From assembly GCA_964507185.1 (NCBI GenBank), contig CAZDOY010000007.1:39260-103259 (forward strand): a DNA stretch of 64,000 nucleotides, given 5' to 3'. Numbering within the stretch: position 1 is the stretch's first letter; each line of letters starts with the position of its first letter. The position numbers and the translations under genes are program-made. The stretch comes from an uncultured Thermoanaerobaculia bacterium (GTDB lineage: Bacteria > Acidobacteriota > UBA4820 > DSQY01). Positions 1 through 64,000 of this stretch are shown in pieces. The notes under the pieces were generated by a model, which was given only the letters and a program-made list of their open reading frames with translations, ran no database searches and was not told the origin of the DNA.

Positions 1-1
1 C

Positions 2-223
2 GTGGCCGTGGCTCGCGCCCTCGTCGGCGAGCCCGCCATCCTCCTCGCCGACGAGCCAACGGGCAACCTGGATTCACAGAACGGCGAAAAGGCCATGGAA
101 CTCCTGCGGGACCTCCACCAGGGAGGCGCCACGCTGTGCCTGGTCACGCATGACCCACGCTACGCCCGGTACGCCGAACGGACAGTACACCTGTTCGACG
201 GGGTGATCGTCGATGAAACCTGA
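2..223 (+). CDS. ABC transporter ATP-binding protein, C-terminal fragment (gene starts upstream of window); MacB/LolD-like
   Basis: Translation ...[37 protein letters not shown]... is the Walker-B/D-loop/H-loop region of an ABC ATPase; tight coupling to the downstream FtsX permease. Confidence 0.8.
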
Positions 224-2717
224 TGGAGGTACCGCGGGAAGCGGATGGGGGAATCTAATCCCTACTTTTGGGGCCGACGTACGGTTCGCGCTACGGACCT
301 TTCGGAAGCATCCGGGCTTCACGGCCACCGCCGTCCTCTGCCTGGCCCTGGGCATCGGCGCCAACACCGCCGTCTTCAGCGTCGTCAACGGTGTTCTGCT
401 CAAGCCGTTGCCCTACCATCAGCCCGGCCGGCTCGCCATGTGCTTCGTCCAAGACCCACAATATGGACGCCAGAATATCCCCCCGGCTTTTTATCTCGGG
501 TGGAAGGATCATTGCGCCTCTTTCGAAGCTCTTTCTGCTTATAGCTTTGCGAGGTTCACTCTCACGGGGAATAGGGGCCCCCAGCTGGTTGATGGACTCG
601 TGACGACACCGTCGCTCTTCTCGGTATTGGAGGTCCGGCCGGCACTCGGACGCCTCTTTCTTTCCGGCGAAGACAAGCCGGGGCACGCACCGGTGGCGCT
701 GATAAGCTGGGGCCTGTTCCAGCGCCGGTACGGGGGCGACCCCCGTATCATCGGAGAAACCTTACATGTGAACGGCATCGCCACGACGCTCGTGGGTGTC
801 ATGCCGCGCGGTTTTGACTTTCCACGCGGAGCACAAATGTGGATGCCTCCAGGCGATCTCGTGCCGACATGGGTCTTTGCGCCCAGAAGGGTGGACCCCC
901 GCACGAACTGGAATCCATACCTTTGGACCATCGGCCGCCTCAAGCCCGGCGTGTCCTTCCAGCACGCTCAGGCGGAGGCCGAAACCTTGGCCAAACACCT
1001 GGACTCCGACCCGTCGGATGCCGCCCAGCTCAGGATCTCCGTCGTACCAACGTCGGCAGTCATAGTCGAAAATGCGCGCACTACGCTCCTCGTCCTGTTC
1101 GCCGTGGCTTTCTTCGTGCTGATGATCGCGACCGTGAACGTCACCAACCTACTGCTGGCCTCGGCGGCTCGGCGGAGAGGTGAACTGGCCGTCCGTACCG
1201 CGCTGGGCGCCGGTCGCGGACGAATCGCGAGACAGGTTCTGACCGAGAGCGTGCTACTTGCAGTGCTCGGAGGCATTGCGGGGCTCGTCTTGGCAGCCTG
1301 GGGCGTCCGGTTATTGAAGGTCATCGGACCTGAGACCCTGCCCCGGCTCTCCGGCGTGAAGGTAGACTGGACAGTTATGGCTTACCTGACCGGACTCTCG
1401 CTCGTGGCCGGCGTCCTTTCAGGCCTTGTCCCGGCTTTTCAGGCCTCAAGAGCCGATGTGAACGAATTTCTCAAAGACGGTGCGCCGGCGTTGGGCAGAG
1501 CGAGCCACAGCCGGATTCGGGGCCTCCTCGTTGTCTTCGAAGTCGCCCTCGCCCTGATCGTAACCGTCGGGGCGGGACTCCTGGGCCGGAGCCTTGTCGG
1601 GCTCCAGACCGTCAAGCTGGGCTTCAATCCACGCCACGTGCTCATGGCACAGGCGGCGTTGTCCAAGCCGGAATACCCCACATCTCAACGGATAACGTCA
1701 TTCTGCGAAAGAACTCTACGCGTGCTGCAGACAAGGCCGGGCATCGAAAGCTCGTGCATGACGAGTACCCTGCCCTTGATCAGCGGTCTGGGTGTGTCTG
1801 CTTTTCCCAAAAAGGGCGAAACGCCCGTGTCCGTCGAATCGTTTCCCACTCCGAGTCTCCGCCTCATCAGTCCCGACTACTTCCGTACGATGGGAATCCC
1901 GTTGGTCAGGGGACGGATTTTTACGGAGGCGGACGGGCAGGGTTCGCCCCCCGTGGCGATAGTCAGCGAAACCATGGCCCGAAAGGGATGGCCCGGGCAG
2001 GACCCGATCGGCAAGCACGTGGCCCAGGTTCTAGACACCCAAAACGGCAAGAAGCTGTACCGGGAAGTCGTCGGAGTGGCCGGCGACGCGAAGAACGGAG
2101 GGATAGGCCGAACCACATTGCCCGAAATGTACGTTCCCTACCCGCAGTGCACGACCAGCAGGATGGAGAAGGCTCTACGGAATCCCGTGTTCCTGGTGCG
2201 GACCAAAGGCGACCCGATGGCGCTGGCGGGCGCCGTGAAATCGGCGATCTGGAGCACGGATGCGGACGTTCCCGTCGTAAAAATCGGGCCCCTCAAGCAA
2301 GCGGTTGCAGGCACGCTGGACAAACAGCGGTTCACGGCCCTGCTCGTGGGGATTTTCGCCCTTCTCGCCGTGGTCCTCGCCGCCATCGGCCTGTACGGCG
2401 TCTTGTCGTACCTGACGGCGCAGCGCGCACACGAATTCGGAATCAGGATTGCGGTGGGCGCCGAGCCACGGGACATAATCCGGCTGACCCTTCTGCAGGC
2501 GTTGAAACCGGTGTTGATCGGTATCCTTCTGGGGCTCGTGGGCGTTTTCGCGTTGACCCGGTTGATTGCCGGACTCCTCTACGGCATAAAGCCCCTCGAC
2601 CCCTTGACTCTCGCGGCCGCCAGCCTGTTCTTCCTGGGAGTTGCCCTGCTGGCCTGCCTCCTACCGGCCCTCCGGGCCGCTCGGGCGGACCCCATGGACG
2701 GCCTGAGGAGCTCGTGA
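213..2717 (+). CDS. ABC transporter permease, MacB-like periplasmic core plus two FtsX domains (ADOP-type duplicated orphan permease), about 834 aa
   Basis: N-terminus ...[46 protein letters not shown]... is the signature of the ADOP family; two FtsX-like 4-TM blocks; overlaps the ATPase gene end. Confidence 0.85.
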
Positions 2718-2802
2718 TGCAAATGCCTGCGCGGGCGCAGCCCTATTGCTCTCGCTAACTTCTCTCAAGGCGTGTCGGAAGCCGCCGCGTCGAAGCCACT
2801 TT

Positions 2803-3588
2803 CTAAGGGTTGGTTCCCTCTGGTATTGCAGTAGAGTTCGCTGACGAATCGACCGGGGCATACTGTTTCTCGGGCGGTGCCGGCTCGAGGTCGAGGACGG
2901 AGCCATGGGCGCGGGCAAGGTAACTACAATCGTTCAAAAGGAATCCGTCGAAAGGCGTGTCGAGGAGAGGCTTTACGCTGTAGGTGACTCGCCCTATGCG
3001 CAGTTGTCCGTCTCGCGTAAGTCCGCACTGTTCTCCCGAACCTGTTCGGCGAACGTCGTGCAACAGCCACCAGTCGATCCAGTCGTTGAGCGAGGATACG
3101 TACTGAAATTTAATGTCGGCGTACCCGTCAGCAGTCAGGACAAAGGCATTTTGTCCTAGAACCTTAAAGTGAAAAGGATATTTGGCAAGTTCACGAGTGT
3201 CGGTCTGGATGGCACCATCCGGCAGAACATAGAGCCACCCCAAAGAATAATCTGAATTCCCGATACTGAAGAAAACTTCGCAATCGGGACCCTTATGCAA
3301 CCACGTGAGCCAGGGTACGGACATGGAGGAAGCGTCTACAGGAGAATGCGTCTTCAAGAAACGGTTGATAAACGCGGTGGAGATGTACTGCCCCGACCAC
3401 AACTGTTGGACGGCCGCCGCGTCTACGTGTGCGTCCAAGGTCTGTCTTTCGGGAGCCGCTGAGGGCTGGACTCTTTGGACGGACCTAGCACAAGCGAAAA
3501 GGGACAATACAAGCACTAACGGAATGACGAACAATAAGCGCTGAGCATTTTGACCGTGCGTCGAAGAAGGGATGGGCGACAGAGACAT
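2803..3588 (-). CDS. hypothetical secreted/lipoprotein (261 aa), last gene of aroF-cysS operon
   Basis: Internal start MSLSPIPSSTHGQNAQRLLFVIPLVLVLSLFACARS (signal peptide, possible lipobox LFAC). The 446-aa ORF in the track is this gene fused in-frame to antisense/alt-frame cysS sequence. Confidence 0.5.
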   Translation of the reverse strand: MSLSPIPSSTHGQNAQRLLFVIPLVLVLSLFACARSVQRVQPSAAPERQTLDAHVDAAAVQQLWSGQYISTAFINRFLKTHSPVDASSMSVPWLTWLHKGPDCEVFFSIGNSDYSLGWLYVLPDGAIQTDTRELAKYPFHFKVLGQNAFVLTADGYADIKFQYVSSLNDWIDWWLLHDVRRTGSGEQCGLTRDGQLRIGRVTYSVKPLLDTPFDGFLLNDCSYLARAHGSVLDLEPAPPEKQYAPVDSSANSTAIPEGTNP

Positions 3589-3601
3589 CCTGGCTGAGCG
3601 C

Positions 3602-4990
3602 TCAGGCGCGTTTCCAGCGGACGCCCTGGGGGGTGTCTTCGAGGAGGATGCCGCGGGCCTTGAGTTCGTCCCGGATGCGGTCTGCCTCGGCGAAGTCGCG
3701 GGCCTTGCGGGCGTCCTTGCGCTTCTGGATGAGGGTCTCCACCTCGGCATCCAGCAAGACTTCGCTGGCGGTTGGAATGCCGAAGACGGCCTCAAAGTCT
3801 GCGAGAAATCCGGCCGTCTCGGCCCGGGCGTCTTCCGTCCACTCGCCCTTGTCCATAGACGTGTTGGCGGCGCGGATGGCGTCGAACAGCGCCGAGAGGG
3901 CCACGGACGAATTGAGGTCGTCCTCGAGGGCGGCCTTGAAGGCGACGCGGTGGGCGCGGATCTCTTCGGCCGTTCCGTCAGCGGCCTCGGAAGCAACCCT
4001 CTCTTCGTCCAGCCGGGTCCTGAAGTCGCGTATGCGGCCCAGTGCGGCCTTGGCGGCCTCCAGCCCGTCGAAGGTGAAATTGAGCTGCTTGCGGTAGGAC
4101 ACCGAGAGCAGCAGGTACCGGATGGCCATGGGGTCGACGCCACGGTCCAGAATGTCCCGGAGCGTGTAGAAGTTGCCCTTTGACTTGGACATCTTCTCCC
4201 CCTCCACCATGAGGTGTTCGGCGTGCAGCCAAAGGCGCACGGGCGCCTTGCCGGTTGCCCCGCGGCTCTGGGCGATCTCGTTTTCGTGGTGGGGGAAGAC
4301 CAGGTCGATCCCTCCCGAGTGGATGTCGAAGACGTCGCCCAGGTACTTGCGGCTCATGGCGGAGCACTCCAGGTGCCAGCCGGGGCGCCCGGGCCCCCAG
4401 GGGCTTTCCCAGGAGGGCTCGCCGGGCTTTGCGGCCTTCCAGAGGACGAAATCCCGCGCCGCCTCCTTCTCGTACAGGTCGCTGTCTACGCGCGCCCCGT
4501 CCAGATTGCCCGAGAGGTCCACGTGGCAGAGCGATCCGTATTCGGGCAGGCTCGCGACGCGGTAGTAGACCGACCCCTGGCTCACGTAGGTGTGCCCGTT
4601 CTTCTCGAGGGCCCGGATCATGCCGATCATGTCCTCGATGTGCTCTGTGGCTCGGGGATAGACGTCGGCGGGGAGGCAGTTCAGCGTCTCCATGTCCTCG
4701 AAGAAGAGGGCCGCGTAGCGGTCCGTGAGCTCGCGAAGACCGACACCCTCGTCGTTGGCCCGCTTGATGGTCTTGTCGTCGATGTCCGTGAGGTTCTTGA
4801 CGTGCAGGACCTCGTAGCCCTCCCACAGCAGGAAGCGCTTGAGGAGATCCTCGAAGAGGAAGGTCCGGAAGTTCCCGATGTGCGCCACGTCGTAGACCGT
4901 CGGGCCACACGTGTAGAGCCTCACTCGCCCCTGCTCCATGGGCTCGAACGGTTCCAAATCGTGTGTCAGTGAATTGGTGAAGCGGATCAT
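3602..4990 (-). CDS. cysS: cysteine--tRNA ligase (462 aa)
   Basis: MIRFTNSLTHDLEPFEPMEQGRVRLYTCGPTVYDVAHIGNFRTFLFEDLLKRF...HIGN and KMSKS (EKMSKSKGN) class-I motifs; the 691-aa ORF in the track carries a spurious Arg-rich N-terminal extension. Confidence 0.9.
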   Translation of the reverse strand: MIRFTNSLTHDLEPFEPMEQGRVRLYTCGPTVYDVAHIGNFRTFLFEDLLKRFLLWEGYEVLHVKNLTDIDDKTIKRANDEGVGLRELTDRYAALFFEDMETLNCLPADVYPRATEHIEDMIGMIRALEKNGHTYVSQGSVYYRVASLPEYGSLCHVDLSGNLDGARVDSDLYEKEAARDFVLWKAAKPGEPSWESPWGPGRPGWHLECSAMSRKYLGDVFDIHSGGIDLVFPHHENEIAQSRGATGKAPVRLWLHAEHLMVEGEKMSKSKGNFYTLRDILDRGVDPMAIRYLLLSVSYRKQLNFTFDGLEAAKAALGRIRDFRTRLDEERVASEAADGTAEEIRAHRVAFKAALEDDLNSSVALSALFDAIRAANTSMDKGEWTEDARAETAGFLADFEAVFGIPTASEVLLDAEVETLIQKRKDARKARDFAEADRIRDELKARGILLEDTPQGVRWKRA

Positions 4991-6012
4991 GGGGTCGTTC
5001 CGAAGGTGCGCCCGACAAGGGGGGCTATGGCGGCGAGGTCCCTGGCGAGGACGGGCAGGTCTTCGATGCGAAGGGCCTGCGGGCCGTCGGAGAGCGCGTT
5101 TTCGGGCGCGGGATGGACCTCCACCATGATGCCGTCGGCACCGACCGCGGCCGCCGCCCGCGCCATGGGCAGGACGAGCGATCGTGTTCCCGTGGCGTGC
5201 GAAGGATCCACGACCACGGGCAGGTGGGTCATTTCCTTGAGGAGGCAGACCGAGGCCAGATCGAGGTTGTTTCTGAGGGAAGGATCGAAGGAGCGGATAC
5301 CCCTCTCGCAGAGGATGACCCGGCCGTTGCCGCCCATGAGGATGTATTCGGCCGCCAGGAGAAACTCCTCCCGTGTGGAGGCGAGGCCGCGTTTGAGCAT
5401 GACGGGCTTGGCCTGCCTGCCTAGGGCCTTGAGCAGGGGGAAGTTCTGCATGTTGCGGCTGCCCACCTGCAGGATGTCGGCGTAGCCGGCGACCAGATCC
5501 AGGTCCTCGCGGTCGAGGACCTCGCTCATCATCATCAGCCCGTGCCGGTTCGCCGCCTCCCTGTGCAGGCGAAGCCCCTCTTCGCCGAGCCCCTGGAAGG
5601 CGTAGGGACTCGTCCTGGGTTTGAAGGAGCCGCCGCGCAGGACGGCGCCCCCGGCGGCCTTCACGGCGGCGGCGCACGTTTCCATCTGGTCGGCATCCTC
5701 GACGGCACAGGGTCCGGAGAAGAGCACGACCGGGGTGTCCCCGACGCGGAAGCCGTCCTGCTCGATCACGGTATTCGCCGACCTGAAATCTCTGGATGCC
5801 AGAAGAAAACTCTCGGTCATGGGCACGATGCGCCGGACGCCGGGCAGTCCGGCAATTTCACGAGGGACCTGTGCGTGCTCGCTGTCGGCGGTCACGAGGA
5901 CGTCGTAGTGTTCGCCCTTTTCCCTCCGGGCGCCTATGCGGCGCTCCAGCAGGTACTTTTTCAGGGTCTCTGCTTGATCCGGAGTGATGGACTGTTCCAG
6001 AACGATGACCAC
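4987..6012 (-). CDS. 3-deoxy-7-phosphoheptulonate (DAHP) synthase, class I-beta with N-terminal ferredoxin-like regulatory domain (341 aa)
   Basis: ...VVLFSGPCAVEDADQMETCAAAVKAAGGAVLRGGSFKPRTSPYAFQGLGEEGL... typical DAHPS/KDO8PS TIM-barrel; about 70-aa N-terminal extension as in Thermotoga-type DAHPS; 4-nt ATGA overlap with cysS. Confidence 0.75.
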   Translation of the reverse strand: MVIVLEQSITPDQAETLKKYLLERRIGARREKGEHYDVLVTADSEHAQVPREIAGLPGVRRIVPMTESFLLASRDFRSANTVIEQDGFRVGDTPVVLFSGPCAVEDADQMETCAAAVKAAGGAVLRGGSFKPRTSPYAFQGLGEEGLRLHREAANRHGLMMMSEVLDREDLDLVAGYADILQVGSRNMQNFPLLKALGRQAKPVMLKRGLASTREEFLLAAEYILMGGNGRVILCERGIRSFDPSLRNNLDLASVCLLKEMTHLPVVVDPSHATGTRSLVLPMARAAAAVGADGIMVEVHPAPENALSDGPQALRIEDLPVLARDLAAIAPLVGRTFGTTP

Positions 6013-6225
6013 GGTTCCTCCGTCAAATTTTTGATTCTAATGGTTTCGTCCTGCATTTGGCAACAGGACGGCGGGAAGGATATTTCGCCTGCGGCGTGCT
6101 GAAGAGAGGGGCGGGCGGGTGGGTCAACACGTGATCCAGTGGCCAGGTGATTCAGCGATCGAGTGATCGGGGCGCGGGGTCGCATCCAGTTCATGCGAAA
6201 GGCCTCGGACCCCACGGGCCGCCGG

Positions 6226-6254
6226 TTGACAACCCCCCGCGCCCTGATTAGACT
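6226..6254 (+). promoter_or_regulatory. candidate sigma-70 promoter (TTGACA-17-TAGACT) for the zinc-ribbon/FHA gene
   Basis: TTGACA at 6226-6231, 17-nt spacer, TAGACT at 6249-6254, followed by GGAGG SD and GTG 6275. Confidence 0.35.
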
Positions 6255-6274
6255 CCAAGTTGGAGGCCACCCGA

Positions 6275-6811
6275 GTGATAGTAAGTTGTCCATCGTGCCA
6301 GAAGAAATACAGGCTCGAAGCCAAACATTTTCAGGATTCGGACAGGTTCCGATTCGCCTGTTCCCAGTGCGGCACAAACATAGAGGCCATGAGGGACGGC
6401 ACCCAGTCGGGCGACCAGGGCGGGCCCTCCACGCAAAGCATCAAGCGTATGGAGGGAACGTGGACGGAGAGCCAGGTCCCGGAATCGGAGCGGCTGGCCA
6501 TGCCGCCGGACAAGCGGGTGTCCCTGGCCATCCTTCAGGGAAGCGACGCGGGGCGCATCTTCCCGATAGAGAAGCCCGTCTTCACCATCGGAAGGCTCGA
6601 GGCCGACGCCACCCTCAACGACAGCGAAGTATCGCGCCACCACGCCCAGGTCGAACTGAAAGGCGAAGTGATCTTATTGAGGGATCTTAAAAGCACCAAC
6701 GGAACTTACGTTAACGAGCAGCGCATCACCGCGGTCCCCATCGAGCACCAGAGCGAGTTCAGGGTCGGGTCGACCACGCTCATGCTCATCGTGACGGACG
6801 CGCACCAATAA
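6275..6811 (+). CDS. MJ0042-type zinc-ribbon protein fused to C-terminal FHA domain
   Basis: VIVSCPSCQKKYRL...FACSQCGTNI (double CxxC zinc ribbon) plus FHA block FTIGRLEADATLNDSEVSRHHAQVELKGEVILLRDLKSTNGTYVN; probable GTG start at 6275 (track uses TTG 6260). Confidence 0.7.
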   Translation: MIVSCPSCQKKYRLEAKHFQDSDRFRFACSQCGTNIEAMRDGTQSGDQGGPSTQSIKRMEGTWTESQVPESERLAMPPDKRVSLAILQGSDAGRIFPIEKPVFTIGRLEADATLNDSEVSRHHAQVELKGEVILLRDLKSTNGTYVNEQRITAVPIEHQSEFRVGSTTLMLIVTDAHQ

Positions 6812-6814
6812 CAA

Positions 6815-7879
6815 ATGCCTGAATCAGTCCTGATAGCCATGTCGGGAGGGGTCGACTCTTCCGTTGCGGCACTTCTTCTTGTTGAGCGGGGGTATCGCGT
6901 CGTCGGCGTGACGCTCCGCCTGTACGATTCCTGCGGAAACCCCGCGGCCAGGAGCTGCTGTGGTATCGAAGACACTTACGATGCCCGTTCCGTGGCCGGA
7001 AGGCTCGGCATAGAGCACCGCGTCCTCGAGCACCAGGCTGCCTTCGAGCGCCTCGTCATCCAGCCGTTCGTGACTGACTACGCGGAGGGCCGTACGCCCA
7101 ACCCCTGCATTCTCTGCAACGAGAAGGTCAAGTTCGGGACGCTCTGGGAATACGCGAGGGCTAACGGTTTCGACGCCATCGCCACGGGCCACCACGCCCG
7201 GCTGCTGCGGGATGGCGGAAGGGTCGACCTCGTTCGGGCCACGGATCGGGCCAAGGACCAGTCCTACGTCCTCTTTCCGCTGACGTTGGAGCAGCGCCGC
7301 ATGACCCTTCTGCCGGTTGGCGAATGGACGAAGGAGGCCGTGCGGGGGAAGGCCCGCGAAATCGGCCTGCCCACGGCGGACAAAAAGGAAAGCCAGGACA
7401 TATGCTTCGTCGCCGGCGGCGAGTACGCCGATTACGTGGATAGGCACCTGGAGGAGCGTAAGCCGGGATTTATCCGGGATCTCAAGGGGCGCGCGCTGGG
7501 GACCCACGACGGCATCCACCGCTACACCGTCGGCCAGCGTCACGGCCTGGGCGTCCCGGCGGCGCACCCGCTCTACGTACTTGCAATCGACGCAGAGTCG
7601 GGCGATATTACGGTCGGCCCGAAGGGCGCCCTCGGCGTCAGCCGTTTCCTGGTGAAGGACTGGCACTGGCACCTGGCCCCGGACGACGGGTCGATGGAGC
7701 TTTCCGTTCAGGTCCGCTACCACCAGTCCCCCCGACGCGCGCATCTGGAGCAACGGGACACCGGCGTAGTGGTAGAATGGTTGGACGGCCCGTCGGGGGT
7801 AACCCCCGGACAGGCCGCCGTCGCCTACCGGGGAGACACCGTCGTGGGCGGGGGCTGGATTGTCGGGAGAATGCCATGA
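6815..7879 (+). CDS. mnmA: tRNA-specific 2-thiouridylase MnmA
   Basis: MPESVLIAMSGGVDSSVAALLL...PCILCNEKVKF...; PP-loop SGGVDSS motif. Confidence 0.9.
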   Translation: MPESVLIAMSGGVDSSVAALLLVERGYRVVGVTLRLYDSCGNPAARSCCGIEDTYDARSVAGRLGIEHRVLEHQAAFERLVIQPFVTDYAEGRTPNPCILCNEKVKFGTLWEYARANGFDAIATGHHARLLRDGGRVDLVRATDRAKDQSYVLFPLTLEQRRMTLLPVGEWTKEAVRGKAREIGLPTADKKESQDICFVAGGEYADYVDRHLEERKPGFIRDLKGRALGTHDGIHRYTVGQRHGLGVPAAHPLYVLAIDAESGDITVGPKGALGVSRFLVKDWHWHLAPDDGSMELSVQVRYHQSPRRAHLEQRDTGVVVEWLDGPSGVTPGQAAVAYRGDTVVGGGWIVGRMP

Positions 7880-8664
7880 TATGGATGCACCTGAGTCTGC
7901 TGTTTTACGTCGCCGCCATGGCCTTCGCCCTCATGTACGGGGGCTTTCAGAAGAAGATACTCTTCAGCTGCACGCTGGCGTTCGCGTGGACCGGCTTTCT
8001 CGTGCAAACGGCGCAGGAGGCCTACGTCTGGGCCCATAGGGGCGTGCCTCCCGCCACCAACCTGCACGAACTCTTCCAGGTCACGGCCTGGGCCGTGCTC
8101 GCCATCTACCTCATCGGCCTCTACCCGATGACGCGCAGCAAAATTCTCACCTTCTTCCTCATGCCCCAGGTCACGCTGTGCTTCCTTCTCGGCTTCCTGG
8201 CCCCGGACAAGGCCGTGGAGGCCAAGGACTTCTTCTACACGGCCTGGTTCCCCGTGCACATTTTCCTCCTGGTGTTCGGGATCGCCTTCTTCTTCATATC
8301 TTTCCTGTACGCGTCCATCTTCATCATGCAGGACCACAGCCTGAGGCACCGGCACGCGCCGTCGTCCCTTCCGATCCCTTCTCTGGAAGAGGCCCAGCGC
8401 TGGTCCACGCGGCTCCTGCTGACGGGCTTTCCGCTGTTCACCCTGGGGATCCTGAGCTCCATCCTTTACGGCATTCTCTACGGCCACAAAACGGACTGGA
8501 AGCCGGGGCTCCTGGAGGCCGCAAGTCTCATTGCATGGCTTGTCCTAGGCCTGGCCATCTACGGATGGAAATCCGCTAAGGTGCATCCACGCAAGCGGTC
8601 GTGGCTGGTTGTGGCCGGAGCCGCCTTCTCGGCTCTGATATTATTGGGGATTATCTGGCATTGA
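7876..8664 (+). CDS. cytochrome c assembly (CcsA/ResC)-family integral membrane protein, HemX-like, preceding hemA
   Basis: MIWMHLSLLFYVAAMAFAL... about 8 TM segments, W-rich region; ATGA overlap with mnmA; position upstream of hemA-hemC-hemD as for HemX/CcsA-like heme-cluster proteins. Confidence 0.7.
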   Translation: MIWMHLSLLFYVAAMAFALMYGGFQKKILFSCTLAFAWTGFLVQTAQEAYVWAHRGVPPATNLHELFQVTAWAVLAIYLIGLYPMTRSKILTFFLMPQVTLCFLLGFLAPDKAVEAKDFFYTAWFPVHIFLLVFGIAFFFISFLYASIFIMQDHSLRHRHAPSSLPIPSLEEAQRWSTRLLLTGFPLFTLGILSSILYGILYGHKTDWKPGLLEAASLIAWLVLGLAIYGWKSAKVHPRKRSWLVVAGAAFSALILLGIIWH

Positions 8665-9953
8665 GCGAACTGGTACTCGTCGGACTCAACCACAAGCGGG
8701 CGCCCGTCGAGGTGCGAGAGTGCATCGCCTTCTCGGACGAGGAGAAAGTGCCTTTCCTGGAGGGCCTCAGGCAGGCCGGCCTGGTCAAGGGCGCCGTTCT
8801 TCTCTCGACGTGTAACCGGGTCGAACTCTATGCGGACCTCAACGAATCGAACGACCCCGGCGATCTCGTTCAGGCGATCAGGGCGTCGCGCAAGGCCCCG
8901 CCGGACGTTCAGGACGACGTCTTCTACGTGGAGACGAACAAGGAGGCCGTGGCCCACCTTTTCCGGGTAGCGTCGGGGCTCGACTCCATGATTCTCGGCG
9001 AGCCGCAGATCCTGGGCCAGGTCAAGGACGCCTACTTCCTCGCCCGGGACGGCGGAACCGTGACCACGCCCCTCAACCTCCTGTTTCAGAAGTCCTTTCA
9101 CGTGGCCAAGCAGGTGCGCACCCAGACGGGCATAGGCCAGCGTCCTGTGACCGTCTCGTACGCGGCCTTCAACCTGGCCAGGGGCATCTTCGCCGACCTG
9201 TCCACGAAGCGGATCCTCATCCTCGGCGCCGGCGAGATGAGCAGGATCCTGGCCACCCACTTCGTGGACCACGGCGTGAAGACCATCAAGGTGGCCAACC
9301 GCACCTACGAAAGGGGCGTCGAGTTCGCCCGCCAGTTCAATGCCGAGGTCGTGCCGTGGGAGGACTTCCCCAAGGTGCTCATCCAGAGCGACATCGTCAT
9401 TTCGTCGACCGGTGCGCCGCGCCCCGTCATTCTGCGCCCCATGATGGAAACGGTCATGAAGATCCGCCGCTGGTCGAGCATCTTCCTTATCGACATAGCG
9501 GTGCCTAGAGATGTGGAGCCCGCCGCGGGAAAGCTGGACAGCGTCTATCTCTACAACATCGACGACCTCCAGGAGGTGGCCGACGAGGGACTGTCCGAAC
9601 GGCAGACACGCGCCGCCGATGCCGAGAACATGATCACCTCCGAACTCGACCTCTATGCGCGCTTCCTGGAACACCAGCACCTGAGCGACGTCATCAGCGG
9701 CGTCATGGACTGGGTGGCCGAGATCCAGAAGGTGGAGGTCGAGGAAGCCCTGCGCAAGATGGGTGACCTCACGCCCAGACAGGAGGACATCCTGCGCAAC
9801 TCGGTCAGGCGTGTCGTCCACAAGGTTCTGCACGCGCCCATCACACAGGTGAAGAAGCTGGTGGTGGAGCAGGACGCGGCCATGGCCCTGCAGGTCTTCA
9901 GGGAGCTCTTTCCATTGAACCAGGACAAGAAGAAGGACCGGGAGGCCCAATGA
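8661..9953 (+). CDS. hemA: glutamyl-tRNA reductase
   Basis: ...LVLVGLNHKRAPVEVRECIAF...LLSTCNRVELYADL...; start ambiguous (TTG 8661 directly after upstream stop, or ATG 8601 overlapping upstream gene). Confidence 0.9.
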   Translation: MSELVLVGLNHKRAPVEVRECIAFSDEEKVPFLEGLRQAGLVKGAVLLSTCNRVELYADLNESNDPGDLVQAIRASRKAPPDVQDDVFYVETNKEAVAHLFRVASGLDSMILGEPQILGQVKDAYFLARDGGTVTTPLNLLFQKSFHVAKQVRTQTGIGQRPVTVSYAAFNLARGIFADLSTKRILILGAGEMSRILATHFVDHGVKTIKVANRTYERGVEFARQFNAEVVPWEDFPKVLIQSDIVISSTGAPRPVILRPMMETVMKIRRWSSIFLIDIAVPRDVEPAAGKLDSVYLYNIDDLQEVADEGLSERQTRAADAENMITSELDLYARFLEHQHLSDVISGVMDWVAEIQKVEVEEALRKMGDLTPRQEDILRNSVRRVVHKVLHAPITQVKKLVVEQDAAMALQVFRELFPLNQDKKKDREAQ

Positions 9954-10870
9954 CCCAGAAGAAGCTCCGCATCGGCAGCAGGGGAAGCACGCTCGCCCTA
10001 TGGCAGGCCAACTACGTGAAGGGCCGGCTATCGGAGCTTGCGCCGGGTACGGACGTGGACGTGGTGGTCATCAAGACGAGCGGCGACAGGATTCAGGACC
10101 GCCCGCTCTACGAAATCGGGGGCAAGGGGCTCTTCATCAAGGAAATCCAGATGGCCCTTCTCGAGGACCGGGTGGACCTCGCCATTCACAGCCTCAAGGA
10201 CTACCCCGTGGACAACCCGCCTGAGCTGACGCTCGCGTGCATCCCCCAGCGGCAGGACCGCCGTGACGTCCTCGTGATGAACCACGGACTCTCCACGGAC
10301 GCCTTCCCCGAGAAGGCGCGGGTGGGCACGGGTAGCCTGCGGCGCCGCTATCAGGCCCAGCTCCTCCATCCGGAATGGGACCTCCACGGCTTGAGGGGCA
10401 ACGTGGAAACGCGCCTGAAGAAAGCCGACTCGGAAGACCTGGACGCCGTCATACTCGCCTCGGCCGGCCTCAAACGCCTGGGCTACGACGGCAGGATCAG
10501 CCGCTGTTTCTCCATAGACGAGATGGTGCCGGCCGTCGGCCAGGGCGCCCTCGCCGTGGAATGCCGGCGGGCGGACACCGCACTGCTTTCTCTGCTCAAG
10601 GGGATGGAGGACGGGAAGGCCGCACGCGAAGTCCTTGCGGAGCGGCGCTTTCTAGAGGGGCTCGGCGGGGACTGCACGACACCCGTGGGCATCGACGCCG
10701 AGATTTCGGACGGCCGCGTAGTCCTGCGCGCCTTCCTGTCATCGAACGACGGGAGCCGCCACATCAAGGACCGTCTCGAAGGTCCCGCCGACCGGGCGGA
10801 GGCGCTGGCCGAAGACCTGCTGAAGGCCTTCGACGCGCGCGGCGCCCGGGCTCTCATGGGAACGAACTGA
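9950..10870 (+). CDS. hemC: hydroxymethylbilane synthase (porphobilinogen deaminase)
   Basis: MTQKKLRIGSRGSTLALWQANYVKGRL...; ATGA overlap with hemA. Confidence 0.9.
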   Translation: MTQKKLRIGSRGSTLALWQANYVKGRLSELAPGTDVDVVVIKTSGDRIQDRPLYEIGGKGLFIKEIQMALLEDRVDLAIHSLKDYPVDNPPELTLACIPQRQDRRDVLVMNHGLSTDAFPEKARVGTGSLRRRYQAQLLHPEWDLHGLRGNVETRLKKADSEDLDAVILASAGLKRLGYDGRISRCFSIDEMVPAVGQGALAVECRRADTALLSLLKGMEDGKAAREVLAERRFLEGLGGDCTTPVGIDAEISDGRVVLRAFLSSNDGSRHIKDRLEGPADRAEALAEDLLKAFDARGARALMGTN

Positions 10871-10895
10871 CAGCTACTTCTTACCCGGGGAACGG

Positions 10896-11666
10896 ATGGA
10901 CCGGACGCTCGACGACCTGAAAGTGCTTGTCACGCGCGAGTCCCGGCGCAGGGATGCGCTCGTGGAGGGCCTGGAGGCGCGCGGCGCGCGGGTCATCTGG
11001 CTGCCGGCCATCGAAACCGTGCCCGTGGAGCCGTCGAACGCCCCGGATGTCCTGGCCGATCCCGCCCGGTATGCGTGGATCGTGTTCACAAGCCCGAACG
11101 GCGTGCGTTTCTTCGGAGAATGGGCCGAATCCACCGGATTTGTGCCCCACCCGGAGGTGCGTGTGGCCTGCGTCGGAAAGAGCACGGCGGCGGCCGCCCG
11201 GCACGCCGGCTGGCGCGTGGAAGTCACGCCGCCGCAGTTTACCGGCAAGGAGCTGGGCAGAACGATGGTTGAAAAGTTCCCGGCCGCCGGGGCGCTCCTG
11301 CCAAGGCCCGTCGTGGCCCGCGAGGAACTCTCGAGTACCCTTGCAGATGCCGGGTGGAGCGTGACGCCGATCGTCGTCTACGTAACCCGCCCGGTTGCGC
11401 TGGACCGTGCGGCCCTCGCGGCCTTGGAGCGCGGCGTGGACGCCGCGGTCTTCGCCTCGCCCTCGGCGTTGAACAGCCTGTGGGAGCGTGTATCGGAAAC
11501 AGCCCGCGCGGCGCTCGTCGCGACCCGGTGCGTTCCTATCGGCCCGACGACGGCCGCGGCCCTCAGACGCGTTGGCCTGGAACCCGCCACAATCCCGGCG
11601 GAACACTCCCCCGGAGGCATCCTGGCCGCCCTCGAAGAGCTGTTCGCACAAAGGTCCGCCCGCTGA
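10896..11666 (+). CDS. hemD: uroporphyrinogen-III synthase
   Basis: LKVLVTRESRRRDALVEGLEARGARVIWLPAIETVPVEP... HemD fold; not fused to a methyltransferase. Confidence 0.8.
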   Translation: MDRTLDDLKVLVTRESRRRDALVEGLEARGARVIWLPAIETVPVEPSNAPDVLADPARYAWIVFTSPNGVRFFGEWAESTGFVPHPEVRVACVGKSTAAAARHAGWRVEVTPPQFTGKELGRTMVEKFPAAGALLPRPVVAREELSSTLADAGWSVTPIVVYVTRPVALDRAALAALERGVDAAVFASPSALNSLWERVSETARAALVATRCVPIGPTTAAALRRVGLEPATIPAEHSPGGILAALEELFAQRSAR

Positions 11667-11774
11667 CCCCGGCGGGCCTTCGCCCCGCCTCCCCCTATCC
11701 TGCTACAATGGAACACGACGCCTGAAAACGACGCGGCGCGCGGCCGTGCGGCGCACTCCCAGGGGACGGAAGCC

Positions 11775-14276
11775 ATGCCAGACACCCTCTATCTCGTCGA
11801 CGGGTCCTCGATCCTCTACCGGGCCTTCTTCGCCATCCGCCACCTGTCCACCCACGACGGGCGGCCGACGAACGCGATATTCGGGACGCTCAAGATGGCT
11901 CAGAAGCTCCTGAAGGACCACTCACCGAGCCATATCGCCTTCGTCTTCGACACGGCGGCGCCGACCTTCCGCCATGAGGCCTTCGAAGCCTACAAGGCCA
12001 ACCGTCCCGACATGCCCGACGACATGGCCGTGCAAATCACACCGGCCAAGGACATCCTCCGGGCCATGGGCCTGCCCGTCCTCGAAAAGGACGGCTACGA
12101 GGCCGACGACCTCATCGGCACCCTGGCCCGCGAAGCATGGGAGGCGGGCATGGAAACGGTCATCGTCACGGCCGACAAGGACATGTTCCAGCTCGTCCGC
12201 GAGGGCGTCCGCATCCTCCACACCAAGAAGGAGGACGCCGTCCTGGACGAGAAGGGCGTGGAGGAAGTCTTCGGCGTGCCGCCCGAGCGGGTCGTGGACG
12301 TGCTGGCTCTCTGGGGGGATGCCACCGACAACATTCCCGGCGTGCCGGGCATCGGCGAGAAGGGCGCCAAGCAGCTCGTGCAGGAATTCGGCGGGCTGGA
12401 GGACGTGCTCGCCCACGCGGACGAGGTGAAGCGCAAGGCCTACCGCAAGGGTCTCATGGAGCACCCGGACCAGGCTCGCCAATCCCGCGAACTCGCCACC
12501 ATAAAGACGGACGTGCCTCTGGAGTGGGCGCCCGGGGACCTCCACATAGGCGAACCGGACCACGGACGGCTCGTGGAATTGTGCCGGGAGCACGAATTCG
12601 AGTCCCTCCTCAAGGAGTTTCTTCAGCAGACGCCCTCCCTGGGCGTTCAGGTCGCGGAAAAGCCCTGGGAGGACGGACTGCTCGAAATACTCGCCGGTGA
12701 GGAGGCGGTCGGGCTCGCGTGGGACGGTGGGGACGCCTGGGTATCGGATGGCAAGACCGCGTGGAAAGGGCCCCTTCAGACCGCCGCCGGGAAGCGGACC
12801 CTCGCGTTACCGCTCTGCGTCCACGGGTACAAGGCCCTCCTGCACGCGACCCGCGCCTACGGCCGAGGCACGGGCGAGAGGGTGTTGGATGCCGCCGTGG
12901 TGGGGTACCTGCTCAATCCGTCCGGATCCGTCCCCTCCATCGCCAGGCTCTCCACGGAGATCCTTGGGGAAACGCCCGTGGAAGGAGACCACGCCGCGGA
13001 ATCGCTCCTCCTCGCGAGACTGCGGGAGCCGCTCAGGGCCCACCTGGATGAGCTGGGCATGGCCGGGCTCTACGACAGCGTGGAACGGCCGCTCATCGAA
13101 GTCCTCGCCCGCATGGAGGCAGCGGGCGTGCTCGTCGACAGGGCCTACTTCGAAGACCTCTCCGCCGAGATGGCCGGGAGCCTTCAGGACATCGAAAGAC
13201 AGATCTACGAGGCCGCGGGAACGGAGTTCAACGTGGCGAGCCCCAAGCAGGTGGGCGAGGTCCTCTTCGAAAAACTGGGCCTTCCGGTCCGGAAGAGGAC
13301 GTCCAAGACCAAGTCCTACTCCACCGACAACGAGGTCCTCGAGTTTCTCAAGCCCGCCCATCCCGTCGTACCCCTGATTCTGGAGTACCGCCTCCTGTCC
13401 AAACTCAAGGGGACGTACGTGGACGCCCTGCCGGCCTGCATCGACCCCGATACCGGCCGTGTCCACGCGGCGTTCCATCAGACCGTCACCGCCACCGGAC
13501 GCCTCTCCTCCTCCGACCCGAACCTGCAGAACATCCCCGTCAAAGGGGAATGGGGCGCCAGGATCCGCAAGGGGTTCACGGCGGCGCCCGGCTGTCTCCT
13601 CGTGGGGGCGGACTACTCCCAGATCGAATTGCGGATGCTTGCCCACCTTTCGCGGGACCCCGTTCTCACAAAGATCTTCGAGCGCGGCGAGGATATCCAC
13701 ACCACGACGGCCTCCGAGGTCTTCGACGTGGCGCCGGGTTTCGTCGACGCCGGCATGCGGCGCCAGGCGAAGGTCATCAACTTCGGCATTCTATACGGAA
13801 TGGGTCCCTTCGGCCTTTCCAGGGAACTCGGCGTGCCCCAGAAGGAGGCCAAGGCCTTCATAAGCCGGTATTTCGACCGGTTCCCTTCGGTCAAGGCCTA
13901 TCTGGACGGCGTTCAGGAGCAGGTCATGAAGGCGGAGGAGGTTACCACGGTCCTCGGTCGGCGGCGGCTCTTTCCCGGCATCTCACGGGCGCAGAAACCC
14001 GCCCAGCAGGCCCTTTTGCGCCAGGCCGTGAACACGACGGTCCAGGGCAGCGCGGCGGACCTCATCAAGAAGGCCATGATCACGGTGGACGGAAGCCTGC
14101 CGGAAGGGTGCCGCCTCATTCTCCAGGTCCACGACGAACTCATCGTGGAGGCTCCGGAAGGCGAGGCAGAAGGGGCGGCTGACATCCTGAAGAGGTCCAT
14201 GGAGGGCGCCATGAAACTCCGGGTGCCCCTCATCGTCAGCCTGAGCACGGGGCGCCGCTGGAACGACCTGAAGTAG
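11775..14276 (+). CDS. polA: DNA polymerase I (833 aa; 5'-3' exonuclease plus polymerase domains, proofreading motifs apparently degenerate)
   Basis: MPDTLYLVDGSSILYRAFFA... 5' nuclease; C-terminal KVINFGILYGMG and LILQVHDELIVEA motifs; size like Taq-type Pol I. Confidence 0.9.
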   Translation: MPDTLYLVDGSSILYRAFFAIRHLSTHDGRPTNAIFGTLKMAQKLLKDHSPSHIAFVFDTAAPTFRHEAFEAYKANRPDMPDDMAVQITPAKDILRAMGLPVLEKDGYEADDLIGTLAREAWEAGMETVIVTADKDMFQLVREGVRILHTKKEDAVLDEKGVEEVFGVPPERVVDVLALWGDATDNIPGVPGIGEKGAKQLVQEFGGLEDVLAHADEVKRKAYRKGLMEHPDQARQSRELATIKTDVPLEWAPGDLHIGEPDHGRLVELCREHEFESLLKEFLQQTPSLGVQVAEKPWEDGLLEILAGEEAVGLAWDGGDAWVSDGKTAWKGPLQTAAGKRTLALPLCVHGYKALLHATRAYGRGTGERVLDAAVVGYLLNPSGSVPSIARLSTEILGETPVEGDHAAESLLLARLREPLRAHLDELGMAGLYDSVERPLIEVLARMEAAGVLVDRAYFEDLSAEMAGSLQDIERQIYEAAGTEFNVASPKQVGEVLFEKLGLPVRKRTSKTKSYSTDNEVLEFLKPAHPVVPLILEYRLLSKLKGTYVDALPACIDPDTGRVHAAFHQTVTATGRLSSSDPNLQNIPVKGEWGARIRKGFTAAPGCLLVGADYSQIELRMLAHLSRDPVLTKIFERGEDIHTTTASEVFDVAPGFVDAGMRRQAKVINFGILYGMGPFGLSRELGVPQKEAKAFISRYFDRFPSVKAYLDGVQEQVMKAEEVTTVLGRRRLFPGISRAQKPAQQALLRQAVNTTVQGSAADLIKKAMITVDGSLPEGCRLILQVHDELIVEAPEGEAEGAADILKRSMEGAMKLRVPLIVSLSTGRRWNDLK

Positions 14277-14288
14277 CGCCGCCCCTGA

Positions 14289-14311
14289 TGACCGCGCCTT
14301 CGGGCGCAGTC
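14289..14311. terminator. weak GC hairpin between convergent polA and thyX (overlaps thyX stop)
   Basis: gaccgcgccTTCGggcgcagtc; no clean U-run. Confidence 0.25.
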
Positions 14312-15122
14312 ATTTCAGCTTGAACTTTTCGCGAATCTCGCGGGGGACGTCGTCGTCCTTGGGCATGCGTTCTTTAAGCCATTCCACGGACTCGGTGGAC
14401 AGGGAGACGGCGCTGAGGCGGTATTTCTCGAAGGCGGCATAGGCCAAAGGGGCAACGCGCCGCGTCAGGTCGGCCATGATGGCCGCGTATTGCCGGATTT
14501 CCCACTGGGCGTGCTCGTCGAGGCGCAGCCTCAGGAAGTGAAAGAGGTTGTTCAGGTCCATCTGCCAGTACCACTCGGTGTAGAGGCTCAGCGGAAGGCC
14601 GATGCGCGCCACTTCCCGGGCGAGATTCTTGTTCAGCATGGCCTCGTAGTGGGCGTAGGCGTCCTTCTGCCCCGCCTCGAGGGTCGCGATGACGGCCCCG
14701 GCGTCTTCGAGAGACAACGTCTCCTCGGAACGGCCCTGCTTGTTCACGGCGCTCTGGGTCCTGAGCGTCGATTCCGTGGGCGTGTAGAACTCGTCCTTCA
14801 TCACGGAGTAGCGCCCGGACATTTCGTTGAGGCGCGCGGTACGGTGGCGCACCCACTGCCTGGCCACGAAGATGGGGAGCTTCACGTGGAACGTGAGGAT
14901 CACCTGCTCGAAGGGCGAGGTGTGGCCGTTCCGCATGAGATAGTTGATGAGCCCCTGGTCCTCGCGGACGGTCTTGGTGCCTTTTCCGTAGGACACCCGC
15001 GCGGCGGCCACTATGCGCTCGTCTCCGCCGAGGTAATCCACCAGGCGGACGAAACCCTTGTCCAGAACGGAAAACTCCTTGTCGAGAACGGACTCGGCAT
15101 CTGGGATGACGACGTGGGCCAT
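14310..15122 (-). CDS. thyX: FAD-dependent thymidylate synthase ThyX (270 aa)
   Basis: MAHVVIPDAESVLDKEFSVLDKGFVRLVDYLGGDERIVAAARVSYG... and RHRTARLNEMSGRY (RHRX7S ThyX motif); track ORF has spurious 124-aa N-extension. Confidence 0.9.
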   Translation of the reverse strand: MAHVVIPDAESVLDKEFSVLDKGFVRLVDYLGGDERIVAAARVSYGKGTKTVREDQGLINYLMRNGHTSPFEQVILTFHVKLPIFVARQWVRHRTARLNEMSGRYSVMKDEFYTPTESTLRTQSAVNKQGRSEETLSLEDAGAVIATLEAGQKDAYAHYEAMLNKNLAREVARIGLPLSLYTEWYWQMDLNNLFHFLRLRLDEHAQWEIRQYAAIMADLTRRVAPLAYAAFEKYRLSAVSLSTESVEWLKERMPKDDDVPREIREKFKLK

Positions 15123-15229
15123 GACATGTCCTCCGAAAGGCGGTGAGCGACCTGGGCCGGAAGTGCCGGCGGCGAACGCGCAGGCACAGGGTAACCGTCC
15201 GGTGCGGCCGCCGTCAACGGTGCCCGCGC

Positions 15230-15613
15230 TCAACCACCGCGGTGCTTCCTGGGTTCCTCCCGGGGCAGATCCTTCTCGCGCGCCATCCGTCTCGCAAGGC
15301 CGAAACCTCGAAGTAGAACGACGGCCAGGCAAAGCAGGATGACGAGCACGAGAGGAGGGGTTCCGAACCGCCATGCGTAAACCCGCCTCCACAGCAGGAG
15401 GGCATGAACCCCCAGCAACGAACCGAGCACGACGAAGTCCCGCCCGACGCGGGCGTTGGCTGCGAACCAGATTTCGTCGTCGGCCAGGGTCCACGTGGTT
15501 TTGAAACCAAAGACGGGATTCCTAGGTATGAGCTTGAAGGCGAAGGGTGCGCCGAGAAGGATCATGCACGCCGCGGCGATGGCCGGAATGAAGACGACGT
15601 TTGATGCGGTCAT
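15230..15613 (-). CDS. SdpI/YhfL-family small membrane protein (127 aa)
   Basis: MTASNVVFIPAIAAACMILLGAPFAFKLIPRNPVFGFKT... 3-4 TM; strong SD AAGGAGGAAACC before ATG 15613. Confidence 0.55.
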   Translation of the reverse strand: MTASNVVFIPAIAAACMILLGAPFAFKLIPRNPVFGFKTTWTLADDEIWFAANARVGRDFVVLGSLLGVHALLLWRRVYAWRFGTPPLVLVILLCLAVVLLRGFGLARRMAREKDLPREEPRKHRGG

Positions 15614-15838
15614 GGTTTCCTCCTTTTTTGTCACCCGCCCGGACCCACCGGATTGCACGGGGTGCTACGGACATCCGCGGGGCTGCGGGCGCCGAGCTGC
15701 ATGTGGCCGCCGGTGGCATTTCAGGCCGGAAGCCAGTAATATTATAGGCTCAACTCGGCGGCGCTCTCTCTCGGATGGCGGATGGTCGTCCCAACCCTGG
15801 TGCCCGACGAGTCTTGTGCCGAGGAACCGGAGGTGTGG

Positions 15839-17383
15839 GTGACGAAGCGAATTCTCGTGGCTGACGATGACAAGCTGATCCGGCAGGTCATCGGAGAACT
15901 TCTCTCACACAGCGGTTATGTAGTTGCCGAGGCCGCCAACGGCAAGGAGGTCATGGCCCACGTCAACCTCGCTCCGCCGGACCTCATCATCCTTGACCTG
16001 AAGATGCCCTCGGTGGACGGGTTCCAGGTCCTTGCCTGGCTCAAGGCCGACGAGATCACGCGCTTCATTCCCATCATTGTGATCACGGGCCATGAGGGCC
16101 ATAGCGAAAGGGTGCGGAGCCTGGAACTGGGCGCCGACGACTTCCTCATGAAACCCGTCGAGCATACCGAACTCCTGGCCAGGGTGCACTCTCTCTTGAG
16201 ATTCAAAGGACTCAACGACCAGATGCTGCACAGCTACCGCCAGATAAGCGAACTTGGCCGAATCGCGGAGGATCTCCTCCAGGCCAGGGACCCCATGAGC
16301 CACCTGAGCGAGGCCGTGCTGGGCTCGCTCCTGCGAGAGGAAGTTTCTGAGTCGCTGAGGCCCTCGCGGCTGTGGACGGGCCGGCGTTCCGGCGAGCGAT
16401 TGGGCGGCGTCACCTTTCGACTTGACGATGGGTCCGTGCACAAGGAATCCTCGCATATATCGCTGAAAACGGTGGAATCGTCGCTCGCCGGGGCGAGCAG
16501 GGAAGGCGACCTCTTCTGGGTCAACGGTCCGCTTCCCGGCCCGATCAGCCGTCTCTTCGGAACCGATGGAGCATTGACCTCCATAGTCGGCGTGACGCGG
16601 GAGGCAAACTGGTTCATGGCATCGGGTTACAACCACGCGGTCAATGCCTACGACGGGCAGGTACTGAGAACCATAGCCCTCCAGTGGCAGTTCTTCGATC
16701 GCATAACTGACGAGATGCGTGCCACAGAAGACGCCTTCTTCTACATGATGTCGGCCCTTGCCAGGGCTGCCGAGTTGAACGATCAGGAGACGGGGAACCA
16801 CATCATGCGGGTGAACGCCCAGTCTGCTCTGCTTGCGGAGAAACTCGGCTGTTCGCACGAGTTCGTCAGGTGGATCGGACAGAGCGCCCAGATGCACGAC
16901 GTGGGAAAGATGAGCATCCCGCGGTCTGTGCTTCGCAAGCCCGGCCCGCTGGACAGAGATGAGTGGGCCTGGATTTATCGGCATCCACTTTACGGGGCCC
17001 AGATTCTCGGGGAATCCCCGCGGTTGTCCATGGCCCGGGAAATCGCTCTGGCGCACCACGAAAACTGGGATGGATCGGGCTATCCCACCGGACTCGACAG
17101 CACGAAAATCCCCCTGTCAGCCCGCATCGTCAAGATCGTGGACGTCTACGACGCGCTACGGAGCGCCCGGCCTTACAAGCGGGCCCTGACGCACGAGGAG
17201 ACTCTGGCGATCATCGGCCAGGGTGACAATCGGGTACTGCCGACCCACTTCGATCCCGAGATTCTGTCGTGCTTTATCCACAGCGAATCCAACGTGCACG
17301 ATATCCACCGCGCCTACGCCGACACGGAAACCTCGCCGGGCGACGAGCATACGCCTCCGCCGCATCCCTTCGTAAGGCACTGA
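15839..17383 (+). CDS. response regulator: REC domain, about 200-aa uncharacterised middle region, C-terminal HD-GYP phosphodiesterase domain
   Basis: KRILVADDDKLIRQVIGELL...IILDLKMPSVDGFQVL (REC); C-term ...HDVGKMSIP...ALAHHENWDGSGYPTGL (HD-GYP). GTG 15839 with GGAGG SD; alternative ATG 15782. Confidence 0.8.
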   Translation: MTKRILVADDDKLIRQVIGELLSHSGYVVAEAANGKEVMAHVNLAPPDLIILDLKMPSVDGFQVLAWLKADEITRFIPIIVITGHEGHSERVRSLELGADDFLMKPVEHTELLARVHSLLRFKGLNDQMLHSYRQISELGRIAEDLLQARDPMSHLSEAVLGSLLREEVSESLRPSRLWTGRRSGERLGGVTFRLDDGSVHKESSHISLKTVESSLAGASREGDLFWVNGPLPGPISRLFGTDGALTSIVGVTREANWFMASGYNHAVNAYDGQVLRTIALQWQFFDRITDEMRATEDAFFYMMSALARAAELNDQETGNHIMRVNAQSALLAEKLGCSHEFVRWIGQSAQMHDVGKMSIPRSVLRKPGPLDRDEWAWIYRHPLYGAQILGESPRLSMAREIALAHHENWDGSGYPTGLDSTKIPLSARIVKIVDVYDALRSARPYKRALTHEETLAIIGQGDNRVLPTHFDPEILSCFIHSESNVHDIHRAYADTETSPGDEHTPPPHPFVRH

Positions 17384-17429
17384 GATCGGTCCGACAACCC
17401 CTGCTTCCGACGTGGCGAAGGGGACGGCG

Positions 17430-18836
17430 TCAGACCCTGTGCAGTTTGATCACATTGGTGACTTCCGAGTCGCCCGAGAGCATGGAGAGCGTGACGATCA
17501 CGTTCTGTCCTGGCACCACCAGGCCCGCCCGATGGACGGCTTCCAGTGCCGAAGAGACCGCTTTCTCGGCATCGTAGGACGGCTCCACCCGCAGCGGGAC
17601 GACGCCCCACACGACGGCAAGCCGGTTCAGAACGGCTTCATCCGCGCTGCAGGCCACGATGGGGGCCTCCATGTGAAACTTGGAAAGCAGGCGGGGCATT
17701 CTACCCGTGGGCGTGATGGATATCACGGCGGCGACGCGGAGGTCCTCTGCCGCGCTGGCCGCCGCGTGGCTTGCCGCGTGGTGGAAGTCCGTTACGCCGG
17801 TGAACGGCTGCTGCTCGGGATGGTAGAAGCGGCTGCTTTCGGTTTCCCGCGCGATGCGGCTCAGGACGGAAACCGCCTGCACGGGATAGTTTCCTACGGC
17901 CGATTCGGCGGAAAGCATGACCGCGTCCGTCCCGTCGTAGATGGCGTTGGCGACGTCCGAAACCTCCGCCCGCGTGGGTGTCGGGTGGTCGATCATGGAT
18001 TCGAGCATCTGGGTGGCCGTGATGACGAACTTGCCACGTCGGTTGGCTTCCGCGATGATCGTCTTCTGCGCCTGAGGCACGTGCTCCGGGCCTATCTCTA
18101 CGCCCAGGTCGCCGCGGGCCACCATGACACCGTCGACCTCCTTCAGGATGGCTTCGAGGTTGTCCATGGCCTCGGGCTTCTCGATCTTTGCCACGATCCA
18201 CGGCGGCTTTTCAGCCTTCGTGAGGGTCCTTTTCAGGCCCCGCACGTCGGAGGCCTTGCGCACGAAGGAGAGCGCCACGATATCAACGCCGAGTTTGAGG
18301 CCGAAGGCCAGGTCGTCCTTGTCCTTCTTCGTGAGGGACGGCGCGCTCAGCGCCACGCCCGGGAGGTTGACGCCCTGGTGCGACCGAACGACGCCGCCCC
18401 GGACCACCACCGTCCTTACGTCCGCGGCGACCACCTTCTCGACGCGGACTTCTATGGTCCCATCGGCGAGAAAAACCCTGTCGCCCTTCTTCACATCTTT
18501 CGGCAGGTGCCGATATGTGGTAAAGGCCTTCTGGGCAGTACCTTTGCACGGCTTGGTGACCAGCGTGAAGGCCTCGCCCTCCACGAGCGTGGCCGCGTCC
18601 TCGGAGAACTCGCCCAGCCTGATCTTGGGCCCCTGGAGATCCTGGAGGACGGCCAGCGGGCGCCCGATCCTGCGGCTCACGGAGCGCACTGCGTTGAATC
18701 GCCCCGCGTGATCCTCGTGGGTGCTGTGGGAGAAGTTGAGGCGGGCCACGTCCATCCGCGCTTCCGCCAGTTCAAGAATGCGCTCCTCCGAATGGCTGGC
18801 CGGTCCGAGCGTGCAGACTATCTTGGTGTGGGCCAT
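17430..18836 (-). CDS. pyk: pyruvate kinase (468 aa)
   Basis: MAHTKIVCTLGPASHSEERILELAEARMDVARLNFSHSTHEDH... Confidence 0.9.
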   Translation of the reverse strand: MAHTKIVCTLGPASHSEERILELAEARMDVARLNFSHSTHEDHAGRFNAVRSVSRRIGRPLAVLQDLQGPKIRLGEFSEDAATLVEGEAFTLVTKPCKGTAQKAFTTYRHLPKDVKKGDRVFLADGTIEVRVEKVVAADVRTVVVRGGVVRSHQGVNLPGVALSAPSLTKKDKDDLAFGLKLGVDIVALSFVRKASDVRGLKRTLTKAEKPPWIVAKIEKPEAMDNLEAILKEVDGVMVARGDLGVEIGPEHVPQAQKTIIAEANRRGKFVITATQMLESMIDHPTPTRAEVSDVANAIYDGTDAVMLSAESAVGNYPVQAVSVLSRIARETESSRFYHPEQQPFTGVTDFHHAASHAAASAAEDLRVAAVISITPTGRMPRLLSKFHMEAPIVACSADEAVLNRLAVVWGVVPLRVEPSYDAEKAVSSALEAVHRAGLVVPGQNVIVTLSMLSGDSEVTNVIKLHRV

Positions 18837-18906
18837 ATTCGTACCCCCTCCGCGGTTTCCCTGATACCACGATTCGGCGCCCTCTGGCAACGATCAGAGG
18901 TACTCA

Positions 18907-19170
18907 AGTGACCGAGTGGCCGGGTCGCGGCCATATCTTCGAAGAAAGAAAGCGGGAATAGGTGAGCAGGTAACCTAGTGAGCAGGTCGCGTGCTGACCT
19001 TCGAAGGTTCGTCCCCGGCCGCCCTTTCTTCTTCTTGACCCTCAGCCGTTCGGTCTGAGGCTTCGGAGAAGTGAAACTCCCTGCTTCCCTGCCGTCCTTC
19101 AATCCGCAATCCCAAATCCCAGTTCCCAAGTATCCATAGGGCCTTGGCCCTTAGCCCTTGGGAAAAAACC
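18907..19170 (+). repeat. intergenic repeat family, copy A (longest; contains internal tandem gtgagcaggt x2)
   Basis: modules agtgaccgag / CCTTCGAAGG palindrome / aatccgcaatcccaaatcccag / gaaaaaacc shared with copies at 34325-34541 (inverted), 40370-40500, 50061-50211. Confidence 0.5.
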
Positions 19171-19181
19171 ATCTTCTGCTG

Positions 19182-21737
19182 TCATTTCGCGATAATGCCC
19201 TTGATTCCCCCCGAAATCAGGGAGGCTAGATTGGTCAGGATACTGGGGAGCGCGATGCCCCCCGGAGAGGCGAGGTACCTGGGCTCCCACTGGGGATCGA
19301 ACTTGTCCTTGTACTCCCTCAGGCCCTGGAAATTGTAGAAGTGTTCGCCGTGCAGGAAGATTATCGCACCCAGGCGGTTCCACAGGGGCGCGAGTGAGCG
19401 GTTGTCCAGGCCGGCCAGCGGAGCCATTCCCAGGTTGAACCATCCGTACCCCTCGGATTTGCCCCAAAGCATGAGGTTCGCAAAGAGGTAATCCATGATC
19501 GTGCCGGGCGCATCCGGAAGGTAACGCATCAGGTCTATGGAAAGTTCCTCCTTGCCGGAACTGCCGAAGATGTTGGCGAAGGCCAGGATCCGTCGGTCCT
19601 TCAGGACCACGGCGGCCGGGTAGCGCTTGATGTAGCCCTCGTCGAAGAAGCCCAGCGAGAAGCCCTTCTCCCGAGTATTTTTTTCATCGAGCCAACGGTC
19701 GGAAACCTCCCTGAGCGCATGGATGGAATCAGCGCACTCGTCCGGCGAGAGCACGGCGAACGTGTAGCCCTCGCCGTTCAATCTATTGTGGACGTACCTG
19801 AGGCGCCGGCGGGAGCCTCCTTCCAGGTTGAACCCCTCCAGGGGAACCCGGGCTTCTTCGCCCAGCTTCAACATCGTCAGGCCCATGTCGAGGTAGATGT
19901 GCAGGTTTTCCGGGCGGACTTGGTAAAAGACCGGCCAGCCGTCGTGCCGGTCGCACATCTCCCGGAACGTCCAGCACAGCTCCACCTTGTCCTCGTCCGC
20001 GCCCACCGGGTCGCCCATCACGGTCCAACTCCTGCCCTGGACGGCGTACATCAAAAAGGCCTTTCCCGTGTCGCTGAAAAGGAAGGACTTGTCGCCGAGC
20101 ATCGCCAGGTGGGCGTAGGTCAGCGGCGAAGTGTCCACGACCGATGCGACCCTGTCCATCTCGACGGAGCCCGGCAGGACGGGCTCAGGCGCTATCGGTC
20201 TGAGAAGGCGCCACATTGTAAAAAACAGGAGGGCGCCGATGGTGCCCACCATGGTCCTCATGAACCTGGGCGCCCCCTGGGAGAGGCTGAAACGCCACCA
20301 CAACTCGTTGGAATACTCTACGTGCTTGTAAGCGAAGAAGCCGAGCCACACCGAGCAAAGCAGGACGAGTACGATGGCCGTGATCCAACCCGGACTGAAG
20401 CGCTGGCTGAAGAGGGAGGCCCGCCTGTAGAAAAGCGGCCGGCACGGCAGCAAAACGATGAAGATCACGCCGAGCACCATGGCGGGTTTGTAGTCGAGTC
20501 CCTTCAGGATGGACAGGATCGCGCCGCCGCCCAGAAGCCCGAGAGTGAGGATGTAAGCCGCGTCGATGCGCCTCTGAATGCCACGCGCCAGCAAAAGGAG
20601 GCCCGCGCCCACCAGGCTCCCGAGGAAGTGGGACACCTCCAAGACGGGCAGCGGAAGGAGGTCCCCGATGAGCCTCAGGTCGGCCTTTTCCACCGGCATG
20701 GCGCCGGAAAACAGCAGGATCGCGCCGCCGATGAAGGTGATCAGGGCGAGAAAGTGCGGCGCCAGGGCTGAATACCACTCTCCGAGTGCGCTCGCGGCCT
20801 TCTTCACCAGGTGCCGGCTCTCGATCAGCTCGCTCGCGCCCATGGCGACGGCGGCCACCAGGAGGGGGCCGATGTAGTAGATGGCCCTGTAGGCGAGGAG
20901 GGAGCCCAGAACCGATGCTGTGGAGAAAGATCCGGGCAGGAGCAGAAGCACCGTGGACTCGAAGACCCCCAGGCCTCCGGGGATCTGGCTCACCAGTCCG
21001 CCGAGTTGCGCCAGGAGGAATATGCCCAGAAAACGGGGGTAGGAAAGACCGGTGCCGGACGGCAGCAGCACGTAGAGCACCCCGCCGGCAAGCGCCCAGT
21101 CGAGGGATGAGATGAGCATCTGCTGCAGGGCCATGCCCGGCGAAGGGAGGGGGAACTCCCATCCCCGCCACCGCAGCGGTTCCCTCTTGAGGAAGGTCAG
21201 GACGAAGTAGCCTGCGAGAACGGCCAGGAGGATGAAACCGAGCGGACGGGCCGAGGAGAACGGCAGGTGGTAACTGGCCGGCAGCCTCGGGGGTTCGATC
21301 ACGAAGGACGCCCCGCCCACGGTCAGGACGCCGATCCAGAAGGTCGTCGTACAGAAGGCCACAACGTTGGTGATCTCCACCGCCGAGAGGCCCCAGGCGG
21401 AGTAGAGCCTGTACCGCACGGGCGCCGTCGTGAACAGGTTGAATCCCGCGTTGTTGCTGAAGGCGTATCCGATGAAGGACACCAGGGCGATCCGTCCGTA
21501 ACCCAGAGAAAGCTTGAGGTAATGGAAGGCCAGCGTGTCGTACCCCGTCAGCACGAGGTATCCGAGGAGGGTCAGCAGGACCGCCGCCGCGATCCTGTCG
21601 GGCTGGATCTGCTGGAGCGCCCTGATGACGTCGTGGTAATGATACTTCTTCAGGGCGTCGTGAATGACCCAGAGCGCCAGGACGAAGATGGTGAGGCCGA
21701 AGATCGGCCCCAGGATCCGCAGCACTTTCCGCTTCAT
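19182..21737 (-). CDS. mprF: MprF-family bifunctional lysylphosphatidylglycerol flippase/synthetase (about 850 aa)
   Basis: N-terminal about 14-TM flippase domain, C-terminal DUF2156/lysyl-PG synthase domain (...GEEARVPLEGFNLEGGSRRRLRYVHNRL...); start MKRKVLRILGPIF at 21737. Confidence 0.8.
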   Translation of the reverse strand: MKRKVLRILGPIFGLTIFVLALWVIHDALKKYHYHDVIRALQQIQPDRIAAAVLLTLLGYLVLTGYDTLAFHYLKLSLGYGRIALVSFIGYAFSNNAGFNLFTTAPVRYRLYSAWGLSAVEITNVVAFCTTTFWIGVLTVGGASFVIEPPRLPASYHLPFSSARPLGFILLAVLAGYFVLTFLKREPLRWRGWEFPLPSPGMALQQMLISSLDWALAGGVLYVLLPSGTGLSYPRFLGIFLLAQLGGLVSQIPGGLGVFESTVLLLLPGSFSTASVLGSLLAYRAIYYIGPLLVAAVAMGASELIESRHLVKKAASALGEWYSALAPHFLALITFIGGAILLFSGAMPVEKADLRLIGDLLPLPVLEVSHFLGSLVGAGLLLLARGIQRRIDAAYILTLGLLGGGAILSILKGLDYKPAMVLGVIFIVLLPCRPLFYRRASLFSQRFSPGWITAIVLVLLCSVWLGFFAYKHVEYSNELWWRFSLSQGAPRFMRTMVGTIGALLFFTMWRLLRPIAPEPVLPGSVEMDRVASVVDTSPLTYAHLAMLGDKSFLFSDTGKAFLMYAVQGRSWTVMGDPVGADEDKVELCWTFREMCDRHDGWPVFYQVRPENLHIYLDMGLTMLKLGEEARVPLEGFNLEGGSRRRLRYVHNRLNGEGYTFAVLSPDECADSIHALREVSDRWLDEKNTREKGFSLGFFDEGYIKRYPAAVVLKDRRILAFANIFGSSGKEELSIDLMRYLPDAPGTIMDYLFANLMLWGKSEGYGWFNLGMAPLAGLDNRSLAPLWNRLGAIIFLHGEHFYNFQGLREYKDKFDPQWEPRYLASPGGIALPSILTNLASLISGGIKGIIAK

Positions 21738-21857
21738 CCCGACATCCCCCTGAGTGATGCCCGCATCGTCCTGTCGAAGCATAAATAGTAACACGCCGGG
21801 GCGCGGATGCTTTCTCTGGAAGCGCGTTTTAAGATTGCGGGGCGCCGCCGGGCGGGA

Positions 21858-23444
21858 TCAGGCGGTCTTCTTGGGCGGGATGCGCGAAGCCGCGTATTCG
21901 GCAATCGCCGTGATGGTCAGGCTGGGATTGACGCCCAGGTTGGCCCCGATCACGGAACCGTCCATGACGTACAGGCCCTCGTAGCCGAAAACCCTGCATC
22001 CTCCATCCACCACACCATCTTCGGACGTCTTGCCCATGGGGCATCCGCCGAGTATGTGGGCGGTCGTGGGCACGTTGAGGAGAACCTCGTTGAGGGCGCT
22101 CTGCGGGAAGGCGTTCAGCCGTTTCGAAACCCTTTTGGCCGTTTCGTTGGCGATGGGGATGTAGGGGGGCGCCGGCGGCTGGCCGGGCGGTTGGAAGGAG
22201 GACACGGTACGCCTGAAAGGCCATAACCACCGTCTCTTCATCACGAGCTGGAGGCGGTTGTCGATGGTCTGCATGACCAGGAGGATGAAGGTCTTGCGCG
22301 CCCGGCCGAAGGGCCACAGCGTCCGCAGGAAATCCAGCGGGCGCCGCAGGCAGTTTCCGATCCACTTGAAGGGGCGCGTCAGGGCCGTCCCGCCGTCCGT
22401 GAGCGGCGTGCCCAGGAGACACATGACGTCGGAGCCCCTGGAATAGCGGACGGGCTCTATCCGCGTGTTGCCGTCCGGGAAGTAGTGCGACGTGATGGCG
22501 ATTCCCTCGCACATGTCCGGCCCCTTGCCCCGCACCGTCACGCCGAGCAGGGCCTCGCTGTTGGTGCGGGTATAGGAGCCCAGCGCATCCGAAAGCTGCG
22601 GAAGGGTCCCTCTCCGCTTGCAGTTCAAAAGGAGCGGCACCGAACCCAGCACGCCCGCGGAGAGCACGACGTTGTCGGCGAGGAGGGTGCCTCGGTTCTT
22701 GAAGAGCATCGAGGTGGCGCGCTCCGTGGCCAGCCTGTATCCGCCCTCCGCGAGCGGTTCGATCCCCGTCACGCGGGTTTCTGGCAGAATCTCGGCGCCC
22801 TTTTTCTCCGCGAAGTAGAGATAGTTTTTGTCCAGCGTGTTCTTTGCGCCGGGCCGGCAGCCCACCATGCAGCCGCCGCAGAACGTGCAGCCCGTGCGCG
22901 GCGGCCCCCCGCCGCCGAAGTACGGGTCCGGTACTTCCTTGTCCGGCTCGCCGAAGAAGACCGCCACGTCCGTCGGGTGGAAAGTCCCCTCGACGCCCAT
23001 CTCTCGGGCCACTTCGAGAAGGGCGTCGTCGGCACGCGTCATGCGCGGATTGACCGCGACGCCCAGCATTCTCCGGGCCTCCTCAAAGTGGGGCTCCAGG
23101 ACGGCCTTCCAGTCGTTGAGGTCCTTCCACCTGGGATCTCCGAAGGCTTCGTCCGCGGGCATCATGAGCGTGTTGGCGTAGACGAGGCTTCCACCGCCCA
23201 CGCCGGCCCCGTGCAGAACGAGGACGTCTCTCAGCAGCGTCAGCTGCTGGATCCCGTGACAGAGAACCCTCGGCATCCAGAAGAACTTCCGAAGGTTCCA
23301 GTTGGTCCTGGGGAAATCCTCCGGCCGCCATCGCTTGCCCATCTCGACGACGAGAACGCGGTAGCCCTTCTCGGTGAGGCGGAGGGCGGCAACCGATCCG
23401 CCGAAACCCGACCCCACCACGACGAAATCGTATTTATCAGGCAC
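21858..23444 (-). CDS. GMC-family FAD oxidoreductase (cholesterol/alcohol oxidase-like), 528 aa
   Basis: YDFVVVGSGFGGSVAALRLTEKGYRVLVVEMG (GxGxxG FAD fold) and C-terminal ...AHILGGCPMG...VMDGSVIGANLGVNPSLTITAIAE GMC_oxred_C signature. Confidence 0.8.
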   Translation of the reverse strand: MPDKYDFVVVGSGFGGSVAALRLTEKGYRVLVVEMGKRWRPEDFPRTNWNLRKFFWMPRVLCHGIQQLTLLRDVLVLHGAGVGGGSLVYANTLMMPADEAFGDPRWKDLNDWKAVLEPHFEEARRMLGVAVNPRMTRADDALLEVAREMGVEGTFHPTDVAVFFGEPDKEVPDPYFGGGGPPRTGCTFCGGCMVGCRPGAKNTLDKNYLYFAEKKGAEILPETRVTGIEPLAEGGYRLATERATSMLFKNRGTLLADNVVLSAGVLGSVPLLLNCKRRGTLPQLSDALGSYTRTNSEALLGVTVRGKGPDMCEGIAITSHYFPDGNTRIEPVRYSRGSDVMCLLGTPLTDGGTALTRPFKWIGNCLRRPLDFLRTLWPFGRARKTFILLVMQTIDNRLQLVMKRRWLWPFRRTVSSFQPPGQPPAPPYIPIANETAKRVSKRLNAFPQSALNEVLLNVPTTAHILGGCPMGKTSEDGVVDGGCRVFGYEGLYVMDGSVIGANLGVNPSLTITAIAEYAASRIPPKKTA

Positions 23445-23551
23445 GTCGCTCTCCCCATGAACATGGTCCTGATGCGAGGGCCTCGTTCACCGCAGACTCG
23501 CTGACTCGCTGAGACGCGTGGAAGACCTGTCCGCGCGCGTCAGGTTCTCTC

Positions 23552-25192
23552 TCAGGTTCTCTCGAAGATGCGCCTTGCCTCGCCGAGTTCCCGCGCGGAA
23601 GGCGTCAGGATGGTCCGGGCATGGATGCGTATCTTCCGGCCGTCGTGGGCGGCGGTCCGGACGTCGGCCTCGCAGACGAAATCCACCGGCCCTTCGGCCC
23701 GGCGCGCGGGAGTCGCCGTGGCGTTGGCACCGGCCCTGCCGGTGGCCGCCACGGCCGGCCGGCCCATCTTCTGTGCCACGAACCGCCTGGCCGCATTCTC
23801 CAGCCCGGTGCCGCTCTTCACGAGGGGCGGAAGCGGCACGGGCTTTTCGTCCGTTACCGGGCGGGTCTCGAAGGCCACGCGCTTGCGGTCGATGAGGTGG
23901 AGCGGCGTGATGTTGTCGCTCGTGATGTTGTTGCCGAGGACGCCGCATCCCAGGGTCATGGCGGGGGGCAGGTTGGTGGAGTATCCGATGGCCCCGTGCG
24001 TGCCGGGCGAGTTCACGATGATCCGGAACGCAGGCTTCTTCAGGGCGAACTGGCGGACGACGTTTAGGTCCTGGGTGTGGAGGGTGAGGGTATGGCCCAG
24101 TCCTCCGTACTTGAGAACCTCGATACAGCGCAGGCACCCGGCCTCCCAACCGTCCGCCTCATAGTAGGAAAGGATCGGGGAGAGCTTTTCCAGGGACAGG
24201 GGATAGTCCCTCCCCACGCCCCCTTCGGGCGCAATGAGTGCGCGCACGGAGTCGGGGACGGAAAAACCGGCCATGGTGGCTATGACCTGGGGCGACCGGC
24301 CCACCACCTTCGGGTTGAGGCGGCCGTCACTGTCCACCACCAGGGCTTCGAGAAGCGCCTTTTCTCTCGGGTTGACGAAATAGCCTCCCGCTTTCTCGAA
24401 CTCCTCCCTGGCTTTTTCCGCGATCGGAAGATCGACGATCACCGACTGCTCGCTGGCACACACGGTGCCCCAGTCGAAGGACTTTCCGGCGATCACGTCC
24501 TTTGCGGCCTTCCGAACGACGGCCGTCCGCTCTATGAAGGACGGCACGTTGCCCGGACCGACGCCGTAGGCGGGCTTGCCCGAGGAATACGCCGCGTTGA
24601 CGAGCCCCATCCCCCCGGTGGCCAGGATCACGTTGATGCCGGAATGGCGCATGAGGGCCTGCGTGTCCTCGATGGACGGGTTGGGGATGATACCGATGAT
24701 GCCCCGGGGGGCCCCCGCGGCGACGGCCGCGTCGTGCATGGCGTCCGCCACGGTCTTGATGCAGTTCTTTGCGGCGGGGTGGGGGGAGATCACGATGCCG
24801 TCCAGGGCCTTGAGGGCGATCATGATCTTGTAGATGGCCGTCGACGTCGGGTTGGTGGACGGGATCACAGCCGCCACCACGCCCATGGGCGAGGCCACTT
24901 CGTAGATACCCTGGCCGGGGTCCGCACTGAGAAAACCGACCGTCTTCAGGGGGCGGATGTAGCGGTAGACGTCCTCCGCGCCCACGCGGTTCTTGATTGT
25001 CTTGTCGGCTGTGGTGCCGTAGCCCGTTTCCTCGTGGGCCATCCTCGCCCACTTTTCGAGATTCGGCATGCAGACCTGGTGGAGAGCGTCGATTATCTTA
25101 TCCACCTGGTCCTGGGTAAAGGATGTGAAGGCTTGCTGGGCACGCCTGACGGATGCAACGACGCGATCCACCTCGGAACTGGCCATGGTCAA
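23552..25192 (-). CDS. CoA-acylating aldehyde dehydrogenase (EutE/PduP family) with about 85-aa C-terminal extension
   Basis: ...FDWGTVCASEQSVIV... catalytic Cys context of EutE/PduP; core about 460 aa then Ala/Pro-rich linker and module DFVCEADVRTAAHDGRKIRIHARTILTPSARELGEARRIF. Confidence 0.85.
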   Translation of the reverse strand: MTMASSEVDRVVASVRRAQQAFTSFTQDQVDKIIDALHQVCMPNLEKWARMAHEETGYGTTADKTIKNRVGAEDVYRYIRPLKTVGFLSADPGQGIYEVASPMGVVAAVIPSTNPTSTAIYKIMIALKALDGIVISPHPAAKNCIKTVADAMHDAAVAAGAPRGIIGIIPNPSIEDTQALMRHSGINVILATGGMGLVNAAYSSGKPAYGVGPGNVPSFIERTAVVRKAAKDVIAGKSFDWGTVCASEQSVIVDLPIAEKAREEFEKAGGYFVNPREKALLEALVVDSDGRLNPKVVGRSPQVIATMAGFSVPDSVRALIAPEGGVGRDYPLSLEKLSPILSYYEADGWEAGCLRCIEVLKYGGLGHTLTLHTQDLNVVRQFALKKPAFRIIVNSPGTHGAIGYSTNLPPAMTLGCGVLGNNITSDNITPLHLIDRKRVAFETRPVTDEKPVPLPPLVKSGTGLENAARRFVAQKMGRPAVAATGRAGANATATPARRAEGPVDFVCEADVRTAAHDGRKIRIHARTILTPSARELGEARRIFERT

Positions 25193-25255
25193 CCTCTACG
25201 GAAGAAGACGGCGAAACGCATGCCATGCGCTCCGCGCTTCAGGGCTCCGCCGGCT

Positions 25256-25597
25256 TTAGGAGCCTCGGGGTCTGCGCGACTTGGGCTTTGCGGCGCGTTT
25301 GCCGGGCTCGTCCGCCTCGGGAGGTTGCGGGATGATGCCCTCCACCTGGTCGTAGGGCATCGGGATGACGTGGACCGAAACCAGGTCTCCCACGCGCCGT
25401 GCCGCGGCCGCCCCGGCGTCCGTGGCCGCCTTGACGGCGCCCACGTCCCCCCTGACCATCACCGTGACGTACGCGCTGCCGATGTATTCCTTGCCGACGA
25501 GGACCACCTTTGCGGCCTTCACCATGGCGTCGGCCGCCTCGATGGCCGCTACCAGCCCGCGCGTCTCGATCATGCCCAAGGCTTCCCGGTTAAGCAT
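25256..25597 (-). CDS. bacterial microcompartment shell protein, BMC-H (PduA/EutM/CcmK family, PF00936), 113 aa with basic C-terminal tail
   Basis: [70 protein letters not shown] is roughly 70-75% identical to PduA as I recall it. Confidence 0.9.
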
Positions 25598-25625
25598 CCC
25601 CTGTCGTTCCTCCCTTCAAGAATCG

Positions 25626-25654
25626 AGCATAGAAGACCTCGGCAGCCCTGTCAA
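25626..25654 (-). promoter_or_regulatory. candidate sigma-70 promoter for BMC-H/aldehyde dehydrogenase operon (TTGACA-17-TATGCT on minus strand)
   Basis: minus-strand reading ttgacagggctgccgaggtcttctatgct then GGGAGG SD and ATG 25597. Confidence 0.4.
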
Positions 25655-25717
25655 TAATGGGAGGCGGTAGAGGTAAACCAACAATCCAGCGTCCAATTCC
25701 GAAATCAACCACCCTTG

Positions 25718-25736
25718 GCGTTACCGAATGTAACGC
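25718..25736. promoter_or_regulatory. perfect 7-bp inverted repeat GCGTTAC-N5-GTAACGC about 80 bp upstream of sigma-54 promoter (candidate enhancer/UAS)
   Basis: gcgttaccgaatgtaacgc read directly; position typical for bEBP sites. Confidence 0.35.
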
Positions 25737-25796
25737 TTTGGGCGGGGGGCAAGGGGAGCTATAATTACAAAGCTAGGTATGTAGGGATCGAAGGCA

Positions 25797-25811
25797 TGGC
25801 ACGGAGATTGC
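25797..25811 (+). promoter_or_regulatory. sigma-54 (-24/-12) promoter TGGCAC-N5-TTGC upstream of minor pilin operon
   Basis: tggcacggagattgc matches consensus TGGCAC-N5-TTGCW exactly; GAGGAGG SD and ATG 25836 follow. Confidence 0.55.
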
Positions 25812-25835
25812 CTAACCTTAATAGAGGAGGCATAT

Positions 25836-26426
25836 ATGCGCGAAGGGGGCCGGCAAGACCCGAACTCTAAAGCATTGGGTTTCACGCTGCTAGAAGTCCT
25901 TGTCGTGGTCGCGATCCTGGGGCTCATCGCAACCATTCTCACGGTGGCCGTCAGCAACGCGATCAAGAGGCAGCGGCTGGACACGGCCGCCCAGCAGTTG
26001 CGCAGCTTCATGGACAGAGCCTACGTGTCGACGACACAGACGGGAAACGGCATATTCGTTCAGATCGGCGCGGAGCGGACGGACGGGTCCAGGCTCGTGA
26101 GGCTCATAGAGGACAGCAATTCGAATAAGACGCTCGACAGTACGGACCAGGTCCTGGCGACGGAAACCATAACGAGTGATCTCGTCCTGTCCAATTCCTC
26201 CACCGCGGCAACCGCCTGGCCCGTTATCGGCGGCTCTCTGGTGATGCTCTGCGACTCAATGGGGCGGGCCATCAATCCGAACACGGGCCTCCAGATTTCC
26301 CAGGACCTTACGATTTCATTGACGCACACCGACATGACGGGATCCGGTACGTTAACCCCAAGGCTTCGGTACGACATCCGTCTGTACCCACTGTGGAGCC
26401 CGTCTTTGACCGAGGTGAGACTATGA
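25836..26426 (+). CDS. type IV pilus minor pilin / pseudopilin (FimT/GspH-like) with prepilin N-terminal methylation motif
   Basis: ...KALGFTLLEVLVVVAILGLIATIL... class III signal peptide. Confidence 0.7.
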   Translation: MREGGRQDPNSKALGFTLLEVLVVVAILGLIATILTVAVSNAIKRQRLDTAAQQLRSFMDRAYVSTTQTGNGIFVQIGAERTDGSRLVRLIEDSNSNKTLDSTDQVLATETITSDLVLSNSSTAATAWPVIGGSLVMLCDSMGRAINPNTGLQISQDLTISLTHTDMTGSGTLTPRLRYDIRLYPLWSPSLTEVRL

Positions 26427-26956
26427 GAGCCCAATTGAATCGGCGCGTGCCGGAAAAAGCGGAGGGAGAGAAGGGCAGCAGCCTCATAGAGGTGCTCGTG
26501 GCACTTCTGATCATGCTCTTCCTCATGATCGGCATCCTGCAGATGTTCGCCCTGTCCTACCTGGTAAATCTGGGCTCGGCGGCCCGCACCGAGCTAACCT
26601 ACAAGTGCGAGCAGGTGATGGAGAACGTTCGCTACTTTTCCTATTTGTCCCATGAAGGGATAGCGCTCCCCGCTAATACCGGCATTACCTTCGCGGCAGG
26701 GACCTACGACCTTCCCTATTCGGGGAGCGCCGTGGCCAGTTCTTACTGGGGGCCGACCCAGGCCGACGTCGTGGAAGGCGAGGACATGCCCTACCGCCTG
26801 TCCGTCGAGGTCCAGGATGGCGATACTCATGGCGTGGCGGGCCAGTGGATCGTGACCGTTTCGGCCGTGCCGTCCGAGGTTCAGGGCGCCCGCAAGTACA
26901 TTGGCGTGGGCATCGAACACAAGAGGGTTGATTATGTCGCTCAGTTACCGAAGTAG
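26423..26956 (+). CDS. pilV: type IV pilus minor pilin, PilV-like
   Basis: ...EGEKGSSLIEVLVALLIMLFLMIGIL...; ATGA overlap with upstream gene; +1 residue Ser instead of Phe. Confidence 0.6.
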   Translation: MRAQLNRRVPEKAEGEKGSSLIEVLVALLIMLFLMIGILQMFALSYLVNLGSAARTELTYKCEQVMENVRYFSYLSHEGIALPANTGITFAAGTYDLPYSGSAVASSYWGPTQADVVEGEDMPYRLSVEVQDGDTHGVAGQWIVTVSAVPSEVQGARKYIGVGIEHKRVDYVAQLPK

Positions 26957-28079
26957 ACGAAAAGATAAGGGCTTCACGCTCATCGAGGCCACCATCTCCC
27001 TCACCCTCCTGCTGGTGGTGTTGATCGTCTCCCTGACGTTTCTCTTCTCCATGCGGACCTTCTCCCAGCGACAGGAGATGTTCACGTCGCCGAGGCAGAC
27101 GGCCCGGCGCGCGCTCGACTACCTGACCTACTACGTCCGTGGAGCCGGTGATCTGAACCAGGAGCAGGACAATCCGAACGCCATCGTGGTGTGGTACGCG
27201 AACGGTTCGGCGACCCCCGTCCAGGCCTCGTACGACAACGTGACCAATGCGAACTTTGCGGACAAGGGCACCGACCTGATCAACCTGGCCATACCGCCTC
27301 TGTCCCCCATCAGCGCGCAGTATATTCCTTCGAGTGGGAGCGCCTCGACGGGGATCGTCGCCTTTTCGGCGGGATGCGGCACCTCGGACGACGACACGGC
27401 GAACAAGGATCTGTTCAAGACGCTGACGGGGTGCTGCGACGCCAGCGGCAACAGCCCCATCATGACCCTCGTGGACCACAACGGGGACTGGGCCTACTTT
27501 CAGATCACCGGTTACCAAGACAGCGACTGTGCCGGCAAACCCACGACGAGCCCTCCGACCCCGCCGGGCGTCCACATCACCGCCAACTACGGGAATTCGT
27601 TGGGCATCAACCCGCCGGGGGGGCCTGTTCTCGATGAGCCCTATTACCTGAAAGTGGGCGTTTTTTACTACAGCTTCCGCGTCAAGAACGGCCAGCTCCA
27701 GCAGAAGAGCGGCGTTTTCAACCCAACCAAGCCCGATGACGGATTCGTCACCCTTCTGGATAACGTGGAGGATTTGCAAATCGCCTACATATACGACGAT
27801 GGAACCATTTGGAACAGCGCCGCCCAGACGCTGGTCACAACGGGCGACGTTCCCACCCAGCCGGGCACGGGTACCGCGGCGCCCCCCGACATCCGGAGCG
27901 TGACGGGACTCAGGATCACCATCGTGGGACGGTCGGTCCAGCTCCCCGTCACGATGCTCAGCCACGACAAGTACTCGCGGCCGGCAGCCGAGAACCACGC
28001 GGGCGGCCTGGCGGATCGCTTCTACCACTACCGGCTCACGGATACGGTGATGCTCCGCAACCGGATGCTGGGGAGATGA
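26934..28079 (+). CDS. pilW: type IV pilus minor pilin, PilW-like (381 aa)
   Basis: MSLSYRSRRKDKGFTLIEATISLTLLLVVLIVSL... Confidence 0.65.
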   Translation: MSLSYRSRRKDKGFTLIEATISLTLLLVVLIVSLTFLFSMRTFSQRQEMFTSPRQTARRALDYLTYYVRGAGDLNQEQDNPNAIVVWYANGSATPVQASYDNVTNANFADKGTDLINLAIPPLSPISAQYIPSSGSASTGIVAFSAGCGTSDDDTANKDLFKTLTGCCDASGNSPIMTLVDHNGDWAYFQITGYQDSDCAGKPTTSPPTPPGVHITANYGNSLGINPPGGPVLDEPYYLKVGVFYYSFRVKNGQLQQKSGVFNPTKPDDGFVTLLDNVEDLQIAYIYDDGTIWNSAAQTLVTTGDVPTQPGTGTAAPPDIRSVTGLRITIVGRSVQLPVTMLSHDKYSRPAAENHAGGLADRFYHYRLTDTVMLRNRMLGR

Positions 28080-28675
28080 CCATGAAAGAGAGAGGTAGCG
28101 CACTCATTACGGTCGTACTGGTCGTCCTGGTCCTGACCATGGTTGGCATCGCCGGCGCCCTGTTCATGCAGGTCGAAGACAGGGTTTCCAAGAACGACGA
28201 ACTCCAGCAGGCGGGGCTGTACGCAGCCGAAGCCGGCCTGCGGGTGGGCGAAAAGCTGGTCTACGACGCGGCGGTTTCCAATAGCGACTCGCTCAACACG
28301 ATGCTCGCCCACATCTCAACCACCGTTCCCGACCTCCAGCCTCCGGGCGAGGGCTATACGGCGGTGGTGTTGGCTGATCCGACTTCGGGCGTCGAGTACG
28401 CGAACGTGGTCATTCCGGTTCCGTCGGGAATCGTGGCGCGGGCCACGTACACGCTGTACGTGCGCAACAACATGGACGACGTCACCCACAGCGCCACGGT
28501 CGACGGCGACAGCAAGGTGAATCTCATCGCTGTGGGCGAGGTCCAGGATTCGTCTGGAAGGCGTGTCGTGGAGAAGATCGTTGAAGAGCAGATGGACGCA
28601 GGCGGCGCCGGAGGGCAACATGGTCCAGAACTCGGGGGCAGCATGGCCGGAACAGGCGCCTCCGGTGTCAACTAG
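28076..28675 (+). CDS. pilX: type IV pilus assembly protein PilX-like
   Basis: MTMKERGSALITVVLVVLVLTMVGIAGALF... PilX N-terminal domain; ATGA overlap with pilW. Confidence 0.65.
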   Translation: MTMKERGSALITVVLVVLVLTMVGIAGALFMQVEDRVSKNDELQQAGLYAAEAGLRVGEKLVYDAAVSNSDSLNTMLAHISTTVPDLQPPGEGYTAVVLADPTSGVEYANVVIPVPSGIVARATYTLYVRNNMDDVTHSATVDGDSKVNLIAVGEVQDSSGRRVVEKIVEEQMDAGGAGGQHGPELGGSMAGTGASGVN

Positions 28676-28696
28676 GCGTTGTGAAGGAGAACTGAC

Positions 28697-31600
28697 ATGT
28701 TTACGGTGGGAAGAGTAAAGAGAACGGCAGCGGGGATTATTGTGCTGCTGGGCGTTCTGTGGGCCTTGCCGTCCCCCGCGGCCGAAGGCTACGACCCCAT
28801 GCTACAGATCACGCACCAGCTCGCGCGGCCGGACATCTACATGGTCCAGGACACCAGCGGGTCCATGGCGTGGGATATCAACGGACACAGCGTGGGCGTG
28901 GACAGCGTGGGAGAAACGCCTTCCGGCGAGTGGATAGTTTCAAAGTCGGGCTGCAGCGACAGCGATTGCAGGCACTGGTACTACAAGCTCAGGGTCTACC
29001 AGACTCTGCCCAGCCGCATGGCGAAGCTGAAGAACGCCCTCGGCAACAGCGTGACCATCATCACGGCCTGGGAGCCGCCCGGCGAGTGGACCACGGACAC
29101 CTCCTACGGCTACATCACCAACACGAACTGGAAGCACGGTACGATCAGCGGCCCGTCGGTCTCGACCCATTCGACGTACCGGGATTACGAGTGGGAGATC
29201 GACTTTGGCCGGAGACATCACGAGCCGGATCCCGGTAGTCCCTTCACGGCTTACGATGGGTCCGACACCATGACCGTGGGGACGGGCGGTGTTTCTCTCC
29301 CGCCGGCCGACCTCGTCGGACAAACCTCCGGCGTGGTCAACTGGGGCCTCATCACCTTTGGCGGGTCCTGCAGCAGTTACAGCTACCATCTGCAGGTGCC
29401 CATAGATTCCAACGACACGGGCGACGTCTCGGCCATCGAAGCCAAGCTCCGCCTGCACAGAGACGGCGGCCTCAACGCCAACGGGAGTACCCCCACGCGG
29501 GGAGCCCTCCAATTCGCCGCGACCGAACTGACGCAGACGTTCAATGCCGATCCCAAGTACATGTGCAACAGGGCGTACGGCGCCATCCTCGTCACCGATG
29601 GCGAATCCAACGCCTGCAATCCGTACAGTTCGACCTGGTCGAACTGCTCCACAGAGGCTCAAACAAATTATACGCAGTACCCCGCCGGAAAATCCGAAGA
29701 GATCTGGAACCTGAATCTGACCCGCGGCGGCTCGGCACCGAGAAACGTTCGGACCTGGGTCATCGGCGTCAGCAACGAAGTCGGCCCGTGTGAGCTCAAT
29801 TACACCGCCTACATGGGGCGGACCGATGCCTCCAGCCCGAATGGGGACGCTGGCTTCGATACCGTCAATGACCCCTACCTGCCGACCAGCACGGGCGATA
29901 CGAGCCACTACACGATAAACAGCACCCACCCCGGCTACGCCTATTTTGCGACCGCGTCAGGCGCGCTCGAGGATGCCTTCGCGGCCATCGTAGCGGCCGT
30001 AGCGGTGGGCGACTACACGACCTCGGCCCCCGTGGCCACCTCCACCACCAACGTTGCCAATCTGGCGCTTCTGCCTTCGGCCCAATACCCCACCTGGAAG
30101 GGACACCTCTACGCGTTCGACCTCACCAAGCCGTCCACGGACCCCAATTACGAGCTTTGGGATGCCGGCGAAGTTCTCGCTTCCACGGCCGCTTCGAGCA
30201 GAAACATCTACACGTGGGACGCCAGTAACAAACTGGTCGCGGTAACGAGCAAGAATCTCTCGACGCTTCAGAGCATCGCCACGGCCTTCACGCCGTCGTT
30301 CAGCGGGAGCAGTCTCACGAGCAATGTCGTGGACTTCATCCGCGGCAACGACGGCAACGGTACGCCCAGGACCTGGAAACTGGGTGCCGTCATCAATTCG
30401 ACACCAGCGGTCGTCGTCGCCCCGGAGAAGTACAAGCGTGGCAAGGCTCAGGATCACACGGGCTTCGAGAGCGAGTATGCGAACAGGACGCCGGTCGTAT
30501 GGGTGGGCTCCGATGACGGCATGATGCACTGCTTCAAGCTTTCGGACGGTTCGGAAGTACTGGCGCTGCTGCCGCCGAATCTCCTGTCGCAGCAGGTCCA
30601 GCTCTACGACCACTACCTGGCCAAGCCGGTGGACAACCCCACGGGCGAGCCCAGAATAACCTCCCAACAAGTGTACGGAGTGGCCTCCTCCCCCAGGTAC
30701 GGCGACGTCTATTTCGGCTCACCCACGAAGGACTACAAGACGGTTTTGCTTCTCACCGAAGGGCCGGGAGGCGACCTGGTGGCTGCCGTGGATGTGACCG
30801 ACGTCGTGCCCACGGACACCACCTATGTCGCTCCGAGCATCCTGTGGACACGGACGGGGTCTTCACCGAGTTCGCTCCTGACTTCCGGGCTACACAAGAC
30901 GTGGAGCGTGCCGGCCTTCGGTTACGACTCGCAGACTACCGCCAAGGGCGTCATGGGGGCGGGCTTCGATCCTTCGAGTACGGCCGCTTCCCAGGTCGCG
31001 CCCGACGTTTTCACCTTGAATCCCGGCACGGGTGTGTTCACGACATCGAGCCTGTCCAACGGGACTTCGCCGCTCGTAGGGAACCAGGCCTTTGCGGCCA
31101 GCGTCATCTTCAACAAGACGGACAACGCCTTTTACGCGGACAGCATCGTGGATCTCGGCTTGCAGGCGGACCTCAACGGGCGCATATGGTTCCTGCCGGC
31201 GAAGACGTGGGCCCCCACGATCGGGATCGATGCGACGGCCAAGGCCGGCCAGACCCAACCCATCTACTATTCACCGGCTGCGACCGGGTTCGTACAAGGC
31301 AGTCTGCACTACGACCTCTATGCCTTCGCCAGCGGGACTTTCTATGAACAATCTCCGACGGTTACCGGCCCCAATGTGGGAACATCGGGCTACTTCATCC
31401 CGTCGTTCTACATCGTGGCCAAGCCCATGGATGCCACGAAGGCCACCAACGACGAGATCCTTCAAATCCCCATCAAGAGCGTCAATGTGCCGGGCAGTAC
31501 GGACACTTTCCTGGGACCGCGAAGCCAGGTGACGGCACCCCCCATGGTCTTCGTCCCCGTGTCGGGCACGGGTAACCCGGTCGCCCTGTTCCTGGTCTAC

Positions 31601-31870
31601 GATCCAGATACCGCGGATTGCGGTGGGACATCCTACATCGTCAAGATAAGCTTCGACATAAAGGACGGAAAGCCTGCGACGGTCAGCCAGACGACCTACG
31701 AAGCGGGAGAGGGCGCCGGCAGCGGCTTCGCCCTCGCGGGCGGTAAAGTCATCGTTGCCAGGAGCGGGATCGGAGCGGGACAGAAGGCCAGTGTCAGCAC
31801 TGTTCCCGATCTCAATCCCACGGAGGGACTCTCGAATCCCACCCCGACCTGGTGGCGCGAGCTTAAGTAG
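28697..31870 (+). CDS. pilY1: PilY1/PilC-like type IV pilus tip-associated adhesin (1057 aa), N-terminal vWA-like, C-terminal beta-propeller-like
   Basis: signal peptide; MIDAS-like DTSGSM; size and position after fimT-pilV-pilW-pilX. Confidence 0.75.
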   Translation: MFTVGRVKRTAAGIIVLLGVLWALPSPAAEGYDPMLQITHQLARPDIYMVQDTSGSMAWDINGHSVGVDSVGETPSGEWIVSKSGCSDSDCRHWYYKLRVYQTLPSRMAKLKNALGNSVTIITAWEPPGEWTTDTSYGYITNTNWKHGTISGPSVSTHSTYRDYEWEIDFGRRHHEPDPGSPFTAYDGSDTMTVGTGGVSLPPADLVGQTSGVVNWGLITFGGSCSSYSYHLQVPIDSNDTGDVSAIEAKLRLHRDGGLNANGSTPTRGALQFAATELTQTFNADPKYMCNRAYGAILVTDGESNACNPYSSTWSNCSTEAQTNYTQYPAGKSEEIWNLNLTRGGSAPRNVRTWVIGVSNEVGPCELNYTAYMGRTDASSPNGDAGFDTVNDPYLPTSTGDTSHYTINSTHPGYAYFATASGALEDAFAAIVAAVAVGDYTTSAPVATSTTNVANLALLPSAQYPTWKGHLYAFDLTKPSTDPNYELWDAGEVLASTAASSRNIYTWDASNKLVAVTSKNLSTLQSIATAFTPSFSGSSLTSNVVDFIRGNDGNGTPRTWKLGAVINSTPAVVVAPEKYKRGKAQDHTGFESEYANRTPVVWVGSDDGMMHCFKLSDGSEVLALLPPNLLSQQVQLYDHYLAKPVDNPTGEPRITSQQVYGVASSPRYGDVYFGSPTKDYKTVLLLTEGPGGDLVAAVDVTDVVPTDTTYVAPSILWTRTGSSPSSLLTSGLHKTWSVPAFGYDSQTTAKGVMGAGFDPSSTAASQVAPDVFTLNPGTGVFTTSSLSNGTSPLVGNQAFAASVIFNKTDNAFYADSIVDLGLQADLNGRIWFLPAKTWAPTIGIDATAKAGQTQPIYYSPAATGFVQGSLHYDLYAFASGTFYEQSPTVTGPNVGTSGYFIPSFYIVAKPMDATKATNDEILQIPIKSVNVPGSTDTFLGPRSQVTAPPMVFVPVSGTGNPVALFLVYDPDTADCGGTSYIVKISFDIKDGKPATVSQTTYEAGEGAGSGFALAGGKVIVARSGIGAGQKASVSTVPDLNPTEGLSNPTPTWWRELK

Positions 31871-32023
31871 CCGATTGCTTCACTTCATCGGATCTTGCCG
31901 GGCGGGCCTTCGGGCCCGCCCTTTTCATTCCTGATACGGGTCTGGTTTCAAGGTGACGGAACCGTCAAGAATTGGTCTGTCGAAAGTTTTTGTTCTTTCG
32001 GACGGAGCCGGCAAACGGTCGCC

Positions 32024-32680
32024 CTACCTTCCCCAGATGCCGCCTACAAGGCCTTTTATCCCGCTCTTGCGCTTTCCGATGGTTCGAGTCTCACCGCCGC
32101 AGGATCGGCACAAATAGTGAGGGGCGCCGCCCTCGATCAGCGGCTCGTTCCTGACGCATTCCTGGCAGAGGTAGTTCTGGCACTTCTCGCATTCCCATCG
32201 AGGTCTGGTCTCCCGGTGGACCGCGCAGTGGCCTTCATCGCCGTGCTGCTGTCTGTGGAGCTGGAGGGCCTCAGAGAAATGGGCCCCCAGGGCGGGATAG
32301 GAACATACGGGCGCCCATTCGCCATCGTGGACCCTGGCCAGGTCGTTTTCCATGAGCTGGCCCTCGAGGATCTTCTCGCGAATCTGATCGATGGTGAAGG
32401 GACCCCGGTCGAAGTCCTGATTCGGGTCGGTTTTCTTGACTTCCCAGATGGGCTCGGCGGCGGGCTTTGCTTCGGCCCCCGACGCCTGGGTCGGCGGTGT
32501 CGACGGCTTCCGGCCGGAGCCCGAATCCTCTTGCGCCCTCGTCAGCTTGCCGTCCGGAAATACGACCAGCATCGCCCCGCATCGTTGGCAACGCCCCCTG
32601 GCACCCGAGTCCGGTATGCGTTCGGACGGCAGCGAAAAGGAGGTTTCACAAGAAGGGCAACGGAATGTAACGGTCGGCAT
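32024..32680 (-). CDS. MJ0042-type zinc-ribbon protein with central GYF-like (DUF4339-like) domain and C-terminal Cys-rich B-box-like finger
   Basis: MPTVTFRCPSCETSFSL...GRCQRCGAML; FTIDQIREKILEGQLMENDLARVHDGEWAPV; C-term HCAVH...WECEKCQNYLCQECV...YLCRSCGG. Confidence 0.55.
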   Translation of the reverse strand: MPTVTFRCPSCETSFSLPSERIPDSGARGRCQRCGAMLVVFPDGKLTRAQEDSGSGRKPSTPPTQASGAEAKPAAEPIWEVKKTDPNQDFDRGPFTIDQIREKILEGQLMENDLARVHDGEWAPVCSYPALGAHFSEALQLHRQQHGDEGHCAVHRETRPRWECEKCQNYLCQECVRNEPLIEGGAPHYLCRSCGGETRTIGKRKSGIKGLVGGIWGR

Positions 32681-32908
32681 GGAGTCATCTCTCTACAATT
32701 GTCAGCCGGTCGCCGCAAGTGTCTGAAGAACGCCGGAATCCAGTTGCTTATTTTAGCACGAACCAGCGCCGGTGGCACCTCCACGGGCAGGGAGATGCTT
32801 GAATGGCCGAAGGCCCCGGTCTCGACTTGGTATGGGAATGAAAAGAGAGATAGAGAATGGGGCGCCCGGCCGGGCGCCCCGAGTCGAGAGGATTGGCGTT
32901 CCGATTGC

Positions 32909-34213
32909 CTAGAAAGCAACCTGCATGGTGAGCTGGACGCGCTTTTCATCGGGGATCTGGGGATCGTTGTGCTGCTTCACCTGGTAGTCCAACAACAGCT
33001 TGTTGGACTTGAAGATGTTGTAATACACGCCGCCGATGAGGGTCTTCTGAACGTCGTCGGCCACGGCGTAGCCCGCTTCCGGATTCGGGTCGAACCGGTC
33101 GTAGCGGCCGATGAGCCCCCATTTGTCGCTGGGTGGAAAGCTCCCGCGGACGAAGAAGGAGTATCCTTTCTGCTTTCGGGCCGATCCGTCTGCGTTCAGC
33201 GCAGTTCCGCTCTGGTTGCCCTTGAAGTCGAGATACTGCGCCGTCGCGGTGAAGTAGTGGCTTTCGTAGGAGATCATTCCGTCCCAGCCCTTCCAGTCGG
33301 GCAGCTCTTTCCCGGGAACGGAAGCCACGTTGCCCTTGCCGTTCACGCCGAACGCCGTGAACTGCAGGCCGGGGATGGTGCCGGGGAAGGGGCGGACGGT
33401 CACACGGCCCTCGAAGACCTTGTTCTGGTTCTTATCGGCGGCGTGGTACCCGCCGCCCTGGTATATGCCCAGCTGAAAGGTACCGTAACGACCGGCGTAG
33501 TGGCCATCCACGTTCTTCTTGTAGTCGGAGGACATCTGGCCGCCGAAGTTGCCGCCGATCATCACGCCCATGTCCGCGCTGTTGAAGATGCCGTTGCGCT
33601 CGATGAACATGGGGTCCTGCATGCGGAAGCCGTTGATGGCCTCCTCGAAGTCGTGCCACGGCACGTGGGCCTGGCCGAACTCCACGTAGGGCTGGGACAC
33701 GAAGCCCGTGCCCTTATCATCCCAGTGGAACTTCGCGTAGAGGTATTTGATCCTCGGCTTCCAGTCGCCGTAGGCGTCCCGAGTGATATCAGTGGTTATG
33801 CGGGCGTCCATGAATGGTGTGATGGTCTTCTGAACGTCCAGGTAGCCGCGCTTCAGGACGAAATCGTTGTAAGACGTGGTCTCGTTCGCGGTCCCGGCGT
33901 ACTTGTTCCCGTTCTGGAAGGAGATGTAGCCCAGCCCCCCTATTTTGAGCCCCTCGAGGGCGCTCGGGAGCTTGGGTGCGACGGTGCTAGTCTTCAGGCT
34001 CTCGTCCACGGTCTGCTTGACTTCGGTCTTCTGCTGTTCCTTCTGTTGCTCTTTCTGGTGGTTGTACTGGGCCTGAACGGCCAGGGCCTGCTCCTCCGTG
34101 ATGACGTGGTTTTCTACGAGGATCTTCAGAAGCGGGTCCATTTCCTGCGCCTGTACGGCGAGACCGGCCAGGAGCCCGAGGGCACACACGGCCGCGATGA
34201 AGGTTTTCCTCAC
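32909..34213 (-). CDS. outer-membrane porin (phosphate-selective porin O/P-like beta-barrel), 434 aa
   Basis: signal peptide VRKTFIAAVCALGLLAGLAVQAQ, Gly/Tyr-rich alternating strands, C-terminal ...LTMQVAF; GTG start 34213 preceded by AAGGAGGA. Confidence 0.6.
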   Translation of the reverse strand: MRKTFIAAVCALGLLAGLAVQAQEMDPLLKILVENHVITEEQALAVQAQYNHQKEQQKEQQKTEVKQTVDESLKTSTVAPKLPSALEGLKIGGLGYISFQNGNKYAGTANETTSYNDFVLKRGYLDVQKTITPFMDARITTDITRDAYGDWKPRIKYLYAKFHWDDKGTGFVSQPYVEFGQAHVPWHDFEEAINGFRMQDPMFIERNGIFNSADMGVMIGGNFGGQMSSDYKKNVDGHYAGRYGTFQLGIYQGGGYHAADKNQNKVFEGRVTVRPFPGTIPGLQFTAFGVNGKGNVASVPGKELPDWKGWDGMISYESHYFTATAQYLDFKGNQSGTALNADGSARKQKGYSFFVRGSFPPSDKWGLIGRYDRFDPNPEAGYAVADDVQKTLIGGVYYNIFKSNKLLLDYQVKQHNDPQIPDEKRVQLTMQVAF

Positions 34214-34324
34214 CTTTTCCTCCTTTCCTTCACTTATAAAAGAAACCATTCAACCTCCGCGTTTCGGCCCTCCAGTCATCGAGGGCAGGGTCAGGCTATA
34301 GGACGGAGGTTGCCTGCGCATCAC

Positions 34325-34541
34325 GGTTTTTTTTCGAGAACGAAACAAGGCATCGGGGAAGTTTGGGACTTGGGATTTGGTATTGCGGATTTGTAATGCG
34401 GCAGGGGAGATGCCTTCGCAAATTGCGACCTGAAGGCCGCTCCCGCAGCATGAGCGGTCGGCGGTCCCCTGTCTGCCGTCGTTCGCCGGACGCAGCCCGC
34501 AGAGGTCCTCACGCAACTCGATCACCGGATCACTTGATCAC
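34325..34541 (-). repeat. intergenic repeat family, copy B (inverted orientation) in porin / TPR-protein divergent region
   Basis: RC contains gtgatcaagtgatccggtgatcgag ... cctgccgcattacaaatccgcaataccaaatcccaagtcccaaac ... gaaaaaaaacc; about 80% identical to copy A tail. Confidence 0.5.
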
Positions 34542-34601
34542 TCTAAGACTGTCGCAGGAGCCGCGGCCGGTGATAAACTGTTTCCAAAAGGGAGGTCCCT
34601 C

Positions 34602-35360
34602 ATGAGGAAGATGGTGATCCTATGTGCGCTGGTTCTGCTGACCGGTTCCCTGTTCCCCGTCGGGCTGCGTGCCGCCGATGCGTCGCAGGTGCTCGCCCGG
34701 GCGAACGACGCCTACGCGAAACGGGGGGATCCTGTGCAGGCGCTCGACGCAGTGAAACTCTACAAAGAGGCCGCCAAGGCCGACCCCGGTTCCTACGAGG
34801 CGCTCTGGAAGGGCGCCAAGGCCTGCTATTTCTACGGGGAATACACGCGCGCCGATGCCTCGGACAAGGATAAAATGGCCATCTTCCAGGAAGGTATCGA
34901 CCTGGCCAAGGCCGCCGTTGCGCTTAAAACGGACGGCGTCGAAGGCCATTTCTGGCTGGGCGTTCTCTACGGCGTATACGGGGAGGCCAAGGGCATCTTC
35001 AAGTCCCTGAGCCTGGTTCCCGACATCAAGCAGGAGATGAACACGTGCCTCAAGCTCGACAAGGCCGTGGAAGGCTACGGTCCGGACCGCGTTCTCGGAC
35101 GGATGTACTACAAGCTGCCCTGGTTCAAGGGCGGCGACAACAAGAAGTCCATCCAATACCTGGAAGAATCGTTGAAGGGCGAACCGAATAATGACCTGAC
35201 CCGGCTCTACCTGGCGCAGACCTGCAAATCGGAAGGCATGAAGAAGCGGGCGCTGGAGTTGGTGCACAAGATCCTGGACAACCCTCCCGATCCGCGCTGG
35301 GCTCCCGAGTACCCGTCCATCAAGGCCAGGGCCGAAAAACTTCTTCGCAAACTCACCTGA
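34602..35360 (+). CDS. secreted TPR-like repeat protein (252 aa)
   Basis: signal peptide MRKMVILCALVLLTGSLFPVGLRAAD; helical repeat content. Confidence 0.5.
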   Translation: MRKMVILCALVLLTGSLFPVGLRAADASQVLARANDAYAKRGDPVQALDAVKLYKEAAKADPGSYEALWKGAKACYFYGEYTRADASDKDKMAIFQEGIDLAKAAVALKTDGVEGHFWLGVLYGVYGEAKGIFKSLSLVPDIKQEMNTCLKLDKAVEGYGPDRVLGRMYYKLPWFKGGDNKKSIQYLEESLKGEPNNDLTRLYLAQTCKSEGMKKRALELVHKILDNPPDPRWAPEYPSIKARAEKLLRKLT

Positions 35361-35380
35361 ACGACGCCGTAAACGACATA

Positions 35381-35411
35381 AAAAAGGGAGGGCATCGCCC
35401 TCCCTTTTTTT
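35381..35411. terminator. bidirectional rho-independent terminator between TPR gene (+) and OPT transporter (-)
   Basis: aaaaagggagggcATCGccctcccttttttt: 8-bp GC stem flanked by A-run and T-run. Confidence 0.75.
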
Positions 35412-35427
35412 GTCCTTGTCGGCCGGT

Positions 35428-37473
35428 CTACTTGAGCACCTGTCGCGTGGGCTTGGTGACGACGCGGTAGAGCCAGTAGACAACGCCCAGCATGACGATG
35501 AGCCCGGGCCATCCGCCGAAGGGCGGCGCGGGGAACACGGCCATGAAGTCGCCCTTGAAGAACGGCCAGACGCTTGCAAGGGTGATCGGAACGGCCAGGG
35601 CAATCCCCATGAGCGCCTCGCCCGTGATCAGGCCCGACGCGAAGAGGAGACCCTTCCTGTCACCCTGGCCTTCGGCTTCCTTGAGCCTCGACAGGATGTC
35701 CTTCGAGGCGTTCTTCGACGCCTTGTTCCGCATCTTTGCGGCGGCGAAGGCGACCAGGCCACCGGCGAGGATGGGCGTGGAGAGCGAGAAGGGGAGATAG
35801 ATGCCCACGGCCACGGCCAGGACGGGGGTCCTGAACGAACTGCCCCTGGCCTTGAGGTACTGGTCCAGGCAGATGATGGCCACGGCGATGATTCCGCCGA
35901 TGGTGACCATGGTCCACGGCAGTCCGCCGTGGAAGACGCCCTGCGCGACGGAAGCCATGAGGGTGGCCTGCGGGGCGGGCAGCGGCGTCGGGTGGGCGGC
36001 GAGCCAGCTCGGAGAGGCGTGGAAGGGGACGCCCACGCCGTACTTGATGTTCAGCAGGTGCAGGATGGGCGAGAGGACCAGGGACGAGGCCAGGACGCCG
36101 ACGATGAGCATGAATTCCTGCTTCCAGGGCGTCGCGCCGAGTATGTACCCCGCCTTGAGGTCCTGAAGGTTGTCCCCGGAAATGGCCGCTGCCACGCAGA
36201 CGACTGCGCCGATGAGGATGGCCGCGGCCGGCCCCGCCGCACTTCCGTGTCCGAGAAAGAGCAAAAGGACGAGCGCCGCGAAAAGAATGGTCGCTATGGT
36301 CACGCCCGAAATCGGGTTGTTGGACGACCCCACCAGTCCCGCCATGTAGCCGGCGACGGCGGAAAACAGGAAGCCGGCGATGAGCATGATGACGGCCATG
36401 ATGATGCTGACGGTCACGCTCTTCACCACGAGGTGATAGACGAAAAAGAGCGGGATCACGGCCAGGATGGAAAAGACGATAACCCAGATCATGGGGATGT
36501 CCTTGTCCGTCCTTTCCGTGGCGACGCCGCTCTTTTCTTCCTTGAGAGCCTTGAGCCCGCTCACCACGCCCGTCAGCAGCTGATTTCTCAGCTGGACGAG
36601 TGCCCACAGCCCGCCGACGCACATGGCGCCTACGCCCAGGTAGCGGATCTGGGCGCTCCAGATGGCCGTCGCGCCCTCAACGGCGCCGTGAGCCCCCGCG
36701 GGGATGCCATGCATGGCGGCGTAGATGGGGATGGCGATCCACCAGGAGATCGCGCCGCCGACGAAAACCAGGACGGCGATGTTGAGCCCCACGATGTAGC
36801 CGACGCCCAGAAGTGCCGGAGAGAGGTCCGTGCCGAAATAGGCGATACTGTTGCCTACGCGGGTTCCAACCTCGAACACGCCCGCCCAGAGTTTGAGGCC
36901 GGCTTCCTGGCATATCTTCAGGAAACCGCCCGCCAGGGTGGCAATGATCATGGTTGCCAGCGAACCCTTTTCCTCGGTCGAGTGGCCGGCTTTGAGGACC
37001 TCGGCCGTCGCTATGCCCTCTGGGAATTTGATTTCCTCGCGCGCCTGCACAACCAGCGCCCGCCTCAGGGGGACGGAAAATAGGACGCCGATCGTACCGC
37101 CCAGGGCCGTGATCATGAGCGTCTGCAGGTAGTCGTAGTGCGACCAGTAGCCGAGAATCACGAGGGCGGGGATCGTGAAGACGACCCCCGCGGCGACGGC
37201 TTCCCCGGCGGATGCGGCCGTTTGCACGATGTTGTTTTCCAGGATGTTGTTCTTCTTGAAAAGGGAGAAGACGGCCATTGAAATGACGGCGGCGGGAATG
37301 GTCGCGGAAACGGTCATTCCGGCGAAGAGGCCGAGATAAGCGTTGGCGCCCGCCAGAACCACGGCGAGAAAGATGGCAAGGATGATGCCCTTGAAAGTAA
37401 TTTCAGGGAGCCGTGTCTCCGACGAAATTAGAGGTTCGAACTTATCTTTTTTCTGGTCGCCGTTTTGCCCCAT
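35428..37473 (-). CDS. OPT-family oligopeptide transporter (681 aa)
   Basis: MGQNGDQKKDKFEPLISSETRLPEITFKGIILAIFLAVVLAGANAYLGLFAGMTVSATIPAAVISMA... about 16 TM; track ORF has 27-aa spurious extension. Confidence 0.8.
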   Translation of the reverse strand: MGQNGDQKKDKFEPLISSETRLPEITFKGIILAIFLAVVLAGANAYLGLFAGMTVSATIPAAVISMAVFSLFKKNNILENNIVQTAASAGEAVAAGVVFTIPALVILGYWSHYDYLQTLMITALGGTIGVLFSVPLRRALVVQAREEIKFPEGIATAEVLKAGHSTEEKGSLATMIIATLAGGFLKICQEAGLKLWAGVFEVGTRVGNSIAYFGTDLSPALLGVGYIVGLNIAVLVFVGGAISWWIAIPIYAAMHGIPAGAHGAVEGATAIWSAQIRYLGVGAMCVGGLWALVQLRNQLLTGVVSGLKALKEEKSGVATERTDKDIPMIWVIVFSILAVIPLFFVYHLVVKSVTVSIIMAVIMLIAGFLFSAVAGYMAGLVGSSNNPISGVTIATILFAALVLLLFLGHGSAAGPAAAILIGAVVCVAAAISGDNLQDLKAGYILGATPWKQEFMLIVGVLASSLVLSPILHLLNIKYGVGVPFHASPSWLAAHPTPLPAPQATLMASVAQGVFHGGLPWTMVTIGGIIAVAIICLDQYLKARGSSFRTPVLAVAVGIYLPFSLSTPILAGGLVAFAAAKMRNKASKNASKDILSRLKEAEGQGDRKGLLFASGLITGEALMGIALAVPITLASVWPFFKGDFMAVFPAPPFGGWPGLIVMLGVVYWLYRVVTKPTRQVLK

Positions 37474-37593
37474 ATGTCTCTCTCCTTTAAGTGCTTGAAG
37501 GCGCTCGCAGACGCGGTCGGTGGATGGCGCGAGCAACGGCCTCCGGGCCGGCATCGGAGGAGGCGGGGCTCCAGCGTGCCGTCCGAAAGGCGA

Positions 37594-38472
37594 TCACCAC
37601 TTCCAGAACTGCCACCAGTGCGTCTTTTTGCGTGTAGACTTGACGAGCGGCTCCTCGAAGATCTTCTTGTCCCTCTTGGAAGTCCGAGCTTCGTGCTTCT
37701 CGATCTTGCTCATGTACTTGTGGGAGTCCTTGGCTAGTACTGTGCCCGGCACTTCCTGCGTGATCCTCTTGAAATAGAGGACGGCCTCCTTGTCCTGCCC
37801 GTCCCTGTGAAGAGCCTCACCCAGACGGTAGTACACGAGCGGCATGTTCCAGTACGTCGGATAGTGCTCGATCGTGTAGCGGTACCGCCCGATGGCGCCC
37901 TTAGGGTGTCCGACTTTCAGGTACCAGTCCCCGATCTTGATTTCGTGGGCCGCCAACACGTTGTCGATGTCCTTGATCTTCTGCTTGGCCTCGGCGACGT
38001 AGGAGCAGTTGGGGTAATTCTCAATAAGAGATTTGAAGGCCTCCCGGGCATCCCTGGCGGGTGTCACGTCCCGGTCGGGCGTCTCGATTTCCTCGAAATA
38101 GCAGGAGCCTATCTTGTACTGGCAATAGGGCGCCTCCGGGTGCGTCGGATGGAAAGCCAGAAAAGACTGGTAACGGCTGATAGCCTCCGAATAGGCCTCG
38201 AGCGTATGTTCGGTGGTATAGCTGTCCGCTTCGGCGATCTGTGCCTTGTCCTTATACTCGCCGGCGTCCTCCCTCATGAGAACCTGATCAAAATAGCGCC
38301 TGGCCGTCGCCGGCCGCTTCTTCTTCAGATACTCCATGCCCTTGGCGTAGAGGGTGGATACGGGGACCACCTTGGTCTCGGCGGCGGCCCCTTTGGGGCG
38401 CCGGTGGTGGCAGGCGGTAGTCAGGGCAAGCAGAATGATCGCCGCGGCGACTACGGTCCTAGCGCTTTTCAC
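37594..38472 (-). CDS. bamD: outer membrane protein assembly factor BamD-like TPR lipoprotein
   Basis: MKSARTVVAAAIILLALTTAC lipobox then TPR repeats. Confidence 0.6.
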   Translation of the reverse strand: MKSARTVVAAAIILLALTTACHHRRPKGAAAETKVVPVSTLYAKGMEYLKKKRPATARRYFDQVLMREDAGEYKDKAQIAEADSYTTEHTLEAYSEAISRYQSFLAFHPTHPEAPYCQYKIGSCYFEEIETPDRDVTPARDAREAFKSLIENYPNCSYVAEAKQKIKDIDNVLAAHEIKIGDWYLKVGHPKGAIGRYRYTIEHYPTYWNMPLVYYRLGEALHRDGQDKEAVLYFKRITQEVPGTVLAKDSHKYMSKIEKHEARTSKRDKKIFEEPLVKSTRKKTHWWQFWKW

Positions 38473-38872
38473 AGCCGTCTCCTATCTTGCAAAGAAGGTT
38501 ACTGGGCAGCCGGCAAGGCTTCCCGTTCAGATCCGTGGATGCGTGTTCCGTGCGCCCCGAGGCGAGGAGAACCTCGCCGGGCGCGCGGAGGATGTCGTAC
38601 TCGAATGCGAAGCGCACCCCGTTAGCCTGGACAAGGCGGGCCTTGACCAGTACTTCGTCGTCGTACCGGGCCGGCTGTCGGTATCGCAGGCTGATGGCGA
38701 GGACCGGCATCCTGATGCCCCGATCCTCGAGCGAGCGGTAAGGAACGCCTCGAACGCGCAGGTATTCTGTTCGCGCCACCTCCATCCAGGCGAGATAGGC
38801 AGAGTGGTGCACGACGCCCATCTGGTCTGTTTCAACGTAACGTACGCGCAATGTAGTCGAAGTCTCAGGCAT
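38459..38872 (-). CDS. acyl-CoA thioesterase, YbgC/4HBT hotdog family
   Basis: ...YVETDQMGVVHHSAYLAWMEVARTEYL... hotdog-fold signature. Confidence 0.75.
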   Translation of the reverse strand: MPETSTTLRVRYVETDQMGVVHHSAYLAWMEVARTEYLRVRGVPYRSLEDRGIRMPVLAISLRYRQPARYDDEVLVKARLVQANGVRFAFEYDILRAPGEVLLASGRTEHASTDLNGKPCRLPSNLLCKIGDGCEKR

Positions 38873-39533
38873 GAAGAAGGTCCCTCAGGGATTCGGCGGC
38901 GGCGGCGGGATCCGGCCGGCCGAAGATCGAGGAGCCGGAAACGAACCAGTCGGCGCCCGCTTCCAGGAGCGGGGGCAGCGTATCTTCGGCCACGCCCCCG
39001 TCCACCTCCACGGCCGTCTCGAGACCTCGTTCCCGGATCATCCGCTTCAGCGCGCGGATCTTGTCCAGCGCGAGAGGAAGGAATTTTTGACCGCCGAATC
39101 CGGGGTTGACGCTCATGACCAGAACATAATCGACGTCATTGAGGATCACGTCAAGGGTCTCGATGGGCGTGGCCGGATTGAGCGCCACACCCGCCTTCAT
39201 GCCGTGCTCCTTGATGTTCTGAATGGTCCGGTGCAGGTGGGGGCACGCTTCCTGATGAACCGAGAGGAAGTCGGCCCCGGCCGAGGCGAAATTTTCGACG
39301 TAACGATCCGGCGCCTCGATCATGAGGTGACAGTCCACCGGGAGCTTCGTGTGGGGCTTCAGTGCCTTGACCACGATCGGTCCCATGGTGATGTTAGGAA
39401 CGAAATGGCCGTCCATGACGTCCACGTGGATCAACCCGCTGAAGGGTTCGACCCGTGCCACCTGGTCCGCGAGGCGGGAGAAGTCGGCGGACAGGATGCT
39501 GGGTGCGAGCCATTTTTCTGGGTGTCCGGACAT
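38865..39533 (-). CDS. rpe: ribulose-phosphate 3-epimerase
   Basis: ...ILSADFSRLADQV...HVDVMDGHFVPNITMGP...MSVNPGFGGQKF... Confidence 0.9.
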   Translation of the reverse strand: MSGHPEKWLAPSILSADFSRLADQVARVEPFSGLIHVDVMDGHFVPNITMGPIVVKALKPHTKLPVDCHLMIEAPDRYVENFASAGADFLSVHQEACPHLHRTIQNIKEHGMKAGVALNPATPIETLDVILNDVDYVLVMSVNPGFGGQKFLPLALDKIRALKRMIRERGLETAVEVDGGVAEDTLPPLLEAGADWFVSGSSIFGRPDPAAAAESLRDLLHA

Positions 39534-40237
39534 CAGCGGCTCACCATCAACTGCACGAGATCGTTCCTCCCGAGGGGCTTTCCCGCATCGGGTATCTGCC
39601 CCACGATGGTACCCGAGGGCACGCCGCCGCCGCCCACCGCGCGGGCCGGACCGACGGAGATGGCATAGAGTTTGAGATCGTTTCGAACGTTCTCGTAGCT
39701 TTGCCCGTAAAGATCGGGCATGACGAAAACGGGTGGAGGGGCCCCGAGATCGACCAGGAGGGAAACCTCAGAATCCCTGGGAACCACGGTCCCGGCCGGC
39801 GGGTTCTGGCTTGCAACGAGAGGGGCGGACGCGACCCCATGATAATAAGAGGTCGCGTTAAGCTGGAGTCCCGCCTGCTGGGCCTGCAGCTGGGCCTCTT
39901 CCATGCGCATCCCCACCAGGTTAGGCATGGTCACTGTCTCGATACCCTTGCTCACGACTGCGGAAAGGGTCATGCCCTTGCGCGCGGTCATCCCCGGTGC
40001 TGGACTCTGTTCGATGACGCAGTTCTTTTTCTGGCGGAGGTCGTACCGTTCGGACAGGACCTTGAACACGAGGTGGGCCCGTTGGGCCTGCCATTGCGCC
40101 TGCTCCTGCGACAGGCCCACGACGGGCGGAACGGTGGTTCCGCTGCTGAACAGCGATACGCGGATCAGCAGGTACGTTCCCGCTGCGACCCCCAGTCCGA
40201 AAACGAAAAGGTACAACATCCATCTCACGAAACGCAT
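39533..40237 (-). CDS. membrane-anchored protein with two PASTA domains, no kinase or transpeptidase domain (234 aa)
   Basis: MRFVRWMLYLFVFGLGVAAGTYLLI (TM) then VTMPNLVGMRMEEAQLQAQQAGLQL and FVMPDLYGQSYENVRNDLK PASTA-like blocks. Confidence 0.6.
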   Translation of the reverse strand: MRFVRWMLYLFVFGLGVAAGTYLLIRVSLFSSGTTVPPVVGLSQEQAQWQAQRAHLVFKVLSERYDLRQKKNCVIEQSPAPGMTARKGMTLSAVVSKGIETVTMPNLVGMRMEEAQLQAQQAGLQLNATSYYHGVASAPLVASQNPPAGTVVPRDSEVSLLVDLGAPPPVFVMPDLYGQSYENVRNDLKLYAISVGPARAVGGGGVPSGTIVGQIPDAGKPLGRNDLVQLMVSR

Positions 40238-40369
40238 GGAGCCCTCCGACCCGCGCCAGTTTACCATAAAGTCCTGTTGCCGCCGGGGTCCTTCGCCTGT
40301 TGGACGGGACTCCGGGTGAGCGGCCGATCCAGCCGCCTGTATGCGCGTCGGTGCCATGTCCGGTGTCCG

Positions 40370-40500
40370 GTGATCGGTGCTCAGTTCGGGGGTGGACCTT
40401 CGAAGGTTCGCCCCTCTGTCGTTCTATGTAGCGTCCGATGGCAATCGGCTGCAGCGAAGGACGACCCTCTTCCGTCTTCAAATCCCAAATTCGAAATCTC
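40370..40500 (+). repeat. intergenic repeat family, copy C in PASTA / accD divergent region
   Basis: gtgatcggtgctcagttcgggggtggaCCTTCGAAGGttcgcccc ... tcaaatcccaaattcgaaatc. Confidence 0.5.
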
Positions 40501-40572
40501 CATCGGTCCTCTTCCGGAGGCCATTTGTCGCCGTCCAGCCTTTTCGTTATACTCCCCAGGGAGAATTTGAAG

Positions 40573-41433
40573 ATGTGGTTCCGCCAGAAGAAAAAACCGG
40601 AGGTCCAGGACGGAGAGGAGCGCTCCGTAAGAGTACCCGAAGGGCTCTGGACCAAGTGCGATTCCTGCGGACAGATCATGTTTTCCCAGATCATTGAAGA
40701 GAACAACAGGGTCTGCCCCAAGTGTAACTACCACTTCAGGATTTCCGCCCCCCAGCGGCTCCAGTCCCTTTTCGACGAGGGAGCCTACGAGGAGTTCGAC
40801 GAGGCCATCGAACCCGTGGATTCCCTGAAGTTCAAGGATATCAAGCGCTATTCGGACCGCATCTCGCAATACCAGAAAAGCGTTGGAACAAAAGACGCCG
40901 TTATCAATGCCTCCGGAACGGTGGGCGCCATGAAGGTCATCATATCCTGCATGGAGTACGCCTTTATGGGTGGGTCGATGGGAAGCGTGGTGGGGGAGAA
41001 GATCACGCGGGCCGCCGAGCGGGCGCTCTCGGACGGTGTGCCCCTCATCGTCATCTCCTGCTCCGGCGGGGCGAGGATGCAGGAATCGGTGCAGTCCCTC
41101 ATGCAGATGGGAAAGGTATCCGCCGCGCTCGGTCGCCTCCACGAGGCCAGGATTCCCTTCATCTCCGTGATGACCGATCCGACAACGGGCGGCGTGACGG
41201 CGTCCTTTGCCATGTTGGGCGACGTGAACATCGCCGAACCGAAAGCGCTGATCGGGTTCGCGGGACCTCGCGTCATTGAGCAGACCATTCGCCAGAAGCT
41301 GCCCGAGGGCTTCCAGCGGTCCGAATTCCTCCTGGAAAAGGGCTTTCTCGACCTGGTGGTCCACAGGAGCCTGATGCGCGAAACCCTGAAGGGCCTCCTC
41401 GCGTTCTTTACGGGGCAGACTCCATCTGAATGA
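40573..41433 (+). CDS. accD: acetyl-CoA carboxylase carboxyltransferase subunit beta (286 aa)
   Basis: [39 protein letters not shown]...CPKCNYH zinc finger and CT domain. Confidence 0.9.
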
Positions 41434-42725
41434 ACTACGCACAGTCCCTGCGCTATCTCGATTCTCTCATCGAGTTCGGCGTCAAGACCGGCATTGAGCA
41501 CACGGCCCGTCTCGCGGCGCAGATGGGAAACCCCCAAGACGAATTTCCGAGTCTTCTCCTCGCCGGAACGAACGGCAAGGGATCGACGTCGGCTTTCCTG
41601 GCAACCATACTGGCAAAGGCGGGCTACAGGACGGGGCTCTACACGTCGCCGCACCTTGTCAACGTGGAAGAACGCATAGCGGTGGGCGGCCGCCCCATCA
41701 GCAGGACGTGCTTTTCAGAGTCGATGACCCGCGTCAGGGAGGCGGCGGAGAATGCCATTTCGGCAGGCCTCGTGGAGGGACAGCCCACCTACTTCGAAAG
41801 CCTGACGCTCGCCTGCTTCGACCACTTCAACCGGTCCCGAATCGATATCGGCGTTCTTGAGGTCGGCCTGGGCGGCAGGCTGGACTGCACCAACATCGTC
41901 CATCCCATCCTCACGGGGGTGACCAATGTCGGACTGGACCACGAGCAGTATCTCGGGTACGGCCTGGCCACCATCGCGAAGGAAAAAGCGGGCATCTTCA
42001 AACCCAGGGTGCCCGCCCTGACGGCAGCCGATAGACCGGTTGTCCTGGACGTCCTGAGGCGCGAAGCCTTCAAGGCCGGCACGACCCTGAGCCCTCAGGA
42101 CGGTTCGATTGAGACGGACGTGGGTGTGTGGCGGCTCATCGATGGTGAGGGCACCATGGAGCTGCCCTATCCATCGGTGCCCGGCCGGCATCAGCTGACA
42201 AACGCCACGCTGGCGGTCAGGTGCTGCCGGGTGCTGCGCTCCAAGGGATGGCGCATAGACGACGAGGCCATCCGATCCGGCATCGCGGAGACAAGATGGC
42301 CCGGCCGGCTGGAGCGCGTGGCCGACGCGCCCGATACTTATCTCGACGGTGCGCACAATCCCGACGGGTGCGAAATCCTGGCGGAATTTGTCCGGGGGCT
42401 CCCCCATCCGAGAAAGGCCCTCGTCTTCACCGCCATGAGGGACAAGCCGTTGAATGCCATGTCGTCCCGCTTGTTTCCGGAATTCGGGGCCGTCTGGGCG
42501 ACGTCCCTCCCCATGGACAGGAGTTGCACTCCAGAGGAAATCCTGGCCGGCTCCGGGCGCCGGAATCTCATGCTTGACGGTGACCCTTTGTCCGCCATGG
42601 AAAAAGCCCGGACGTGGGCCGGAGAAGGCGGCCTCGTCATCGCGGCGGGGAGTCTCTATCTGGTCGGGTACCTTGAAGCGGTCCTCGGCGGGTTGTCTCG
42701 TGCGTCCTGGGGCAGCGGCCTGTGA
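41430..42725 (+). CDS. folC: bifunctional folylpolyglutamate synthase / dihydrofolate synthase
   Basis: ...[35 protein letters not shown]... Mur-ligase fold; ATGA overlap with accD (conserved accD-folC linkage). Confidence 0.85.
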
Positions 42726-42820
42726 TACCCCATTCCTGGTGTATTGCCGACTTCGTCCCCCGGCAAAACACTGCAGGCGTGCCGTTCTTCAGGGGGCTGT
42801 CCCGTCTTGCCGGCGAGTTC

Positions 42821-43654
42821 TTAAACCAGGAAGACTCCGGCCATCGCGCAGGCGCTCGTTTCGTCCGGCCTCAACCGCCGGGGCTCCTCCACCATGACGC
42901 GGGTTCCCAGGAGACGAACGACCGTCCTGACCTCTTCCAGGTCGTCAGCCTTGAAATGGAAGACGAACCCGCGACCGGATCTCTCGACCTTCTGTTCCTC
43001 GCACATTTGTAGGTCCGCCACCCAATCCTCCGTCTTCTTGAACCGGATCGTCACGTGATGCCTTGTTCCGGATCGGATCCAGCCTCCGGAAGACCGGACT
43101 CTCTCGTCGCCGAATGGGGAGGGCTCCTGCATCTCGGGGCCCGGTTCCGCCCTCGAGATCGTCGAAACGGGGATATTCATGAGGGCGTCGGAGTCTGTGC
43201 GGGATGCGAACAGGTAGAGATCCCCGCGAAGCCGTGAGAAAAAATACGGGCGAATGTTGCGTGCGACCATCGTATCGCGAGGCCCCAGCAGCGATACGGT
43301 GAGGGTTCGACCTTCGTAGAGGGCGTGGTGCACGATTTCTAGGTTCCGCCGCACCGCCTCCATCGAGAAGGTCCTGGATGCCGGGCTGAGCGCATAAGGA
43401 CGGCAGGTGACGTCCGCGGCGAAGTCGACCGGAGCCACCGGGAGAGCGTAATAATACCCCCGATCCTGATCGTGCGCGATGGGCAGCCCCATTCTCTGCT
43501 TCATGAAGGCCAGGTCCCTGCATACGGTCCTCACCGTGACGCCCAGCTTCTTGGAGATGGAATCGAGCGTGTGCCGTCCCTCGGCGCGCAGCAGCACATC
43601 TATGACGGCGACCCGCTTTCTGGTGGCTTTGAAACGAACCGGTGGCATGTGCAC
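42821..43654 (-). CDS. WYL-domain transcriptional regulator (HTH + WYL + C-terminal domain), paralog 1
   Basis: MPPVRFKATRKRVAVIDVLLRAEGRHTLDSISKKLGVTVRTVCRDLAFMKQRMGLPIAHDQDRGYYYALP; clear paralog of 45751-46602. Confidence 0.7.
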   Translation of the reverse strand: MHMPPVRFKATRKRVAVIDVLLRAEGRHTLDSISKKLGVTVRTVCRDLAFMKQRMGLPIAHDQDRGYYYALPVAPVDFAADVTCRPYALSPASRTFSMEAVRRNLEIVHHALYEGRTLTVSLLGPRDTMVARNIRPYFFSRLRGDLYLFASRTDSDALMNIPVSTISRAEPGPEMQEPSPFGDERVRSSGGWIRSGTRHHVTIRFKKTEDWVADLQMCEEQKVERSGRGFVFHFKADDLEEVRTVVRLLGTRVMVEEPRRLRPDETSACAMAGVFLV

Positions 43655-43906
43655 GACCTCCTTCCGAGAAAGCAGAATGGAGCATGATGCGTGCCACGTG
43701 GCCGAATCTCAGTATCTGTTGTTAATCAAAGAGTTAGAGGTGACCTGGCGCATCCCGTCGTTAACGCGTGAACGACGAAGTGTAAAGTTCCCTTAACATT
43801 TTGCATTACCGTGGGTGCAATTCGGGAGGTGGAGTCGGGCGGCGCGGTGTTGTCGCGCGTGTGCAGTCTTCGATCCGCCTGTCTGATTTGGCGCTCCACG
43901 GCCGGA

Positions 43907-45589
43907 TCAGGTCCGCTTGAAGTCTCGTGCGCGGATGCCCAGAGTTCGAAGATATTTGGAAAGGGTCTGCCGCGTCACGCCCAGCAGGTCGGCCGCCCGG
44001 GTCACGTTGCCTCCGGTGCTGGCGAGCGCCTCTCTGATCGCCGTCGCCTCGGCCGCCCTGCGGCGAACTTCCATCCGCACGCCCGGGGCGTTTTTTGTTT
44101 CGGCAAGCCAGGCACGAACCTGGGGCGACAGGTGACGGGTCTGGATGATTCCGCCGGAATCCGCGAGGTGGTAGGCCCTCTTCAGCTCCATCTTCAACTC
44201 TCGCACGTTGCCCGGCCACCCGTATTCCGTGACCGCCCGGAAGGCCTCCAGAGAGAGGCCCTGGACGTCCCTGGCCGAGGAGGCTTCGTTCTCCTCCAGA
44301 AAGAGATCCACGAGCGGCGGGATCCAGCGCCTCCTCTCCCGCAGGGGGGGGATGCGGACCTCTGCTCCGCGCAGCCTGTAGTAGAGGTCCTCGCGAAACT
44401 CACCGCGCCGGATGGCCTTTTCGAGGTTCTGATTGGTGGCCGAAAGCCAGCGCACTTTGAGCGGCACTGCGGCCCGGCTGCCCAAGGGGTATATCTTCGA
44501 GTCCTCCAGAACCCTCAGCAGTTTCGCCTGTATGTGCAGTGGAATCTCTCCGACCTCATCAAGGAGAACGGTGCCTTCGTTCGCCGTTTCCAGTTTGCCT
44601 CGGCGACCCAGGACACCGGTGGCCGTGTTCGGCTGGATGCCGAACAGTTCGCTCTCGAAGAGCGCCTCCGGTATCGCTGCGCAGTGGATGACCTGGAAAG
44701 GGGCCTGTTGGCCCATGGAAAGCTGGTGGATCGCCCGGGCCAGGACTTCCTTCCCTACGCCCGTTTCGCCCGTGATCAGAATGGGCAGGTCGCTTGCAAC
44801 GAGCCTCTCGACCTCTTCCCACGGGCCGTCCAGACCGACAAGCGAAGGCGGCTTCGGGTTCCGTCCGCCCTGCGGCTCGGCACCGATCTGCCTGGTGGCA
44901 CCTACCCGGACCTGAACGGCCTCCAGGATGTTCAGGAGGGTCGGCAAAACCGATTCGGTTTCTTCCCCGCCGCCCGTCCAGCGACAGGTCCATGTCCCCC
45001 GGACGCCTTCCAGATCGATGGATTCCGCCTGTTCCGGCGCGGTGCGCCACAATCCGGGGAGAACGCACCGTTCTTTACCGTCGCCGCGCTGTATGATCTC
45101 GAGATCCGACAGTCCCAGGATCCTCCGCCACCGGTTTCCCCAATCGCGACTTTCCGTGTAGGCGCGGATGCACGCATTGAGAATGCCTGCGGAACCCGCT
45201 TTTGATGAGAATGATGCCGCATCCGGGCTCTCGCCGGTGTGCATCCTGGCCGGAAGGGACGGAGACAGGCCTCCGGGAGTCCGCCAGTCCAGGGTCGATT
45301 CCTTTTGGACGAAAATCCAGACGGAACCGAGGGTCAGTCGGTCGCCCTCTTCGAGCCGGTCGTGGTCGAGACGCTTGCCCTCCCGGCTCACGCCCAGGCG
45401 GGAATCGCAGTCCCGAACGTAAAGTTCACGGCCCTGTTCCCCGGCGAGCATGAACTCGCAATGTCTCCGGCTGATCCCCGGCACGGGCAGAATCACGTCG
45501 TTTGAAGGATCCCGGCCCACACTGAGAAAATTCTTGGTGACGGGGACGGACAAACCGTGCGCTTCACAATGAAAGCGAAGGACCCACAT
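43907..45589 (-). CDS. FHA-domain / AAA+ (sigma-54-interaction type) / Fis-HTH enhancer-binding-type regulator with degenerate GAFTGA loop
   Basis: N-term FLSVGRDPSNDVILPVPGISRRHCEFMLAGEQGRELYVRDCDSRLGVSREGKRL (FHA); ILITGETGVGKEVLARAIH (Walker A); ESELFGIQPNTATGV where canonical ESELFGHEKGAFTGA is expected; C-term ...GNVTRAADLLGVTRQTLSKYLR. Confidence 0.8.
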   Translation of the reverse strand: MWVLRFHCEAHGLSVPVTKNFLSVGRDPSNDVILPVPGISRRHCEFMLAGEQGRELYVRDCDSRLGVSREGKRLDHDRLEEGDRLTLGSVWIFVQKESTLDWRTPGGLSPSLPARMHTGESPDAASFSSKAGSAGILNACIRAYTESRDWGNRWRRILGLSDLEIIQRGDGKERCVLPGLWRTAPEQAESIDLEGVRGTWTCRWTGGGEETESVLPTLLNILEAVQVRVGATRQIGAEPQGGRNPKPPSLVGLDGPWEEVERLVASDLPILITGETGVGKEVLARAIHQLSMGQQAPFQVIHCAAIPEALFESELFGIQPNTATGVLGRRGKLETANEGTVLLDEVGEIPLHIQAKLLRVLEDSKIYPLGSRAAVPLKVRWLSATNQNLEKAIRRGEFREDLYYRLRGAEVRIPPLRERRRWIPPLVDLFLEENEASSARDVQGLSLEAFRAVTEYGWPGNVRELKMELKRAYHLADSGGIIQTRHLSPQVRAWLAETKNAPGVRMEVRRRAAEATAIREALASTGGNVTRAADLLGVTRQTLSKYLRTLGIRARDFKRT

Positions 45590-45750
45590 GTACTCCCCCG
45601 ATTCTTGATGGCAAAGGGGACCCCGGCCGGCGGCCGCAGTTCCATACTCTTCAGTTTAGCACAGGGCCGCGCCGTGCCCGGGTCAATCCTCGCCCAGGGT
45701 CGGCGTTCTCCACGACGCTGAGACCGGACGGAGACTTCTCCCCGAGACGG

Positions 45751-46602
45751 TCAAGGCCGGTCGCCCTCCGGCCGGGCGAAGTTGTAGGCTCGCAGCATTC
45801 TCAGCAGATGGAACCGGAGCAGCGATCTCAGGATTGCCGGTTCTTCGACCGTTACGGTGTCTCCCAGGAAGAAGACCAGCCGCCTGACCGCCTCGAGATC
45901 GTCGGTGCGGAATCGGATCGTGATGTGAGAGGTGGTCGTTTCGACCACCTGTCCGTCGGCCATCTGTAGGTCCCGGGCCCATGCCGGGGAAGAGGGGAAT
46001 CGGAGACTGACCTTATAGAGAGAACCGCTCTTGATCCAGCCCTCGCCATCCTTGACCTTGATCTCGCTCAGAGGCGGATCGAGGAATCTGTCGGCGAGGA
46101 CCGCGACCTTGCTCAAATTCTGCACGGGTATGTTGACGAGTTCGCGGCGATCCGGGCGATAGGCGAAGAGGGTCAGGCGCGACGCGACGCGGGAAAGAAA
46201 GTGGGGGTGCAGGATCCACGAAACATCCTCGCCGCCTTCCCCTGCGATTGTTACGGTGATCTTCTTCTGCCCGTACAGGGCGGAGTGTATCTTCTCGAGA
46301 ATTGCCACCGTGTCACGGGAACTCTGCCGCATGGGACGCTTCGGCGGCGCGCTTCTGAAGTCCCGGTTTTCCGTGTCCTCGAGGGGGGGCACGGGCAGGG
46401 CGTAGTGGTACCCCCTGCCGTAGCTGTGTTCGATGGGCAGGCCCATTTCCTCCTTCATGTAGGAGATGTCCCGGCAGACGGTCCGCTGGGTCACCATCAG
46501 GGCCTCGGCCAGGCTGGCCAGGGTATTGGACGTATTTGATCGAAGCAGCCGGTCGATCTTGCTGGCGCGCTTCTGGACGGATTTGTATTTTACGGGTGCC
46601 AT
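45751..46602 (-). CDS. WYL-domain transcriptional regulator, paralog 2 (283 aa)
   Basis: MAPVKYKSVQKRASKIDRLLRSNTSNTLASLAEALMVTQRTVCRDISYMKEEMGLPIEHSYGRGYHYALP; GGAGG SD before ATG 46602. Confidence 0.7.
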   Translation of the reverse strand: MAPVKYKSVQKRASKIDRLLRSNTSNTLASLAEALMVTQRTVCRDISYMKEEMGLPIEHSYGRGYHYALPVPPLEDTENRDFRSAPPKRPMRQSSRDTVAILEKIHSALYGQKKITVTIAGEGGEDVSWILHPHFLSRVASRLTLFAYRPDRRELVNIPVQNLSKVAVLADRFLDPPLSEIKVKDGEGWIKSGSLYKVSLRFPSSPAWARDLQMADGQVVETTTSHITIRFRTDDLEAVRRLVFFLGDTVTVEEPAILRSLLRFHLLRMLRAYNFARPEGDRP

Positions 46603-46810
46603 GGTTACCTCCAGGTGCTTATCCAGCAAGGTTGTTGCCTGACGCGCCAAGGCTGATAAGACCTTTATCGTCATGTAGTTAAGCCCTGTGGCTGCGTCCG
46701 TGCGGCCTCTCTCCAAAGGCGCCCACATCCATATAGTAGAGATAAGCCTCTTAATTTCAAGAGATTGAACTGTCGTTCGTGGTTGACGTACGGAACCGCC
46801 GCCGAACGGC

Positions 46811-47314
46811 TCAGCGCTCGAAGCCGAGGACGCCGACGTAGTGCCGGATTTCCGGGTCCGCGTTCCCCCGGCGGAACATGACTGACACAACATCGCCCCG
46901 CAGTCGGGAGAGCGAATGGCCGTTTCTCCGGCAGTAAATCTGTCCGGCGAGCAGAACCCGCCTTCGCTTTCTGGCGGTTACGGCCTGGGCGGGTGTGCCG
47001 AACCTGACAGAGCGCCTGGCCTTGACCTCGATCACGACGATCAGCCCTTCGTGTGCGGCCAGTATGTCGGCCTCTCCGCCTTTCACGCTGTAGTTTCTCG
47101 CCAGGACTCGGTATCCTTTGTTCTCAAGGTGGCGTGCTGCGAGCCTTTCACCCAGGGCGCCGATCTTCCCGGGGGCCACCCTCACCTTCAGCTTTTCCAG
47201 AAGGCGTCCGAGCCACTCCGATTTGACGCCCGGGATGAACCGGGTGCCGGGGTGCCTTTGGAAAGAGCGCGCCCGCTTGCTCCCGGACTGCCTGAGAAGC
47301 GTCATGCGAATCAA
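46811..47314 (-). CDS. yraN: YraN/UPF0102-family protein (PD-(D/E)xK nuclease-like fold)
   Basis: ...GERLAARHLENKGYRVLARNYSVKGGEADILAAHEGLIVVIEVKARR... matches UPF0102 core. Confidence 0.65.
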   Translation of the reverse strand: MIRMTLLRQSGSKRARSFQRHPGTRFIPGVKSEWLGRLLEKLKVRVAPGKIGALGERLAARHLENKGYRVLARNYSVKGGEADILAAHEGLIVVIEVKARRSVRFGTPAQAVTARKRRRVLLAGQIYCRRNGHSLSRLRGDVVSVMFRRGNADPEIRHYVGVLGFER

Positions 47315-47841
47315 TGCCCCCGCTGGCCTGGTGGCCTTCTGCCCTGAAAGCGGCGTCGCGGCCCTTCCCCGCCCCTCATCTGTTGCATGAGGTCCCGGCG
47401 CATGATGAGGAACTCTGCCTGCTGTCGTGGCGTGAGTCCGGCGAGGAGTCGGGACTCCAGGTCCCTCAATCGTTTCTCGAAGCTGGCCTGTTGGGCTTGG
47501 AAGTCGGCTACGTCCCGAGCCAGGACCTTGTCGGATGTTCTTCCGTCTTCGATGTGCGCCTGGATCCTGGACATGATATCCATCATCGCCTGCCGGTGGC
47601 GGGCGCGTTCCCCGTCGATGGCCTTGAGGACCTCCATCGCCTTGAGCGTTTGCGCATCCGTGAGAGACAGTGTTTCACGCATCCGCTGAATGAGGTATAG
47701 CCTCGCGATTTCCCGTCTGTGATGACCGTGCCCCTGCATCCGTTCGACGGGCGGAGCGGGGCCATCCGGTGGGGGCGCCTGGGCGGGGACACTCAGGCAG
47801 AAGGCGCTGAGAAGAAGTGCGAACAAGCAAGCTCTAACCAT
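47311..47841 (-). CDS. periplasmic Spy/CpxP-like (LTxxQ motif) protein
   Basis: signal peptide MVRACLFALLLSAFCLSVPAQA; LTDAQTLKA and LTPRQQAEF LTxxQ repeats. Confidence 0.55.
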   Translation of the reverse strand: MVRACLFALLLSAFCLSVPAQAPPPDGPAPPVERMQGHGHHRREIARLYLIQRMRETLSLTDAQTLKAMEVLKAIDGERARHRQAMMDIMSRIQAHIEDGRTSDKVLARDVADFQAQQASFEKRLRDLESRLLAGLTPRQQAEFLIMRRDLMQQMRGGEGPRRRFQGRRPPGQRGH

Positions 47842-48367
47842 TCCATCCTCCTGTGTCAACCGGACCGAGATAATCCTCGAGGTCTTCGGCCGACTGCTTT
47901 TCAACCTGGCCCCCCACGGATGATTCTGTAAGGTTTAGCAGCGCAACCGTCGAATCCTCGGTGGTCCCGTACGCCAGCGTGCCCAAACCTCGGCTCACGC
48001 TTTGCTGCTCCTTGATCGAGAGGTTCGCCTGGATCGACCGACCCGGGCTCTCGAGCCGGAGGACCGATAGCGAACCTGTCAGGCCGGCCGCCAGAATGAA
48101 CACCGCCGCCGCCGCTCGCCAGGGAAGGGATCTCGAAGTCCGCGCCCCGGGCTTTGTGGCCGCAGCAACCGTCTTGGCGATCAGCTTCGTCTCCCATTCC
48201 GCGTCCCGGGAGAGGACCGGTGACGCACCCGCCATCTCTGCACCCAGCGCCCGCAAATCATCGATCTCCCGCCGGCACCGGCCGCAGTGCTCGATGTGTT
48301 GCTTGACCTCGGCCGGCATGAGGCCGGAGCCGGTCAAAGCCAGCCTTACAGCTTGATCATGCGTCAC
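47834..48367 (-). CDS. membrane-spanning zinc-finger anti-sigma factor
   Basis: HIEHCGRCRRE (H-x3-C-x2-C ZAS motif), one TM (AAAVFILAAGLTGSL); overlaps upstream ECF sigma gene. Confidence 0.6.
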   Translation of the reverse strand: MTHDQAVRLALTGSGLMPAEVKQHIEHCGRCRREIDDLRALGAEMAGASPVLSRDAEWETKLIAKTVAAATKPGARTSRSLPWRAAAAVFILAAGLTGSLSVLRLESPGRSIQANLSIKEQQSVSRGLGTLAYGTTEDSTVALLNLTESSVGGQVEKQSAEDLEDYLGPVDTGGWNG

Positions 48368-48917
48368 AAGACACCTCCAGCGTCTTTCGGAGGTTTCTCA
48401 GTCCGAAGAAATAGTGAGCCTTCACCGTTCCCTCGGCAAGCGACAGCACCTCCGCGATCTCCCTGAAAGATAGATCCAGCCACGTCCTGAGGATGACCAC
48501 CGAACGCTGCTGGGTCGGCAGGGTCTTCAGTACCCGCCTCAACCGGATGTTCCGTTCTTCCTCCAATGTGTCCGAATCGGGGGAACGGCCCGGGTTCCGT
48601 CCTTCCGGCACCTCTCCCGTCAGGATCTCGCGCTGAACGGTGGCCGACGCCAGGTGATTCAACGCGAGATTGTGGCCGATGCGAAAGAGAAAGGACCTGG
48701 TCGAACAGTCCCCGCGAAAGGAATCCAGCGAAGTTGCGAACCGCAGGAATGTTTCCTGGGCCAGTTCTTCCGCATCCGCCCGGTTGCGGACCATGCCCGC
48801 CAGGTACCTCACCAGCGGCGCCGTATGCGCTCTTACAAACGCCTCCAGGGCATCCTGGCGCTTTGCTTTTATATCGTCCAGCCATGGGTCTTTTGCCTCG
48901 GCCATAAAGTCATCCAC
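48357..48917 (-). CDS. ECF (sigma-70 family group 4) RNA polymerase sigma factor
   Basis: region 2 ...AEELAQETFLRF... and region 4 ...LSFREIAEVLSLAEGTVKAHYFFGLRNLRK. Confidence 0.85.
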   Translation of the reverse strand: MDDFMAEAKDPWLDDIKAKRQDALEAFVRAHTAPLVRYLAGMVRNRADAEELAQETFLRFATSLDSFRGDCSTRSFLFRIGHNLALNHLASATVQREILTGEVPEGRNPGRSPDSDTLEEERNIRLRRVLKTLPTQQRSVVILRTWLDLSFREIAEVLSLAEGTVKAHYFFGLRNLRKTLEVSCDA

Positions 48918-49060
48918 CCTAAGTGACCATGGTACGGCAGGAATGGTTTAATGATAACCGCCCCGTCCGGTCCCGTCCCGCTGTGAAACAAGACACAGCA
49001 CATGTGACAGAAACGACACATTGCAGAAACAATTCTTTAGTATTATCAAGAGTTAGGTTC

Positions 49061-49075
49061 TGGCACGCCCCTTGC
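49061..49075 (+). promoter_or_regulatory. sigma-54 (-24/-12) promoter TGGCAC-N5-TTGC upstream of lpxC
   Basis: tggcacgccccttgc exact consensus; GGGAGG SD and TTG start 49100 follow. Confidence 0.45.
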
Positions 49076-49099
49076 TAAAGGGGGCCAGGGAGGTGGTAC

Positions 49100-49993
49100 T
49101 TGTACTACCAGAGGACACTGAAACACGCCATCGAATGCAGCGGGATAGGTCTTCACTCGGGACGCAAGGTCTCCATGCGCCTCCTCCCTGCTCCGCCCGA
49201 CACGGGTATCGTTTTCCGGAGGGTGGACAAGGAAGGCTTTGAAATTCCGGCCAACTCGAACTACGTACAGAGAGTCGACTTCGCGACGACGCTTGGCTCC
49301 AGCGGGCTTCAGGTATCGACGGTCGAACACCTGCTCGGGGCTTTCTACGGTATGTGCGTGGACAACGTCGTCGTGGAGATAAATGCAGCCGAAGTCCCGA
49401 TCATGGACGGTTCGGCGGCGCCCTTTGTCTACCTCATCAGGGAGGCTGGGGCCATCAATCAGAACAAAACCAGGCGCTATTTTCGGGTGACGCGCCCCCT
49501 GGAAGTCCAGGAGGCGGACCGCTGGATCAAGATACTGCCCTCGGAGGAACTCCGGGTCACCTACACCATCGCCTTTGCGCACCCGCTGATCTACGAGCAG
49601 ACGCTGACTATCCCCATCAACGCCGGCACCTTCGTGGACCAGATCGCGCCGGCCCGGACCTTCGGTTTCATGAAGGACGTCGAAGCCCTCCGGGTCAGGG
49701 GGCTGGCGCTGGGCGGTTCCGTCGACAATGCCATCGTTCTGGGCGAGAGCCGCGCGCTCAACGCCGACCTCAGGTTCATCAACGAGTTCGTCCGGCACAA
49801 GATTCTCGACGTTCTGGGCGATCTCTCCCTGGCCGGGTATCCCCTCAAGGCGCATATCCTGGTCCACAAAGGCGGGCACCGCCTCCACACGGACATGGCC
49901 AAGCTCATCAACCGGTCCTCCGCCTTCAATGCAATAGAGTCTTCAGGGGAAGAGTCCACCGCTGCCCTGCGGTTGGCTCCCCCTATGGCGTAA
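49100..49993 (+). CDS. lpxC: UDP-3-O-acyl-N-acetylglucosamine deacetylase
   Basis: (M)YYQRTLKHAIECSGIGLHSGRKVSMRLLPAPPDTGIVFRRVD... aligns residue-for-residue with LpxC N-terminus; TTG start. Confidence 0.9.
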   Translation: MYYQRTLKHAIECSGIGLHSGRKVSMRLLPAPPDTGIVFRRVDKEGFEIPANSNYVQRVDFATTLGSSGLQVSTVEHLLGAFYGMCVDNVVVEINAAEVPIMDGSAAPFVYLIREAGAINQNKTRRYFRVTRPLEVQEADRWIKILPSEELRVTYTIAFAHPLIYEQTLTIPINAGTFVDQIAPARTFGFMKDVEALRVRGLALGGSVDNAIVLGESRALNADLRFINEFVRHKILDVLGDLSLAGYPLKAHILVHKGGHRLHTDMAKLINRSSAFNAIESSGEESTAALRLAPPMA

Positions 49994-50025
49994 CCTCCTT
50001 ACTCAACTTCCTTCCTCCAACCATC

Positions 50026-50052
50026 GAGGGCCTCAGGGCCCTCTCTTTTTTT
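50026..50052 (+). terminator. rho-independent terminator after lpxC
   Basis: gagggcctcagggccctc hairpin then tctttttttat. Confidence 0.55.
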
Positions 50053-50060
50053 ATGACCAA

Positions 50061-50211
50061 GTGATCGAGTAAAGAGTGACCGAGGCGGGGGGACCGCCTT
50101 CGAAGGCTGTACGTCTGTGCGTGAGTAAGGGAGCAGGTAAGTGCGGCGGGGGAGGACCTTCGAAAGTTTGCCACCTGCCGCAGTTAAATCCCAAATCCCA
50201 ATTCCGAAATC
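50061..50211 (+). repeat. intergenic repeat family, copy D between lpxC terminator and topA 3' end
   Basis: gtgatcgagtaaagagtgaccgaggcggggggaccgCCTTCGAAGGctg ... gggagcaggtaag ... gaccttcgaaagtttgcc ... aaatcccaaatcccaattccgaaatcg. Confidence 0.5.
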
Positions 50212-50215
50212 GCCT

Positions 50216-52591
50216 TCAGCCCTTCTCTTCGATCGGTTCGCTGTACTTGCAGGCCTTTTCGGGGCACGCCTTGACCGGCCCGCTCTTCGTCTGGCGTTCG
50301 ATAAGATAGGGACTGCCGCAGGTGGGACAGGGCCCCGGCAGAGGTTTCGACCAGGAGATGAAGTCGCACTCAGGGTAGCCCGTACAGCCGTAGAAAAGCT
50401 TCCGCCTCTTGGTAAAGCGCTTGGCCAAGGGCTTTCCGCACTTGGGACACGGTGTTTCCACCGTCTCCTTCTGGATGTATTTGCAGGTAGGGTAGTTGGA
50501 ACACGCGACAAATGGGCCATAGCGGCCGTGCTTCTTCACGAGGTTCGAGCCGCATTCCGGGCATTTCTCTTCCAGGGGCTCGTCTTTGGCCACGACCACG
50601 CTGCCCGATTTGTCCTTTCGGATCTTCAGCGTGTATTTGCATTCGGGGTAACGCTCGCAGGCCAGAAATGCGCCGTAACGCCCCTGGCGTACCGCCATGG
50701 GGCTCCCGCACTTTTCACACGTTTTGGCGTCCTCGGGCACCTCGGGAGGCTTCTCGTCGGGCAGGGGGCGGGTTCCCTTGCATTCCGGGTAACCGGAACA
50801 GGCGAGAAAGCGTCCGAATCGGCCCATCTTGAGGACCATCGGGCGTCCGCACTTGTCGCAGACTTCGTCGGTCGCCTGGCCCTCCTTGCGGAGGTCCACC
50901 ATCTCACCCTTGGCCGCTTCGAGCTCCTTGTGGAAGTCCGTCCAGAACCGCTCCAGCAGTTTCTGCCGGTCCATGGCCCCGTTTTCGACTTTGTCGAGGT
51001 TCTCTTCCATGGCGGCCGTGTAACCGATGTCGAACAGCGCGGGGAAGTGCTTGATCAGGATCTGGCTGACCAGCATGCCCATGTCGGTGGGCACGAGGGC
51101 ACCCTTTTCCTTCTCCACGTAGGTTCGTTCCTGGATCGTCGAGATGATGGTCGCGTAGGTGGAGGGCCGTCCGATGCCGTTCTCCTCCAGGGCCTTCACG
51201 AGGGTCGCCTCGGTGTAGCGGGGGGGCGGCTCGGTGAACTTCTGCTCCGACTTGAGATCGAGCAGCGTCAGACTCTCGCCCTGTGTGAGGGGAGGTAACA
51301 CGCCCTTCTCGTCGTTTTCCTCGACCTCGTAGACCGCGAGGAACCCCTGGAAGCGGCAGACGGAGCCAGAGGCGCTGAACAGGGCGTCGCCGCACGCCGC
51401 CTGTACCTTCGTGGCGTCGAAAAGGGCGTCCGCCATCTGGCTCGCAACGAACCGTCGCCAGATCAATCGGTAAAGGGCGAACTCGTCGCGGCCCAGATAG
51501 GGTTTCACGCTTTCGGGCGTGCGTCCCGCATCGGTGGGGCGGATCGCCTCATGGGCGTCCTGAGCCGCCTTCTTCGGCGCGTACAAACGGGGCTTCGGAG
51601 GAAGGAAGTCTCCGCCGAAGGTTTCCTGCACGAACGCCCTGGCCGCATCCACCGCCTGGGGTGAGACGCGGGTCGAATCGGTCCTCATGTAGGTGATGAG
51701 TCCCACCGTCTCCCCTCCGGCCAGGTCGACGCCCTCATACAGGCGCTGGGCCACGGACATGGTCTTCTTCACCGGAAACTTCAGAAGCCTGGCCGCCTCC
51801 TGTTGCAGTTTGCTCGTGATGAAAGGCGGAGACGGGCTCTTCTTCTGCTTCTTCTTTTCCAGCTTCGCGACGGACCAGTCCCGGTCTTTCAGGTGCGCCA
51901 GCAACGCATCGTTTTCTTCCGCGTTGCGTATCTGCGACTTCTTGCCTTTCCACTGGGTGAGCCTGGCGTCGAAAGGCTTGGCCCGCCCACCTTCGCCGCA
52001 CAGCGAGGCGGTTACGGCCCAGTATTCTTCGGGTTGAAAGGCCCGGATGGTGTCCTCCCGCTCGCAGATCATCCTGAGGGCCACGGTCTGTACGCGTCCG
52101 GCCGACAGGCCCTTGCGCACCTTGTCCCAGAGCAACGGCGAAATCTGGTATCCGACGAGGCGGTCGATGATGCGGCGGGCGATCTGAGCGTTGACCTTCT
52201 GGGGGTCCACCTCTATGGGGTGGGCGACGGCGGCCTTGACCGCGGAAGAAGTAATCTCGTGAAAGAGGACGCGCTCGATGGGTTTGCCCATCTCTTTCAA
52301 GAGCTCTGAAAGGTGGTAGCAGATGGCCTCTCCTTCCCGGTCGGGGTCTGCCGCAAGGAGGATGGTGCCGGCTCTGGAGGCGGCCGTATGGATCTTGCTC
52401 ACGACGCTCTTCTTCGCGGGGAGAACGACGAAGGTGGGACGGAAATTCTTGTCCACGTCCACGGCCAGTTTATTGCCGGGAAGGTCTCGCACGTGCCCCA
52501 TGGAGGCCATGACGGAAAAGCCCTTGCCCAGGTATTTCTGTATGGCCCTTGCTTTGGCCGGCGATTCGACGATCAGGAGTGTGTCTGCCAT
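50216..52591 (-). CDS. topA: DNA topoisomerase I with multiple C-terminal C4 zinc ribbons
   Basis: MADTLLIVESPAKARAIQKYLGKGFSVMASMGHVRDLP... TOPRIM; repeated CxxC...CxxC ribbons at C-terminus. Confidence 0.9.
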   Translation of the reverse strand: MADTLLIVESPAKARAIQKYLGKGFSVMASMGHVRDLPGNKLAVDVDKNFRPTFVVLPAKKSVVSKIHTAASRAGTILLAADPDREGEAICYHLSELLKEMGKPIERVLFHEITSSAVKAAVAHPIEVDPQKVNAQIARRIIDRLVGYQISPLLWDKVRKGLSAGRVQTVALRMICEREDTIRAFQPEEYWAVTASLCGEGGRAKPFDARLTQWKGKKSQIRNAEENDALLAHLKDRDWSVAKLEKKKQKKSPSPPFITSKLQQEAARLLKFPVKKTMSVAQRLYEGVDLAGGETVGLITYMRTDSTRVSPQAVDAARAFVQETFGGDFLPPKPRLYAPKKAAQDAHEAIRPTDAGRTPESVKPYLGRDEFALYRLIWRRFVASQMADALFDATKVQAACGDALFSASGSVCRFQGFLAVYEVEENDEKGVLPPLTQGESLTLLDLKSEQKFTEPPPRYTEATLVKALEENGIGRPSTYATIISTIQERTYVEKEKGALVPTDMGMLVSQILIKHFPALFDIGYTAAMEENLDKVENGAMDRQKLLERFWTDFHKELEAAKGEMVDLRKEGQATDEVCDKCGRPMVLKMGRFGRFLACSGYPECKGTRPLPDEKPPEVPEDAKTCEKCGSPMAVRQGRYGAFLACERYPECKYTLKIRKDKSGSVVVAKDEPLEEKCPECGSNLVKKHGRYGPFVACSNYPTCKYIQKETVETPCPKCGKPLAKRFTKRRKLFYGCTGYPECDFISWSKPLPGPCPTCGSPYLIERQTKSGPVKACPEKACKYSEPIEEKG

Positions 52592-53703
52592 TCATTCGGC
52601 TCCTTGGGTGATGTCCTGCGGGCATACCGCGTACCGGGCAATTCTACACATAGCCCGGCCATTTGCAACTCGACAAGGACCGTGAGAATGTCCGGGGCGG
52701 ACAGGCCGGACTCGACGCTCAACCGGTCTATGCTCCTCCCCTCGTCCGCGCTCATCGCATCAAAGAGAACGCGCGCCTTGGCGGACAATGCCGAGTCTCC
52801 GCCCTCGGTCCCGGCGGGAATATCGTTAAGAGGTTTCAATCTGCAACATGTGTCTGGGGGAAATTCTTCCAGGACGTCGGCGACTTGCTGGACCAGCTTG
52901 GCACCCTTCTGAATAAGAGTATTCGGGCCTATGCCGGTACGGCTGGTGATGTTGTGAGGCACGGCGAAGACCTCTCGTCCCGTTTCAAGTGCGAAACGAG
53001 CAGTGACGAGAGACCCCGACTTTTCGGTCGCCTCGACGACCAGTACCCCTGAAGTCAGACCTGAAATAACGCGGTTTCGAACGGGAAAATTCCTCGGAAG
53101 GGGCGGCGTCCCAGGCGGGTACTCGCTGATGATCGCCCCGCCCCTGTCCAGGATATTCTGCATAAGCCCATCGTTTTCAGGCGGATATATTCTGTCTATA
53201 CCCGTGCCCAGGACGGCGGCCGCGTGTCCTTCGACTGCCAGGGAACCCTGATGGGCGGCCGTGTCAATACCGCGCGCCAGACCGCTCACGACTGCCATTC
53301 CGGCGTACACGAGTTCCTTCGCCAGCGTCCTTGCGACGTTCTGACCGTAGACGGTGCACAGCCGGGATCCGACCACCGCGATCGCGGGCAGGGAGAAAAC
53401 CTCCAGGGACCCCTTAACGTACAGCGCGGGCGGGGGATCGGGCAGACTGCGGAGAGACTCCGGATAGCCGGGATCGTCCCATGAAAGGATGGTAACGCCC
53501 TCCTTTTCCGCCGCTCGATCCGCTTCTTCGGCGCCCTCCCAGTCCAGTTTGGCAAGCGACTTGCTTATGTTGGGGTGTAGTTTCACGGGGCGGGCGCCTT
53601 CCCTGAGGGAACGAAGCAAGGCCTTCTTCCCGAGCAGTTCGGCCCTGAGGACGGTCGATAGGGATGTCAAGCGCGTCAGGGCGCTGTAAAGATAAGGTTC
53701 CAC
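52573..53703 (-). CDS. dprA: DNA processing protein A (Smf)
   Basis: ...AVVGSRLCTVYGQNVARTLAKELVYAGMAVVSGLARGIDTAAHQGSL... Rossmann-like DprA domain; conserved dprA-topA linkage. Confidence 0.85.
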   Translation of the reverse strand: MEPYLYSALTRLTSLSTVLRAELLGKKALLRSLREGARPVKLHPNISKSLAKLDWEGAEEADRAAEKEGVTILSWDDPGYPESLRSLPDPPPALYVKGSLEVFSLPAIAVVGSRLCTVYGQNVARTLAKELVYAGMAVVSGLARGIDTAAHQGSLAVEGHAAAVLGTGIDRIYPPENDGLMQNILDRGGAIISEYPPGTPPLPRNFPVRNRVISGLTSGVLVVEATEKSGSLVTARFALETGREVFAVPHNITSRTGIGPNTLIQKGAKLVQQVADVLEEFPPDTCCRLKPLNDIPAGTEGGDSALSAKARVLFDAMSADEGRSIDRLSVESGLSAPDILTVLVELQMAGLCVELPGTRYARRTSPKEPNEWQTHS

Positions 53704-53788
53704 TCTGGCTCCAAGCGACGAAAAGGCAAGAATCTATAACACATGAAATGAACCAAGGCAATCATCATCACTACATGGGGAATGCAAA

Positions 53789-54376
53789 ATGGTATCGAGA
53801 TCTTATTTTGAACAGACGGCTCTGGTTCACATCGACTTCCTGTACAACCTGGCCCTCAAGATAACCCGCAACGAGGACGACGCCCAGGACCTGGTGCAGG
53901 AGACCTACCTGCGTGCCTATCGCTTCTTCGACAAGTACGAGCCCGGGACAAACTGCAAGGCCTGGCTCTACCGTATCATGAAAAATACCTTTATCAACCA
54001 CTACAGGAAACAGCACCGCAGACCGAGTGAGGTGGACTTCGATTCCATCGAGGAGACGCAGGAATCTCACGTTCGGTCGGATAGTTCATGGCCCCAGAAT
54101 CCGGAACAGACGCTGATAAATTCGATCATCCGCGAGGACGTTCGAAACGCCTTCCTCCAGTTGCCCCAGGGATATCGTGAAGCTCTGGCACTGTCCCTGT
54201 TGGGAGGTAAGTCCTACAAGGAGATCGCGGACATGATGGACTGCCCCATCGGAACCATCATGTCGCGCATCCACCGCGCCCGCAAACTCATGCAGAAGCA
54301 ACTGACGGAGCACGCCGAGGAAAAGAGCTGGGTCGTACCGTCCGAAGCCACCCAACAGCTCGCCCAGGGCGCGTAG
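53789..54376 (+). CDS. ECF RNA polymerase sigma factor (SigR/RpoE-like)
   Basis: ...DAQDLVQETYLRAYRFFDKYEPGTNCKAWLYRIMKNTFINHYRK... and ...KSYKEIADMMDCPIGTIMSRIHRARKLM. Confidence 0.85.
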   Translation: MVSRSYFEQTALVHIDFLYNLALKITRNEDDAQDLVQETYLRAYRFFDKYEPGTNCKAWLYRIMKNTFINHYRKQHRRPSEVDFDSIEETQESHVRSDSSWPQNPEQTLINSIIREDVRNAFLQLPQGYREALALSLLGGKSYKEIADMMDCPIGTIMSRIHRARKLMQKQLTEHAEEKSWVVPSEATQQLAQGA

Positions 54377-54468
54377 ATCTTGCTCGTTCGGGACGACTCG
54401 TTCTCGGTTCGATCCGGGCAGCAGGTCTAAATCACCCAGCACGAACCCGAAAGAACGTATCAGAAATT

Positions 54469-54519
54469 AATCGGGCCCTCCCAGGGTTACATTCGGAAGG
54501 AGGGCCCGATTTGTTTTTT
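54469..54519 (+). terminator. strong hairpin plus T-run between ECF sigma gene and its ZAS anti-sigma gene (terminator/attenuator)
   Basis: atcgggccctcc-N17-ggagggcccgat followed by ttgttttttt. Confidence 0.5.
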
Positions 54520-54528
54520 TCGGGCGAA

Positions 54529-54846
54529 ATGGGTGGCGACGTGGATTGCGTAAGAGTCAGGGCGCTCTTGCCCCTGGTTGTAGCGGATAGGATAAAAGGG
54601 AACCGGTTGCAGAAGATCCGGGAGCACCTCTCTTTCTGCCTCCCGTGCCGCCGCGCCTACGAGGCGCGCAGGCGGCTTCACAGTTCCGTGTCCACGAGCC
54701 TGTCTGGCTCCAAGGCCGCGCCCGGCCAGCTTAAGGAATCCATCAGGGCGTGCATGGACTGTATGGACAACCCGGGCAAGAGGGTGTGTCCGAGGCTGCG
54801 CTTCAAAGTGCGGCTTGTTACGCCTCCTCCCGATGATCTAAAATAG
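54529..54846 (+). CDS. soluble zinc-finger (zf-HC2/ZAS) anti-sigma factor, RsrA/ChrR-N-like (105 aa)
   Basis: MGGDVDCVRVRALLPLVVADRIKGNRLQKIREHLSFCLPCRRAYEA (C...H-x3-C-x2-C); no TM; track start at 54511 lies inside the terminator T-run. Confidence 0.55.
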   Translation: MGGDVDCVRVRALLPLVVADRIKGNRLQKIREHLSFCLPCRRAYEARRRLHSSVSTSLSGSKAAPGQLKESIRACMDCMDNPGKRVCPRLRFKVRLVTPPPDDLK

Positions 54847-54936
54847 CGTCCGTTTGGCGCCAAAGGCAGAAAACAGGCCCGTTCCAGGTGGAAATGGGAA
54901 TTCAGTCTGAGGGCGAGCCCCTTGAGGAGTCGATAG

Positions 54937-55455
54937 ATGAAGAAAACCATGACAAAGGTACTCACCGTTCTTCTCGTGCTTGCGAGCGTAATGGTCCTGA
55001 CACCGGTCCTGGCCGGGACGGACGTGGGTGAGCCGGCCACCAACTTTACGCTGCAGCAGATCAACGGTGGGAAGAAGGTCACCCTCTCGCAACTCAAGGG
55101 GAAGCCTACTCTCGTCGTCTTCTGGGCTACCTGGTGCCCGCCCTGCCGGCGGGAGATTCCCCTTCTGAAGAAACTGGATAAAGAGTACGGCCCCAAAGGC
55201 CTGCAAATCGTCGCACTGGCGCTCAACTACCGGGAGACGCAGGACGTGGTCGCCAAGTTCATCAAAGATCACGAACTGCCGTACACGGTTCTCTGGGACG
55301 AGGACAACAAGACGGCCGATGCCTATTCCGTCACGGGCATACCGACGGCCGTCCTCGTGGATGCGAACGGCGTGATCCGCTTCAGGGGGCACCAGCTAGA
55401 AGATCCCGCTTTCATGGGGCTCCTGAAGGACTACACATCCTCCAAGGCCTCCTGA
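54937..55455 (+). CDS. TlpA/ResA-like periplasmic thiol:disulfide oxidoreductase (thioredoxin fold)
   Basis: signal peptide; ...TLVVFWATWCPPCRREIPLL... Confidence 0.8.
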   Translation: MKKTMTKVLTVLLVLASVMVLTPVLAGTDVGEPATNFTLQQINGGKKVTLSQLKGKPTLVVFWATWCPPCRREIPLLKKLDKEYGPKGLQIVALALNYRETQDVVAKFIKDHELPYTVLWDEDNKTADAYSVTGIPTAVLVDANGVIRFRGHQLEDPAFMGLLKDYTSSKAS

Positions 55456-55483
55456 TCGAGGCGCCGCCCCGCACGGTATAGAA

Positions 55484-55514
55484 GGCCCGGCCCTGATGGG
55501 ACCGGGCCTTTTCA
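55484..55514 (+). terminator. rho-independent terminator after tlpA-like gene
   Basis: ggcccggccctgatgggaccgggcc then ttttca. Confidence 0.5.
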
Positions 55515-55517
55515 TCG

Positions 55518-57857
55518 TCACCGGCGCGGCGGGGGAAGCCAGCTCCCGTTTCTCATCCTGTAAACCATTGGACGTCGCGACGGCCAGGCTACGAGAAGAG
55601 CGCCGTCGCGATCTGTCCTGAAAATCGACGATCCAATCCTGATGTAGCGTTGGAGTACGCTCTGGGCCGGGTGGCCGAACCGGTTGGCGCGTCCCACGGA
55701 GAAGAAAGCTGCGCGCGGCGAAGAGGCCTGTACCCAGGGCGGGGTGCTGGAGGTGGCCGAGCCGTGATGTGGAACGATTTCGCCGAATACGGGCCGGATC
55801 AGCCCCCCTTCCAGGATGTGGCGTTCGGCGTCCGCCTCGATGTCCCCCGTCACAAGGAACGTGCGGCCGCCCTCACGAATCCGGGCCACCAGGCATCGGT
55901 CGTTCTCGCTGCTCTCCGGCCTGTCGGGGTCGGGATGCAGGATCTCCGCTCTGAAAGCTCCTACCCTCAAGGTGTCGGACGTCCTGAGAGGAATGAGTGA
56001 CACGCCCTCTGACCTCGCCGTTCGGGCGATGAACCCGGGCAGTCCGCGTGACGGGGGATCGGTCGCCGGGTAAGCAACGAATCCGACGTCCAGATCCCTC
56101 AGAAGATCCGGGGTCGCTCCCGAATGGTCCGAATCCCAGTGGGTGAGTACGATACCGTCTACGCGGCGGCGCCCGGCGGCGGCGAGGAAAGGCTCGATCA
56201 CCGTCCGGGCCGAAGAGGTCCCTCTCATCATCGGTGTGCCCGCATCGAAGAGAATCGTCCGTCCGTCCCGGCAGAAGACCTGGCAGGAAGCCTCGCCGAC
56301 GTCGAGGACGACCACGGAGGGATCGGGCAGGCGGGGCCGGAGCCACGGTAGCGTCCATGCGCCGACGACCGCAACGGTCGCGAGGACCCACCCCGCACGT
56401 CTCCGCCTTCCCGGCACGGCCAGCGCGCACAGTCCCGCGACGAAGAGCACGGTCCACACCAGGGCTGGACGGGGAATGAAGATCGAGCCCCACCCGGCCG
56501 CCCCCAACCGGGTGGGGAGAACCATGAATATGCGGGCCGACAGGGCCAGTCCCTTGCCCAACACCTGGTGAACGCCGGGGACGAAGGCGAGCCCCAGGAT
56601 GTATGGCAGTCCGAGAACCTGAATGGCCATGATGGGCACGGACGCCAGGGGCGTTGCCAGCCAGCCCAGCGGGGAGATCCTGTGGAAGTCCAGGGCGAGA
56701 ATGGGCAGGGTCGACAGCTGGGCCGAGAAACCGACCCAGAGAAGGCGGGTGATCCACCCGGCTGCCCCTTCCATGGCGAAGTGTGCGGGCATGGCGTTCC
56801 AGAGTCCGATGATGCCCAGTGTGGCTGCAAAGGTGAGCTGGAAGCCGGTGTCGAGGATCCACGCGGGGTTCCAGATGAGAAGCGCGGCCAGCGAAACGCT
56901 CCAGGCGTAGAGCGCGCCCTGGGGTCTGGCCAGCAGGCAGGCTGCCAGGAATATCCCGGCCATGAACAGAGCCCTGACGAGAGATGGGCTTGCCGAGGCG
57001 AGGAGCCCGTAGACGATCAAGAGGCAGAGGCCCGAGACGTCCCTCCAGGCCGGCGGGATGCCGGCCAGGTGCGCCACCAGCGCCAGAAGAACCAGCAGGA
57101 GGCCCACGTGCAGGCCGGAAAGCGCCACCAGATGAAAGAGGCCGGACCGGCTCAGGGCGTCGCGCTGGCCCGTCGTGAGAAGGCCCCTTTCCCCGAGAAG
57201 GACCGCCAGCAGGAGTCCGCTGTCCGCGCCCGCGTCCGACCGCAACCGTCTCTCCAGGACGTGCCGGTAGGCGGAGAAGGGGTGGGGCAGGGAGGCGCGA
57301 CCAATTCGTACGAGCCGGGGGCTCCGACACCCGGCGGTCAAAAGGATGCCCTTGCGCCGCAGGTAGGCGCGGCGGTCGAATTCGCCCGGGTTCTGCGGCC
57401 CCCGCGGGCGCTGAAGCCGGAGGCTCGCCTCCACGGAAACGCCGGCAACGGGAGGTCGGATGGGCAGGTAGGCCCGAACCAGCGCATTGCACGCGCGCCA
57501 GGCGTCTGCGGTTTCGAAAGACGTCAGCCGGAGAAGACAACGGGATCCGTCCGGCCAGGGTTCGGAGTGGAGAACGCGCCCTCTCACCCACGCGTAGACC
57601 GGCACGCCGGACCGGGCCACACTGTCGACCAGCGGATCGGGCCGCGCGGCGTGACGTCCGACGTTGCCGACGGCCAGCCCGGCCAGGATGGCGCAGACAG
57701 GCAAGACCCGGAGCAGCCGCTTCCGGCGGGCCGCGAAAGCACCCAGCAGGCAGGCGCACAGCCCCCATCCGACGGAGGCTGAAATCCACGCCGAGAGTCC
57801 GATTCCGGCCGCGAAGGCCGAAAGGAGGAGCGGCCGGGATATGGTCCGGTTAGTCAT
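55518..57857 (-). CDS. comEC: DNA internalization-related competence protein ComEC/Rec2 (competence domain plus metallo-beta-lactamase domain)
   Basis: multi-TM competence domain; C-term ...VLDVGEASCQVFCRDGRTILFDAG...IVLTHWDSDHSGA... MBL fold. Confidence 0.85.
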   Translation of the reverse strand: MTNRTISRPLLLSAFAAGIGLSAWISASVGWGLCACLLGAFAARRKRLLRVLPVCAILAGLAVGNVGRHAARPDPLVDSVARSGVPVYAWVRGRVLHSEPWPDGSRCLLRLTSFETADAWRACNALVRAYLPIRPPVAGVSVEASLRLQRPRGPQNPGEFDRRAYLRRKGILLTAGCRSPRLVRIGRASLPHPFSAYRHVLERRLRSDAGADSGLLLAVLLGERGLLTTGQRDALSRSGLFHLVALSGLHVGLLLVLLALVAHLAGIPPAWRDVSGLCLLIVYGLLASASPSLVRALFMAGIFLAACLLARPQGALYAWSVSLAALLIWNPAWILDTGFQLTFAATLGIIGLWNAMPAHFAMEGAAGWITRLLWVGFSAQLSTLPILALDFHRISPLGWLATPLASVPIMAIQVLGLPYILGLAFVPGVHQVLGKGLALSARIFMVLPTRLGAAGWGSIFIPRPALVWTVLFVAGLCALAVPGRRRRAGWVLATVAVVGAWTLPWLRPRLPDPSVVVLDVGEASCQVFCRDGRTILFDAGTPMMRGTSSARTVIEPFLAAAGRRRVDGIVLTHWDSDHSGATPDLLRDLDVGFVAYPATDPPSRGLPGFIARTARSEGVSLIPLRTSDTLRVGAFRAEILHPDPDRPESSENDRCLVARIREGGRTFLVTGDIEADAERHILEGGLIRPVFGEIVPHHGSATSSTPPWVQASSPRAAFFSVGRANRFGHPAQSVLQRYIRIGSSIFRTDRDGALLVAWPSRRPMVYRMRNGSWLPPPRR

Positions 57858-57946
57858 GGCCCAACCTTACCGAGGGGTGACGATCAGCCTGGCGGGCGCA
57901 ACGGGTTCGGCCGGATCCGCTGCGGGGCCCTCCGCAAACGAAAGAG

Positions 57947-57988
57947 GCCTTTCCCCGGCTCCGGACGTCGAATCCCGGGGAAAGGCCA
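57947..57988 (-). terminator. 13-bp perfect-stem hairpin downstream of the Sec-thioredoxin/TPR gene (candidate terminator)
   Basis: ggcctttccccgg-N16-ccggggaaaggcc; on minus strand followed by ucuuucguuug. Confidence 0.4.
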
Positions 57989-58019
57989 TCAGATTTACCG
58001 TTCCTGGAATCTTCCCGGA

Positions 58020-59093
58020 TCAGCCCTTCGTGCCTCCGCCATGCATCTTAAGGAACTTGGCGCGCTGTCCCATGAGGTACTTGTCCTCCGGTTTCTGTTT
58101 GAGGGCCCTGTCGATGGTCGCGACGGCCTCGTCCTTGTTGCCCAGCTTGTAGTAGACCTCGGCCAGCGTGTCCAGGATACCCGGGTCGTCGTGGCTGATC
58201 GCGACGGCCTTGCGGGCCGCCTCGGCGGCCTTGTCCAGCTCGAGGCCCTGTTCGGCGCAGTGCCAGGCGTAGTCGTTGAGGAACCCCGGATCGTCCTGGC
58301 GGTTGGGCATGGCGGCGTGGTACAGACCGAGGTAGTCCGACTCGGCCTGCTTTTTCGCCTGGGCGTCCGCGGCGTGCTTGATCGCACCGCGATAGTAGCG
58401 CGAGAGCGATGAAAAGGCTTCCTCCGAGGCGTCCGATTTCCCCCCCTGGGCGAGCTTACTCAAAACTTCGACGCCCTTGGGCGGGTCCGTACTCAGGAGG
58501 GCCTCGCCGCGGATGAGCGCCAGCGACGTTTCCAGCTTGGCGTCGCTCTTCTTGTCGGCGGTCCGGGCCTTGTCCACCCAGGCCAGGGCCTCCTTGGCGT
58601 CGCCCCTGTCAAGATATTTCTGCGCGATATCCCGGCGGATGTCCGGTCCCGCGTCGGCCGCCGAGCGGCTTACCAGGTCGCCGAGGGTGTCGACGCCGTA
58701 GGTGTAGGCGAGGAGGGTGCGCATCCAGTCGGACCTGTTGTCGTATCCTATGATGCGGTCTATTTCCTCGCCCTTGGGCGAGATGACGATTGTCGTGGGA
58801 ATGCCCTTCACGTGGTAGGCCTTGGCGAGGGCCTGCACCTCGGGTTTGTCCACGTTCTGGCGGATCATGACGTTTGACTGCGAAAGACGACTGACCATCG
58901 ATGGCGTAAGGACTTCACGGTCCAGTTTTTGGCAGGACCCTCACCAGTCGGCGTAAAACTTCAGGATGAGATTGTCATCCTTGGCCTTAGCCTCGGCCTT
59001 CGCCTGGTCGAACGTGCCCTTGTACCAACCCGTCCCGGCGGCCATCAGGCCGATGGGCAGGGCGAGCAAGAGGGCGGCAAGAAATTTTTTCAT
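58020..59093 (-). CDS. periplasmic thioredoxin-fold + TPR protein with in-frame UGA at first position of CxxC (candidate selenoprotein, UxxC), about 357 aa
   Basis: Minus-strand reading from ATG 59093: MKKFLAALLLALPIGLMAAGTGWYKGTFDQAKAEAKAKDDNLILKFYADW-TGA-GSCQKLDREVLTPSMVSRLSQSNVMIRQNVDKPEVQALAKAYHVKGIPTTIVISPKGEEIDRIIGY... continuous frame across TGA at 58941-58943; GAGGAGG SD; hairpin ggtcc-N11-ggacc immediately 3' of UGA. Confidence 0.6.
58919..58940 (-). ncRNA. candidate SECIS-like hairpin immediately downstream of in-frame UGA
   Basis: UGA-g-GGUCC-ugccaaaaacu-GGACC on the mRNA strand. Confidence 0.3.
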
Positions 59094-59218
59094 GGAACCC
59101 TCCTCACGGTGAAGTACAAAGATTTACCACAAATAGACGCTGGAAGCCAGTTCGGGAGGGAGGGGGGACGATTTGGGATTTGAAAGGCGGCTCGAGGCGG
59201 GTCTTCGGAGGGCGACGT

Positions 59219-60979
59219 CTAATCCCCTGCTTCCGGCAAAACGATCGCAAAGCCCGCTCCGCCCAGTTCGGACTCTACGGCCTCCAACCCGCCGCCGTGC
59301 TCGCGGATGATCTTGCGGGCTATGGCGAGACCGAGCCCCGTCCCTCCGGGCTTCTGGCTGGTGAAAGGCGTAAAGAGGTTCTGGCGGACTTCCGCGTCGA
59401 GCCCGGGGCCGTTATCTTCCACCGTGATGGTCACGCGCTTCTCCGCACTCCGCGCGGAGAACCTCACTCGGCCGGAGCCATCGTCGGAAGCACCCGAAGC
59501 TTCCAAGGCGTTCCGCGCCAGATTCCGGATGGCCCGTCCGAGCGTCTCCCAGTCCGCTTCCACGGTCAGGTCCTCAGGACAGTCCACCTCCACGGAAACC
59601 TCCGGCCACTCGTGCCCGGCCATCTCCGCTTCCTCCCTCAGCAGGTCCGCCAGCCTGCACGTCTCCCGGACGACGGGCAGGGGACGGGCGAAGAAGAGGA
59701 GGTTGTTCACGACCTGCGCGAGGCGCTCGGCCTCCTCGCGGAGGCCGGTGAAGTGCCTCTCGTCCAAAAGGGCTGGCACGTCCTGTTCCAGCAATTTGAG
59801 GTGGGCGGTCATCGTATTGAGGCTGTTCCGGACCTCGTGGGCCACGCCCGCGGCCACCTCCCCCAGGCGCGTCAGGGCTTCCCGTTCCACGAGGGTCCTC
59901 TGCATCGTGTAGACCTCGGTCTGGTCGCGGAGGATGAGCAGGTAGCCTCGTAACTGGTGGAGAAGGTTGTATAGGGGGATGCCTACGACCTGGAGGAGCG
60001 TACCCGGTGCCCCGGGCACCTCTTCCTTGAGGGCCAGCGCCCTGCTCTGCCTCACTTCCTGCAGGGCCGCCAGGGCCTCGGGGCGCACCCCGAGCAGGCC
60101 CATGCCGGTGTCGCCCAGACGCGGGACCTCCGTAAGCCCGAGTAGCCTCCGGGCGGCGGCATTGACGCCGACGAGCCGGTCCTCGTTGTCGAACCGGAGG
60201 TATCCCGCCTCGAGATTCGCGCAGAGCGCTTCCGCCATGCCCTCCACGTCCTCGGCCCGCTGTCTCTCCCGCCTGTGGGCGGCCTCCAGTTCCCCGGTCC
60301 TCTCCCTGAGCTCGGCCAGCGTTTTCTGAAAGAGCGCCACCAACTGCTGGGTGGAGTCTCCCCCCGGGCCCGAAGGAAGGACTTCTCCCGCCTCCACCAG
60401 GACCCGCTCGACCCCTCGGCGGGATCGCACCAGCTTGAGGCCCAGCCAGAAAAGGAAGGTCAGAAGCGCCAGCCCCGCCGCGGATACCATGGCCGCCGCA
60501 AGGGCGAAATGCGCCTGTACGCGTGCGAAACCTGGGGCGTCAAAGACGATGACGAGCCGCCTCCTGTCGGCAAAAGTGCGCGTGTACACCAGGCCCCCGC
60601 GGCTTGCGGTCACAGAGTCCCCTCCCGTCGGCGGTGCGTAGGTCTTCGGTGGAGGCGCGAAAGGAGGGGCGGACCAGAGGACGTGATCGCCGAGGAGGAT
60701 GGCGGCCTGCCTCGGCTTCACCGCCGCGCCCTGGGGCGGCCTGCCGCCGTAGAGAGCTTCGTCCAGGCTCTCACCCCTCTGCGGGATGGGCCTGTGCTCG
60801 ATGCGCGCCACCGCCGCGCGCCCCCCCGCGAGCACCGCCCCGCGAACGGACCTTCTCTGGGCGCCCTGGTACCTGGCGAGGGCCGCCAGGCTCCACAACG
60901 CCGTCAGGAGCAGGAGCGCGCAGAGTGCGGCCAAGGCCAACGTGAGACCCTTCTTCAGGCGGTCCCGTTGTGAGTTCAT
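59219..60979 (-). CDS. sensor histidine kinase (periplasmic sensing domain, PAS, HisKA, HATPase_c), 586 aa
   Basis: MNSQRDRLKKGLTLALAALCALLLLTALW (TM1) ... second TM ... LGEVAAGVAHEVRNSLNTM (H-box) ... VEDNGPGLDAEVRQNLFTPFTSQKPGGTGLGLAIARKII (G1/G2); ATGA overlap with pilD. Confidence 0.8.
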   Translation of the reverse strand: MNSQRDRLKKGLTLALAALCALLLLTALWSLAALARYQGAQRRSVRGAVLAGGRAAVARIEHRPIPQRGESLDEALYGGRPPQGAAVKPRQAAILLGDHVLWSAPPFAPPPKTYAPPTGGDSVTASRGGLVYTRTFADRRRLVIVFDAPGFARVQAHFALAAAMVSAAGLALLTFLFWLGLKLVRSRRGVERVLVEAGEVLPSGPGGDSTQQLVALFQKTLAELRERTGELEAAHRRERQRAEDVEGMAEALCANLEAGYLRFDNEDRLVGVNAAARRLLGLTEVPRLGDTGMGLLGVRPEALAALQEVRQSRALALKEEVPGAPGTLLQVVGIPLYNLLHQLRGYLLILRDQTEVYTMQRTLVEREALTRLGEVAAGVAHEVRNSLNTMTAHLKLLEQDVPALLDERHFTGLREEAERLAQVVNNLLFFARPLPVVRETCRLADLLREEAEMAGHEWPEVSVEVDCPEDLTVEADWETLGRAIRNLARNALEASGASDDGSGRVRFSARSAEKRVTITVEDNGPGLDAEVRQNLFTPFTSQKPGGTGLGLAIARKIIREHGGGLEAVESELGGAGFAIVLPEAGD

Positions 60980-61755
60980 GGCCCGACCTTGAAGAAAAGG
61001 CCCGCGTACCACGTCCACAGGGCTGGAGCCCAGAAAAGGGCCGCGAGAGCGGCCGCGCACAGGAAGGTCCCGAAGGGCAGCGGCGTCCTTCGCCCCTTTC
61101 CGGACATGAGAAGGTAGGTGCCGCCGATGACGGTGCCGAGAATGGCGCCGCCCAGAAGCGTCATGAGCATGCCCTGCCAGCCCAGGAAAGCGCCGATCAT
61201 GGCCAGGAGCTTCACGTCTCCCCAGCCCATGGCTTCGATGCCGAAGAGGGCGTAGACGCCTATCACCGCGGCAGGCAGGCCGGCGCCTGCGGCCGCCCCC
61301 GCCACGGATTGCCACGGGGTCGTCCACGAGAGAAAGGGCGACAGGGCCAGGCCGATCAGGATGCCTGGATACGTCAGCTTGTCCGGCAGGATCTGGTGTT
61401 CGAGGTCGATCAGGCCGAGCGGAAGGCAGAATAGAGAGAAAAGACAACCCGCAAGCGCATCAACACTGAGGCCCCAGAGCAGAAATGAGGCTAGGAACAG
61501 TCCGCCCATGGCGGCTTCGACGAGGGGATACCGCACGCTGATCGGGTAGGAGCACCGGGCGCAGCGCCCCCGCAGCACCACCCAGGAAAGGATCGGCACA
61601 TTGAGGTACCAGGGAATGGCCTCGCCGCAATGCGGGCAGTGCGAGCCGGGATAGACGACGGACTCGCGGATGGGGAGCCTGTAGATGAGCACGTTGGCGA
61701 AGGACCCCGCCACGAGCCCAAGGGCGGCGGCGAAAACCGCAAAGATGATTACCAT
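60976..61755 (-). CDS. pilD: prepilin peptidase / N-methyltransferase (A24 family)
   Basis: ...GSFANVLIYRLPIRESVVYPGSHCPHCGEAIPWYLNVPILSWVVLRGRCARC... (zinc-binding CxxC...CxxC) and peptidase domain. Confidence 0.85.
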   Translation of the reverse strand: MVIIFAVFAAALGLVAGSFANVLIYRLPIRESVVYPGSHCPHCGEAIPWYLNVPILSWVVLRGRCARCSYPISVRYPLVEAAMGGLFLASFLLWGLSVDALAGCLFSLFCLPLGLIDLEHQILPDKLTYPGILIGLALSPFLSWTTPWQSVAGAAAGAGLPAAVIGVYALFGIEAMGWGDVKLLAMIGAFLGWQGMLMTLLGGAILGTVIGGTYLLMSGKGRRTPLPFGTFLCAAALAALFWAPALWTWYAGLFFKVGP

Positions 61756-62618
61756 TCCGCGTACTTCCCCTTAAACTTGTAAGGAGTAATGCTCCACACC
61801 CTTCCGGTTTTCGGATCGTAGCCGTAGGAATGACCGGCGGGGTCCCTGGGGAGTTTCTCGAGAAAGCCGGCTTCCACCAGTCCTCGGAGGCTGTCGGGGA
61901 ATTGGCCCTTGGCCCTCTTATAGGCGAAGATCGCGGTCTTCAACGCGCGCAGGTCGATTTTGATGGTCAGGTCCCAGATGTTCCGTTCGGCGGCCATCAC
62001 GAAAAACCTCGACTGGTCGTTGTTCTGGTTCTCGTGCTCCTTCTTCACGTTTTCCCAGTAGTGCAATGAGACCCTGTAGTCGCCCCGATACTTGTAAGCG
62101 TTGGCGACGAGGTCCTTGAGCATGGAATTCCCTGGGTTCCGGCGAAGAGCGGTGGTGAAGAACTTCAGCGCCATCGGGTAGTTCTTCGCCTGGAAGAAGG
62201 CGTACGTGCCGGCATCCCAGGCGATGAGCCAGTTCTTCGGATTCTTAGCCAGGCCCTTGTCGGCAAGCTTGTAGATGAGATCCCACCGCTTGTCCAGGGA
62301 CAGGAAAAGGTCCCCGAATATGTAGGCCTCGTAAAAACGAGGGTCCAGGTCCGTAATGACGTCGAATGTGTGGAAAAGGTACTCGTCTCGCACAGAGCTT
62401 CCGTACCGGTCGAAATACTGGACCGACCATATGAAGATGAGGTCCGCCCAGAAGTCCTCCTGCCCGAGGCTCACCATCTTCATGTATCCGCTGGATGGGA
62501 CGTAGTAGGACCTGAACTCGGTCGGATAAGTCTGATAAATCGCCGCCATGTCCTGGTGGAGCGGCACGACCGCCACCATGAGAAGGACCAGGATCAGTAT
62601 GCCGGCGAGAATCTTCAC
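61749..62618 (-). CDS. hypothetical N-terminally anchored protein with helical-repeat (TPR-like) domain; possible PilG analogue
   Basis: GTG 62618 VKILAGILILVLLMVAVVPL (single TM) then soluble domain ...LAKNPKNWLIAWDAGTYAFFQAKNYPMALKFFTTALRRNPGN...; upstream 92 codons of track ORF are Arg/His-rich artefact. Confidence 0.45.
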   Translation of the reverse strand: MKILAGILILVLLMVAVVPLHQDMAAIYQTYPTEFRSYYVPSSGYMKMVSLGQEDFWADLIFIWSVQYFDRYGSSVRDEYLFHTFDVITDLDPRFYEAYIFGDLFLSLDKRWDLIYKLADKGLAKNPKNWLIAWDAGTYAFFQAKNYPMALKFFTTALRRNPGNSMLKDLVANAYKYRGDYRVSLHYWENVKKEHENQNNDQSRFFVMAAERNIWDLTIKIDLRALKTAIFAYKRAKGQFPDSLRGLVEAGFLEKLPRDPAGHSYGYDPKTGRVWSITPYKFKGKYAEW

Positions 62619-62620
62619 GG

Positions 62621-63409
62621 CTACACCAGGTCGCGGCGCTTGAATGCCAGGCCCGCAGCCAGGAGGAGGATGGATACCATGAGGCCCGTGTAAAGCACGG
62701 CGCGCCACGTGAAACCCGCCGCCACCGGTATGTTGTAAGCGACGAGGTTGTTGATGTTCAGCATGTTCAGGTCCGGCAGCAAGTGGTAGACGATCAGGAT
62801 GGCCCTCTTGCCGAAATCGGACGTGACGTTGGGAAGCAAGACGTTCGGCAGGGCCGAACTCGTATGGCCGATGAGGTAGAAGGCGATGGTGCACAAGGCG
62901 CTCACCACCGGCGACGTGATGGACGAAAAGAAGAGGGCCACGGCCGTCAGGATCATAAGCTCGAGATAGATGAAGAAAGCCGCTTCGAATATGCGGGGGG
63001 TGAATCCCCCGACGAATACCAGCACGGCCGAAAGGACCGCCATCATGGCCATGAGATTAACCAGGAGGACGCTCATCAGGCCCAGGCACCGGCCCACGAG
63101 GAAGTGGCTCCTAGGAAGCGGCTTGGACAGGATGTTGTAGATGGTCTTTTTCTCGATCTCCTGGTAGACGAGACCGATGCCCACGAATATGGCGGTCATG
63201 GCAGAAAAATAGGAGATCGTGGACAGCCCGACGTCGAGCACCACCTTTCGGACCGTGCCCACGGCCAGAAAACCAAGGACGTAGGAAAAGAGGAGCAGGC
63301 AGATCGCGAAGGCAAGGAGGATGTAGAAAATCCGACTGCGCACCGCCTCCTTGAAGGTGTTCTTGCCGATGGCGTAGACCTGGGCGTACATGAGCACGGG
63401 GTTCGTCAT
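62621..63409 (-). CDS. ABC-2 family transporter permease (6 TM)
   Basis: [51 protein letters not shown]... typical ABC-2 permease. Confidence 0.75.
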   Translation of the reverse strand: MTNPVLMYAQVYAIGKNTFKEAVRSRIFYILLAFAICLLLFSYVLGFLAVGTVRKVVLDVGLSTISYFSAMTAIFVGIGLVYQEIEKKTIYNILSKPLPRSHFLVGRCLGLMSVLLVNLMAMMAVLSAVLVFVGGFTPRIFEAAFFIYLELMILTAVALFFSSITSPVVSALCTIAFYLIGHTSSALPNVLLPNVTSDFGKRAILIVYHLLPDLNMLNINNLVAYNIPVAAGFTWRAVLYTGLMVSILLLAAGLAFKRRDLV

Positions 63410-64000
63410 GAGGGGCGCTCTCCCTGCAACTGGGCCATAAACAGGTCTTCCAGTGACGACTTGTGCGGAACGACGGCGCGGATGCCGGCCTTGGCCTCCC
63501 GCGCCGCGTCAAGCACCCTCTCCAGGGACTTTTCATCCTCGACGCGAAGGAGCACCTGTGTATCCTGCTGCACGAGCACCGAGCACCCCTCCGGCACCTG
63601 GAAGCCGCGGCCGACCCTCAGGGTCACGTCCCAGAAATCGATCTCGGAGCCCAGGAGCTTGTCCAGGGTTCCCTCCTTGACCACCTGACCTTGCATGAGT
63701 ATGGCCACTTCGTCGCAGATTGATTCGGCGTCGGAGAGAATGTGGGACGAGAAGAAGACCGTCTTGCCCTTGGCCTTCAGGTCGAGGATCAGGTCCCGCA
63801 TCTCCCGTCGGCCCACGGGGTCGAGCCCGCTGACGGGCTCGTCGAGGATCACGAGCTCGGGGTCGTTGATCAGCGCCTGCGCAAGGCCTATGCGCTGCAG
63901 CATCCCCTTGCTGTACTTCCTGAGCTGGACCGAGCCCTTGTTTTCCAGGCCCACAGATTTCAGGAGTTCCTCCGACCTGTCGGCCAACTCTGCCTTGGGT
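63406..64000 (-). CDS. ABC transporter ATP-binding protein (N-terminus beyond window end)
   Basis: ...[64 protein letters not shown]... signature/Walker B/H-loop; frame stays open to position 64000. Confidence 0.8.

Follow-up and report, generated by a model that had tools for sequence, protein, structure and literature searches.

A candidate selenocysteine-containing thioredoxin–tetratricopeptide repeat protein conserved in Acidobacteriota

A thioredoxin–TPR reading frame with one internal TGA

Within the window—the whole 64-kb stretch of DNA analyzed here—a reading frame on the minus strand runs from ATG 59093-59091 to its stop codon, with the TGA at 58943-58941 (codon 51) as sole interruption (Table 1). 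The frame reads MKKF...FYADW-TGA(58943-58941)-GSCQKLDREVLTPS-M(58898)... and is then open to TGA 58022-58020. A previous sequence-only reading of this DNA had proposed that translation proceeds from ATG 59093, preceded by GAGGAGG, through the TGA and into a 292-aa open reading frame (ORF). Both frame and motif were located where that reading had placed them, and the same uninterrupted frame across the TGA was found in all orthologs. It had also named the possibility that the N-terminal 50 aa form a separate small gene, with the 292-aa ORF starting independently at ATG 58898. Neither part was supported: the 50 residues carry the predicted signal peptide as well as the first strand and helix of the thioredoxin (Trx) domain, and ATG 58898 is not the real start because Met66, which it encodes, is conserved in only 11 of 23 orthologs (the remaining 12 have V, T, N or L) and lacks an upstream Shine-Dalgarno or comparable purine-rich motif. 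The 14 codons leading from the TGA to Met66 are conserved as peptide. Gene callers split the locus in every database entry, and GenBank names the fragments 'tetratricopeptide repeat protein'.

The 93-nt segment at the 3' end of the gene (57930-58022), which contains a terminator-like hairpin, folded at -43.7 kcal/mol (z = -3.3; 0 of 200 shuffles equal). A consensus terminator scan missed this hairpin (57936-57987) because its loop exceeds 8 nt.

Table 1 Features of the locus, in coordinates of the window
Feature	Position	Strand	Description
Read-through coding sequence	58020..59093	-	357 codons including proposed Sec codon 51; terminal stop TGA 58022-58020
Shine-Dalgarno GAGGAGG	59099..59105	-	5 nt spacer to ATG 59093
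Signal-peptide-like N-terminus MKKFLAALLLALPIGLMAAG	59034..59093	-	Basic n-region, ~16-residue hydrophobic core, small end residue
Thioredoxin-fold domain	58728..58991	-	Residues 35-122; Pfam, local matches to NCBIfam DsbD C-terminal models, PDB matches, AF2 and Foldseek
In-frame TGA, proposed selenocysteine codon	58941..58943	-	Codon 51; aligns with first Cys of CxxC
Redox motif U-G-S-C	58932..58943	-	Family form W-U-G-[S/G/A]-C
Ultra-conserved nucleotide block, proposed SECIS region	58905..58943	-	+1 to +39 from U of UGA
Hairpin A, best SECIS candidate	58910..58923	-	GGAC[CGUGAA]GUCC in window, GGAC[CGUGAN]GUCC in family; +21 to +34
Hairpin GGUCC(11 nt)GGACC of the sequence-only reading	58919..58939	-	In the window's MFE fold; lineage-specific
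ATG of the 292-aa ORF	58896..58898	-	Internal Met66, not the real start
TPR-like all-helical domain	58044..58685	-	~Residues 137-350
Intrinsic-terminator-like hairpin 3' of the gene	57936..57987	-	13-bp stem GGCCUUUCCCCGG/CCGGGGAAAGGCC, then UCUUUCGUUU

The signal-peptide-like pattern at the N-terminus, as read from the sequence, is kept in all orthologs, while distant selenocysteine (Sec) forms carry the lipoprotein lipoboxes LVGC and FSSC in its place, suggesting that the protein is exported. When Cys was substituted for the TGA codon of the window protein, Pfam reported Thioredoxin (PF00085) at residues 35-122 with 47 bits (cutoff 23.5), which places the TGA inside the Trx domain. Thioredoxin_7 (PF13899; residues 23-106, 44 bits, above cutoff) and Thioredoxin_2 (PF13098; 38.9 bits, cutoff 27) matched as well, and sequence matches in the PDB comprised thioredoxins, PDI and DsbD-gamma. 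FYADW-U-GSC thus sits at the thioredoxin active-site position to which the sequence-only reading had assigned it. The cis-Pro region and TPR repeats that it had recognized further downstream were recovered, too: GIPT with Pro99 (G-I-P99-T; Pro99 at 58797-58799, minus strand) is invariant in orthologs, and Pfam TPR_2, TPR_19 and TPR_14 match residues 285-346.

An AF2 model was built on the natural Cys ortholog P0005, not on the window protein (mean pLDDT 93.5, pTM 0.87). It has the beta-alpha-beta topology of the Trx fold, C-terminally followed by 13 consecutive helices (residues 124-335). The Trx domain of this model reached target-normalised TM scores of 0.64-0.80 against thioredoxin-fold chains, and Foldseek matched it to DsbD-gamma, DsbH and thioredoxins. 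Combining a Trx fold, a CxxC-type motif at the start of helix 1 and a cis-Pro loop, the protein falls among the thioredoxin-fold thiol:disulfide oxidoreductases.

Conservation of the in-frame TGA and its cysteine counterparts

All 34 orthologous Acidobacteriota loci examined outside the window have TGA at codon 51, never TAA or TAG; together with the window, they represent 28 distinct sequences. TGA is present in every one of 23 non-redundant Sec-form orthologs (22 loci plus the window), down to 39% identity, in nine metagenome loci beyond these 23, and in two further divergent clades of ~30% identity that reside in different neighborhoods. Two orthologs that share the synteny, L089/L095 and L093, have Cys (TGC) instead; TGC or TGT is found there in L026, L028, L090 and P0031-37, and many distant full-length homologs have Cys. 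The Cys orthologs consist of one continuous frame. Alignment with Cys orthologs, a check recommended by the sequence-only reading, therefore upholds the correspondence of Cys and Sec at codon 51 and, with it, the claim that the UGA replaces the first CxxC cysteine. Upstream of the TGA, peptide residues such as L9, P13, G26, A31 and A35 stay conserved while their codons vary synonymously. As in bacterial selenoproteins, a conserved in-frame UGA is flanked on both sides by coding frame, and Cys homologs align at the UGA.

Among 2,577 open-flanked TGA codons, scanned without bias across the window and 24 related loci, only the codon-51 site formed a protein-like cluster with conservation to either side; all 23 Sec-form sequences have it. 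The remaining conserved-TGA clusters in the syntenic flanks were off-frame, low-complexity artefacts. No other TGA-split gene in the window was a convincing candidate, and neither the 64-kb window nor ~400 kb of orthologous flanks yielded a further selenoprotein gene. Since six of nine Pfam-supported neighboring genes terminate in TGA, the codon is not reassigned genome-wide.

An invariant RNA block and a candidate SECIS hairpin

The nucleotide sequence that begins with the UGA follows the consensus UGA GGG NNN UGC NAN AAA CUG GAC CGU GAN GUC CUN ACG, with 30 of the first 39 columns invariant among the 23 orthologs. Synonymous-codon entropy (H/Hexp) of codons 52-63 was 0.19 as compared to 0.79 in the other codons (Mann-Whitney p = 2e-5); no sliding window of the gene scored lower, revealing constraint at the RNA level. 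Among codons 52-63 are AAA and CGT, less favored codons with 23% and 12% usage, each present in 23 of 23 sequences.

Hairpin A, with a 4-bp stem and a 6-nt loop that has G26 at its second position, followed by U27, and starts 21 nt after the UGA, is the RNAalifold consensus and the only helix with a consistent mean pair probability (0.43). The consensus bSECIS model calls for a loop of 3-9 nt, an upper stem of 4-16 bp, a G at loop position 1 or 2, a spacing of 16-37 nt and an MFE <= -7.5 kcal/mol (PMC13188914). Hairpin A fits the loop, stem, G26 U27 and spacing rules in all 23 sequences (model in Fig. 2 of PMC13188914). By itself, it folds at -4.5 to -4.8 kcal/mol in 23/23, above the -7.5 kcal/mol threshold, which its 45-nt context reaches in 21/23 through non-conserved pairings. 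It is indistinguishable from shuffles, alternative pairings of its invariant bases exist, and in the thermodynamic ensemble of the window it is outcompeted by the hairpin at 58919-58939 (pair probability 0.01-0.06). Covariation support is absent because all stem positions are invariant; all nine further metagenome Sec forms have the identical element, with no stem variants. In the two distant Sec clades, hairpin loops begin at +20 and +23. In the Cys ortholog L093, four Sec-invariant hairpin positions and the last loop base are changed and hairpin A is lost, the peptide still being KKLDKEVL. The other syntenic Cys lineage (L089/L095) keeps hairpin A and the block intact, so the tie of the element to Sec decoding is not exclusive. 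Rfam returned nothing relevant, either in a gathering-threshold scan of the whole window or in an E <= 10 scan of 58800-59000. Hairpin A is the most likely core of the proposed SECIS element.

Several other foldings were considered and rejected. The sequence-only reading had pointed to a hairpin with a 5-bp stem and an 11-nt loop, starting 1 nt after the UGA, as lying where bacterial SECIS elements lie. This hairpin exists and belongs to the MFE fold of the window; its position and geometry as a bacterial SECIS did not hold, as its loop starts 6 nt after the UGA and both the 11-nt loop and the spacing are outside the model. The full 5 bp form in 4/23 sequences, as does the middle U-A pair, and a stability of -8.3 kcal/mol is attained in only four, with +1.9 kcal/mol in L010. 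Joining +4-10 to +29-35 gives a long hairpin in which 83% of cells pair and columns 9/30 hint at covariation; it falls inside the ribosome footprint, encloses an 18-nt loop and is incompatible with hairpin A. Hairpin B, CGUGA[NGUCC]UNACG, offers an fdhF-like GUC loop; its stability is lower (-0.5 to -3.2 kcal/mol), and 10/23 sequences carry mismatches. A lower stem joining +5-10 to +38-43 pairs in only 42% of cells.

Interpretation and relation to known systems

We conclude that 59093-58020 (minus strand) is very probably a single gene encoding an exported, ~357-residue Trx-TPR protein with selenocysteine at UGA codon 51. The database annotation implies a different arrangement, in which the UGA is a genuine stop between a 50-aa secreted peptide and a 292-aa TPR protein translated from ATG 58898—precisely the split made by gene callers in every entry and reflected in the GenBank label on the fragments. 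Two such genes would sever the Trx domain at its active site and rely on a start that is missing in 12/23 orthologs and without a Shine-Dalgarno. In every case the interrupting stop is an in-frame TGA, the 14 codons preceding Met66 are conserved as protein, and the Cys orthologs are continuous. This arrangement is already contradicted by the comparative data and is very improbable. A sequencing or assembly error, or a pseudogene, would be suggested by the interrupted frame itself and nothing else. Against it stand the same TGA in >30 independent assemblies from different studies and platforms and purifying selection on both sides of it, by which comparative data this explanation is already refuted; its probability is negligible.

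Two further explanations concern the decoding of the UGA and the role of the RNA. selC*-type tRNAs have been reported to read UGA as Cys with the aid of a downstream SECIS in several uncultured phyla (PMC13582414; PMC7609411), and a SelB-dependent tRNA(Cys) of this type (selC*/tRNA-ReC), or else near-cognate read-through, could place Cys or another standard residue at codon 51. The window has nothing that separates Sec from Cys at this codon, and one Cys ortholog (L089/L095) retains the downstream element. However, neither such a tRNA nor any other was present in the window or flanks, a product with simple Cys would not readily account for why at least 28 distinct sequences strictly keep UGA rather than TGC/TGT, and the selC* mechanism itself needs the Sec apparatus (SelB plus SECIS), making this reading quite unlikely. 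The second explanation bears on the RNA alone: instead of being a SECIS, the frozen block of 36 nt might, for example, regulate the mRNA through its structure, bind a protein or weakly terminate antisense transcription. The plus strand does read as a hairpin plus T-run, with the consensus scan flagging GGACTTCACGGTCC + AGTTTTTGG as terminator-like, yet intrinsic terminators need a stronger stem than 4-5 bp, and the vicinity contains no 3' end of a plus-strand gene. Invariant sequence without covariation is unusual for SECIS elements, and G6, A18 and G39 are conserved while unexplained by hairpin A; on the other hand, the block starts exactly at the UGA and has decayed in the Cys ortholog L093 despite a conserved peptide. 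That the L089/L095 lineage has the block unchanged speaks for a role other than SECIS, but SECIS-like remnants are documented in close Cys forms of other selenoprotein families (PMC13582414). We consider a non-SECIS function of the block unlikely.

The proposal of the sequence-only reading, one secreted protein of Trx fold plus TPR and a candidate selenoprotein, is thus strongly supported by the TGA and Cys data from orthologs, with export predicted from the sequence. In our preferred reading—the single selenoprotein gene—the product would comprise a signal peptide, a DsbD-gamma/thioredoxin-like domain with the active site W-U-G-S-C and a C-terminal TPR domain. The RNA element just 3' of the UGA (+1 to +39 block) would recruit the SelB-Sec-tRNA(Sec) complex, and the ribosome would insert Sec at UGA 58943-58941 instead of terminating. 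Within the cell envelope, the protein may act as a selenol/thiol-disulfide oxidoreductase, most likely as a reductase or isomerase given its Trx-like WxGxC dipeptide and Ile-cisPro motif. Its TPR domain might bind client proteins, which would render it an extracytoplasmic architectural counterpart of cytoplasmic CnoX/YbbN. The gene is flanked by a prepilin peptidase/histidine kinase operon on one side and by comEC on the other. This neighborhood is conserved and suggests, speculatively, that the clients include proteins of type IV pili or competence.

How does the protein relate to known families? The Treponema denticola Trx is an experimentally verified Sec thioredoxin (UxxC; PF00085) (PMC13188914 Table 1). 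With Sec thioredoxins the window protein shares the Trx fold, the proposed Sec for the N-terminal Cys of CxxC, W-U-G-x-C, the cis-Pro and a coding-region SECIS after the UGA (a candidate, in the window gene); unlike these small cytoplasmic single-domain proteins, it has a signal peptide-like segment and a ~220-residue TPR domain, and it scored 45 bits against the TIGR01068 thioredoxin cutoff of 96.8. The 'Thiol:disulfide interchange protein' selenoprotein family (PF13098, UxxC; PMC13188914 Table 1; PMC1794560) is, like the window protein, a predicted extracytoplasmic Trx-like oxidoreductase, and the window protein matches PF13098. This possible relative, compared by its catalogue description (representative WP_011366075.1), was described from Deltaproteobacteria rather than Acidobacteriota, and its entry makes no mention of TPR. 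The best local HMM matches were the DsbD gamma domain (PRK00293 466-569, 50.7 bits) and the C-terminal domain of TsoB, a rhodanese/DsbD-fusion selenoprotein (NF045694 451-552, 50.9 bits), which have in common with the window protein an FYADWC-type motif and a periplasmic location (predicted for the latter); structural similarity was good, with target-normalised TM scores of 0.68-0.74 to 1VRS, 2FWE and 4IP1. Nevertheless, the HMM scores lay far below the family cutoffs of 330 and 805. DsbD itself is a membrane electron transporter composed of alpha, TM beta and gamma domains, of which the window protein has a gamma-like domain only, lacking the DsbD membrane domain and N-terminal alpha domain, and the Sec residues of TsoB are in another motif (UxxxxU).

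Among solved structures, an N-terminal Trx followed by TPR occurs in CnoX/YbbN alone (E. coli, 3QOU; Salmonella, 3QDN), and these two were the top whole-chain Foldseek matches (E = 2.6e-8 and 7e-7). One database source even names a homolog 'thioredoxin-like negative regulator of GroEL', a YbbN-type name. However, CnoX/YbbN is cytoplasmic, has no signal peptide and shares 14-16% identity; its domain arrangement differs, because global superposition was poor (TM 0.25-0.34, rmsd ~24 A). The window protein is therefore not a CnoX/YbbN chaperedoxin: domain order is common to both, and the resemblance is architectural only. In E. coli YbbN, SxxC takes the place of a redox-active CxxC, and we know of no Sec forms of CnoX.

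Two named selenoprotein models share individual traits with the window protein, which belongs to neither. The UGSC-containing selenoprotein NF041046 has the same four-residue string, U-G-S-C, and was absent from the NCBIfam matches at E <= 0.01. The Trx7/PDZ (seleno)protein NF041199 also joins a Thioredoxin_7-type domain to a protein-binding domain, but scored 15 bits where the cutoff is 300, and it carries its Sec at the CxxU position. None of the dedicated NCBIfam selenoprotein models attained its cutoff. Neither TPR nor tetratricopeptide is mentioned in a 119-family review, BSepDB or deep-Sep, and a literature search on Aminicenantes plus selenocysteine found nothing useful. The gene almost certainly encodes a Sec-containing Trx-TPR protein, of a family that is conserved across Acidobacteriota and that we did not find in current catalogues. 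A more far-reaching proposal, which we offer tentatively and consider possible rather than probable, is that of an uncatalogued family of extracytoplasmic, 'chaperedoxin-like' Trx-TPR selenoenzymes, almost always in the Sec form within a large clade of Acidobacteriota (Thermoanaerobaculia, Aminicenantes and others). Their UGA might be recoded through a minimal SECIS that is atypical and invariant in sequence (4-bp hairpin, A-rich spacer, GGG after the UGA), a distinct bacterial SECIS class read by a lineage-specific SelB.

If Sec is confirmed, dozens of ~290 aa 'tetratricopeptide repeat protein' entries would prove to be truncated, the true forms being ~355 aa selenoproteins whose catalytic domain is now missing, and an exported two-domain Trx-TPR protein would join the bacterial selenoprotein inventory. 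The frozen block would then provide a natural test case for a minimal bacterial SECIS, with Cys controls of which one lacks and one has the block, and the gene's position beside the prepilin peptidase/histidine kinase operon and comEC would suggest a redox step in pilus or DNA-uptake biogenesis. This would be a solid incremental addition that leaves current understanding standing.

As for the Sec machinery, ARAGORN detected no tRNA-Sec, nor any tRNA, in the 64-kb window or in 23 orthologous loci with flanks (~400 kb), and tblastn with E. coli SelA/B/D found no selA, selB or selD in the window or fetched flanks, returning only generic GTPase matches at unrelated loci. Acidobacteriota as a phylum—abundant and poorly cultured—include Sec users (PMC1794560 Table 2; PMC12013277 Table 2; PMC13582414), and the gene described here would, if confirmed, extend their selenoproteome.

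Reading frame through the in-frame TGA

As the sequence-only reading had proposed, a single minus-strand frame runs through a UGA into the 292-aa ORF and encodes a protein with a thioredoxin (Trx) fold and TPR repeats. From the ATG it reads MKKFLAALLLALPIGLMAAG...LKFYADW, the TGA of codon 51, GSCQKLDREVLTPSM... and on to the terminal stop (Table); the ORF listing divides it into a 50-aa ORF (58941-59093) and a 292-aa ORF (58020-58898). With Cys placed at codon 51, Pfam returned Thioredoxin, Thioredoxin_7 and TPR families, and given the extent of the Thioredoxin match, the catalytic domain reaches across the TGA. The protein begins with a segment built like a signal peptide.

Table: Features of the Trx-TPR gene, its surroundings and its relatives
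Feature	Location	Strand	Remark
Start codon ATG	59093-59091	minus	read from sequence
Shine-Dalgarno GAGGAGG	59105-59099	minus	read from sequence; upstream of ATG 59093
In-frame TGA, codon 51	58943-58941	minus	read from sequence
Terminal stop TGA	58022-58020	minus	read from sequence
Thioredoxin	residues 35-122		Pfam, Cys at codon 51
Thioredoxin_7	residues 23-106		Pfam, Cys at codon 51
TPR families	residues 285-346		Pfam, Cys at codon 51
Hairpin A, GGAC[CGUGAN]GUCC	58923-58910 (+21 to +34)	minus	putative SECIS core
Intrinsic-terminator-like hairpin	57936-57987	minus	13-bp GC-rich stem then UCUUUCGUUU; ~30 nt past gene stop
Secreted TlpA/AhpC-TSA-like WCPPC protein	54937-55455	plus	opposite strand, just beyond comEC
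Cys-form ortholog	L089:5001-6035, and L095		TGC for TGA; 52% protein identity, same synteny
Distant Sec-form members	L091:2773-3891; L092:1595-2644		in-frame TGA at first CxxC position; ~30% identity

A protein search returned ~30 homologs called at 276-297 aa, which align to just ~80% of the query, and a few full-length ones with WC..C. The DNA of five truncated homologs (39-57% identity) consisted in every case of a 50-aa ORF, TGA and the in-frame remainder of the gene. Scanning one genome per GTDB species yielded 19 orthologous loci (18 new), all from Acidobacteriota MAGs, Thermoanaerobaculia and Aminicenantes among them, and in every one of them a TGA codon aligns with the first CxxC cysteine; scanning metagenomes brought nine further TGA forms. 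The aligned codon is TGC or TGT in distant homologs from other phyla, and Cys also occupies this position in two syntenic orthologs, L089/L095 (CSSC) and L093 (CSWC). The alignments thus bear out both the proposed replacement of the first CxxC cysteine by UGA and the Cys/Sec correspondence.

A library-wide census queried with a Cys ortholog recovered dozens of full-length Trx-TPR representatives (~340-380 aa, 28-35% identity) and additional truncated ones; in two of the latter, the aligned codon is again TGA (DFYTDW-TGA-SWC, DFYAAW-TGA-GGC). The distant members L091 and L092 carry lipoprotein-type signal peptides (LVGC, FSSC), and the gene neighbourhoods of the distant Sec clades differ from that of the core clade, the syntenic Acidobacteriota orthologs. 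With TGA at the same codon in two divergent clades, the Sec form therefore occurs in at least three. Both loci, lying outside the core clade, are mis-annotated as truncated TPR proteins. Among 2,577 TGA codons with open flanks, scanned without bias in the window and 24 loci, the codon-51 site was the sole protein-like cluster conserved on both sides; no additional TGA-split gene was evident within the window.

TGA terminates six of nine Pfam-supported neighbouring genes (the Trx-TPR gene itself counted) and is therefore a normal stop in this genome. A 50-aa gene followed by a 292-aa gene starting independently at ATG 58898, the case that the sequence-only reading had named against itself, was rejected: the start of the 292-aa ORF, Met66, is Met in just 11/23 orthologs and has no Shine-Dalgarno sequence upstream, and both flanks of the TGA are protein-like. 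The 14 codons from the TGA to Met66 are nearly invariant at the protein level, while 5' of the TGA conserved residues are encoded by several synonymous codons, the mark of a translated region. Neither tRNA genes nor selA, selB or selD were found in the window or fetched flanks, and Rfam gave no match. Sec users documented among Acidobacteria have three selenoprotein families with four proteins (PMC1794560); Occallatibacter riparius has three selenoprotein genes (PMC12013277), and Acidobacteriota MAGs encode Sec-type hydrogenases (PMC13582414).

The invariant block downstream of the UGA

Codons 52-63 are nearly without synonymous variation (observed/expected codon entropy 0.19 vs 0.79 elsewhere in the gene; Mann-Whitney p = 2e-5); no other sliding window of the gene scores as low. 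Lys56 is encoded by AAA and Arg59 by CGT in 23/23 orthologs, against gene-wide usages of 23% and 12%, respectively, and 30 of the first 39 nucleotides from the UGA are invariant, AT-rich orthologs included. We infer that this block is a putative SECIS, an unusually invariant one, with hairpin A as its probable core. Hairpin A is the sole consensus helix of RNAalifold, the only helix with a consistent pair probability among orthologs (0.43), and has an energy of -4.5 to -4.8 kcal/mol in 23/23. Its 6-nt apical loop, 4-bp upper stem, 21-nt UGA-to-loop spacing and G at loop position 2, followed by U, agree with the bSECIS model (loop 3-9 nt, upper stem 4-16 bp, spacing 16-37 nt, G required at loop position 1 or 2), but hairpin A alone, at ~-4.7 kcal/mol, falls short of the model's MFE of <= -7.5 kcal/mol (PMC13188914 Fig. 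2). All its stem bases are invariant among 28 distinct Sec-form sequences, and covariation is therefore unable to choose among alternative pairings. The essential loop bases of the E. coli fdhF SECIS are G23 and U24, which lie one codon nearer the UGA than G26 and U27 of hairpin A.

The hairpin that the sequence-only reading had assigned to the SECIS position (+5 to +25, counted from the U of UGA) does exist and dominates the window's own fold, but the assignment was not sustained: it pairs fully in just 4/23 orthologs, has an 11-nt loop and begins 1 nt past the UGA. With the UGA in the A site, this stretch, and the hairpin with it, would sit within the ribosome's mRNA channel. Pairing of invariant bases at +4-10 and +29-35, as well as hairpin B (+25-29/+35-39), proved weaker or mismatched.

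Cys orthologs offer natural controls. In L093, hairpin A is destroyed and the peptide kept (CTT GAC AAA GAG GTA vs CTG/TTG GAC CGT GAN GTC in Sec forms). In L089/L095, the 33 nt past codon 52 are identical to the window (block 58905-58943), and codon 52 itself alone differs, with AGC in place of GGG. A recent Sec-to-Cys switch seems to have left a 'fossil SECIS' in this lineage. Close Cys relatives in other selenoprotein families retain SECIS-like remnants (PMC13582414). Downstream sequence in the two distant Sec clades is unrelated, with a possible hairpin whose loop starts at +20 or +23.

Read on the plus strand, 58910-58932 resembles a weak terminator composed of the putative SECIS hairpin and the sense-strand A-run (GGACTTCACGGTCC then AGTTTTTGG), and was flagged as such by a consensus scan. 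This antisense likeness is probably coincidental, though it may play a part in conserving the A-rich spacer.

Protein relatives and catalogued families

No NCBIfam model reached its cutoff for the Trx-TPR protein. Matches included the C-terminal periplasmic domain of PRK00293 (DsbD; positions 466-569, 50.7 bits, cutoff 330), the equivalent domain of NF045694 (selenoprotein TsoB; 50.9 bits, cutoff 805) and TIGR01068 (thioredoxin; 45 bits, cutoff 96.8); NF041046 (UGSC family) was absent from them. PDB sequence matches comprised thioredoxins, PDI domains and DsbD-gamma. The AlphaFold2 model of P0005, a natural Cys ortholog (53% identical), is confident (pLDDT 93.5, pTM 0.87) and places 13 helices after a Trx fold. 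Its best whole-chain Foldseek matches were E. coli YbbN/CnoX (3QOU) and the Salmonella homolog, with a TM of just ~0.3 and 14-16% identity to YbbN/CnoX, whereas the Trx domain alone fitted DsbD-gamma, DsbH and thioredoxins (target-normalised TM 0.66-0.80). The W-U-G-x-C dipeptide and Ile-cisPro are presumably nearer to reductase-type Trx proteins than to DsbA-type oxidases. Together with the signal peptide (lipoboxes in distant members), these motifs suggest a reductase or isomerase of the cell envelope that would recruit its clients through the TPR domain.

The latest inventory of 119 prokaryotic selenoprotein families holds no TPR-containing entry, nor do BSepDB or deep-Sep mention such a selenoprotein. 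Sec-thioredoxin comes nearest by description, along with the PF13098 'thiol:disulfide interchange protein', and it is possible that the Trx-TPR selenoprotein is already catalogued under a generic Trx-like name; databases list the family's members in truncated form as 'tetratricopeptide repeat protein'. Judged from sequence, the gene almost certainly encodes a selenoprotein of a well-known kind, with UxxC in a Trx fold; relative to the catalogued families, compared by description, its domain context and lineage are new.

Gene neighbourhood

Gene order around the Trx-TPR gene (window 50216-63987; compared with L001, L003-L006, L089 and L093) is conserved across the core clade and between Acidobacteriota classes: ABC ATPase, ABC-2 permease, a TPR-like protein of ~290 aa, prepilin peptidase A24, an orphan histidine kinase, the Trx-TPR gene, ComEC, the WCPPC protein, an ECF sigma factor, DprA and TopA. 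In several orthologs the Trx-TPR gene begins 8-40 nt past the kinase gene, a gap that suggests co-transcription. The strong terminator-like hairpin downstream (-43.7 kcal/mol for the 93-nt segment, z = -3.3) suggests that the gene is the last of its transcription unit and that comEC belongs to another.

The plus-strand WCPPC gene (AhpC-TSA/Redoxin/Thioredoxin_8, signal peptide, WATWCPPC) is Cys-type and TlpA/ResA-like, and its position is kept in orthologous loci; comEC is therefore flanked by two envelope thiol oxidoreductases. A T2SSE/PilB-type ATPase also lies nearby in L001. The gene order hints at a link to type IV filament or competence functions. Since Bacillus competence requires thiol-disulfide oxidoreductases for the disulfides of ComGC and ComEC, it is a reasonable idea, by analogy, that the Trx-TPR protein may take part in building pili or the DNA-uptake apparatus.

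Elsewhere, the product of a 113-aa minus-strand ORF (25256-25597), with a 95-bit match to the Pfam BMC domain, is a shell protein of bacterial microcompartments; the window may thus hold part of a microcompartment locus, unrelated to the Trx-TPR gene.
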